Assembly: GCA_036172245.1 (NCBI GenBank)
Contig: JAYWIR010000031.1
Span: 2,666,001 to 2,719,394 of the forward strand
Direction of reading: 5' to 3'
Length of the DNA: 53,394 bases
Source: Raillietiella orientalis
Taxonomy: Eukaryota
The notes below the pieces were generated by a model. That model saw only the letters and a program-made list of their open reading frames with translations, searched no databases and had not been told where the DNA came from. Positions 1 through 53,394 of this stretch are shown one piece after another (position 1 is the stretch's first letter; every line of letters starts with the position of its first letter). The position numbers were made by a program, and so were the translations under genes.

Positions 1-1411
1 TAAATAGATCTAGAATGGGCTGCATGATGTGAAGTGATAGTGAACTTTGTATTTCATACATGATAAAGGTGTACAGTAAAATCGGTGAATATTTGTTTAG
101 TTTTAACATCAGTTTACCATTTTTTGGCAATTGTTACTGATGCTTGTTTTGCTTGGATATCAGTTTTATAAATGTGTTGTTCAACTTTTTTGTGAAGTGC
201 ACATAAGTACTTCAAGAGTTTAGAACTCAGTGCTGTTGATTCAAAATTCGTGATTTATGTGAATAGTTGTATTGAAATGACGTATTTTGAAGAAATATTT
301 TTTAATTAGCTATCATGAGTATAGCACAGGAATTAGATCCGAATAGATACTATTGATACTTTCATGAATGGATGAATCGAAAACGTACTTTACACAACAA
401 AAGCTTATGCACAACAAAGGTTCATTTCTATGGTTTTCGTTTTTATTGTAACATCTTTTTGTTGCTAGATGTGTATTGGTGATGAAAACAGTACTGAAGC
501 AAAGGAGTTTTTAAGAAGTGATTCCTTCATTTATGGCTCTAACCACTATGAGTCACTTCATTATAAGCTGGATGCAAATTTTGCATTTTCCGTTTCTACC
601 CATTCTTTTAATCCGATTGGAAACTAAATATCCTTGGTTTAGCTGTTTAGAATTAAATGCAAATTTTGTTCAATTAGTTGTAAATGTTTTCCAGCTTAAG
701 TGATCTGGTCAGTCTAGTTTAGTCCAGTTGTTTCCCTGAGGGAAACCAATTTTCTTTTTGTCAAAGGATTTCTTGTGATATAGACTTTCCTAGAATCTTG
801 TTCAGTCACAATTGAATTTTTTTAGCATTTATTTTTAAACATTGTTGAATCATATTAGTTTATAATTTTATAAAATATATTAAGAATAAGTATGCAGTGG
901 AAAATTTTTCCATTTCCATCATTAAATAAAATCACCTTTCTTAAACAAAACTGACTGGTTTATACATCATTAAAGGTGTTCAGATTTTTTGTTTGTTGAA
1001 TGAATTTTCAATGTTATATTTTGTATTCTTTGTTATTACGTGCAGTGTTTAACATTCATATCTGAAATACTTCCCAGTTATTTCTTTTGTTTCTGTAGGC
1101 ACTGTTCTGTGTTTGGTTTTAAATTTAGCACTGTGGTATCATAAAATTTCAGTTCCATCTTTGCACTGCAACTGTGCATCTTTTACATTCAACAGTAACC
1201 ATTTTAAAACAGATTTTCGAACAATTCTCAAGTTGCTTTATTTGTTAATCAGTAAAAGCAACTTAAAAACACTCTTGAAATTTTTATCATTCAAAAAAAA
1301 ACTAAGAGATGGGATTAAGTTGTTTTCTGATGTATAATCAATGATTGTTTGTTTAATTCTTTATCTTTTGGAGGAAAACTTCAGCTGTTTATCAGTTGTT
1401 TGTATTTTTAG

Positions 1412-2354
1412 CCCCAGAAATACTGAATTTTGATCCTATTGGCCTTTTCACGGATATGTGGTGAGTTTAGGAAGACCATGGTTCAAACAATTAAAATTGG
1501 GGAGAAAATTTGTTTCTCATGTTTTTGTCAACTAACTGAACAATTGTTTCAGGTCTGTTGGAGTACTCACCTACGTTTTACTCACTGGCCTTTCTCCCTT
1601 TGCTGGTGATGACAAACAAGAGACTTATTGTAACATTACTACGAGAAACTTCTCATTTCCAGAGGATGTCTTTCAAGAAATCAGTAATGAAGCTAAGCAT
1701 TTTATTGATTCTCACCTCAACATGAACCCCAGGTATTTTATATAAAACATAAATGTACCTTGAAGGAACAATTAATATCATAATGGCATGAAGATGCCAG
1801 TTTTAGACTAAGGCAGCATTGTTTCTCAAATTACATGAGCAGGAGTGCAAATCGGATTCTATGATCACTTAAATTGCCATTTTAATTTGAACATTATGTA
1901 GCATTAATGGTTCTATTATGTATGATCTATTAAGGGACAGAAAAATTGTGAAAAGTAGTTTACAACAATTCTTACAGCATTTGAAGATGACCGCACACCT
2001 TGTTTGTTAGAATAGCAGATTAAAAGCACAATCCTAGTAGTTTTTTAGATCTAGGTTTTTCATGGGAATTATTGCAGATTCCGGCCCACTGTCACTCTTT
2101 CACTGGAGAACAAATGGCTTGCTGTTGCACAAGCAGAAAATAATGAGTGTCCTATAGAAGAATTTTCATCTGCAAATGCTGTTTGGAAAATTGGACCTCT
2201 GCTGAAAGTGGACCATAAGTATAAAATGCATCCATATTTTCCCAGAAGTTTGCAAGAAAATTCTCAAATTAAAAGCATTAATTCCTCAGAAAATAAAGTA
2301 GGAAAAAATTCATGTAGAGTAACTGATGGAATTAAAACTGCGGATATAATTTAG
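1412..2354 (+). CDS. STK17: DRAK/STK17 (DAPK-related) Ser/Thr kinase, last three coding exons; 5' exons not identified in the window
   Basis: Exons 1412-1460, 1553-1732 and 2078-2354 with GT-AG introns and matching phases translate to (A)PEILNFDPIGLFTDMW/SVGVLTYVLLTGLSPFAGDDKQETYCNI...NPR/FRPTVTLSLENKWL...ADII*. This covers kinase subdomains VIII-XI with the APE, DMWSxGV and SPFxGDxKQET motifs typical of DAPK/DRAK. Confidence 0.85.
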
Positions 2355-3228
2355 GACGTTAAATCATCAAATAAACATATGAGTTTATTGTGTTCAAATG
2401 AGACTGAGTTGACCATTCATTTTGGTTATGAACAGTGAAATGTTGAAAGTTTTATGGTGATGCACAATGATTATGTTGCAGAATCATTATATTTGTTGTG
2501 TAACAGTAAGAGTATGCACGTCACAATTCTTCAATCATTATTACTGAACTGCTTCAAGAGATTTGCTAGTAAACATGACTTCATGGTAATTAATTTTTAT
2601 ATGGAGAAATGTATCTGTTTATTTTTACATGCATAATATATGTGAAAATTATGGCACTAGCTTTAGTGTTTGGTGGAACTTCTTTGTAAATGTTTCCTGA
2701 ACAATAGTCAAGTGCTTTGCAGATATCCCTGCTGCTAACAAAATTTATGTAGTGTTAACTATGTAAGGAAAATCATCCCTAGCCCAAAATTATATTATAA
2801 TTTGTGACTAAAAGTACATATTAATTTTGTATATCAATAAGGTTTTTATTTATTACGACAGAATTTCATAACTTGATTCATCAGATTTCATTGCATATGC
2901 ATGCAGCTAAATGGAAAATTGGTTTTTTCAGGAACTGAAAGACAAATGCCAATTCTCACATTCTGTGCCTCAAGGAAATTCGGTAGAAAGTCTTTAAGCA
3001 CTTTGGCATGGCAGATAAATGAGAATCCCCTTGCAATCATTACAGTTTCCAAACTGAAAGGTTTTTTTATTTTCTCATTTACAACTAGCAATAGGTACAT
3101 TCAACAAAGTTCTCATAATTTAAATGCATGAATGACACCAATCGCTGTTTTCACTTAAATTTCTAAATGTAATGAGCACTGAACTCAAAGGTGGCACCAA
3201 GTGTATTACCAAATAGCATATATTTTTT

Positions 3229-3863
3229 TCATTTTCGTTTTTTACTACTCCTACTGCTGTCATGTTTGTCCTTATTTTTCAAGCTTTGCCATGGTAAGGG
3301 ATTCTTCCTATATATAGGCCAAGGTGGTAACGATAGCTAAAATGAAAAGGTTAATTCAACGAATCTGCATATTCCACATTTGCTAATGCATTTCAAATAG
3401 AAATTCTGATTTTACTCACCAGACTCGAAAGTGCTAAGCCAAATAACGAACAATATATGGTATACGATAGCTGTTGCAGGTAGAAACCTATGATAAATCC
3501 GAAAACCTACAACACAAGAAGGATGTTCACGGCATTCATTTACACCATTTGTTCCGTACCCCAGAGCACACGAGAACAACTTGAAAAATTTTCTCTGCTC
3601 TCCTCTGACCTGCATAATCCTAGAACACAAATTTTCCTGCTTTCTCTGGTTAAACTACACAATTTTTTTTCCCTCGCCAGTAATGACAAAAGATTTAAAT
3701 TTAGTCCATGTAAAGTAACGCTGGCAAACCATATCGCCGAGGTCGAGTGATGCATTTTCAAAGCCAGATTTCAGCTAAATGCGATCACTTGAAAAACCTA
3801 AGCTTAAATCGTTCTTGACGTGAAACTCACCAAATAAAATCTCTCACTACTGAAGATTTCCAT
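3229..3863 (-). CDS. SPCS1: Signal peptidase complex subunit 1 (SPC12), complete 4-exon gene, 95 aa
   Basis: Exons 3863-3831, 3619-3560, 3506-3420 and 3336-3229, all phase-0 GT-AG, give MEIFSSERFYL/DYAGQRRAEKIFQVVLVCSG/VFGFIIGFYLQQLSYTIYCSLFGLALSSL/LSLPPWPIYRKNPLPWQ...KKRK*. Contains the DYxGQxxAE and LPPWPxYRxxPLxW signatures and two hydrophobic segments. Confidence 0.95.
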
Positions 3864-4167
3864 CTTGTAGACCTGAACGTACCGTCGTGGCTTCGCGTTG
3901 CGGCAATACTCTGCTTTCGTGTAACTTGTGATTAAGTCATTGCTACCAGTATGTGTTGTGCCCTTCAATAAGATGGAAGCAATAGTCGAAAATTAATTCG
4001 AAAACATAGTAGCATTAAAAGGCAGACTCCATGTGAAGCCAAATTCCGATAATTCGTCGTGTAGGAGAGTGCAGGTGTTCATTGACTGGACCCAGAAATC
4101 AAAACTTTAGGAACTTTACTGAAGAAATGGTAAGAACTACGTTTGCAGAACGCATATTGAAAAATAA

Positions 4168-4184
4168 TATATATATATATATAT
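4168..4184. repeat. (AT)n microsatellite
   Basis: Run of atatat... read directly. Confidence 0.7.
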
Positions 4185-5521
4185 TGTAATGTGATTTTTC
4201 CTTTAAGAAACATGCAAAGGAAATGAAATATTTTCGAAGTACATATAGATTCTTAAAATGTGATTGGAAACGAACTTATCGGAAACGAAAATATGGCTTG
4301 GTTTGGGGCTTTGATTCAAGATTTCTTAAAGTTGCTTCACACTGAGTCAGAGAAGCAGAAAAATCAGTTGTTCAAAATACCCATGAAACAACAGATACAG
4401 AGAAATTTCATTGCATGAAGCTCAATGGGAAATCCGTTTGCAGATGATGCGAAAGAAAACAAACCAACAAAAAGCATTCGGACTATGATTACAACAAAAC
4501 ACGAGAAATGCATTACACGGATGGAAAAATTGCTTAGATATGAGCCGTATCAATGCTGTTGATTAAAGAGATTTCCTTCTTAATACGCCACATATCGATT
4601 TCCATGATTGCAGTGATTAATAAATTCATTGCCATTTTGTAAATGCTGCGAAATAAAAAAAGTAATGAAAGTTTTAATGAAGCATGAAAAAAGTCAAAAA
4701 TGAAGTGTCTGCATGACTGCAGGGATGCTATTTAGCAGATTACAGAACATTAGCTTTATTCGCATAAATATAGCATCTGCAGCAATCTCTTACTACTGCA
4801 TTCATTAAGGTTAAAACCATTTCAAGGAAACCCTTAATATGCATATTTCAGTTATTTGTAATTGGAGTTCTTATCAAATAAGCATTTTTACTTTTTCTTA
4901 TATGACACATATAGAATGGAAACAGTCAATGGGACAATTAGAAATATACATGACATAACTTTATTGAACTTTCGGAAATAGTATACGCAACAGAACCTAC
5001 TTCTCAAATAGTCCAGAAATTTAAATTAAACGATTAGCAGAAAATATTTGGATTAGCAGGCCTCCGACACGGGCACTTTTCCTTTCTCGGATTGCTCCCA
5101 AATACAAATTTCTTTTTGTTTCCTTCTCTCTCATGAGATTAAAAAAGAGGCCCGAGTGTCCTCAAGGCATGATCCTTTCCCACCACTGCCAATCCTCGAA
5201 CTGATGTCTTCCCTTCTCAGCCTGGAGTTGCGTGTTTGACTGCATTGGCAGTTGCGGAAAGAGAGGAAGGATTACATTCCAGAGGGCGACGACATGAGCA
5301 AGGAGTCGAGAGGGATAAATACGAGGGAAGGTCTCAGCTCGAGGCCGAGAAATCTTTCCTTGATACTCAGCTTAGGTAACCCGGGGACTCCTTTCAGAAA
5401 TGCAAGGAGCAAGAGGTGGAAAAAAACTACTTAGATAAGATGTTTCGGGAGGGAGAGACCATCTGAGCGGCTGGGTGAGAAAAGAGCTTCCCAGAGCTCC
5501 TTCCCTCCTTCACCCCTCTTT

Positions 5522-6685
5522 CTAACTCGGTCGGATAAGACAGGTGGTGACGGCGTACGGCTGGCTGGCCTCGCCTCGCCTCCGTTCCTCGACAGGGAAA
5601 CGCTCCTGCGCAGTGTGGTGGCTGAGCGGCGAGGCTTTTTCCTGTACCGAAGCCGGACTACGGGATGGACAGAGACGCCACGGGCTCCCTTTTTTTTTTA
5701 CCACTTTTACTCTCTTCCTATTTCAGAGGCAGCGGCTGATGGTTTCATGTCGTCGAGTTTCCTCGAGTTTCATGCCTTTTTGCTCTGCATCCCGTTCATG
5801 CTCACAGTTTGCTCCCTGCAGGAACGTGGGCAAAGGACCATCAGGCGTGATTTTCCTCTCGGAGGGACAAAGAGTGTCTCTTTCCGTTCGAGTCACGGTC
5901 ACCCTTCTCCTTGAGGGGGTCCCACGTAGAGACATCGGCTTCATCTTACATCGGAGAAGGAGTACCGGTTCCTGGGAAACGCCCAGCCATTATCCGCGAA
6001 AAGGAATGCTCTCCCACACCTTGCTCCTATCGTTCCGGCTGGGACCCTCGCGTGCGCTGCCTGGGGCGTACTGGAGACTCCCTGAACTTATTTGTCGCGC
6101 TGGTGTTTCTTTGTTTGTGATTGTATCGAGAGGAAGAAGGGAGGTGGGAGTAGGGGATAGGGAGGAAAATCGGCGTGTGTGTTCCTGCTGCTCTCGGAGC
6201 ATCGGGAGCAGCAACGAACTTTCCAGACCACTTAGAAAATGGACGGACGCGTCTCGAACGGGAGCATGAGCCTGAGAGGGAGCGGTCATGGCTAAAGGTC
6301 GATGTGCCACTGCCTGCTCCCCTCCCTTGAAACCCTCTGGAACAGGGGTCTCAAGGGTTCTCGAGGCGAGACGGGAAGCTGCAGCAAACTTTCACGGGGA
6401 ACGGCTGGCTCTATTTGATCCCCGGAGGCTGCACCTCGAGAGGAGAGCCTCCAGATTTCTCCTGTCCAAAACATGCTGCTCTTGCAGTCTCCTCAGCATC
6501 TGGCGCGTCTCGGAATAGTCGACGATCACCCTTGAGGTTCCATCCTCCGGATATTCAGGAAGGGTACTTGTGGAGACCGATGGAGCAGGACGGGCACGCT
6601 CGCTTCTCCTGCGACCGTCCTCCGCCGCCGCGCCTCTCGGAGGACCTCTGCTCACCAGCTTCGCTGACCTCTTCCAGTACTCCAT
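5522..6685 (-). pseudogene. GC-rich orphan reading frame broken by in-frame stops (decayed gene or TE ORF of unknown type)
   Basis: ORFs 6392-6685, 5990-6310, 5723-5944 and 5522-5704 lie in one minus frame separated only by single stops. Composition contrasts with the AT-rich flanks. No recognisable domain. Confidence 0.3.
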
Positions 6686-7404
6686 CCCCTGGAGGAATCA
6701 CCGTCGATGGGAAATTCTAACGAATCGGCTTGAAAGGGAAGGCAAAGAGCAGGAAAACGAGCTGAGATGAATGCCCTTTGAAAGGAGACTGTTGTTGGGG
6801 AGTTGGGTTCAAAATCCCGAACGATCAGCATCCCGGAAGATCATTGGAAATAAATACATGTGTTTATTATGTATATTTATGCATGGATCATATATATTGG
6901 AACGGTTATAATGAATAAATAAATATTCTTATTAAGTATATTATTTGAACATATAATTATTTGAGCATACACATTCATCAATATTTATTAACATGCATAT
7001 TAATGATAAAATCAATAACATCTATTTATTTATTTTAAAAATATATGTTAAATATTGTAAAAAATAAACATATAAGTTCACTATATATATTTCCACATTT
7101 GATAAATATATATTAAAGGAATTTATAAATATTGAATTTCAAGAAATGAAAAATAGTGGTGGCAATTTGAAATGGAAGAAAAAAGAGCCAACGAATTAAA
7201 AAGACAAAAAGGAAATTTTGCATTTCATTTTCTCATCATTTTTATTAATTGAATGGAACTTTGTCAGTTAATGATAAATTGCATATTCGGGATTTTGATC
7301 GTTTGCTAGGTATAAGTTTGTAATTTGATATTTACCTATCCACTTAAAGTATATTTATTATATGTATAAACACATTTATTATTTATAAACGTGTACTTAT
7401 TAAA

Positions 7405-7876
7405 TATAAATACATATTTATCACATATATAAACATACATAATAAACAAACACATAATTTATTTTTTATGATCCTACAGGATTTGATCGGGAGAGCACCG
7501 CCGGAAGTACCTGACCGTCCATTTCAGGAAGGAGGTCTTTCCTAGCGGGCATTCCAATTCGGAAAGAGACACTTTGGTGGATTCGCGCTTCCATCTGCTT
7601 GCTAATGAGCGTCAATTCTAATTGACTCTTCATCTCGAAGAGTTGCGTGAAAAAACGGATGCAGCTCGGAGTCAAGGAGCAAGCAGATGGAAGCGCGAAT
7701 CCACCAAAGTGTCTCTTTCCGAATTGGAATGCCCGCTAGGAAAGACCTCCTTCCTGAAATGGACGGTCAGGTACTTCCGGCGGTGCTCTCCCGATCAAAT
7801 CCTGTAGGATCATAAAAAATAAATTATGTGTTTGTTTATTATGTATGTTTATATATGTGATAAATATGTATTTATA
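7405..7876. repeat. Perfect inverted repeat: 199-bp arms with a 74-bp spacer
   Basis: 7405-7603 is the exact reverse complement of 7678-7876 (checked base by base). Confidence 0.97.
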
Positions 7877-7973
7877 ATGTATCCTTGGTCAGCGACACAC
7901 GTTACCAAGATCCCAGTGACAAGGAGCATCCACTAAGCTGAAGCCGGCGTTGCCACCTGAGCGGAGGAACCGA

Positions 7974-8636
7974 CAGGGTTGCCAACAGAAGTCAATGGAA
8001 TCCCGCTAGATGGCCTTTGAATGCCCGCTATTTTCAAAAAAAAAAAAGCTCCAGATTTCAATACTCAGAAATAAATTATTATTATCGTTAAATCATTGAA
8101 TGCCACTCAACCTTCAGATTCTATAGTGAAAAAATAAAATGCAAGCTAACAATTAATTGTTGATCACATGTTATTAAACTACTGATGCACATATTCGATC
8201 CGTTTGTAAGGCGAGCGCCGCACTGTCTGTCTTAATACCTATGGTTTAAAAAGAAAAAAGCAAACGCCTGTAAATTGCAATTAAATACTCAAATTTTTGC
8301 TGCTGCACTACAACAATCAAAATTTGAATATCAAAATATTTTCATAATAATAAGTCCGCGACAATCTTTATCAACGATGTCATAATTTATTAATGTGACT
8401 TTACATCCTCCAAGATTGGAACGGAGGTGAATAAAATGTCCGGAATTCTATTTAAGGCTGTTTACAACATCCATAATTGAAAATTTTCTTTGAAAACATG
8501 GAAACCCCGTAAACTTCGGCGGCCCAGTGATTTCAAAACCACTAGAATTCCCGCTCGGAGAGATGAAATATTTTTAGCCACTAGATGGGTTTCCAAAAGC
8601 AGATGCAGCGGGAAAATCGCGAAATTGGCAATCCAA
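7974..8636. mobile_element. Non-autonomous hAT-type DNA transposon (MITE), ~663 bp
   Basis: Termini CAGGGTTGCCAA (7974) and TTGGCAATCCAA (8625-8636) match 9/12 as an inverted pair. Flanking 8-mers GGAACCGA / GGAACCAG match 6/8, consistent with an 8-bp TSD. Subterminal CCCGCTA-like repeats and an AT-rich non-coding interior. Confidence 0.65.
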
Positions 8637-8799
8637 GGAACCAGCGCCAATGCACAGACAGCAGGAATTCCTTCATATGGAAGGAAGAGCAGATTCAATA
8701 TCAATCCAAAGCTGCAGAACTCTGGGAACACAGCCGTCCTGCGGAAAAGTTCTTTCCTGTGCATGACTGACGCTGCTGGAATCACCAATCGACGCAAAC

Positions 8800-11700
8800 A
8801 ACCAAGAAATCATCAATCCGCTTGAAGTGCTTACTCATGTAAATGCATCATGGTTACATTTTCATGGAATCCTCTCAGTAATTTATTTCAGTTCCGGAGC
8901 ACCTTGCGAGGAAACCCTTTCGATTCGCATCTTCGATGAATCGCACTTCTGGATCAGGCGGCCTCGTATGAGTCTGATGAAAATCCATGGCGGGATCCAC
9001 GCTCGTCGTGAAATAGCACGTAGGCGGAAGCCGGAGCTTGAGACTCCAGCTTCCCCTCACGCTTTCCAAATTACTAGAGTTAAAGGAAGGAAGAAAAGTG
9101 CAAATTCGAATGCTCGAATGTACGCGTTCGTGAACAGTGAGGAATGCTGCCGGCATGCAACGAAAACTCCAACTTTGCTTCAGCGCTTCACAGAAGAACC
9201 CTGTAAACTCTTGTTAACCTCCGGTAGCGGAGGTCAAATTGACTCCCAGGTGCACAGAAACCACAAAGAGAGCAAGGAGGCTGCACATTTAAGTCAGAAC
9301 GTGTCGCGAATCCACTACGATTCCACCGCCAAGAATTTTCCTTTGAACAGAAGGGAACGCGTCGAGTATTCCATTTTGTTTTTTTTTCTCCTAAAGTTGT
9401 TCCACACGAATGCCTAAAGGAAATGTCTTTGGAAAACATCTAAGCGGTGGAGGTGAACGATCCAATTCATCTCTCAGGTAATTCTTTGCCATTAGAAGAT
9501 TCTTTCGGTGTCTCTCAAGAGAACGTTATATAATTTCTAGTAAGGTCTAGAGGTGCGTACTAAGGAAGGATGCTCACCCATCATTCATTTAAGCATTCCT
9601 TTACGATTTCAGAAAAATCAAGGTTATTGGAAGGACAGATGGGGATGTAGTCAGTCATCCAAATGCTCGACCACATTCAGATGGCGGGTAATGGAAGCTG
9701 ATTCCTATCTCGCGGGACTTAGAGTGACACGGCTGTTTTCGTGGTTACACTACTTAAGCAACAGAATCTGTGATCAGTTTGCCGAGTCAAAATCGGTGAA
9801 AACGTGAAGTTCACAAAATTGAAAATGCGATTCTCGAAGGCATGCAACACTCAAATGCTCCGTTTGAGTAACATCAAGAGATGAACGTAGCTCTCCCAAT
9901 AGATTATCTGATCTGATTTTCCATCATACTCTTTTTCTTTTGGACGGTTTCTCCTGAGGGCACACTGTGACATTCAGTAAAGAACGAGCAGAGGAACAGC
10001 CAAGGGCATTTCTTTTGCTAGCAGCATTTCCGTATGACATCTTTCTCCAGTAAATGACGCTCTTTAAAATATCGCATGCTTTTCTTTTCAAAGCAAAATA
10101 GCGCTTTCCTTACCTCTGGCTTTATGTTTGCATTGGAACCAGTGCTTCTTAAAGAGGTGAAACTACTACAGCTCATCTTGCTCTCTTCGTTTGTACATTG
10201 GATGGTAGAAGGAGATGCACCGTTGCCATGCAAACTCAGATCTGAGACGACCAAGGGAAATGAAGCCATTACTTCAAGTGAAATATGCGACATACCGCTA
10301 ACTGACTTGGATGAAAGCAGAATATCTGAACAGGAATACTGCCGTCTAAGATATCTCTGTAATGGCATATGAAAAACCTTATTATCTGTAAGTTTTCTCT
10401 CAAATGGTTGATGCACCTGGATTCCTTCCTGCTGATCCGAAGAAGGAAAACAACCAGTGACAGCCAGGGATTTGTTTTCCTTTTTCACTGAACTAATGTG
10501 AGGGTGTTAAGAACCGTGAGATGTGTTCCCTGCGTACACAATTCGAACCTCTCACGGGGTTTCTGTTTCACAGGAGGAATTCCCCTGGGAGGAAAAATCC
10601 GATGGAGACTCCTGACTACTCGACTCTGAGAGTCGGAATTCCCTGACCACAAGGAAAGACTTTCAGTGTTGTTCCGTTTGAAAATCGGGTAGCTTGGCGC
10701 GATTTGACTTCGGCTCATCAAAATGGGAATTTTTGACGCTTTCCTTCGGGAGTTCAAATGCCAGTAGTCCTGAAAACAAGGACGGAACTTTAGTTTTATC
10801 TCCATGCAGCCTCCGCTTTCTTAGATTTGAGCGAAATCGACGAAGTGTCGCAGTGCCAATGAGGGTTTCATGGAATATACCGAAAGAATGTGATGTCCCT
10901 GAAATTGTAACTGTGCCGCTCGCCATGATGGGATCTGGCAAATACGTCATTAAAGCTAAAATTAAATCATTAGATCCGCTTCCTAAGCAGATAATTTCCA
11001 AGACTTCTCTATGGTACAGTCTCAGCCGCCAACCTCCTCGCGTTGTTCTTGACCTTGAATGACTGGAGTCATAGCAAGATTCACATTTCAAAAAATCTTC
11101 CTAAGGTTGATAAGGAGACAAGGCCTGATAAGAGAGCTTGTTTTAAATAAATGGAGGTTTTCCATACCCTCAGAACCTCTTCAAGTCCTTTGATGAGTTG
11201 ATAAGGATCAAACAACCTTTAATCTTTTTCTTGGATGATTCCAGATATTTGAATGCCTTGTTTCGAAATCGATCATCGAATTAAAATGAAATCTGCCTCA
11301 GTTTAATTGCAGTCTCCAAAATGCAAGCAAGCACCTCTATTTGCTTTGGTCATTTCTTGGGCTCAAAATGCGCTCTCATTGCACGCTTTCCTGCACCAGA
11401 ATACCGTTATCGCTTCTCGCATCTACTTGATCTTTGGTTTGAGTTTACCAATCTGCATTGTGATCTTTTCTAGATGGAGCTTGCTGCTTAAGCAGTGGAC
11501 GCAGAATTATATTCCTGATATTCTGAGGCACATCAGTGATTTTATTTTATTTTTATTCTGCTCAGTGCTTTTTGAATGCACGTTTTGTCCGATTTTTTTG
11601 CTCAGTTACCCTGATCTCATGTCTCAATACTGGATAGTGCTCCTTTTGATATGTCCGAAAGACCTAGAATTCACCTATGAAATCATGCTTGCTTGATATT

Positions 11701-13250
11701 TCTTGATTTTTGCATTTTTGTGGATTCCATGTTCAACACGACCCAACAGGGTATCCTGATGGCAATGAGGAGCATCTTTAGATTTCAGATTAACCGTCGT
11801 ATGTGCACCTCGAAGAATATGAAAATTTGCACTTGGAAATAATGATTCAATTGAAGGCTATAATTCTCCACACAGATATTTTGTCAATCAAATTTACTGC
11901 AACTTTGTCATTCTAAAAATGTTTCTACCTTTTCAGTGGGGTCGAGGGAAGAAAAAAAACGCACACACATTGCTGCTTCAGCATTTTTCATACCTTATTC
12001 CTCTAATCTCATCCCCCTCAATAGAGAGATTTTGATTTTTGGCTGCACTTCATGATCCGTAAGCAATTCAAACAAATTCCAGCTCTTTGTCTTATTTTTG
12101 GAATTGACGAATCGCATTTAACTTAACGCTATAGCATTCATGGCGCTCAAAACAAACCGCTCCCGAATCAAAATCAATCAGTTACGACGAACATTATGTT
12201 GTGTCCATATCTTAGCACACAACTAAATCCACAGCACATCTAATTGTCTCAGTAATCGAAAACTTGGGATTTCCGCATTCTTTATTGGTTGAGTGGATTC
12301 GAATCCCGTCAGTCCCTAAACTTTCTTCTACGGCCTGCTGTGCGTCGACGGAATTCAAGATCTCACAAGTTGAGAAGATAGATGCCGCATCCCACAAAAT
12401 CTATTGAGGAGCATATTACTCACTTGAAGTGTGTTGCTTCCATGAACTTCCCACTCTGCTGATTTCATACCGAAAGCAGAAAATTTACCATCAATACGAT
12501 TCTCTGTTTCGTTTCTTCGAGAATTCCCCGCAGCTATTCTGGATGCAGTCCCCCTAGAGGTATCTGCATGGCTCTCGAGTGAATCAACAGAGATGCTGGA
12601 AGACTCATCACTGCCACTGGCATCTCTGTTCCTTCTGTAATTCATGCTAAAATAATCGGGGAGTTTACGGGGTGACCCAAGTAAACAAACAACAAAACAC
12701 CTCCGTTTCTAAATAGCTTCCGGTCAACAATGGACACTAATTCGTTCTGTCTTTTGCCATCAGCAAAGTGCAGAAGTAAGCCCTACGTTGCCACTGTCTT
12801 GTTCGGGGTTAGCATCAGTCGAATCGCTTTCGAAAGCTAGCATAATCTATGGCAACTGTGACTGGACGCCAATAGTGATTGATGCATTCGTTGGTCGGGT
12901 GTCAGATGGACTCCTCGTGTACTTTTTTGCATTGGAGATTCTTTGGAGAAGTGGATTTCGAAGTGATTTCTTAGAGGCTAGATCTGTGGGGAGATTTTTT
13001 TTGTCACAATTCTCCGGTTTTTTCCTGCCGGTAAGTCTATCAAGTGATTTGTAGTAAATGAAATCAAACTTTGTTGGCGGGATGGTAGGTTTCTTCAAAT
13101 TAGAAATGTACCAATTAGGAGACAGTACTCGAGTTTTTCCCCTTCGAGAGTCCCCCACTAAAGAAAATAATAGAGACTGTCCACAGTCTTGGCAGAATGA
13201 CGAATCACAAACAGAGGTTGTAATTTTTCGCATGGAATATTAAAACATTT
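8800..13250 (-). pseudogene. Decayed or orphan Ser/Lys/Arg-rich coding sequence, possibly multi-exon; product unknown
   Basis: Chain of minus-strand ORFs (12847-13233, 12355-12645, 10663-11091, 10485-10805, 10018-10488, 8875-9156) with low-complexity protein-like composition, plus frames interrupted by TAG/TGA/TAA (e.g. 11300-11800). No domain recognised. Confidence 0.3.
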
Positions 13251-13574
13251 ACTGCATTCACGATTTCAGCAATCATCAAAATCCTGAATATGATACCTAT
13301 TTACTTTTGCTGTAGTTCCAGATTGCTATCTATGCTATTTATGGTTAGAAGAAAGAATGCGGTTTTCTTGGATTCAAAATTTATGTTTTTTTCACTAATT
13401 GTAGTTTCTTTAAAGTCTCGTGTGAAATTACTAGTGTGTAGTATGCGTCAAAATGGGAAGATCAGAGCACACATCTGTAAATGGAAATACGTAGAGACTG
13501 ATTTGCATTCCTTATACTAGTGCAAACTTCGTCCTGTCTGTACCATGTACTCGACCCTGTGCAGTACACGAAGA

Positions 13575-13611
13575 CTGTCGGGGACAGCTGTTTAAAGGCT
13601 GTCCCCGACAG
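13575..13611. repeat. Perfect 14-bp GC-rich hairpin (CTGTCGGGGACAGC-9 nt-GCTGTCCCCGACAG)
   Basis: Arms 13575-13588 and 13598-13611 are exact reverse complements. Confidence 0.9.
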
Positions 13612-14850
13612 GCAACAGCATTCCCACCACTCAGTGGTCAACCCACCTATGCTTATAAATGCAGTACTATTTCTGCCATCAGTATATCCCGTAGTAATCA
13701 TTTGTGCTGCTATCTATCTCAATTTATAATCATCAACGCATTCTGGAGGTCTTGCTATATACATAATGTTTAAACAATGGTTTTCATTGATACTTCATTT
13801 TGCATCATTACATCTTTCCATGAGAATCAGAAAGTTCGAGGTCGAGCATGCAGTTATTTCAAGCCATCTGAATGAGCTCGGTCAGCTAATTAAGTAGTTA
13901 AAGTGAAAGACTAAGCTACTCTCTTAATGATTCATGGAAAGGAGAAAAAAAAAAAAAACGTTTGTGAAGTTTATAAGATCCTATTTTATTGTGGTTACTG
14001 CTCAAACTAATTGCTTTGTTTGGACGGATGCATTGAATTAGATGATGAAGATAATGAGAATCTAACCATACAGATCACTCTCATGAAACCACAAGTTTAC
14101 AAATCTGCAGGGAAAGTTAGAGTGGTATTTCGTTCTCTTTTATTTCCTCACATACTTTTGTAATCTTGAAAAACTTTTCACGCGCGAATGGTATTGGCAT
14201 CCTTGTTTCAAAACGCGAATATTTCGAAGTGCGGCTTCGGTTCGGAGCTCTGTAGGAAAACGAGTGGTGTTTTGCGGCTCAAACGTTCAAGCGTCTGTTT
14301 CGTTTGTGTTCTTGCAGTGGACGATTTTCAGTGATGTGTGTAAGAAATGGTGATATTGAAAGTCATGCCAAATCTGCCCATTGATTTCTCTCTGTATATG
14401 TTTCAAGAGATGTGATAGTGATCATTTGTACTGCTGTCGATCCCAATTTATGATCCTTCTTGCGATAAAGTGAGTATACGTACATAAATATCCTGTATTA
14501 CTCCAAAACAAAATAATGTCAAAGATGTCTGCCATATAAGTAATTTCTTTATTTACAAAAGGCGACTAATATTTTCATAATATGTGCAAATTAGGTATTT
14601 CCCGCTTGAAAAGATTCGCGAAAAAGTAAGTTGCATTTTCCCAGGAAAATAGTTCAAGTTTGTTGAATTTTGTTATGCTGTTCGAAAAGCATGCAACTTA
14701 TTGAAGTTTACAGAAACAATAAACTGGAAATATAAAGTTGCTTCATTTCTATTCCAGTCGTGTGCTTTTTCAATATGTACTATTTTCCACACAGGGTTTT
14801 TTGATAAAAGAAGATCAGGAGAAAAAGTAAATCATCCTCAGTTTTGAACC

Positions 14851-15647
14851 ATGATTAATAGCGAAAATTCAGATTCCGATAGCGAATCCAATGTACTTGA
14901 TGAACATATTCTGGAACACTCACAAGATGAAAACACCGAAAACATATCACAGGTGGATGATTCATTAGTGAATGACAACTTTGATGACAAAGACAGTCTT
15001 GAACCTGCTATAATTCCTTTAAGAAGTGCACCTGACAAATCTTATAGTGCAGATGAAGGGAAAACTGATGTGAGTAAATTTGCTGTTGATATCAAAGAAG
15101 AATTGCAAATATCAAAACTTGAGAATGAAAATTCTGCAGAAGGTAATCAAGTACTAGGTAAAAGCAAAAAAGAATTGGAAGAAGAAGAAAGAGAGAAAAT
15201 GCAGTAGGTTAACAGTCGCACTAATACTGCAATTATGATATAATCTAGAGTGTTGGTTTCTAATTTCACAGAAGAGCAGTTGGACAGATATGAGATGTAT
15301 CGTAGATCAGCTTTTCCTCGTGCGGCCATAAAAAGGGTATTTAAAATTTTCATTTGGCTTTTTCAATGTATTTAGTAGCTGATACAAACCATAGCCGGTT
15401 GCTCAGTTTCTCAGAATGTAGTCATTGCTATGGCTGGCATTGCTAAAGTTTATGTGGGCGAAATAGTGGAAGAAGGTGCAAATGTATGACTTTTACATGA
15501 TACTAATTACAGCTTTTAGCTCTTGATGTTATGGAACAGCAAGGTGATATTGGTCCCGTGCAACCTAAACATTTACGTGAAGCTGTCAGAAGACTCCGTA
15601 AAAGAACTTCACTTGGTTTGAAGAATAAAAAATTTTATTTATTGTAA
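14851..15647 (+). CDS. TAF11: TFIID subunit 11 (histone-fold TAF), complete 4-exon CDS
   Basis: Exons 14851-15203, 15249-15336, 15379-15475 and 15520-15647; introns 45, 42 and 44 nt, GT-AG. An acidic N-terminus is followed by [73 protein letters not shown]...[12 protein letters not shown]. Confidence 0.97.
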
Positions 15648-16906
15648 GGTGATATCTAGTAGAGCATTGATTTGGTGAATTAAATTCTTTACAAAATGAG
15701 TCTACTCCACATGACTGCATGAGTTTGTACCCCAGTGTCTCATCTCTCGTGGTATGCTTGAAAAATTGACGCACACCACAGGGAAGACATCTCATGAATT
15801 TTCCGAGGAGATGTGGATTCTATTCTTCAAACTATCCATTACTCATACAATTTGCAGGTTTTGGGGACTATTGGATTCTTTTGTACATTAAATTAAATAG
15901 ATAAAATCGCACAATTCAATGCATTAAACAGAATCTGAATTATCAGCCTCTTCAAACAAAAAAACTATGTAGTCTCCAAAAGTATAGTAAGCAGCACATA
16001 CTAAGAATGGACTTGTTTTCCAATGGGTTTGTGAACAAAAGCATTGCAGTACTTTTACATATCTGTTTCAATCCATTGACATAAGTTCTGAAGATGTGAC
16101 ATAAGCTAAAATATTGTGTGGTTTTTGTCTGACAAATCTCTGAGCAAATGTAGATCCAACTCTTAGTTGTGACAAGCATGCATAATGAAAGTAAAAATTT
16201 CTCAGCATTCTGATACCAAGATAGCAAAAAGTGCACCTTGAATCTCTATGAACAACAATAAGGAAGAATTCATTATGTACATTGTGTGCTCAAGTTTATT
16301 TTCAAAAATGAATTTATTCGGTAAAAAATGATTACTTAATGTATGGGTTGAATGTATAATTCATTTTTTGAAAGAGAGGTCTTGGAATTGTATTAAAATC
16401 CAAACATTCCAATGTTAAAAATTTTGTACCATAAACAAATTTTTGCAAGGTTGTTTTGCAACTTAGACTTATAAAAAAAATGGTGATCATGTACTTTGTG
16501 GAGACACATGTGTGCACATGTCATTTTCATTCTTTTGTGTATCTCAATCTGTGCAAAATGTAAGTAATAAATGCATGTTCAGCCTGATAGGATTAGGAGG
16601 CTCTTTGTTACTTGTGTTTTACATTGTTTTTACAAGATGGGCTTCATCTGATTTTTACCATTAGATGTAAAAGGTAATCAAATGATTCATGGGGTTCACA
16701 ATTTTGAGTTCATTTGAGCCTGGGTTTGTTACAACCTTTGTGTCTGTGAAGTTTACTGGGGTGGTGGTATTGCTGTGTGCTGGATTGGTAGTTGAAATAA
16801 ATTGGAACAAAGTGTAATCACTTATATACCAAATGATAAAATATACAGAACCAGACAAAATGATCTATAAATTGGGCAACTGCTCCAAAAGATAGAAGCA
16901 TCCACC

Positions 16907-17770
16907 TCAGTGTTTCATTATGCTGTAAGGTGTTTTCACATCATTTTTGTAGCAATCAGGAATTAGTAGGTTTAAAACAGCGTGAGTGATTATAGCACTT
17001 ATGCCCCAGATTTTGTATTTGAGGTTCACATACACTGGTGCATCATATGTGCTTTTTGAAAGTCTAAAAGTAGTGTACCTGAAGTTCTGGGGATTACATA
17101 AATCTTCTACAGCAACACAGAATACATCTTGCACTTCAGCTGCATTCATTTTGAGGTTAGTCAGAGAAAATGAATTCACCATTCCAACTACTGGAATTAT
17201 AAGTGAACCGGCACTTCTCGTTGGAACAGGTGGCAATTCACCCCACACATCTATGTTTGTTTTCTGTATCCCTATTTCTTCTTCTGTTTCCCGCAGGGCG
17301 GTGGCGGCCGCAGATGAATCACATGGATGTGGATTTCCTCCGGGAAAACTAACTTCTCCTCTATGTTTTCTTAGTGTATAAGATCGCAATGTATAAAGTA
17401 ACTTTACATCTTGGTTTAATTTGCAGAACAGCACCAACACACCCGCTTTCTTTTGCATACTCCCCATAGCCGCGTTGCACTTTAGATTGGAAGTTTGTTT
17501 CAAAAAATTCGCTTTGTTAATCCCTGCTGCTAAACGCCCCATCAGTGGGCTACCACATTCGTGTTTATGCCACTTTTCTTGAAAGGTGCCTTTTGCTATA
17601 TTGCATGGCAACAAAATGCGACAACCTTGACGGCTGGTTGTTGCACTGTGGCTGCCGCCATCGAACCGTCCGCAACTCGACGGTGCGACTACGAAGGGGA
17701 GAGGCAGGAAGGCCAGCCGTGGATCCCCATTAATCGGGAATGCAGATGAAGGATATATGAAGGCACTCAT
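16907..17770 (-). CDS. NUDT8: Nudix hydrolase of the CoA-diphosphatase (NUDT7/8) family, closest to NUDT8; single exon
   Basis: AGVLVLFC...LLYTLRSxxLRKHRGEVSFPGG (CoA-pyrophosphatase motif) directly before the Nudix box GGNPHPCDSSAAATALRETEEEIG; later MNAAEVQDVF and IWGISAII. The true start may be a downstream ATG (MGRLAAG...). Confidence 0.9.
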   Translation of the reverse strand: MSAFIYPSSAFPINGDPRLAFLPLPFVVAPSSCGRFDGGSHSATTSRQGCRILLPCNIAKGTFQEKWHKHECGSPLMGRLAAGINKANFLKQTSNLKCNAAMGSMQKKAGVLVLFCKLNQDVKLLYTLRSYTLRKHRGEVSFPGGNPHPCDSSAAATALRETEEEIGIQKTNIDVWGELPPVPTRSAGSLIIPVVGMVNSFSLTNLKMNAAEVQDVFCVAVEDLCNPQNFRYTTFRLSKSTYDAPVYVNLKYKIWGISAIITHAVLNLLIPDCYKNDVKTPYSIMKH

Positions 17771-20220
17771 TTCACCATCATCTGCGAAGGATGCACGAAT
17801 ACTGTTTGTGAAATTCCCGTTTTTGACCCACCCTGGGGTCGAAACTTTGATCTTTCAACAGCAACTGTGGTCTTACTAATTTCAGTGGGGTGGGGGACAT
17901 CCTCCAATAAATAAATTTCGAACGAGGTTCTCATAACGTGTCATTCGTCCAGCATTCCATCGAAGGATAGCAGCAGTCAGCATGCGTGGATAATTAGCAA
18001 GAGCAAGTGTGAGTGAATGATTATGAATGGAACCGAAAGCATATTATTATTAAACTTTGTTAGCAATATTTGAAGCTTCGGTTCCGCAAAGTTGGTACGT
18101 ACGAGACTTCGGAATAATCGGAATCACAACTACATTTTGACGACTTTTTTGCAGACGTCGCGATTCCAGTTTGTGAAAATAAAGATGTTTCGAGGCAAAC
18201 TAAAAAATTTTATCGAATCTTTATTTTGAATTTGTACAAAAACAAATCCAAATAATTTTTTTCCTTCTTCTTCCATCCCCACTAGCCTCTCAAGGTCGCA
18301 TCGCAATGCTGGCCGGCTTCTCGAACCCCGCACTCTGCTTTACCTCTTTTCCCTCCCTGTGCGTTTGGCGTCTTTGGGTCCGTGGGCGGGCGGTACGATG
18401 CCCGGGACGTCTTCCGGCATCACATGGGAGACGGGAGCGGCACTACGGCAGGAACTTCGGTCCACGCCCGGTTCGCGAGGTGGTCGAGCGGAGGGCGCTG
18501 CCCGCCTTCGTTCCTCTGCGCCCGTTTCTCGCATGTGCGCTTCCGGCGGGAGGAAGGATCGGTTCCCGTGCCAGGGATGAAGCAAGGACACCCTCCTGCT
18601 GCTGCTGCTGCTGCGGACTGCAGTCCCGGAGGGTCACGCGTACCCGCCGCGCAGGGGTCCCTCTCCTCCTCTCCTGCGTCCTGGCGGGCGGCGCCCCGGC
18701 CGGGAGAAATCAGGAAGGTGAAAGGGGAAGAACAGCGGTTGTGGGTTCGAGGCGCACTCCCTTCTTCCTCCCGCTTCTTCCATTTCTTTCTAGACGGGTG
18801 GAAGACTGCACCACTATAGCAATAGCAGCAGCAGAAGCAAAAGTATAGGCGAACCGCCGCGACACGAGCAACCCGGAGTGCCCATGAGGTCTTCCGCCTC
18901 CTCCTCATTCGTGACCCCTCTTTTCCAGTCCCCCTTTACTTTAAACCACTGCTTTTCCACTCAGGCCAGGGAAGTGCGGGAGACGCTCCAGGCGTAGCCG
19001 TATCTCTCTTCCGTGCAGCAGAAGGGAGGCGGTCGGTTGGAAAGAGAGGAGGGAGTGAGGATGCGGGGAACTCCTCCTCCCTTCTGCTCGCACTCCTCCG
19101 CCACTCCCTCCTCTCCCTGTTTTGATCCTCCTCATCTCTCCTTTTTTCCCACCTCCTTCTTTCGTTTCCCAGCTACCCTTGCATCTTCCGCCTGAGATCC
19201 AGGCGCACCCCGTGGTGAGAATGAGGCGTCCCGCCCCGTGCTGCGTGCTTTCAGGTGGTTGCCTGAAGCTCCTCCCCTTCTGGGTTCAAGAAAGGGTGGC
19301 TGCAGCTCTAAGCCTCCTTCAACGACCACGGGTAGGCTTCTTCCCTGCTCTCTGGACCTCCAGTCCTCTCCAACCCTCCTCCTGGCTTCCCACGAGGTTG
19401 GTCGAGGGGAAGGAACGGGTGGAGTGGAAGGGATGCGGCGGAGGAAGAGACCTGGAAGGCGTTCGGAAAACCCAGAGGAACGCTGATCGGAGAAGCAGCT
19501 CTTCTGAGACGGATTCCTGGGAAGCTGAAATTCCTGGAAGACAAAAGGTAGGCGTCCTCCGGACCTCTCCAGGAGGCGGAGTAGAGATCACCTGCTGCCT
19601 CAGAGCCGCCCACGGGGTATTTCTAGTCTGGCTTCAGGAGCTCATGGTTGTGCCCCCTTCTTTCTTCTGGATACAAAATGAGAGGCACTGCATCCTCAGC
19701 TCCTTCTCCTTTGTGACGGTCCTTCGCCACTCTTCGAGCACCTTCGGGCGTTTCGCAAAGACGCCTATCGGGCTATTGGGCGGTTTCACAAAGGCCAGAC
19801 GTTCTCTGCTCAGCGCGTCGTCTCCGGGGGAGGGAGAATCGCGCGGGTTCCTGGAATTCCCAAGGGCATCAGTGCCTCGCCCCCGCAGCAGGCCCAACTC
19901 TCACCGCCTTCCAACGCATCCTCTCCTCCTCTAGTGCTCCTTTTGAAACGGGACAGCGTTGTCCGGAGCAGGCAGAGGCGATGAACTTCCCTGTCCCAGT
20001 CCCTCGCCCCCCTCGGAATGCCTCCGAGCACCATCCTCCGGGCAGAACGAACCTGCCTCGCAGCAGAAAATGGCCCGCGGCCTCGAGTCCATGAGAGGCT
20101 CCAAATAGCCCCCAAAACTCCCGCTCCATACGTGGAAAGCCAAGCAAGAATTTCGCTTTTTTTTTTTTTTTGTTTCGTGCCAAAGTCTGGCATCACGGAG
20201 GAAAGGATGGACCAGGAGAT

Positions 20221-20587
20221 CTACGTGCAGCACTTGCATGTCTTGAGGAACCTTCTCCATGGCGAAGTGCGCCGGCGAGCTCCATCGGGAGGAGGATCCG
20301 GTTTCGCTGCAGCTTCCAAGTAATGCTGCCTGATTTTGTCTTCCAGAAGCTCAACGTTGGTCCCGTAGGCGACGTCCACACGGACCTACCCACTGTCCCG
20401 ACACGGCAAACAACTTATCGCGCTCTTTACTTGATCTTTGTAGAGGATGAATGTTGGCATCTGGATGATGCCTTCTCTCAGCACAGTGTCCATACATCTG
20501 TCTGCATCCAGCTTCAGAAATATCGCATTCGGGTACTTCTTAGCAAGCTGGATGAATTCCGGAGTGATCCTATTCGAAGGACCGCAC
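20221..20587 (-). CDS. Divergent thioredoxin (TXNL1/Trx-like), last two exons; CGPS active site; C-terminal CKCCT; first exon not securely identified
   Basis: Exon 20587-20431 (after a polypyrimidine-CAG acceptor) encodes CGPSNRITPEFIQLAKKYPNAIFLKLDADRC...QMPTFILYKDQ. A 45-nt GT-AG intron follows. Exon 20385-20221 encodes VRVDVAYGTNVELLEDKIRQHY...SPWRRFLKTCKCCT*. Matches the Trx fold (FLKxDxD, cis-Pro MPTF) and the TXNL1-like LExKIxQH. Confidence 0.8.
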
Positions 20588-20999
20588 CTGGTTGCAAAGG
20601 AAAACATTGAAAAAGATACCGACGCATCCTTTTCTCTGACAGCAGTAGCCCGAGGGAGCCATTTTAAGCAGCCAAGGAGGAAGTTGGAAGCACGAACATC
20701 GACGGAACCCAGAGCCGTCTTGTATTTCGCACCCGGAGCAAGCGTGTACCGAGACAACATCGAGAAACACTCCGCTACCTGCCTTCTCCTTCCGACATGC
20801 CACCAGCACCGTTTCATCGTGAAGAAACCATCCCCTGCAACCACAGAACTGCACCGCCACAATGAAGCTTCAAGTCCCTCTGCCCAGTCTCCCACAAGCC
20901 GCCACCTACTAAGTAGTCCTCTTCACACAAGGGACCCTCGTTCAGGACCAACAATAAGAAAGAAAACGTCCTGGATCTATGCTCCAATGTTGCGGAAGG

Positions 21000-22300
21000 T
21001 CCGAATAGTCCTCAGAAAGCTCCTGAGACATCTCCTAGAACTACCTTCCTTACCTATGCCAACTCCTGCCGCAAATACAGACCCTTTCTCCAACTAAAAT
21101 GATAATAGGAGGAACTGTATAAGAGAGCACATGACTATTTCCCCCACACAACAACAGTTTCTATTTCTCGCTCATGTTGATGTAGACACCAGGGACTTTC
21201 TCCCTCCCAAATGGCATGCCATCGAGATGAGACCTGTCCATGCATTCTCTCATAGAACTCCAGTCAAACTACTGGTCTCTCTATCCTTGCCAAAATCGCA
21301 GGTCCTATCCAGTACCCAACTTTGTTAGCATCCATAATATCGCTTCCGGAATAATGCAAAACTTCCTTACATGAGATGAACGAATCTCCTAGTCATCTTA
21401 TCTGGATCACTCTCCCTTCTGCATCCTAAACAGACCTATCCGCTCAACAGTCTCCTAAGGCGAACAACCATTGCGCTCTCTCATCCAACACATCCCTGAG
21501 CGGTCTTCCTTACAATTGAGCTATTTTAAACTTTGGTTCAACGAGCTTTTACTTGGTGTTCAAAGACAGAAGTCAATCCGACTTGAGCTGGCCCAGGGAG
21601 CATTCTTCTGTCGACTACTGCCACTGCAAATCTGTCCCTTAAAGATCTTGACTGAAGACTCGAGATCGCGGACTTCCGTGTTCATTTGAACCTTCCGTAG
21701 CAATTGCGTTGTCACCCCTTAGGTAATCTTTCCTACGTTCTTCGGTTACACCACATGCCACTTTATCTACTAATCATGTTGATTATTATCCTTCGTTACC
21801 AGCTCGGAGAGGATTGCGTGATCATCTCCCCTCCCATTTCATGAGCACCTAAAAAATGCATGGTTCTCAGGTGTCTTCTAGTCTTTCGTGTTCACCGCAT
21901 ATTTTTGATTGCCATATCAAGGTCAGCATCACGGTACAGGACTATCCAATAAACTCTTTGATCAATTATCACGCTGCCCCAGCACGCAGCTGTTAATGAT
22001 CTGCCTACTTCGTGTTACTCCCGGAAAAATGACGAAGAAATGTTTAAAGAAAGTTTCTGCTCAACTCCTCATCCTATAAATACAACAGTAATTCCCTCAT
22101 TTCCTCATGCTTACCAATTCGGACACCGTTTCGTAAAATCTCCTAACATCTGTATTCCAAAAAGGTTGAAATGATGTTTCCGTATTAGAATATGCAACAG
22201 CTATTTCTACGTACGCGTCTAACCTAAGTACTTGAAGAACAAGCGCAGTCCTATTTTTCATTCATTAAGAAGTAAAAACTTGAGTTTCACATCACCTTTA
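21000..22300 (-). mobile_element. Possible heavily decayed gag-like retroelement remnant
   Basis: Only a degenerate CCHC-like string (..LLCGGNSHVLSY near 21120-21160, minus strand) and purine-rich minus-strand composition; weak support. Confidence 0.2.
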
Positions 22301-25088
22301 AATAGAATTTTATTCATTGTATTGTGCCATAGTCAACACCAATGTCATGGACCTCGAAAATCACATATTTTCGAGGTCCACTGTCGGTTTTTGACTGCAT
22401 GTATCTGCTGTTACACGCCTCCAAGAGGTCACACCAAATTCCACTTCAGAGAGAAGGAGCTCCGCACTCAGCTAACATGACCCTCGGAACACTCTTCAGA
22501 AGTTTAATCATATACACTTGGGAGTTCATGGAAAATACAAATAATGTGGGTCATTCATGCAAAGACGGAATCCTCAATTTGTCGTGGATTGCTGCATCCT
22601 TCCTTGTAACAGCTTTACAGTCCTGCTTTACTGACAACATTTAGCCCTGATTAAAAGGACAGCATGAATACAAAAGGTCGTCTCCTCCGGGGATTATCCA
22701 GTACGAAGCAAGCAAGTCATTAAGAAGTCCTTGTCATGGATTCCTCCTTCCCAGAGATCCCAACTCATTTAATATCGACTCAGCGCCTTACAAAAACTCA
22801 CGAAACCTAAGGTATCTTCTAGCAACTAGAAAATGTTTGTATTAATTCAGTTTGTGTGTTGAACTGCAAGTGCTACAGCATGAGTTTTAAAAAACGGCTA
22901 CAATAATTATGCACTCTAATTCTACATTCTCGCCAATTGCCGTTAACTGTATCATGAAAATAAAACATCATGTAGCAACTTGGCCTTGAAAAATGCATGT
23001 AATTAATAAAACCTGATGAGAAGCTCGAAGTCCAACAGTTCTAGAGAAATGAAATCAGACGTCTATTCTGCCATCTCTTTTATTTGATGTACATTTCCAA
23101 GGATTCTTCGCCCTTTCTTGTGAACAAAATGCTCTACTTAGAATTAGAATGTTCTACTCACTCTGTTTCTTTGTCTTCTAAGAAGCTGCAAATCCTACTT
23201 ATTTAATAAGGACAACATGCATGAAAAATCTCAATTTCCATTTTTAAGTAAATACACTAAATGCGTTCATAACAGAATGATAATCGATGGTACATTTAAA
23301 CGAGGTTTTTATGCATGGGGAATGCAAGCTAATCACTGAAGATAGAAAAATTTACAATACCAATGAGCATAGAAATGAAGAATCATTAACTTTTTCCCTG
23401 ATGCAAGAAACTCTCTTTGGAACGATTCCTCATCATTTATTGAAATAACACCACTGTCCATATTCATTCTGAGGCCCCGGGTGAATAGAATACGCAGTGT
23501 CTATAATCTTCACTGTTTGTAGCTGCGAATGCCGGGAAGAAAACAGTGGAAGCGCCGTGTTTACATGGGTCACTCGGAGGTGGCAACAATGACGCATTTC
23601 TGAAAGCAGAATTGCCAAGTTTTCCTTTGAGTGTATTAAAGCACAGCAAGCAAAATAAAAGCTAAACACGCAAACAATTTCCTCACTATGTAATGAGATT
23701 GAATTTCCTCCCTTGAACGAAACGGGAGCTTCCGATTGGGAAGCATTTTTACAAATTGATTTTGCATCATTTCGCTTGTCATGCGCACGGGAAGAAAGCC
23801 CCACGGCAAAACAACAGTAGTTATATGGAGCGACGTGTGTAAGGCCAAGCCTCTAGGACTACTCAAGCTTTCAGATGGAATGGAAAGAATGATAACAGAT
23901 GGCTTTGAGGATGCAACAATAAGGAATTCATCCGTTTACGCATTCATGTTTTGTAAATTAATAGAACATTTCATTCGGCGTTTGGAATTTTGTTCCTGGG
24001 GTGCCGCACCCTACACGATTCTTATCAAGCAGCAGTTGATAAAAATTCACAACGAGCAACAAGAAACCTATCTTGTTATAGCATTGCAGCATTAACTCTG
24101 AATCTCGATATTCTTGTATAGCATCGTGTTTTTATATGGGAACAAGGACACATTTTATGCAGTGGTTTCCTCAATGACCGCCGGAACCGATTTTCAGCCA
24201 ACTTCAATAAGGACTCCATTTGAGCTTCTTCCGCACGTTCGAGAGGCTTCATCAAGTGCACACATTCCATCCTTTGCATCCAGGTTGCCAAGCTGAAACT
24301 CCATGACGCTGTGCAGACAGCTGTTCAGGGACGTGATACCACTATGAATCAAACATGAATAGCAAATCTAGCAATAGCAGTTTTGGTTGCTTTCAAAATG
24401 CTCTTTTCAAGGCAAGACCCTGTTTCTACGAAGGATCAAGAAGCCAAGGAGCTCGAAGAACAATCCTAGTCAGCGCCCAGCACGATGCCATCATACGCCA
24501 CAAAGATAAAAGAAAGGAGTTGCAGAAATTGCTGCACCTGGTAAAATTTGGCTGAGCAGCACTCTTGGGATCGATTGTGGCGATGGAGCGATGGACGACG
24601 GCCAGTTCGATATTGAATGAAAATCAATGGAGAAGATACCTCCTGCTAGAAGACTCGTTCCATCTTTTTGAGGTACTAAATTTCGAACCCATGGCCTCGA
24701 ACCCAAAACATCACCAGTCAACACGACGAAAGCCCTGAAGACGCCAAGTTTCGACCGCGCGATGTGCCGCTCTAAACAAGCCAAGCCAGACTGCCAAGTC
24801 AGAGCACCTCTTGAAAGATTTCCAGCACCTGGAGGATGGAGAAAGGAACAATAAGATAACTGACACTGATGCTGAAGGTTAGCGTTGGGCATTGTAAAGG
24901 CAGCGAACACACTTGCCCCGAATCAAGGACATTCAATTCGGAGTAGCGAACGAGCAGCCTCTAGAAGATGAAATGAAGGCAGTCGTCGTGGATGGGAGCT
25001 CTATCTGCTTGCGGAAGAAGCAAACAAATGAGAGCTGCTAGTAGAGGACTCAGGCATAGTTGTAGACTTAGAGTTTCAAGCAAGTCAT

Positions 25089-25560
25089 CTAAGCAAGCAG
25101 TTTCTTCTGGGAAACGTTGAGAGCGCTCAGTGCCTTTCCAAAGGCGCCCGCGCTCTCCGCAGAATAAAGTTGACTACCCTGTAGAAGAGGGAAGGGTTGT
25201 AATTCCTGTCCGAGGTAGGCCTTTTGTTTTGCCATGGCTGCAGGCGACGGAGACGCAGCCACGGCGTTCCAAGCCCTCGCTGGCGCGGGGGACGATTCTG
25301 TGGGGGCAAATGCCCCCACTTCTATAGCTTCAGGGGGCTATGTGGACATCGTCCTCAGGCCTTCCTTGGTGGAAGTGTAAGGCACTGCTTCCTTTTCCAT
25401 CATGAATCCCCACACCACACTTACTTGCTAACTAAATAAACACCCACCAGCCGGGAGCAAGCAAACAACACGTCCGTTCGCAAGGATGATGGGAAGCCTT
25501 CTGAGTTTTCCGTCTGTCGTCGCACTTTTCCTTCCAGCTTTTTGGGGATGAAGTTCTTTT
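25089..25560 (-). mobile_element. Tx1/L1-clade LINE fragment T1: 5' UTR plus ORF1 (type A) N-terminus
   Basis: ARAWNAVAASPS..AMA..AY..NYNPSLFYRV is homologous to the ORF1 at 51312. The 5' UTR motif ACGGACGTGTT..GCTCCCG is shared with 51234. Confidence 0.7.
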
Positions 25561-25719
25561 TTTTTTTTGTTCTCCAAGTACCTCAAGAACCGCCACGTGC
25601 CAGCTCCCGCAGCTCTTTGGAGCTGTCCATGCCACCCAAGGGTGGCACCACAACATCTAAAGTGGGGGCAAGCGCCCCCACGGACTCGTCCTCCGCTCCG
25701 GCGAGGATTTCGAATGCTG

Positions 25720-28700
25720 TTTGTCACCCGGGTGCGCCGGGGCGTTTACTCCTAAACTATGCAGGAACAGAGTTCCCGGACAAAGGACACAGAAGAAACG
25801 AAGGGGAGGGGGATCCCCGACATGCAGGTCGGTATACCGAAAGTCCGGAACGGGAGAAAGAAGACCACAAAAACACATATAAAAAATAGAAATAAAGATA
25901 TGGGGAGGAGAGGGGACAGGGGTCTTTGGATCGGCCCTTCCTTTCCTTAAGAACCGGTTCTGGATGCCGGTGATCTCGCTCCTAACGTCTTCCGGAAGAT
26001 GGGCCCACTCGGCAGCCGACGCCATGTTTACGCTGGCTATTCCGGTGGGTTGACGAAGGATGGCCAGCTTCTCCAACTCTTGGTGGGCCTTGTCGATGGC
26101 GCGGGTGCAACAGACCGTTGCGGTGACAGCACCTAAGGACAGGCCGCCTGGCGTGAAGAAGCGGCGCATCAAGTCTCTTGCGGTGTCCCCCTGGTGCTGG
26201 AGAGCTGAGGCCAGCCTCCGCGACAGTCCTTGGAGGACACCGCAGTCCAAGAGCAGGTGAGGGAGCGTTTCCACTTCCTCGCACTGTTTACAGTTCGGGG
26301 AGATACGGAAACACGGTTCGTCCGCTGGATGGAGTGAAAACCCCAATGCACCAGCATGATGAGGTCCTGTTTCCGAGTTAAAGGGAACACAGAAGTGTTT
26401 AAACAGGAGGGAGGGACCACACTCAAATGTTCACTCCACCGAAGGAGTCCCTTAGAGATGATGCGAGGCATGACGGCGTCTGCCAGCTCGCAAGTCCTCC
26501 AGCCGCCTATGGGTCGTGTTGCTCCTGAGATAGCGCAGGCGACCTCCCACCTCGCCAGTGAGCAGCTGTCATCACGTGCCCTGAGGGTTGACAGCGCGTC
26601 GGCGAGGGGCGCGATGGCCAGGCGAGTTTACTTCTCCTGGCTATTGCAGACCTCATCCACCGTGCAGTACGGGGAGAAGTTCCAGGAGGGAAACATCCTG
26701 GTGCTTTGCCCAGGCATGCAACGACTCCTGCCGCCAGGCGTCAAAGTTTGTTAGGCGGCAGGAGATCCATTCCTGGACTAACAAGGGCCGGTAGAGGGGT
26801 TTCAAGGGGAAAACGAAGCTACTCGTGGCGCGCTCCGTATGCAGCTGGAGCGACAGAAGGCCATCGCTGCCGGTGCATCGCCGCAGGAGCAGGCGCGCGG
26901 GAGAACATCACGGAGTGGACCAAAGGTTGGCGCACAGAGCCAACATTCGAAGCTGCACCTGCAGCTCGATTCTCTCCAGCGTCAGGATGCCCAAGCCGGC
27001 ATCCCGACGCAGAGCCGCCAAGTCTTTGAGGCGGATCCTGGACCTCAGAGCGTTCCTCAACAGGCTTTGCGCCTGGAGCTTGGCCGAGTAGGGAAGCGGA
27101 CAAACAAAAAGCAGGGGCGTAAGAGGGGGACAATGAAGGTGTTCCACAGGGTAGCCCGCTCCGGTAGGAGGAACCTGCCGAGGTGGAACGGGCTTAAAGT
27201 ACTCGTAGCCTGCCGAAGGCAGTCCGACCACACTTCCACTGGGCTGATGTTCTCCAGCGGGACGCCTAAGTACTTGAAAGACGAAGAGGTCGGGATCCCC
27301 AAACGGATCCAGTCGGACTGCCTATCCCACACCGCACCAACAGGAATGACCACGCTCTTGCTCCGGTTTACGCTCATGCCCGCTCCCCGGCGAATCAGTA
27401 CGAAGAAATCCTCGAGACTGGACGCCGGGGTGGTCATGGGTAAGAGGAGAAGCAGGTCGTCAGCATAGGCCGCCACGGACGGCGTTCCTGGACAAAGGCT
27501 CGGCAGGTTGGCCAGCGTCAGCCTGTACGCCCTCGGCACCAACTCAAAGAAGATACTGAAGAGCAACGGACTTAAACTGTTGCCCTGGCTGATACCCCGC
27601 CGCAATGTGGCAGCCGCTGAAAGAGATGGAGATCAGCGCGCGGCGCCAGCAAGCGCGCAAATAGGCCACGAGGTGCACCGGAAGACCAAGGCGTTCCAGG
27701 GGCTCCAGAAGGAGTTCCTGGTTCACGCAGCCTTGCGAAGATGGACCGCAACCGCCAAGGCACACGTAGTTTCCGCAGGCCGAATGCACCTTCGCCTAGC
27801 CGCGACAGCGGCGGGTGCGGTTACCTGGCTGTCGTGCGCCACGCAGCGTTGTAGCTCGAGCCACTTGCGTGTGAAGAACAGATTCGCCTCCATGGACCGT
27901 CCGGGAACAGCGCAGGACTGCTCCGGACTGCTCCGGACTTACCACGGTTCCCGCGATCCTGCCTAGACGCGCGACCCAGAGCCTGGAAAAAAACTTGACG
28001 TCCAAATTCACTAAAGTGATCGGACGCCAGTTGTTTAATTGGCGCATATTTATTCGGCAGAATACGCACCCTAGTTAAGCGAAACGAGGCCGGGACATTG
28101 CCCGTCTCTCGCATCAGGGTAGAAAGGCTGAGCACCAGGGGGACGAGTTCCGCCACGAAGCACTGGTGGAACTACGCAGGCAGACCATCCTCACCTAGCG
28201 CCTTGCGCTTCTTGAGGCCCGCTATGGCGGAAGACACTTCTTCCGCCGTGAAGGGCAAGTCTAGAGTGGCGCGTTCCTCCGTCGACCGCAGGGGAATCCG
28301 CCGGCAGAAGCAGCTCCGAGAGACTGCGTTCCGTCGGCTCCCTAGCATACAACGAGGAGTAGTAGCGCCTTAGGAGGCGGCGAACGTCGGCCGCGCCCGA
28401 GCACTCCAGGCCCTGGTCATCGAGCAGACAAGCCGCTCCTGACTGCCAGACCTGGCGCTCGGCCTTGGCCTTGTACTCCACAAGGTACCGGACGTCCGAG
28501 CATCGAGAGAATTGGCGGGCCTGCAGAAACTCTGCTGTTGGCCACACCTTCAACGAAGCCACGGGGAATCAGGCCCAAGGGGAACCGGCTGCAGAACTCG
28601 CGGACCGATCTTTTCAGATCGGTTCAGATCAGCTCCCGAACGACCAAGCCCGGAGATGCTGGAGGAGGTGCTTCGCAGCCACCGGGTTTCTCAGCCAGTC

Positions 28701-28810
28701 GGCCGGCAGCCTCCAGACGTGCGTCAGAGGGCCCTTGCCAGGCGGGAGTAGCTCAAACTCCAGCCTGTAGTGGTCGAAGAGCTCGGACTGCGTGCCGGTC
28801 ACTCGGCAAG
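25720..28810 (-). mobile_element. Tx1/L1-clade LINE fragment T3: 5'-truncated, decayed ORF2 (EN end, RT, C-terminal Zn finger) with 3' UTR and terminus
   Basis: NNWRPITLVNLDVKFFSRLW, RRGISQGNSLSPLLF, AYADD, FKYLG and CKQCEEVETLPHLLLDC, with several frameshifts and stops. Pyrimidine-rich 3' UTR and terminal AGTAAACGCCCCGG..CCGGG motif. Confidence 0.92.
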
Positions 28811-29589
28811 TTCCAATTTTGTTTTGTAACGTTGTAGGGCCTATGGTCCTACACATGTATGTTTATTTTGCATCCCTTTGTTGACTGTTGCAATTGATGT
28901 GAATTTAAGTTTAATAGTTCATATTATGGAATATTGGATGTTATTAGTGCATGCATTATTCATTCGGTTCCGATTACAATTTACAGAAAATGCATAGCTT
29001 TTTTTTATCACAAATACATCAAGTAATCGAAATCCGAATTCATGGCAATTATATGTCTCAAAACTTGTTAGTTATGCTATATTTCTCTGTGTTACGCATT
29101 ATTTCCTCATGAAAATCTCAACTACATGAAAATTCAGGAAACTAGCTGTTTTCGATTCCAAGATTCATATATTTGTCACGGTTGAGTCTTGGGAATCTTT
29201 GTAAATTCTAAATCTATAAAAACATTTTGCTGAGAGGCATAAACTTCACATAGAGTTCTAGAAAGAAACATGAAAATACGTAAACATTGCTCAAACAAGA
29301 TAACTACATCTGCAATATCACTGGTACGAGTGCAATAAATGGGGGCAGCCTTAGTATTTGTGATCTTAATCCACGCATCATAGGGAAAACACTATGCTTT
29401 ACAAAGAACTCCTGGTTTAATTAAGATGGTATCGTACAGATAAGATGGGTAGCGTCCAAAGCGTGGCACTGTCCGCATTACACTGGTCTGGATCAGACCA
29501 ATCTGACAGGAAGACAGGTGACTCTACATCCATCAGAATACCCAACTGAGGGCACACCTAAATTGACTGTATTTAGATGAAGACTTCAA

Positions 29590-30015
29590 AGCAGTATGAC
29601 TCACTCCGCACAGCGGATATATCCATGCGGAGTGTGAAGACAGTTAGGTGGACAACTATCGAGTGGTCCACTGTGAGCAAGAATACACGGCGTCCGTTCA
29701 TCGTGATGGTGGTTCGCAGCAGCTGTTGAGTGAGCTCTGCACTTTTCCAGTTCAACACCATAAGCTGCCCTGGCTATCCACCGACAGGACGACTACCTCA
29801 CCCTCAGGTATGTTTACCTCTTAAGCTCCTGAGAAAAAAAGCAAAGTACTGCGAGGGAATATGAAAAACGCCTACCTTGTAAAATAGGGCCGGGTTGTAG
29901 CCGTCGGCCTCGTACGCCCGCTGTTCCTCCGTAACGGTTGGCAGAGGCGCCGTCACCACAGCACTCTAAGCCCTGCTCCCGGTGCTTATGAACACCTCCA
30001 CCCTCCCCTTAAAAT
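29590..30015 (-). mobile_element. Tx1 LINE fragment T4: ORF1 (type A) 5' part
   Basis: QQLLRTTITMNGRRVFLLTVDHSIVVHLT and AYEADGYNPALFYKV are homologous to the ORF1 at 51312-52933. Confidence 0.75.
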
Positions 30016-30693
30016 GGCAGGAGTCGGCTCTCCTGTTGCAGCACTGGGGACCCCCCTGCAACGTTCGCCGACACCACTGGACACGGGGAGCGGTGAATCC
30101 GAACTGTGCCAGGTGTGGGCAGCGGGAATTCCTCTCGCACCTCTTAGTTGACTGTGTTGCCTCCGGCCCCTTTGGGAACGTTTCGGTACGATCCTATGGA
30201 TCGTGGAAGGTAGCCCTCTCAGATACGTTTTTCGGCTTTTCTTCGTGCGGGACGCCCTGCAGCCAGAAGCTGTCGTAGCAACGCCCAGCTGCATCCGCGG
30301 TATTGTGGCGGCTTGGAGAGGATCCGACGAAGCAGAAGATGGTAACGGAAGGGATGTCATGGAGTATGCAGCTCTCTTTCTGCGAATAGCAACCCGATGG
30401 CCCCACCTGAGAAATCTGCAGAAGGACCTCGTCGGCATCCTGCAAAGGAAGGAAACTCCACGCAGCGGACAGTGATCCCTTCACGACCCTCCAAAGAACT
30501 ATGGTTTTTTGCTTTTTCAGTTTTCCTTTATTTTTATTTTTGTTTTCCCCATCCCCCTCCTCTGACGTGGAGTGTCAAGTCGGTCTGTGCACAGACAACC
30601 CGGCAGCTCCCTATGTTTATTGGCCGCAGCGGGGCCTTGTACCGCAAATACCCAAAGTTTTTCAATAAACGCCCCGGCTTGACCGGATGAAAA
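30015..30693 (+). mobile_element. Tx1 LINE fragment T5: ORF2 C-terminus plus 3' UTR and terminus
   Basis: HHWTRGAVNPNCARCGQREFLSHLLVDC; ORF2 stop at 30473-30475; T-rich tract; AATAAACGCCCCGG..CCGG end at 30664-30693. Confidence 0.85.
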
Positions 30694-30694
30694 C

Positions 30695-31965
30695 GTAAGA
30701 GGAAAAATGGCGGAAGCGGTGCGTGGTTTTCGTTTCGACGACTTGGAAATGGAGGACAGCATCGACGACGTTTTCCTCGACCACGACCTGTGTTCAGGAG
30801 TCGGTAAACGAGGAAGGCTCCCGTCGACTCTGTCCGAGCATTTCCGTCTGATATTGGATGTTTGGCCACGCGATAAGGGACCCCCATCCAGGGCGTGGCG
30901 CCTGCCAGGGGATTGGACGAGGCTCCCAGGTGCGGCGGATAATCTCCGCCAATTCCTCAGAGGCGTCACCCTCCGGAATCTCGAGGATTGGGACTTCAAG
31001 CGTTCGTTCCGGGAGTTCTGTGAGGAGTTTCCCCTGGGGCGCCTTCCCTCTGGGTTTTGGGAAGATATTCGCAACGAAAGGGCGTATTTATACGCCTGTC
31101 GTTACGCGAGGACTCCCAACGTCCGTCGCCTGGCCGAGTACCGAACCGGGGCTGAGCGCCAAGCCTGGCAGTCCGGTTCTCTCACCATGCTGGACGACCA
31201 GGACCGTGAACACTCGGCCCCGGCCGCGATACGACACATCCTGCGGGAATTTTATTGCTCCCTGTACTCCAGGGCGCCTCCCGAGCGGGACGCCTCGCGA
31301 CTTCTGCTCCCGGATGGAGCCCCGGCAATAGGAGAGGAGGAGAGGGAAAGCCTTAAGGAGCCATTTCCGACCGCTGAAATCATCACCGCGATAAAAAGGC
31401 TCATGAGTCGTAAGGCACCAGAGAAGGACGGCCTTCCCGCGGAGTTTTTTCAAGGCTTCGCTTCAGAAATGACCCCCTTGGTGCTCAGGTTGACACAGCT
31501 GATCCGGGAAGAAGGCGATGTTCCCGTCAAGTTCCGGTCAGCTAGGATGAGGCTCCTTCCTAAGGGAGGAGACCTCCGTAAGTCGAACAAATGGCGTCCG
31601 ATCCTGGTCGTGAACACGGACGTCAAGTTGGTCGCGAAACTGTGGGCTGCGCGGATCGGACAGGTAGCCGAATCCTTAATTAGCTCGGAGTAGACTAACG
31701 CTATTCCCGGGCGAAGTATGGAGGCTAACCTGTTTTTCGACAGCACATGGTTTCATGTGCAATGCAAAGTTAAAGAGCGAAAGGCATCTGTCGGCAACCC
31801 CAATTTAAGGGTGACCGCTGGTCAGGGTGGGGACAGCCGGGCGGGCAAGGGTGCCCTAGCGATCGCAGTCGATCTCCATAAGGCGTTCGATTGCGTGGAC
31901 CAGGAGCTTCTCCTGGAGCTTCTGAATCGCATGGGCTTCCCACCTAACTTAACGGGTGCGCAGCA
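30695..31965 (+). mobile_element. Tx1 LINE fragment T6: ORF2 from the endonuclease end into RT
   Basis: ORF 30707-31693 contains SIDDVFL, LSEHF, KAPEKDGLPAEFF and WRPILVVNTDVKLVAK, continuing to PGRSMEAN and VDLHKAFD after a premature stop. Confidence 0.92.
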
Positions 31966-32400
31966 AGCGTTGCACAACTGCAGCGTCTTTGCAGCGCACC
32001 TTAAAATAGCCCATGTCCCGTACGGGCATAATGGCGAGAAGGTCCTCGTCCCGCACGCCAATACGGGTCAGTTAGTCGTTGAATCGATTTCCTTGACGCG
32101 CAGAAAGAAACCCACTTACCTTATATCGGAGAGCGGGGCTATAGCCCTGGGCTACGTAAGCCCGCAACTCCTACTCGTTGGGGGGTACCCCTTTGATGGC
32201 TGCCGCAACAGCAGCGTCAGCGAAGCTTCTCGCCATTGGCGAGGCAGACGAAGAGGAAGGGGCTGTCGGTTCCGCGGTTGCACATCCGTACGCTGGTTCT
32301 TCACGGTTTCAGCATGGGAAGGCATCGTCTTTGGAATGCACAACACCAAAAAGAAGCGAACGAAAGCTAGTCTAGGAGAGCGAGGAAAAAACACTTCGCA
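31965..32400 (-). mobile_element. Tx1 LINE fragment T7: 5' end plus ORF1 (type B) N-terminus
   Basis: ELRAYVAQGYSPALRYKVS is homologous to ELQAYVANGYTPALRYKVS at ~50360. Carries the 5' motif GTGTTTTTTCCTCGCTC. Confidence 0.75.
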
Positions 32401-32404
32401 TTGC

Positions 32405-34410
32405 TCGTTGAAATTGTCGGCTTTCGGTACGCCGTACGTGCGCTTGCCTCCGACAGCCAGTCGCGCTGCAGGGCACGGAAGAATGCCGTCCGTGCCACGC
32501 GCGCGTGACCGCCGCTCGGCGCGTACACGCTCGTGACGACGAGATCGATCGAGCAGGACCACCTGAAGGTGATTTGCCAGAATCCACCATTCTCATTGAA
32601 ACGGACTTTCCGCACCACGCGCTGTAGAGCAGGCTTAAGAAGGAAAGCGACCCGCGCGGTGACCGCATCTCCACATAAGCTGACCATCTGCTATCCTCTC
32701 GATCTCCTGCGCATGTTCTGCGGAGATCTGATGGATCTCCTGCAGCAGCACGAGCTCGAAGGCTTGCAAAGTGACAGCTATGTCTCGTCTCCAGCCGTCA
32801 TCGAAATGCCAGTTGACCTTCCAACTGGCGATGTGTGTTTGACGGCAGGTGGCGAGTCCCGGCATTACTGCTGGGGAAGTGATGCTGCGTCTCCTGCCTC
32901 CCATCGGGCGGGATGCTATGTGACTGCTCTACAATGGGGGCGCCTCGACACCTCCCTCCGCTTCCATCGGCTCCGCCTTGACCGCGCATGGGAGTTCAGG
33001 ACACGTATCCATTTCTCCACCGATCGCCACAACCTCGTTTCCGGAGGATTCTCCTTCCTCAGAGGAGACGATCCTTCTCGGGTTACGGATCTTCCGTCCA
33101 GACTTCCTCGAGAGTGCATACGCGGATGGTGTGTGTCCGGCCTCCGGGTCGGAGTCCGAGGTCCCAGTCCCCCTCCTTTCGGCCGGACGTCGAACGGCCA
33201 TCTTTCCGGCCTTTGAGGGCTGCTGCGGAACGGCGGAGAGCTCGTCGGCGGCTTTCGCAAAGTCCGCGTCATTGAGGCTCTCTCTTTCGACGCAGCCCTC
33301 GGACCCTGTTTGCACAGCGACGGGGCTGTTGGCGTTGTTGCACACGGCAACGGCCTGTTCTCACGGCACTTCGGCGTCTGCAATACGTACCAGTGCGTTC
33401 GTGGCTTTTTTTGAGTCTCTGCTTTTTCGCAGGTTTCGTGGATTTTGGAGGGACTTTATTGTTCTTTTTTGTTTTATCCTTCTTGTGGCTGGACTTTTGC
33501 CAGTCAGGCTCTTCTTCCACCTGGGTTGCCTGCCTTACCGCAGACGGGGTGGTCGGCACGGCCTTTTTGGCTGGCTCCGGGTCAACCGTTTTTCGGACGT
33601 CGGACTGGGTTTACCAGGCTTCTTGTTGCTCGCGTTCGTGCCGCTCGCGGCTGCTGCCGGTCCGCGCGATTTGTTTTGGGGGCACACTTCTTCCATGTGC
33701 CCCGTTGCCTCCCACTTGCGGCAGGTGATGTTGGAACAGCGTTTCTTTCCGTGCCCCTTAGCATCACAGAACGCGCAGATAGCGATGTCGACAGAATCTC
33801 CGCCGCCTACCAGTTTGTGGGGAACCCCAACATCCTTGGCGACTGTGATAAGCGCCGCGAAGAGTCCGCTCAGGAGCCCGTCGTAGGTACGGAATCTATT
33901 GGGCTCGTCGCATAGTGCGTGCACGGTGCCGAATTTGCTAATTTAACCCCTGACGGCGCTCGGCGACCTCCTTTGGGTGATTCCTCTAAGGTGGACAACT
34001 ATCGAGTTGTTCACCGGAACGGGGGAGAGCTGGCGGCCCTCGATACTCACGGGCAGCAGTCTGCGGCACACCTGCCTCTTTGCAGGTCAGCTCGACGTGC
34101 TGCCACCCGCTGCGGATGGAGAGTCCCGCTCTTTCTTAGATACAATCAAACGGTGGAGCTCCTGCTCGAAAGAGCATGCCACACAGTCACCAACCACGCA
34201 GCCTACTTTATACAGCAGGCTGGGGTTGTAATTATGGGCCTCATAGGTCTGGGCCTCGGCCATGCCCGCTGTAGATGGCGCGGCGACCACGGCGCTGTAG
34301 TCGGTAACTGGCGCAGTGGACAAGGCTTCGGGTGCTGATGCCCTCACCTGCATGGGGACGATGGACGTTTGACTGTCGCACCTCGACATTCTGTAGTGGT
34401 GGATTCAAAT
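32405..34410 (-). mobile_element. Tx1 LINE fragment T8: nearly whole ORF1 (type A) plus start of the ORF2 endonuclease, decayed
   Basis: YEAHNYNPSLLYKV; CAFCDAKGHGKKRCSNITC...GHMEEVC knuckles; TAATG stop-start at 32867-32863; WKVN..LLQEIH..SVYAPSG, ending at the GDFN-equivalent. Confidence 0.88.
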
Positions 34411-35040
34411 ATTTCTGCCATCCTCCGACACCACTGGACGCGAAGATGTGGCAAGCCCAATTGTGTCAGGTGAGGGGAGACGGAACACCTCCCGCACTTG
34501 TTATTGGATTGTGTTGGACTCCAGCCCCTATGGGAACGCTTTGTGGCGGCGTATGGAATCTCCAGGAGCAACCCCAGAGACCCTTTGAGACCGCTCTTCG
34601 TCCGTGATGCTCTGCCGCCAGAGGCCATGCTTGCAGCCCTGTTCTGCCTACGCGGGATCGTCGCTGCATGGAGCAAAGCGACGGGACGAACTAGCGATAG
34701 GGATGCCGCCGCATACGCCTCCCGCTACCTCAGGAAGGCGAAGCGATGGCCCCATCTAGAACCACGTACCAAGCAACAGCTTCCCGGCTTCCTCCAGAGG
34801 ATGACGTACCCTTCCAGCAGACAGTGATCCCTTCCTGTTCCCTCCACAGTTTTGTTTATTTTTTGTTTTTTTTTGTTTCGTGCTTCCTGTCATCTGCTGG
34901 CGAGGTCGACTGCACCGGTCTGCGCACCAGGAACCCTTCAGGCTGATAGTATCTAGGGCGTGGCTGGACTACTGGTCCGGAAACTGGATTAAAAAATGTT
35001 TGTCTGCAAGAATAAACGCCCCAGGGCAACCGGGTTTGAA
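34410..35040 (+). mobile_element. Tx1 LINE fragment T9: ORF2 C-terminus plus 3' UTR and terminus
   Basis: Homologous to T5 (LLDC...RPLFVRDALPPEA...RWPHL...*, stop at 34825-34827); AATAAACGCCCCAGG-GCAA-CCGGG end. Confidence 0.85.
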
Positions 35041-36165
35041 CGGAGACTCTGGAGCTTGACGCCTCTCTGGAATTGGTGGAGATCTTCGACCTCATCTGGG
35101 AGTTTCGTGCAGCCCCCTACAGGCGCCATGCTCTGGACAGGGGTCCCTCGTCGCGTGGTCATACGTCGAATACGAGACGGTAATGGTCGCAAAGCGTCGA
35201 CGAAAGTCTTGCTCGTTTCGCTTCACGTTCGCACATGTCGTGGACGAGGTAGACGCGGTCGATGCTGTACTTGATTTCCAGATCTCCCTCCATCCAGTTG
35301 CGCGCCCGCATAAGGGCACAGAAGTTGATGGGCGCGTTATTCTGCGTGCAGGACGCAACTTTCAACAGGCGGAGGTTGAAGTTCACAGCTATCAGGTTGG
35401 TTCTGCGCATTCCTGCACTCCTCAGCCAACCATGTTTCAGGTACTGGCAGAACTGAGTTTGTTCAGCGTACCTTTTGTTTCCTATTGGAGAGTACACGTT
35501 AGTAACTACGAGGTTGAGGTTTTGGTTCCGCCTGAGTATCAGCTGGGTGTCCTGTCTGCCAATGTCGAAGCACACGCCCTTCATGGGACCGGCGACGGCT
35601 AACTTGATTAAAAACGCGACCCCACAGGTGTTGTGGTCGCCGCCGTGCCAAATCAGTCGCTCTCCCGCGATCCCCTCGATCTCGTGGACGTTTTTCGCAG
35701 TGATTACGTGCATCTCCTGCCGATGCTCCAGGTCGAAGTCACGCAGGGTGGAGACTGTGTCTCGTCTGCTAATGTCGTTGCGTTCCCACAGTCCACGAGG
35801 ATCTGTAGGCGACTGGTGAATCTAGGTATTATTCCTGGGAATGTGGCACGGCCGCTCTCGTTTCCTGATCTTTTAGAGCACAAGGAAGAGGATGTGCTTC
35901 CTGTAGCTCTTCTCGCTTTTCCATGGGATCGACTGATCAGCAGGACCGCATGGTGGGAGCGGGGAGTCACTCACCTGCTTACCCTCCTCCCTGGGGTAAC
36001 CTGTGGTGCGGCGTTGGAGCGTGGTGGATTCGCGTCATTGGTTTGCACGCTGTCCTCTTCTCCTCAATTGCCGGCCCATTCGCCTCGCAGCGTGGTGGGA
36101 TTGGTCTCTTCGGCTCCTTACGTCCTGACTTCCGGGGGTTGCCTCTGTGGAAGAGGATGAGCTCA
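35041..36165 (-). mobile_element. Tx1 LINE fragment T10: ORF1 tail plus APE endonuclease domain
   Basis: ORF 35159-35713 contains HNTCGVAFLIK, VTNVYSP, IAVNFN, SIDRVYL and LCDHY; ORF1 stop TAA at 35831-35829. Confidence 0.88.
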
Positions 36166-37399
36166 CGGTATTTCGTTGCCGAATGTGGATTTCCTGATAA
36201 TTGTAAATTTTATTAGTAGATCCATAAAATGTTTCAGCTATTGCTTTTAAAGTTGAATTTTTCGGCCTATTACGAAACATCGATAACTGGGATTTGAAGA
36301 AGAGGACTACCACATGTTAGCAGCAACCAGAAGTAGGATTTCTGTTTTCAAATGAGATTCTCGAAGCAACACAACTTATTTTTGAAGTTAAGACTGCTTG
36401 ATGTTCTTCAGAAGAGTATTTTAGCGTTCTGACCAAGAGGCAACGGTGAAAACTTCCCAGAGAAATAGATGGAATGTCAAATGTTCGATGTAAGGATGCA
36501 GCATCCTTTAAGTTTCCATGAGATGGGAGTGATTGCGAAGTACTTCGAGGAGAACAATTGTAATAATGGATTCATTCATTACTAATCTTCCGTTTTTATA
36601 TTGTCACATCAGATAAGCCTTAGCATCCTCGATCTACCGAAAGCCGAATTTACGCACAGACGTTAGAATGGTCAAAGCAGGAGATGTTCTTCATGTGGGA
36701 TGCTTATTGTTTTATAGTTGCATATCATCCGATGAAGGCATGCATGAAGTTATCCTTGTATGGAAAAAGGAAGATTATTTTTTTTTCTTTATTTCTTATT
36801 TGTAACTGCGGGATGGTGAAACATGTCGGCTGCTGAATAGTGTTTGCAGTTGTATGGTTGATTGCTGGAAAAATGCAATTACTGAATGTAATCGATAACA
36901 ACATCTACGGAATAGTGCTCTATTTTGTTAGCATTAAGGTGTGCAGGGTTATGAGTTGATAAATATCTATTTGGTACTATGATGTAATATGGTATAAAAG
37001 AAATGTCATGATAGGGGGGTTAAACGAGGGAGCTAGCATGGTTATTGTTTGCGTGTTATTGCTGGCTACTCAGATCTGGGTTGTTGGTTTGGTTGGAAGA
37101 TGGGTGAGAACTTGTCAAACATCGATAGCTTATTGGGTCCCGTTCTACATCTGAGGAGTTTGCAAATGTAGTCTGGACGTTTGCTTCATTGGAAGGAGTT
37201 ATCCTGAATGCAGGCGGTTGCATCTTTGAAAGTGTACTGAACCTCTAATTCTTCACGGTCGTTGCCTGAACTTTGCAGAAATTTCTAGGTATCGGAATTC
37301 ATTGAAAAGAATAGTTTTTCTTCAACAGATTACATGGTCTAGACCAAATTTCTACAAGGCAACAGCGAGCACACCATCATTCCAGGACCTCGCGAATGA

Positions 37400-38200
37400 T
37401 AGCATGATCCGCTAAAGCTCTTGCACGTTGCATTCTACCAGCAAATTGCTCCTAATTTTCATAATGCTCGTAATCCGGAAGATATAAAGGCGGAAACAGA
37501 CAGTCTTTCACAAAGAATGTGCTGCAGAGCACAGAATACCAACAGATACTTTTATCAAAGTACAAGAGAAATGTACTTCCCGCAGTTAAGGATTCGTCGA
37601 AGACCATACCGTATTGCTGGTGGGGATTTTAAGAACTGAACTCAATGTTGCCAAGCGACGGGAGTCGAAAAACTTCAAATCGAAAACGCTGTCCAGGAAA
37701 GTGCAATAAGCTGATGACAATCTTACCCAGTTTCCTGAGATATTCATGTCAACTACCATTTCTCCTCAAGATACCGTCCATATAATCAACAGCGCGGCTC
37801 CTTACTGCTCTTCAAAGTGTATTTTGCTGAAAGTTTCGAACAAAAAGGACACTTCAGAATTGCTACAAATCCGAGACACCCTACAAACCGCAGTTTAGTA
37901 ATGCAGTAGCACTCATCGCATTCCCGTGATAGCAAAAGAAAGTCTGCGGGAGGCAGCAATGTGGGCAAGAACACAACTGTGGATTGCGCGAGGCAGGCTG
38001 AGTCCCGGAAATCTCGGCATCCCGTGCATGCAGCGAGCGAATGAAAGCATTAGGAGAGTGCTTCGCCTAAGGAGGGCCTCTATTCAGCAGGAGCACATTC
38101 CAGATTCCTGTGACACACCTGTGAGAGAAGCTCTATCTCACCGAAGTGCGGGAGCAACAGTGAGAAAGCGCTTTGTTGCCGTTGCCTAGGCAATAGCTGC
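37400..38200 (+). mobile_element. Decayed APE endonuclease fragment of an older AT-rich LINE (CR1/L2-like)
   Basis: IAGGDFK (GDFN-like) followed by a DDNLTQ-like segment; otherwise degenerate. Confidence 0.3.
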
Positions 38201-38499
38201 TGGATCGAGATAAGCGCATGCACTTCATTCTCCTCAATGTTTGTACCTGTCTACAGCATTTCTTGCGTCGGTTTTCTCATCTTCGGTGTTGCCCTGAACC
38301 TGCCAGGTGGGTAGTTTCCTTCCTTGAAGCCTAATAAGCTGAACTTCAGTAGTGAGTAGAGCACAAGCTGCCTGAGCCAAAATCTGAATCCCAATCCTAA
38401 TTACAGGATGCTGCTTTTGCATCTCGGGAAGATTCGCTAAAACCACGAAAAACAGTTACTTCCATGCCTCGTTTAGGAATGTCACCTTGGACGTTCTAG

Positions 38500-41400
38500 T
38501 GGTTCTTCAAACACATCTTCCACTGAGGACTTAGAGGGTTGCACAACTGCAGCGGTGTAACCTGAGAAAAAACCGTTCTTTTGGTTTCTCTAATCGAAGA
38601 AATTCACGCTGTCTCCGCTGTTGCGGATAGAGGATCTGTTATGAAGCTGCTGTATTTCCTAAATTTCTTTGCTGTTTTAGATCTGTACTCTCGATGTCCC
38701 GCTGCAGTAAATTTTGTTAGAAGCTATACTTTTATCTATCTTGATAAACAAGACATTGCGATAGCGGGTTTCCATACGAGGCCATAATTGCAGCAGCCTT
38801 CAAGCATGCAGCGAACTTTCAGACGTTATCATCTGAATGCAGGAGCAAGAAAGCGCATCGCTGGCCCGGCGCTCTAGTACAATACTCAACCTTCTCACAT
38901 AGAGTAATTACTTTGGTTTATTAGCATACTTGGTTTTTCATGTGTCCTTTTCCAAATATTCCTAAGGTCATCCTTGCATTGTGGATGCATAGTGGTATGT
39001 GTTTCTTGCATGCGCAAAAATGCTCTTGAGGACTCCCAAGACTAAGATGCATGGTCATCTAGCGACCGTGATTTCCATTTCATTGCATCCATGTTTGCAT
39101 AGGAGCAAACTCGCTCGCTTTCTGAGAATCAAAAATCATGAGCCCTACCCAGGAAATCTCGCACACACATCTGGTTTGTTGTATTCGTACTCAGGAACTG
39201 TAAGACTTGCCAAAAGCAAGTCTTACCGTTTCTGAATTTCCTGCTCATGTGGCCTACATGTGTTGCTCCTGCACCAGAAGCGTTCCGTGTACACGGTGGA
39301 TTACGCCTTGCCCCATTTCCACAGGTGTCAGGAGATAAACAGATCCAAACCTCCTCTTTAGTTTCCATGTCCACGGCAGATAGTTTGTTTTGCTCGTGGC
39401 TCCATGTATCATTGGTATGCTCTTTCCCACCATCCACGTTTTTCATCAAAGCTCTCTTCTTGCACCTTGAGGCTCGTGTGCACCAGTAAACAGAGCAAGA
39501 CGCTCTAACGCACCGAAGATTCCTGTGATGAATCGTTGCAGGGTCACATTGGCGAGTGTGCAGTTTTTTCAAACCACCAGGGTGCCGCATTTGCCGGTAA
39601 GCATTCCTTCTTCAAGAGGCTGTGAATGAAGATGCAAATGATTCATCCTTTGCAGCGCACATGGATGTATAGGAAAATTTTGCTTCTTCGTCAATGGAGC
39701 TGCTGAGGTGTCGCGTGTTATGCCGTGGAAAGCTGACCGAATTTTTTCCATAATGCTGAACTTCAAAATCCTTGAAAGAATTTCGAAAACAATTTAAGAA
39801 AATTAAGATATGATTGATGCATACAATGGATTGCGTATTCATTAGTCCCGGTTGCAATACAGGGTGAATGCTCTCCTCGATTAAAGGCACTCCAAAGGTA
39901 GAGCAATGGATCCGAAGGACAATGGGCAAATGACAAATGCTGCAATAAGAGAAGACATCCGTCTTTCGCCTTGCTTGAGATCCAGTATTGCTGCATACAT
40001 AAGAACCGCGGCTGGAGAATTCGGACTCAGCATTCCGGAAATGTCATTTGCCCCATGTATGGCCTTCCTGCAAGAGAGTCTGCATGGGATCTATGGCAGC
40101 AGAAATGAAAGCTTCTTCTTCTTGTATTAGCCTTTTTCCACCTGTTTAGCAACTCGGAAGCAGAACAACAAATGTGCAAGCGCTAGCGCTCAGAAAGTTG
40201 AGTTGTTCCTCCCTTCTGCTCATGAATAAAACAAAACTAATTTCAATCTGCGCTTACACCCCTGAATATGCCTGTCAAGATACGCAGAAAGGTCTCGTGG
40301 GATTCCAAAACACCACGTGTTTTTCATGTCTGGAGCTTCGTTCCCTGTGAGGCGATGTTGCTCAGCTGTTTTACCGGCGCTCTGAATATTTTAAATAGCG
40401 TGTTTATTCAGTCTAAGATTCTCCTTCGTTTGGGGAGTCGTAGAGAAATATTGTATATCGGTATGAAGATTTTATGGTTGGGACTTTGCCCAGATTGCCT
40501 TCCACTGCTCTGATTAAGATTTCGCATAAACGACTGAGTGAGCGAACAAGGATGAGACTCTTTCTAAAGTTACTGTCGAAAAAACCATTCCATTTACTGT
40601 CCTCAACACCGTGTCATCCAGATCGATCATGCGATACATTATCATGAATTTTGAACATCACTTAATTCACAATATTATTCTCAAAGATTTATTTGTGGTT
40701 TTGCTTAGCTCTAAATGAAAAACATTTTCTCCTTTTCAGTGCAATTACTTGAAATTTTCAGATAGTCCCTAGAAAACATTCAATGTTCACGAGGACTTTG
40801 ACCTCATTTTCTTCCTTATTATCATTTTTGTCCTTTCCGATTTTTACCCGACATCAGCAAAAGCAGCTCGGAAGAAAGCATAACCACAGTAGTTGCCAGT
40901 ATAAACGCAGTCATAGGAATGTTCCTTATCCTCGAAGCAACGAAGCATACTTTTCGAAAGAAGTCTCACCTTTATACTTCTCTCGCTTCTCAATTGGGAG
41001 AATGACACCAAGGATTTGAATGGTTTACTACTTACTTTAGCATGGAAGCATCCCTATGATAATCTTCAGCGAAACACCTTGAGCAAACAGCTAAGCAACG
41101 TACCATATCTTTAAGCTCCTATTAATCACATTTAGGCTTGTTTTCACCTTTCAACCCTGGTTTCTCCTCCCTGAATCGAACTCACTTTTCATTAGTACGC
41201 AGTATTTCCGCATACAAACTTTCCATATATTAATAGTAGCAGTAGTGATCAACGGCTTCCCGATATGCCTCTCTCTGTTCCCAACTTCGTTTCAGCGGAT
41301 AAAGTGAGCATAAGGAATTGAGAGGGAGAAAAGTGGACGAAGCGCACAGAAGGATGCTCGCAACATCCATTGCTGCAGTCAAACCTTTCTTTCTGTTCCA

Positions 41401-42750
41401 GAAAAGAGTTCTCCCATTTGTTATTCCACCTTTCGCATCAGCTTCGAATTGGCTGCTGCTCTCCGCGAACATCAGGAAGAAATGATGCAGCGGACCACAC
41501 ATACATAAGCGCTCACAAGCATGAGAGGAGTACGCAGCTCATGAAGAGGAATCTTGAGTTTTCTCTTCGATCCTGAAGAAAAAAAATTCTGAGAAATCTG
41601 CTAGCATGCATGGAGATGATGTGTTTGTGTTTTGACAACAACCATATTGCGGTACTTACGCAAGGGGTTCGCCTGTTGTGCTCCCTCGATCAACTATAAA
41701 TTGACCGACTCCGCACCACATTCTAAGAAAGGAACTTCAGTTCTTCTAATATCTGAGTGCGTTCTTCTTTTTGCTTCAGAGAGGAAGTGCAGAGGAATTT
41801 CGGCATAATGATGCTTCCAAATGTGCGTATGGGGTTAGCTTCTTTCAAATTCTCAAGTGCTAATGAAGTTATTATGGAGGAAATGTCTGATGATTATGCA
41901 GACAACCTGTTGGGCGGGTAGGGCGTTTTGATGGTGAACGTTCGCGAAACACCGAATGCAAACCAGCAAGCATACCGCAACTTGAAAAATGCACGCTAGG
42001 GCCTACTCTCATGCGAAACGCTCCCTCTCGAGGATTTACGAAAATTCGCCCTTCCTAAGCTGGCGAAGGAATGGCTCTTTCGTGTTTCTGAATTCAAAGG
42101 CGAAGATGTATTGCAAAATGCCGCCCCATTCTGCGGTTTCGTACCTCTCCTCGATGGGTGCAACTGTAAGGTATACGCTGACCAAGTGAGAGGTTTTACC
42201 TTATGTCAACATCGTCGAAAACACACTCGTACGGTGATAGATATGCAAGAGCAGGGGATTGGAACAACGGAAATATTTGCTTCACATTTATTACTGTCAA
42301 GGTAGCTCCAGAGGAAAGAATCTTCGAAGCTTGAAAAATTAAACTCATCTCTGCATACTGAAGGTGGAAACGCCAAATAGGATAAAGATACAACACGCGT
42401 TATTTAGAATACGGGGAGTATTGAAGCAATCACGTTGTGCAATGGTCTTTCTGCTATGTTGAAGCACAACTCCCTTTTTTCGAGAGTTTCCATGTGCATT
42501 TGAGATCGAGGCGAGAATAGTGATTGACTTTCCCAGCCTCCAATCTGGACCTCTGCCCGCCATGCACAACATAGTAGAAGGTTTTCGTTTTGAGAAATTT
42601 CACGTTTCAGTGGCTGCTGATGGTGATGGCAGTTTTCTGCCTTAAAATAAACAACGCTGAGAGGAATCCATTGATGTTACGACAGATTGTTAACGAAGTC
42701 ACGTTTGCGGATCCCAGAGGAAAGTGTTCATTCACCCCAGTGACGGTATC
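38500..42750 (-). mobile_element. Heavily decayed CR1/L2-type LINE ORF2 remnant
   Basis: Colinear degenerate motifs on the minus strand: LTICRNINGF (~42680, EN start), QWKA..KV.P (~40490), VLMYA (~40000, YADD site), KDF(G)V..VSF..H (~39750), ARMTLG (~38970), and NYGLVWKP plus an IE(R)VQ-like motif (~38690-38790). Confidence 0.45.
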
Positions 42751-43845
42751 TCCATGGGGACCGTGCGAGGTAGCATGGAGTTCGGATAAGTTGCCTACAC
42801 CTCAAACGCACTCTTGTTCAGTGACGGTGACGGTAAGGAGGCAGTGCACATGCAGAAAGATTACATCGTTTTTCTTAGTCGTTTTATGGAGCTCCGTTGA
42901 ATGTATCAATCTATCCTTACTTCCTGAAAGGACCATGTACTTGCAAAGTGACACCTGAATTCGAGTAAGACACCTTCCTAATTAAGCATTCCAACATCAG
43001 CTTCCCTCCCGCATAAATAACGCATCCGTGTTTCCTTATGCTTTGGACATGCACTTACTCTTTAAACTTCCGCTTTTTCTGCTGCTTCCATGACGGCATA
43101 ACCGCCAGCCTGGATAGAAGCATCTGCCACAAATTGATAAGGCATGAAAGCAATACGCTCGGTTTCGACTTAGGTCGTATTTGCATCATCTAACATCGAA
43201 ACTCGGAAACCAATCGAACCTAAATTTTTAATTTCCCAGCGCTACCTTAGTCTCCCGAAATTGTCAGTTTTCTGCTCAAAACCCTTGTACTTTGCTTCCA
43301 AAATGCGCAAATCTATGAGAGGGTTTGGGCAACCTTCCCACAAAAATGAGCCGATGAGCCTTCAGGAATGTGAGCAACATTGAAAATGCGCAACCACTTT
43401 GCAATCGCAAGGAAACCTTTTTTCTTAAACACAATCTTTCAGGGACTCGGATGGAAAAGCTGTCATCGTGGTTCCAACGCCATTTTATGTCAATTGCACG
43501 TTTGGGAAAGACTCCCTTTGCCTTTTGGATTTTATAAAAACTGCTGAGATCCAAGAAAACCAAAATCATGAGTAGAGAAAACAGCCTTTCATGTTTTTTG
43601 GCTTGTAGTGAAGAAATGAACTGAAAATAAACATACTGTTAAGATTCATGTCTACTTGCTGCTTGTGCCGTGCTGATGAATGAAAGTCACTATTCGTCGT
43701 GCAAGGTGACGGTTTAATGATGACCTCAACATTTTACCAAGAAAACACAGACAAAATCACAGCCTTTAAAATATTCGTTTGCAAGAAAAAGAATCCAATT
43801 TTTCCAATGCAATTAGCAATTTTTGAAATTGGCTCCCCCAAGGCG

Positions 43846-44094
43846 TCATGAGAATCCTAATGGTGATAGAATAATACGAAATTCAACCCTTACCTTTTGT
43901 AGAGATACCATTGCTTTGCCTGCGCGTCTACAATAGTCTTGACCAAAAGGATGCCTACTGTAAAGTGTCCGAATCTTGGTGGGAACCGGAGACGTTAGGA
44001 GCCACCTACGCAGAGATAAGGGTTCCGCCTGAAGAAGTCTCATTCGAGAAGTCGATGTTTCTGAAGCATAACTACACGAAGATGTAAAGACCAA
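43846..44094 (-). mobile_element. Short RTE-like LINE C-terminal remnant
   Basis: SYASETS...RLLQAEPLSLRRWL resembles the RTE post-RT motif TYxSETW...FExxCLRRIL. Confidence 0.35.
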
Positions 44095-44299
44095 TCATCG
44101 AACGGCTCCCTCAAAGAGCTCACCACACACTAGAGAGCATTATAGTGGAATTGAAAATGTATTTCGTTTTTACTCTGGTGTATAAAAGTGGTGCTCTCTT
44201 GAACTCAATTGACCGGTAAAGAAGTTTACTCCAATCATAGGGGCAATCAAGTCATTTGAAATTCTGAAAGACTCGCTATATAATTGAAAGCCGCGAAAT

Positions 44300-45650
44300 T
44301 CCATGTATCAGGTTTTCATGATAATTTGCAACGGGACACGGAGGCACATCAGGAACGTCGCCATAAAATGTCCCTGGGTATGCCTCCGTCTATGTTCAGG
44401 ATCGTAGCAAAGCCATCCCAGAGGAGGAAGAAAGCGATGCAGTTCACAAGAAAGTGGGGAAAGTTCCCTCGTATCCGCACCGTGCAGACAGGGCATCTCC
44501 ATTTCCATTAGTCCAGTGGGTGAGGCGTACTTTGCAGGGTGATCTCCAGTGCAAAACGAGTAACATCATCTCCTCTGACTTCGGCGGAAGGGAGCCAATG
44601 TTCCAACACGCTCGGGGCCACTTCACCTCCTCCGGAGGTAATGCGAGTAGCTCGCCCCAACGTAAAAGTTCATAGGGCGGGACACACGGGTTCGCAGCTT
44701 CCGCTAACTGCAGAGATGCTCGCGCCTGTATCGATGGAGTCCCGGTGACCATGAAGCTGGACACTTTCCGAATTCACTGCTTGTTACTGTATTTAAAGTA
44801 CACTAAATAAGGCAGCACTGGAACATGAGGGATAACCTGCTCCCACAGAAGCTTGCTTCGGGATTGCACGAATTACTGCAGCGTCTAGAGAGCGTGCCCC
44901 CTCAGGCAACTGTTTCTTGTATCGCTCGGGACGTGGATCTTTTCTCACGTGAAGACTGACTACCACAGCCATGCGGAGTAGTTTCCGGGAAGATCGAAGG
45001 TTCAGGCGTTCTCCCGAAACGCAACTTCCATTCGCTGCAGCTGCGGTCCCCATTGGGTGAGCCTGCCTCAGAGCTTCTTCAGAAAAGCGGAAGTCCTCCG
45101 GATCCTGAGGCTCGTTACGATAAGTGCCTTGCTTTGTCGCACCAAGGCTTGTCCCATAATTCCGAGCAAGGGCAAGAGTCCAGAATCGGAGCTAAAGCTT
45201 CTGGAGCTCGAAACTGAGGAGGCGAATTCTTACGTCCCCTCGTGGAGCACGCAAGTCTTTTAACCGCAAGCGGGAACTCCCTTTGCCCCACAGTACTGTT
45301 CACAGAAGGACCGCTGCTCTCCTTTCCATGAAGTAAGGGGTAGGCAAACAAAAAGCAGGGAGCAGAAGAAGAACACCGGAAATGCGATTAAAACCATCAC
45401 CCGTTCCTGCAATTAAAACCTGCCTTCGTGCAACGAATCAAACGCCAACGATGACTTTTGGAGACGGTCGGATCAGTCTCCTGCTGCGCCGAACTCCATC
45501 AACGAAATACCAGCATAATTGAAGCACCTGCCCGTGAGGATCCCCAATCGGATTCCGTCCAGCCACCCAGCCCACGTGCAGTCGACAAAAGGATGAACGA
45601 CTTCGTTCCGTTCAGCTGCAGGCTAGTCCCACAGCGTCGCAATTCACGCT
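44300..45650 (-). mobile_element. Tx1 LINE fragment T11: ORF2 RT end to Zn-finger region, diverged subfamily
   Basis: IRLGILTGRCFNY (RT7 region) and VKWPRACWNIGSLPPKSEEMMLLVLHWRSPCKVRLTHW...ARCG. Confidence 0.75.
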
Positions 45651-45654
45651 CTCA

Positions 45655-46722
45655 AAGAAATCCTCGAGCGCGGACATTGAATTCCCCTGTTATCAGATGA
45701 GTCTTCCGCACGTCCGTATCCACCAGCCAGTCGCCATCAAAGGTTTTCTGCAACACATTCCGATCATTGCAACTCCGCCTGACTCTGGTAGCGTTTGTGA
45801 CGATGAGATCGATCGAGTCGGACCATGAGTGAGTCAGTTGGCCGACCCGACTGTCGTCCTCAAAGTGCGGGCCCTTCACGGCAGCGTCGACGGCTGGCTC
45901 GACAAAGAACACGACCTCACAGGTGTTCCGGGCGCCGCAGCGGTAGTGCAACCAATCCCTCGCGATAGCTTCGAGCTCCTGGGCGTCTGCTACAATGATC
46001 TCGTGGATCTCCTGCAGGTGGAGCGCCAGGTCGAAGTCACGCAGGATGACGGCTGTGTGCCGTCTCTTGCCATGGTTGCGCAGCCCGTTGACTTTCCAAC
46101 AGGCCACGCGGATCTGATGGGGACAGGCGAGTCCAGGTTTTATGCATCGGAACCTGGCGGTGTAGCTCCCGTCACCTGATGGGGCGGGACTCTAGAAGGG
46201 GGTGGCTTTTCGCCCATCTGCTTACCCTCCTCCATACGTGCGGACGTCTCCGGCTCCTAGCACGAAGGTGATGTTTCGCCAACCTGTACGCCCACCTCCA
46301 TGGATGCGGACTGTTCAGCTCGGCGCATGCAGGAGTGCTTCTCTCCCTTGCACACACCTCACTATGGGAATCTCCTGCTCGCCGGCTTTCGCGCGCGGGA
46401 GATCCAAGTCTTGTGCTCTCACGCTGACGTGTATGTCCACGGCTTCCATTTCATCCCCGACGCTCGGAGCTGAAATGCACCTCCTCGGCTTCTCGGACTT
46501 CCATCCTGATTTCCGCGAAGGTGCCTCCGAGGAGGACAACAAACTTCCGGCCTTGCAGGTCGGACTCACCTGCGGGGGCCACTTTTGCCGGTGCCAGCCT
46601 ACGCACCTTCTTCCGCGAGGCGTTCTGACGCTCGCCGAGCGTTGCTGCCAGCTCCTCCGCCGCCTACTCGAAGGCCGCATCCTCGCTGCCGGCGAGCTTG
46701 TCGCGCGACTGAGCCTCTCCGT
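45655..46722 (-). mobile_element. Tx1 LINE fragment T12: ORF1 tail plus endonuclease N-half
   Basis: ORF 45652-46107 ACWKVNGLR..LQEIH..NTCEVVFFV..ITGEFN; ORF1 stop TAA at 46142-46140. Confidence 0.88.
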
Positions 46723-47700
46723 TTGCACCCGCATATGCCGGACCATTTATTTTTTCAAATAAATATACAGTTAATTTTCGCATGGTGAACCCAAGGGCTC
46801 ACCAAATCAAGACAGCCTGCTGCTTGCCGGTGTTCGACCGGCGAGGTCCTTCCGTGGCGAGGGGCTAGGAAGAAGGAAACAAAAAGAAACAAATAGTTCC
46901 AACGTGGAGAGGGCAAATGCATTTTGAGTATCGGAGGGCGGGGAAGAAATCACAGTGCGCGTCTAGGGGTCCCTTTGTTCCTGTTTAGGATCCTAGCAAG
47001 CTGCGTTCTGCTAGCGTCCAAGTTGGGTTACCTGGAAATGTTCTTCACAAAGATGCATGACCGATGGATGGCATCCTTGCCATTTCGGCCTCTTCTCCTG
47101 GATGCGTTCCAGGTCGACACGATTGCGCAAATGCAGCATAGCACTGCAACAAACGCGGCTGGAGGAAGGTCGGCTCTCGTGAACAGGCGCGTGAAGATGT
47201 CCCTGCGGCTGCCTCCGGGAATGTTCAGCATCGTCGAATGACGAACTCAAAGCGGGCGGAAGGCGATGCAGTCCACAATAAGGTAGGGAAATATTCCTTT
47301 TTTACCACACAGATCGTAAGGTGGAACCACAGACTCACGTGTGCAGTGAGAGAGGCGTGCTTCGAAGTGTAAACCCAATATAAAACAAGCAACGCCACCT
47401 CCTGCCATTCCAAAAAGAGAGAACCACTGTTCCAGGATGCTAAGGGCCACTTCATCTCCTCCGGAGATAGTCCGAGTAGCTCGTTCTAGCATAAAATTCC
47501 GTTGGGCGTTACACTCGCCGTCTCAGCTGCCGAGATGTCCATTCCTTTCTCACTTTTGCACCATGGACGACAGGACACAACACTTTCCATTTCTATAGCT
47601 CGCTGCTGTCCCTGGAGTTCTCAAGGAAGGGCAGCATTGGGGCAAATGGGGTAATGAGAACCCTTAAAAGCTTATCGTGAGACTGCAAGATCTCATGCAG
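46722..47700 (-). mobile_element. Tx1 LINE fragment T13: ORF2 C-terminus plus 3' UTR and terminus
   Basis: DIFTRLFTRADLPPAAFVAVLCCICAIVSTW is homologous to T5/T9; stop at ~46952-46950; AATAAATGGTCCGG..GCGGGTGCAAA end. Confidence 0.8.
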
Positions 47701-47749
47701 CGTCCAGGGGGCGTCTTTTTAGGCAAGTGTTTATTGTGCTTTCCAAAAC

Positions 47750-48240
47750 GTGGACCTTTTCCACGTGGAGACTGACTAGTGTAGCCATCCAGAGTCGTTA
47801 CCGGGTAGGCACGAGATCCAAGCGTTCTCCCGGACTACAAAGGCCATGCGACGCAGCTGAAAGAGGCAACGCGTTTGTGAGCAGTCGTGCATTGACAGAA
47901 ACGACGAAAGCACGCCGAATCCGGAGGTTCTTTGGGCCAGGAGGCATGATGGAAAGCACCACGAAGTGTCCCACAGTGCCGCCTAAAGGGTGAGAGTCCT
48001 GAAGAGAAGTGGCAGTTCCCGGCGCTTCAGCGCAAGTGGGCCAAGTCCATCGTCCTTGCGTGGGGCGCACAAGTCTCTAAGTCACACGGGACCCTCCATT
48101 GCCCCAAAGACTGTCCAAAGGAGGCCTCCTCTTCTTCCGGAAAAGCGACGGGCGCGGCAGCTCCTGGAGGGCACCGCATTCAGACAGCAAATGCGGAAGC
48201 GATTCCATCGCTCCGCATTTGGCACAGTTCGGGGAAGCAA
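47750..48240 (-). mobile_element. Tx1 LINE fragment T14: ORF1 (type A) middle with Zn knuckles
   Basis: Minus strand reads WFPGDLLPRTVPNAERWNRFRICC and a knuckle-like C..CAEA-GH/..LLQDSH region homologous to 51960-52080. Confidence 0.55.
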
Positions 48241-50158
48241 ATCCCCCGGAAACCAGGTGCGCGCGCTGGTTGCAGTAAAGACCACAATGTACCAGCAGAA
48301 ATGCGCCCTCTTACCAACAAAGGAGGAAGAAAGTCGAGTGCAAACACGCAGAAAAGACCAAAAGTTCTTCGGGCACCGCGAGGAGCTCGCTTCACCGAAG
48401 ATGTCCCCTGGCACGAAAGCGATGTGTGGGCAGCGTCTACCAGCTCGCAACTCCGCCAGTCGCCAAGCGGTCGGGTTTCGCCTGCAATTTCGCAAGCAAA
48501 CTTCCACCTCTCCGGTAAATCACTGTCGTCTCGCACCATCAGTGCACACAGTGCTTCGGCAAGAGGCGTAGCGGCTAAGCTTGTGCGCTGGTTCTGGTCT
48601 TCCAACACCTCTCCCACTGGACAGTATGGGGAAAGGTTCACGCAACGGAGTTCCAAACGTGACACATCCGGTTGCGCTGCCCAGGACGATAAGGATTCCT
48701 GCCTCTAGGCGTTGAGGTTCGTCGGCCGGAAGGAGATCCACGTATGCTTTCCCAGAAGCGAGGCGAGCTGTTTCAAAGGGTAGCCGAATCCTTCCAAAAT
48801 GCACTCCGTGCGCTGGTGCAACCAACGCTGTCAGTCGCCACCCGTGCAGCGCCGTAGCAGCAGCCGCGCTGGAGCACACCAGAAAGTAGTCCAAAGCTAG
48901 GAACGAAGAGCCAGGATGCGGAACTGCACTAGCAATTCCAGGTCAGTATTTCCAATCCAGCAACAAACCGAGGAGCCGCTAAGTCCCTGAGGCGGATCCT
49001 GGACCTCGCCGGTTTCCACAAGGCGTTTCGCAACAGGCGCTCCGCCCGGCGCTTAGCCGAGAAGGGAGGGGGACAAAAAAAAAGGGAACGGAGAAGGGCG
49101 GCAACGAAGGTGAATGAATGCTCGTTCCACATGAATGCTCGTTCCGAAAGGAGGAAACTGCCGCCTTGGAACAGGCCCAGAGCATTCTCGACCTTGTGAA
49201 GGCATTCCGACCACGCTTCTGCTAAACAGAAGGCGCCCAAGGGAACACCAACTTACTTAAAGCACCTGCCCGTGGGGATCCCCAGGGGGATCTAGTCGGA
49301 CTGCCCCTCCCACTTAGAGCCAACCGGTACAACGGTTGATTTCCTCCTGTTGACGATCAGGCCCGCCCCCCGACGAATGAGCTCGAAGAAGTCCTCGAGC
49401 CTGGACGCCAGGGTGGACATGGGCAGCAGCAGGGGAAGGTCGTCAGCATAGGCGGCCACGGCCGGAGTTCCCGGACAGGAGCTCGGCAGGTTGGCCAGCG
49501 TCAGCCTGTACGCCCTCAGCACTAACTGAAAGAAGATGCTGAGGAACAAGGGGCTTAAGCTGTCTCCGTGCCTGATACCCCGCCGTATGGGAATGCCGTA
49601 CACGTGGCGCCCGCTGAAGGAGATACAGCATAACGCGTGGCGCCAGCAGTAGCGCATGTAGGCGATGAGGTGCTTCGGGAGGCCTAGGCGTCCCAGAAGC
49701 TCCAGGAGGTCCTGGTTTACGCTGTCGAACGCTTTGCAGAGATCGAAGGCGACCGCTAAGGCCTTCGGCGTTTCATCGTGCCTTGAACACCGCCGCTTAC
49801 ATTTGGCAGCGGCGATTTCGGCTGCCTGGCTCTGCTGAGCCACGCGCTGCTGCAACTAGAACCACGATCAGGCGAAGAAGAGATTCGCGTCCATGGACCG
49901 CCCCGGAACAGCATACTTCTGCTCCGGACTTACCAAAGACATTCTCTCCAGCCGCGCGACCCAAAGTTTCGAGAACAACTTGAAGTCCGAAGTCACCAAG
50001 GTGATCGGACGGCAGTTGTTGAGGCGGCGCAAATCCCCGCCTTTCGGCAGGAGCCGTCCCCTTGCTGAGCGGAAAGAAGAGGGAACATTTCCCGTCTTCC
50101 GAATCAGAGCAGTTCGCGTACGGACATGCTTTTGCGTCGCTCCGCGGTAGGCTGACTC
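48240..50158 (-). mobile_element. Tx1 LINE fragment T15: ORF2 RT and downstream region, decayed
   Basis: LLPKGGDLRRLNNCRPITLVTSDFKLFSKLW, PGRSMDAN, FDLCKAFD, RRGIRHGDSLSP and AYADD. Confidence 0.92.
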
Positions 50159-50970
50159 TTGTGTGTTTTTGTTCTGCTGTGCTTCTGCGCTGCAATGAGA
50201 GCAAAGAAGAACATCAGCCGCAAGGAGGGAACGGTACCTGCTCCTAAGATGGCGGTTTCGGCTGCTAACAAGGAGCCACTGTCCTCGCCGACGGCGAGGA
50301 CGTTCGCCCAGGTCGCTGCCCTCGCCGCTACTATGGGACCTTCGTCCGACAGCCCTGAGCTGCAGGCATATGTAGCAAATGGCTACACGCCTGCACTCAG
50401 GTATAAGGTAAGTGTCCTTAAGCCTGAGCGGGTTGGCCGCGAGTTTGGCCAGGAACTCCAACGGATTGGAGTTCAGAAAGTCCAGCTGGAGTTCATCATG
50501 TCCATGAGTGGGTGCGGCTACTGGGAGGTGTCCACTAAGGACGCTCTCCTTACGCAGCGTTTGCTGCACACGCCGCTGCTCATTCGTGGGCAGGAAATAC
50601 TCTTCACCACTACGGATCAGTCGTTCGTTGTCCGGCTGAGTGGACTGAGCAAGGGCCTTTCGGACCGACAGGTCGTGGAGGCCCTTGAAAAATTCGCCAC
50701 CGTTCACGCGCTTTGGAGGTTGCCAAACCCTGCTGAGGGTTTCGAAGACCATCACAGCGGGCTCGCGCAAGTGCGAGTGACGATGGTGGATCGCCGGGCA
50801 ATGCCCACGAGATTGCAGGTGGATGAAATGACAGTCCGCCTGTGGTTTGCGGGCAAACGCTGATGTGCGCGGAATGCGGGCAGGAGGGATACCGCCTTAC
50901 GAAGTGTGCCTCGGCCGCTCGCCGTTACTGCCACGAGCCCGGGCACACAAAAGAGACGTGCCCTGAGCTC
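50159..50970 (+). mobile_element. Tx1 LINE fragment T16: ORF1 (type B), RRM-like region and two CCHC knuckles, one frameshift
   Basis: ATG at 50195; TFAQVAA motif, FVVRLSGL..LEKFATV, GLAQVRV and WFAG, then CAECGQEGYRLTKC / YCHEPGHTKETC in the shifted frame. Confidence 0.85.
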
Positions 50971-51311
50971 CTTTTAAAAAACGAAAAGCGCAGAACGAAG
51001 CCCGTATCGCATCGCGAAATAAGCGCCGCGAATGGAGGGGAAAAAACCTCAAAACTTCGGAGAGCGTTGCTAAAACCGCGAGCGTGCATGCGCAGAAAAC
51101 TCTTTCTCCCCTCCACAAAAAAGGGGAGAAAAACATGGAAAAACGCGTCGCGGCGAAGCCTTAGGCTACCAAGCCGACGGAAGCTCGCGAGCATTGCGAC
51201 CCAACCCTGAGAGCTCGTTGGGGACGGACGTGTTTTTCCTTCGCTCCCGAGAGAGTCGAAAAAAAGGCGCTTTCTCTTGGTTCGTTTTGTGTGGAACATC
51301 GTTGGTGTCCG

Positions 51312-52933
51312 ATGGCATCCTTGCCTGAGGACACCACGATGGAGGTAGAAGTGGTGGAGGCTTGCCCACCCCCACAGCCTACAGAATCAGAGGCGTCCGC
51401 CCCAGAATCGACCTCGCCGCCCAAGGCGAGGAGCTGGAGCGCCATGGTGGCCGCGCCCAGCGGGGAGGCCATGGCCGAGATGGCTGCCTACCGGGTAGCT
51501 GGGAACAAGCGCAGCCTAGTTAATCAGGTAGGCAACCTCTTTGATGGGCGAACTGCACGCGCCTTCACGAATGCGCTGCAGAACGCCAATATTCTGGAAA
51601 AGGACCTTGACGGTCTCTCCGTGCTTAGCGGGGGTCAGCGCGTCGAGGTTGTCTGTAAGGACATTACCTTGGCGCAAAGCCTAATCACCACCCCGCTGAA
51701 CATAAACGGGCGAAGATCCTGCCAGTCACGATGGACCGCTCCGTAGTGGTCCATCTGACTGGCATCACCAGCCGCATGACGCGGTCTGCGGTTGGTGAAC
51801 AATTAAGAAAATACGGTGAGGTGCACGCGCTGTGGCCTAAACCCACGATTTTTAACGGCTATGATAGCCTTTTCAGGGGGCAGGCCGCCGCGCGTGTTAC
51901 CGTGAACGAGGGTGGAGCGCTACCTCACAAGCTGGAGGTCTACCAAGAGCCGGTGGACCTCTGGTTCGTGGGGAAACACCGCTACTGCGGGTACTGTAAT
52001 GCAGTAGGACACCTCCGCAAAAGGTGCCCGAATATACAGTGCCACTTGTGCGGGGAGCGGGGCCACGTTCAACGCGTGTGCTTCAAGCGCCCCACCCCGG
52101 TGCCACCTGCCGCCAAAAAGGCGCAGGTGAAGAAGGAGAAAAAGCTCGCAAGACCTAAAGTAGAAAGTGGCCGGCAGAAACTGCCAGCACCTCAACCTCC
52201 GGCACAAAAGCCGGAGGATAAGCCTTCCCAAGTAGTGGGAGGGAAAGAGGGCTTGCAGGTTGTTAAGGCCAGAAAGGCGAAGAAAGGTCCATCCGCGGAG
52301 AAGAAAGAGCGTAAGACGGTGGGTAAGCCGAAAAAACCCGGTCCGCGCTCGAAAACTCTGCGCGAGTGCACGGTGGCACTGGAACGCATCGTCGTTCCCG
52401 AGGCTGCCACTCGGGGCGACGAGCCTCCCCTCGCCGTTTCCGACGCGCCCGAGATTCGCGACGGCGAACCCTCTGTTTACACAGAGGGTGAGCCGCGCGC
52501 AGGTGAGTGCGACCTGGGGGCCGGAAGTGCATCCTCCTCGTCGGAGGCACCCCCCCGGAAGACGATACGCAAGTCCCAAAAGCCGAGGAGGCGCCTCCCC
52601 TCCACCAGTGAGGAGGAGAAGACGGAAGCCGTCGCCAGCGTGGGAAATTCGGAGGAGGAATTCCCACGCTCGGAAGCCGTCGAGCAGGCCACCCCCATGG
52701 AGGAGGGTGAACAGGGGGGTGAAGTCCCCCCTGCAGGCGCCGACCCTGAACAGCCCGCCCCCATGGAGGAGGGCGAACAAGTAGGCGCGACCCCACCTGT
52801 GGGTGACCCGCTGGACGCGCAGTTTCCTATGGAGGAGGGGGACCAGGTGCCTTCAGCACCTGACCCTCCTCCTCTACCTAGCGTCCCGCCCCAGCAGGTG
52901 GCGTACGCCGCATCGCCGTTTTTTCTGGACTAA
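51312..52933 (+). pseudogene. LINE ORF1p (RRM-like region, 2 CCHC knuckles, basic linker, acidic repeat tail), single frameshift
   Basis: ORFs 51291-51746 and 51731-52933 join through one indel; homologous pieces occur in T1, T4, T8, T12 and T14. Confidence 0.85.
52692..52850 (+). repeat. 66-bp (22-aa) tandem repeat in the ORF1 tail, PMEEG x3
   Basis: CC(C/T)ATGGAGGAGGG recurs at ~52694, 52760 and 52826. Confidence 0.85.
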
Positions 52934-53394
52934 CACCTGGGCTCGCCAGTCGCCGTCGGATTCGCGCCGCCTGTTGGAATGTCAACGGGCTGCGCGACGA
53001 CGGTAACAGGCGAGATACAGCCGACACCCTGCTGGGAGTTCGACCTGGCCCTGTTGCAGGAGATCCACGTGATCACCGCGGCAGACGTCCAGGAGATCGA
53101 GACGATCGCGGGGAGTCGGCTGTACTGGCAATGCGGCATCCGCAACACCTGCGGGGTCGCGTTCTTCGTGAAGACGGCCATCGACGCTGCCGTGAAGGGC
53201 GTGCGCTTCGCTGACGACGGTCGGGTCGGTCAGCTAATTCTCAGCTGGTCCGACTCGATCGAACTGATCGTCACGAATGTGTACGCCCCCAGCGGTAAAC
53301 AGGGATACAGCGACCGCACCAGGCTGCTGGAATCCCTGAAGCGCGACTGGCTGGCGGACACGAACGTGCGGAAGGCTCACCTGATAGCGGGAGA

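Follow-up and report, generated by a model that had tools for sequence, protein, structure and literature searches.

The window analysed here is a stretch of 53,394 nt of Raillietiella orientalis DNA (GCA_036172245.1, contig JAYWIR010000031.1, positions 2,666,001-2,719,394, forward strand) and contains four ORF1/ORF2 junctions of LINE copies, designated a to d (Table 1). As the initial annotation had described them, the junctions read TAATG (32867, minus strand), TAATA (35831, minus), TAAAA (46142, minus) and TAACA (52931, plus), and in all four the TAA ends the ORF1 frame while its final A opens a codon (codon 1) in frame with P-G-L-A- or WNVNG-like codons. Its reading of copy d was likewise confirmed: an in-frame TAG at 52879 is followed by no in-frame ATG before WNVNG. 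Copy d is 94% identical to the majority sequences of subfamilies A1 and A2 and is broken, with a frameshift in each ORF and an end at the contig end; its ORF1 gave a weak zf-CCHC match below the cut-off (E 0.001), and one arm base of its upstream GC hairpin is mutated. The ATA of copy b is also found in its single close relative (L102), and the closest relatives of copy c carry AAA (L072) and AAT (L073). Judged by domain content and structure comparison, the elements are APE-type two-ORF LINEs, probably of the L1/Tx1-like kind: PF03372 and PF00078 were matched above the cut-off in the ORF2s of ACA elements and of the ATG-bearing families B and H, matches to zf-RVT, a C-terminal zinc-binding domain, fell below the cut-off, and the best structure matches of the endonuclease were to L1 endonuclease. 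The closest database proteins are 20-31% identical, so the junction comparison is confined to this genome.

Table 1. Junctions, coding remnants and predicted RNA structures of LINE copies a to d, in window positions.
Feature	Position	Strand	Remarks
Copy d, junction TAACA	52931..52935	+	Stop 52931-52933, codon 1 ACA 52933-52935; clade A, subfamilies A1/A2
Copy d, ORF1 with putative zinc knuckles and low-complexity tail	51312..52933	+	tblastn; one frameshift near 51713
Copy d, ORF2 endonuclease N-terminus	52933..53394	+	Frameshift near codon 33 (53031-53036); contig end at about codon 154
Copy d, downstream stem-loop in the first 27 ORF2 codons	52942..53014	+	Base 11 nt past the stop's T; predicted -50.9 kcal/mol
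Copy d, upstream GC hairpin in the ORF1 tail	52881..52908	+	3' arm some 31-25 nt ahead of the stop
Copy a, junction TAATG	32863..32867	-	AUG-bearing family B; 88% identical to B1/B2
Copy a, downstream stem-loop, same structure in an AUG family	32784..32856	-	Predicted -32.0 kcal/mol
Copy a, ORF1 and ORF2 endonuclease fragment	32427..34371	-	Decayed; tblastn
Copy b, junction TAATA	35827..35831	-	Old clade-A copy; 71% identical to nearest subfamily
Copy b, ORF2 endonuclease remnant	35114..35829	-	tblastn
Copy c, junction TAAAA	46138..46142	-	Old clade-A copy; 80% identical to A4, its nearest subfamily
Copy c, ORF1 tail and ORF2 endonuclease remnant	45670..46717	-	Broken at about codon 158; tblastn

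Genome-wide, the exact junction motif gave 455 matches, as against 2 for a reversed-motif control and thus above chance; codon 1 was ACA in 381 and ATG in 32 of them, copy counts that duplicated LINE islands may inflate. The base following the stop was G in one of the 455 matches. Clade A comprises nine young subfamilies, eight with ACA as the majority codon and the ninth with ACC, and 60 of the 62 copies assigned to them have ACA or ACC, the remaining two having AAA (14 more variant junctions, with TAAAT, TAATA, TAATT and extra TAACC, and six more ORF1 matches were left out of the assignment). Families B, C, D, E, F and H have ATG at the homologous codon. The SART1-type UAAUG overlap is present in B, C and F as TAATG and in E as TGATG, the stops of D and H lie 6-9 nt upstream, and the overlap is absent from clade A (TAACA or TAACC) and from family G, where codon 1 is ACG in 52 and ATG in one of 57 G-type matches. 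Neither ACA nor ACC is a near-cognate codon, and all four bases occur at the -3 Kozak position of ACA. The initial annotation had listed four different codons and had allowed for their decay from a TAATG shared by all intact or consensus elements. Subfamily majority sequences hold no such common TAATG, clade A having ACA or ACC, and the non-AUG states of clade A and family G are real lineage states, not decay. The list of four is not supported in that form: ATA and AAA occur here only in old or decayed copies (b and c, Table 1), and the codons that characterise lineages at this position are ATG, ACA and ACC, with ACG in a further family. Editing of codon 1 from C to U is unlikely, since edited RNA would be copied back into DNA, yet copies with ATG (the single G-type match) or ATA are rare, TAATA being found in 5, mostly old, of 87 A-type junctions. 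A single clade of A and G was rejected (p-AU 0.0003), and the ACG of family G is probably a second loss of AUG, separate from that in clade A. Because the sister grouping of A and B is weak (support 82/77), a loss followed by reversion in H is also a possible history. The simplest codon path would lead from ATG in an ancestral TAATG junction through ACG and ACA to ACC.

Among 20 full-length regions retrieved, four contain an open ORF2 of 1195-1198 codons that starts at ACA and has its first Met at codon 171 or 79; for copies of the nine clade-A subfamilies with such an open ORF2, the range of the first Met is codon 64-178. Structure comparison aligns ORF2 codons 16 and 43 with Asn14 and Glu43 of the human L1 endonuclease, and since these codons precede the first Met, a start at that Met would delete both equivalents. 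Codons 1-63 show a dN/dS of 0.19 among A subfamilies, with the pattern reversed in wrong frames, and codons 27-63, which are outside the hairpin, hold 25 synonymous versus 14 replacement changes (p about 1e-6). Crown A has accumulated about 2 substitutions per fourfold site and 0.55 at positions 1+2, and its catalytic motifs and full-length frames have been retained; relative to fourfold sites, change at positions 1+2 comes to 0.26-0.28, inside the 0.11-0.73 spanned by the AUG families. From this purifying selection on AUG-less codons it follows, as an argument from sequence, that the clade-A endonuclease N-terminus would be translated without an AUG. An annotation based on ATG cuts short the endonuclease of this large, recently amplified family and would call the family dead. 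Selection is weaker in the G branch (8 synonymous versus 10 replacement changes, p 0.08; ratio about 0.5), and no fully open ORF2 was present among the G copies seen. Stop-codon reassignment was rejected: ORF2s of 1185-1198 codons are free of TAA, TAG and TGA, and each of these closes ORFs in some family.

A downstream stem-loop of 31 pairs, with its base some 11 nt past the stop's T, is predicted in all eight families. In 13 representative sequences 86.6% of the cells were paired and 11 of the 31 pairs were compensatory, as in 0 of 500 shuffles, and against synonymous shuffles all 13 representatives gave z-values of -2.8 to -6.6. Comparable strength is not restricted to this site: of 84 control windows taken from other parts of ORF2, 5 reached z -4 or lower. 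Nor is the stem-loop any stronger in AUG-less than in AUG families. Two downstream stems had been noted in copy d: that at 52970-52989 forms the tip of the longer conserved stem-loop, and the CTGG/CCAG stem at 52937-52949 is present but confined to A1/A2, other A subfamilies reading CCTG. Families D, G and H have their stop displaced upstream by 6 or 9 nt, yet codon 1 and the stem-loop hold register. The earlier proposal that the start is fixed by the stop position is borne out in part only, and the downstream structure appears to mark where ORF2 begins no less well than the stop does. The upstream GC hairpin occurs in all families, and its significance is modest (z -0.4 to -2.3). By eye, the second stem of an H-type pseudoknot fits A1, A2, A5, B1, D and E, not A4, C and F, and a pairing of the loop with codon 2, of the dicistrovirus IGR-IRES kind, fits some A subfamilies and is lost in A9 and G. 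Neither TURBS motif 1 (UGGGA) nor a common 18S-complementary word was found at the junctions, the longest complementary words differing by family, and the host 18S helix-26 region, placed by a flanking motif, is without UCCCA. A hairpin straddling the stop (6 pairs, TAACA in the loop) was dropped from the mechanism, being absent or re-registered outside clade A; it competes with nothing essential.

The observed codon states and phylogeny, open ORF2s without an early Met, purifying selection and stem-loop covariation form the basis on which we consider it fairly probable that ORF2 is made by a SART1-like termination-reinitiation that would no longer need an AUG. The ribosome would terminate at the ORF1 stop and restart on ORF2, with the long stem-loop, which begins some 9 nt past codon 1's first base, blocking the post-termination ribosome from moving on and the smaller upstream hairpin perhaps helping to hold it. 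The restart site would then be set by position and not by an AUG, which would leave codon 1 free, clade A having fixed ACA (ACC in one subfamily) and family G ACG. Restart would occur at codon 1 itself, by default with Met-tRNAi on a non-cognate codon, as the analogy with caliciviruses suggests. Natural AUG-independent reinitiation had been put forward by the initial annotation; its AUG independence is supported by the selection on the N-terminus, and its termination-reinitiation step is one that we infer.

It is rather unlikely that Met-tRNAi restarts instead at a neighbouring near-cognate codon, ACA being an ordinary Thr codon. Candidate sites are AUA at -1, overlapping the stop, AUC, AUU or ACG at -13 or -19, and AUH or GUG at codon 10 or 12, and no A majority sequence is without a site within 19 nt upstream or at codon 10/12. 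AUA stands at -1 in the most frequent context, with GAA as the final ORF1 codon (53 of 87 junctions), nearly all variation in codons 1-9 is synonymous (4 of 5 changes, p 0.03), with ACA and ACC both coding for Thr, and families D and E hold a second in-frame ATG at -13. However, the subfamilies share no single position (27 of 87 junctions have GTA, CTA or TTA at -1), about two thirds of random 7-codon windows would contain such a site, and codons 10 and 12 lie inside the stem-loop, where a start would lose the conserved codons 2-9. All natural replacements (ACA, ACC and ACG) being Thr codons, the ribosome held by the stem-loop could in clade A restart without initiator tRNA and take elongator Thr-tRNA at codon 1, which we regard as unlikely. 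To our knowledge, non-cognate restart with an elongator tRNA has so far been seen only in reconstituted systems, and reading by Thr-tRNA, if true, would be a natural and selected use of it.

Fusion of ORF1 and ORF2 through -1 frameshifting on the stop or immediately ahead of it, stimulated by the stem-loop 8 nt downstream, is distinctly doubtful. ORF2 does lie in the -1 frame, which in A subfamilies stays open over 12 or more codons upstream, the stem base, 8 nt past the stop in clade A and B, also fits the spacing of frameshift stimulators (5-9 nt past the A-site codon), G-GAN-TAA in clade A versus CAG before the stop in B, E and F would permit partial P-site re-pairing, and a review ascribes ORF2 of the Dictyostelium elements TRE5-A and TRE3-A to a -1 shift (PMC5911963). 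Yet no family has a slippery heptamer (XXXYYYZ in 0 of 17 majority sequences, overlap windows), and several tRNAs would be needed for the last ORF1 codons (GAA 53, GAG 20, GAT 4, GAC 3, AAA 3, GCA 3 and GGA 1; n = 87). Moreover, the stem-loop is also kept in AUG families, the stimulator spacing does not apply to D, G and H with their more upstream stops, and in G the overlap window measures only 3-4 codons and the stem lies 20 nt from the stop. It is highly improbable that a spliced or internally started mRNA brings in an upstream AUG, with TTCCCAG before the stop as 3' splice site: this pyrimidine-rich motif is conserved in A, B, C and F, but it is altered in D and E and absent from G and H, joined genomic copies would be expected, and of the 87 A-type junctions, a sample picked by similarity and biased against such copies, only the old copy b failed the contiguous-upstream test, and it does not represent an exon join. 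That AUG-less copies are decayed or non-autonomous, moved in trans by AUG families with their own ORF2 untranslated, is barely credible, for although broken copies predominate, the genome also holds AUG families and the G branch is under weaker constraint, the crown-A substitution pattern, with motifs and frames kept, would not arise in an untranslated ORF2 and largely refutes it for clade A.

The start of LINE ORF2 is a long-open question, and AUG independence was previously known from engineered mutants, those of human L1, with its 63-nt spacer, reportedly by Alisch in 2006. Termination-reinitiation without an AUG, the reading preferred here, resembles human L1 in that ORF2 is made after ORF1 without need of an AUG (according to PMC11485995, PMC5009743 and PMC5972666) and differs in that the L1 evidence came from engineered mutants and across a spacer, whereas here a natural loss of AUG has persisted under selection. 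The available portions of PMC5860796, PMC2241872 and PMC3159450 contain nothing on an AUG-less LINE junction. Calicivirus restart withstands start-codon changes of two and of three bases (PMC5972666, PMC10275272), and the TURBS systems of caliciviruses and influenza B (PMC5972666, PMC3542737) share the stop-start overlap, the indifference to Kozak context and the tolerance of start-codon changes; unlike them, the present junctions are without UGGGA motif 1 or a common 18S word and have their main structure downstream. Victorivirus HvV190S (PMC5972666) likewise has a structured element within about 30-50 nt upstream of its stop-start junction, but there it is a pseudoknot, whereas here a hairpin is consistent and a second stem occurs only in some families. 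ORFs without an initiating Met are also described for R2, Dictyostelium TRE5-A and TRE3-A and Polysphondylium NLTR-B (PMC13188248, PMC5911963); R2, however, has a single ORF behind a ribozyme leader, the TRE ORF2s are ascribed to -1 frameshifting, and neither R2 nor TRE presents a stop-start overlap with a lost AUG beside AUG sisters. Also similar in architecture is SART1 of Bombyx mori, a two-ORF LINE with a one-base stop/start overlap and a downstream RNA structure, for which the reviews PMC3894237, PMC5972666 and PMC10275272 describe UAAUG translational coupling, reportedly shown by Kojima in 2005; according to the latter two, SART1 requires such a structure. SART1 keeps its AUG, whereas here ACA or ACC is the lineage state of clade A and ACG that of family G, next to AUG-bearing sisters that share the stem-loop, and an upstream hairpin is present as well; the genome offers a natural series of AUG, ACG, ACA and ACC at one codon, in which the stop lies at 0, -6 or -9 and a covarying stem-loop is common to all.

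The window forms the terminal 53 kb of contig C31 in a 210-Mb eukaryotic assembly, and nested LINE fragments are piled up in its GC-rich half. ORF2 of these LINEs encodes an APE endonuclease, a reverse transcriptase (RT) and a weak C-terminal zinc domain, its nearest relatives among database proteins being just 20–31% identical. The initial annotation had described four junctions at which the last A of the ORF1 stop codon TAA is the first base of ORF2 codon 1; this reading was borne out, with the ORF1 frame closed by TAA in each copy. Because all four copies, including copy d, are damaged, the window alone could not tell decay from a lineage state, and the genome was therefore examined.

Coordinates of features in the window (A, AUG-less clade; A1 and A2, its subfamilies; B, related family with ATG)
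Feature	Position	Strand	Codon 1	Remarks
Junction, copy a	32867	minus	ATG	family B
Junction, copy b	35831	minus	ATA	old clade-A copy, 71% identity to nearest subfamily
Junction, copy c	46142	minus	AAA	old clade-A copy, 80% identity to nearest subfamily
Junction, copy d	52931	plus	ACA	A1/A2
Predicted stem-loop, copy d	52942–53014
Break, copy c	45670	minus		at about codon 158
Contig end	53394			a few codons before the codon ~157 break site in copy d
NUDT8-like Nudix host ORF	16910–17854	minus		unbroken; best matches animal (arthropods, molluscs), 45–50% identity

The exact motif TAANN-CCNGGNCTCGCC had 455 matches in the genome versus 2 for the control, with ACA at codon 1 in 381, ATG in 32 and other codons in 42; the first 100 matches listed comprised ACA (77), ACC (9), ATG (8), ATA (2), ATT (2), AAT (1) and AAA (1). 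All 30 sequences fetched from the best 40 matches to copy d carried ACA, one having lost its stop. In a tree of 120 junction-bearing copies, family B was separate from clade A, which consists of at least nine subfamilies. The 62 copies assigned to these nine (26 of the 88 A-type tree copies were left unassigned) had ACA in 57 cases, ACC in three, which make up one entire subfamily, and AAA in two. Codon 1 of copies b and c is in each case common to one close relative. Median divergence from the subfamily majority was 1.1% in A1 and 2.0% in A4, and amplification was therefore recent. The consensus and intact-copy comparison proposed in the initial annotation, in which TAATG throughout would have meant decay, gave a different outcome: an open ORF2 of 1195–1198 codons begins at ACA in 4 of 20 full-length regions (first Met at codon 171 or 79), and one of the 20 has an ATG-started open ORF2 of 1188 codons. 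All these samples were drawn by similarity, and duplicated LINE islands may be included in the counts. The AUG-less codon 1 is a real feature at the lineage level.

Querying with other window fragments identified families C, D, E and F, with junctions TAATG in C and F and TGATG in E; in D the stop lies 6 nt upstream and ATG is retained in 18 of 19 copies. In families D and E (loci L179–L202, L209–L212 and L219–L222 of the host genome), a second in-frame ATG lies 15 nt upstream of codon 1, and the ORF1 stop of D falls between its two in-frame ATGs. Families G and H are sisters (support 100/99) with the stop 9 nt upstream. The 57 G-type matches carried ACG (52), ACA (2), ACC (1), CCG (1) and ATG (1), whereas 15 matches to H had ATG and two H-type matches ACG; two further matches in this search were apparently unrelated. 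ATG is ancestral, as it is found in the outgroup families. Clade A was recovered as a single clade (100/100), a grouping of A with G was rejected (p-AU 0.0003), and the ACG of G probably represents a second, separate loss of AUG. A single loss followed by reversion in H is possible, since the sister grouping of A and B is weak (82/77) and a shorter protein tree placed A with G/H (81/79).

Judged by its pattern of substitution, the AUG-less ORF2 N-terminus of clade A is translated. The first Met lies at codon 64–178 in the A subfamilies and 78 in G, downstream of codons 16 and 43, which align with Asn14 and Glu43 of the human L1 endonuclease, residues with catalytic roles. Across codons 1–63 of the nine A majority sequences, pS was 0.248 and pN 0.055 (dN/dS 0.19, from non-independent pairs and with three subfamilies of two members each), and the pattern was reversed in both wrong frames. 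Codons 27–63, outside the hairpin, showed 25 synonymous versus 14 replacement changes (p about 1e-6), and the crown-A branches total ~2.0 substitutions per fourfold site versus 0.55 at positions 1+2, resembling the AUG families. In G, purifying selection appears less clear than in clade A: replacement changes numbered 10 and synonymous ones 8 (p 0.08), the ratio was about 0.5, and none of the 13 G junctions examined led into a fully open ORF2.

A stem-loop is predicted over ORF2 codons 4–27; counted from the T of the stop codon, it starts at +11. Eight families were compared through 13 representatives: 86.6% of cells were paired and 11 of 31 pairs showed two-sided changes, a number reached by none of 500 shuffles; slid registers gave 2–3 such pairs, and RNAalifold, run independently, recovered the same fold. 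All 13 were more stable than synonymous shuffles (z −2.8 to −6.6), but z of −4 or lower also occurred in 5 of the 84 control windows taken from other parts of ORF2. The stem was no stronger in AUG-less than in AUG families. Several windows within codons 40–250 of L132, L138 and L147 were also far stabler than their shuffles (z to −5.5), so that, on these folding predictions, structure may extend past the first hairpin. A further hairpin, predicted with modest significance in families A–F, sits upstream, with the 3' arm 31 nt ahead of the junction; one of its pairs changes from C-G to T-A between A/B and C–F.

Of 11 copies compared, picked partly for this break, seven from A1 and A2 (L003, L008, L012, L017, L020, L024 and L030) are interrupted at one site, about ORF2 codon 157 and just past the GDFN motif, where they join the 5'-end motif of another element, which suggests sequence-specific LINE-into-LINE insertion. 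The 3' ends of L131–L138, L140, L141, L146 and L147, about 3770 nt past the junction, have AATAAA and then a GC hairpin, and lack a poly(A) tail; L131, L134 and L135 have a 3' flank in common, and in L136 and L138 the 5' end (5' of ORF1) abuts a similar element's 3' end, forming head-to-tail arrays.

The simplest account would be termination-reinitiation like that of SART1, a LINE with UAAUG stop-start coupling, with the start chosen by position and not by AUG; codon 1 would therefore be free to go from ATG to ACG, ACA and ACC. In D, G and H the stop has shifted, yet codon 1 and the stem have kept their positions; the stem, more than the stop, may therefore define the restart site. The ORF1 stop is missing from individual copies (L017, GAACA; L118, CAACA; A1 copies of the G000:C53:387104-390637 style), and no amplified stop-less subfamily was present among 87 junctions. 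Restart at a neighbouring near-cognate codon instead of codon 1 is unlikely, though the strongest competitor to positional restart; a −1 shift at the ORF1 stop is more doubtful, and no slippery heptamer was found at the junctions. That splicing supplies the ORF2 start is very improbable, and non-autonomy of the AUG-less copies, largely excluded for clade A, is least credible of all.

The literature searched, mostly outside subscription papers and Repbase notes, yielded no description of a LINE whose stop-start overlap had naturally lost its AUG. Met-less reading frames are known from R2 (PMC13188248) and from some dictyostelid elements (PMC5911963). No match resembling TURBS, the calicivirus-type 18S-pairing reinitiation signal, was found, and the helix-26 region of the host 18S (L151, G000:C360) is without UCCCA, the pairing target of calicivirus TURBS elements. 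According to the review literature (PMC5972666), restart in caliciviruses withstands changes of two or three bases in the start codon, mostly still using Met, and elongator tRNAs, together with eIF2D or 80S ribosomes, can serve in non-cognate restart in vitro.
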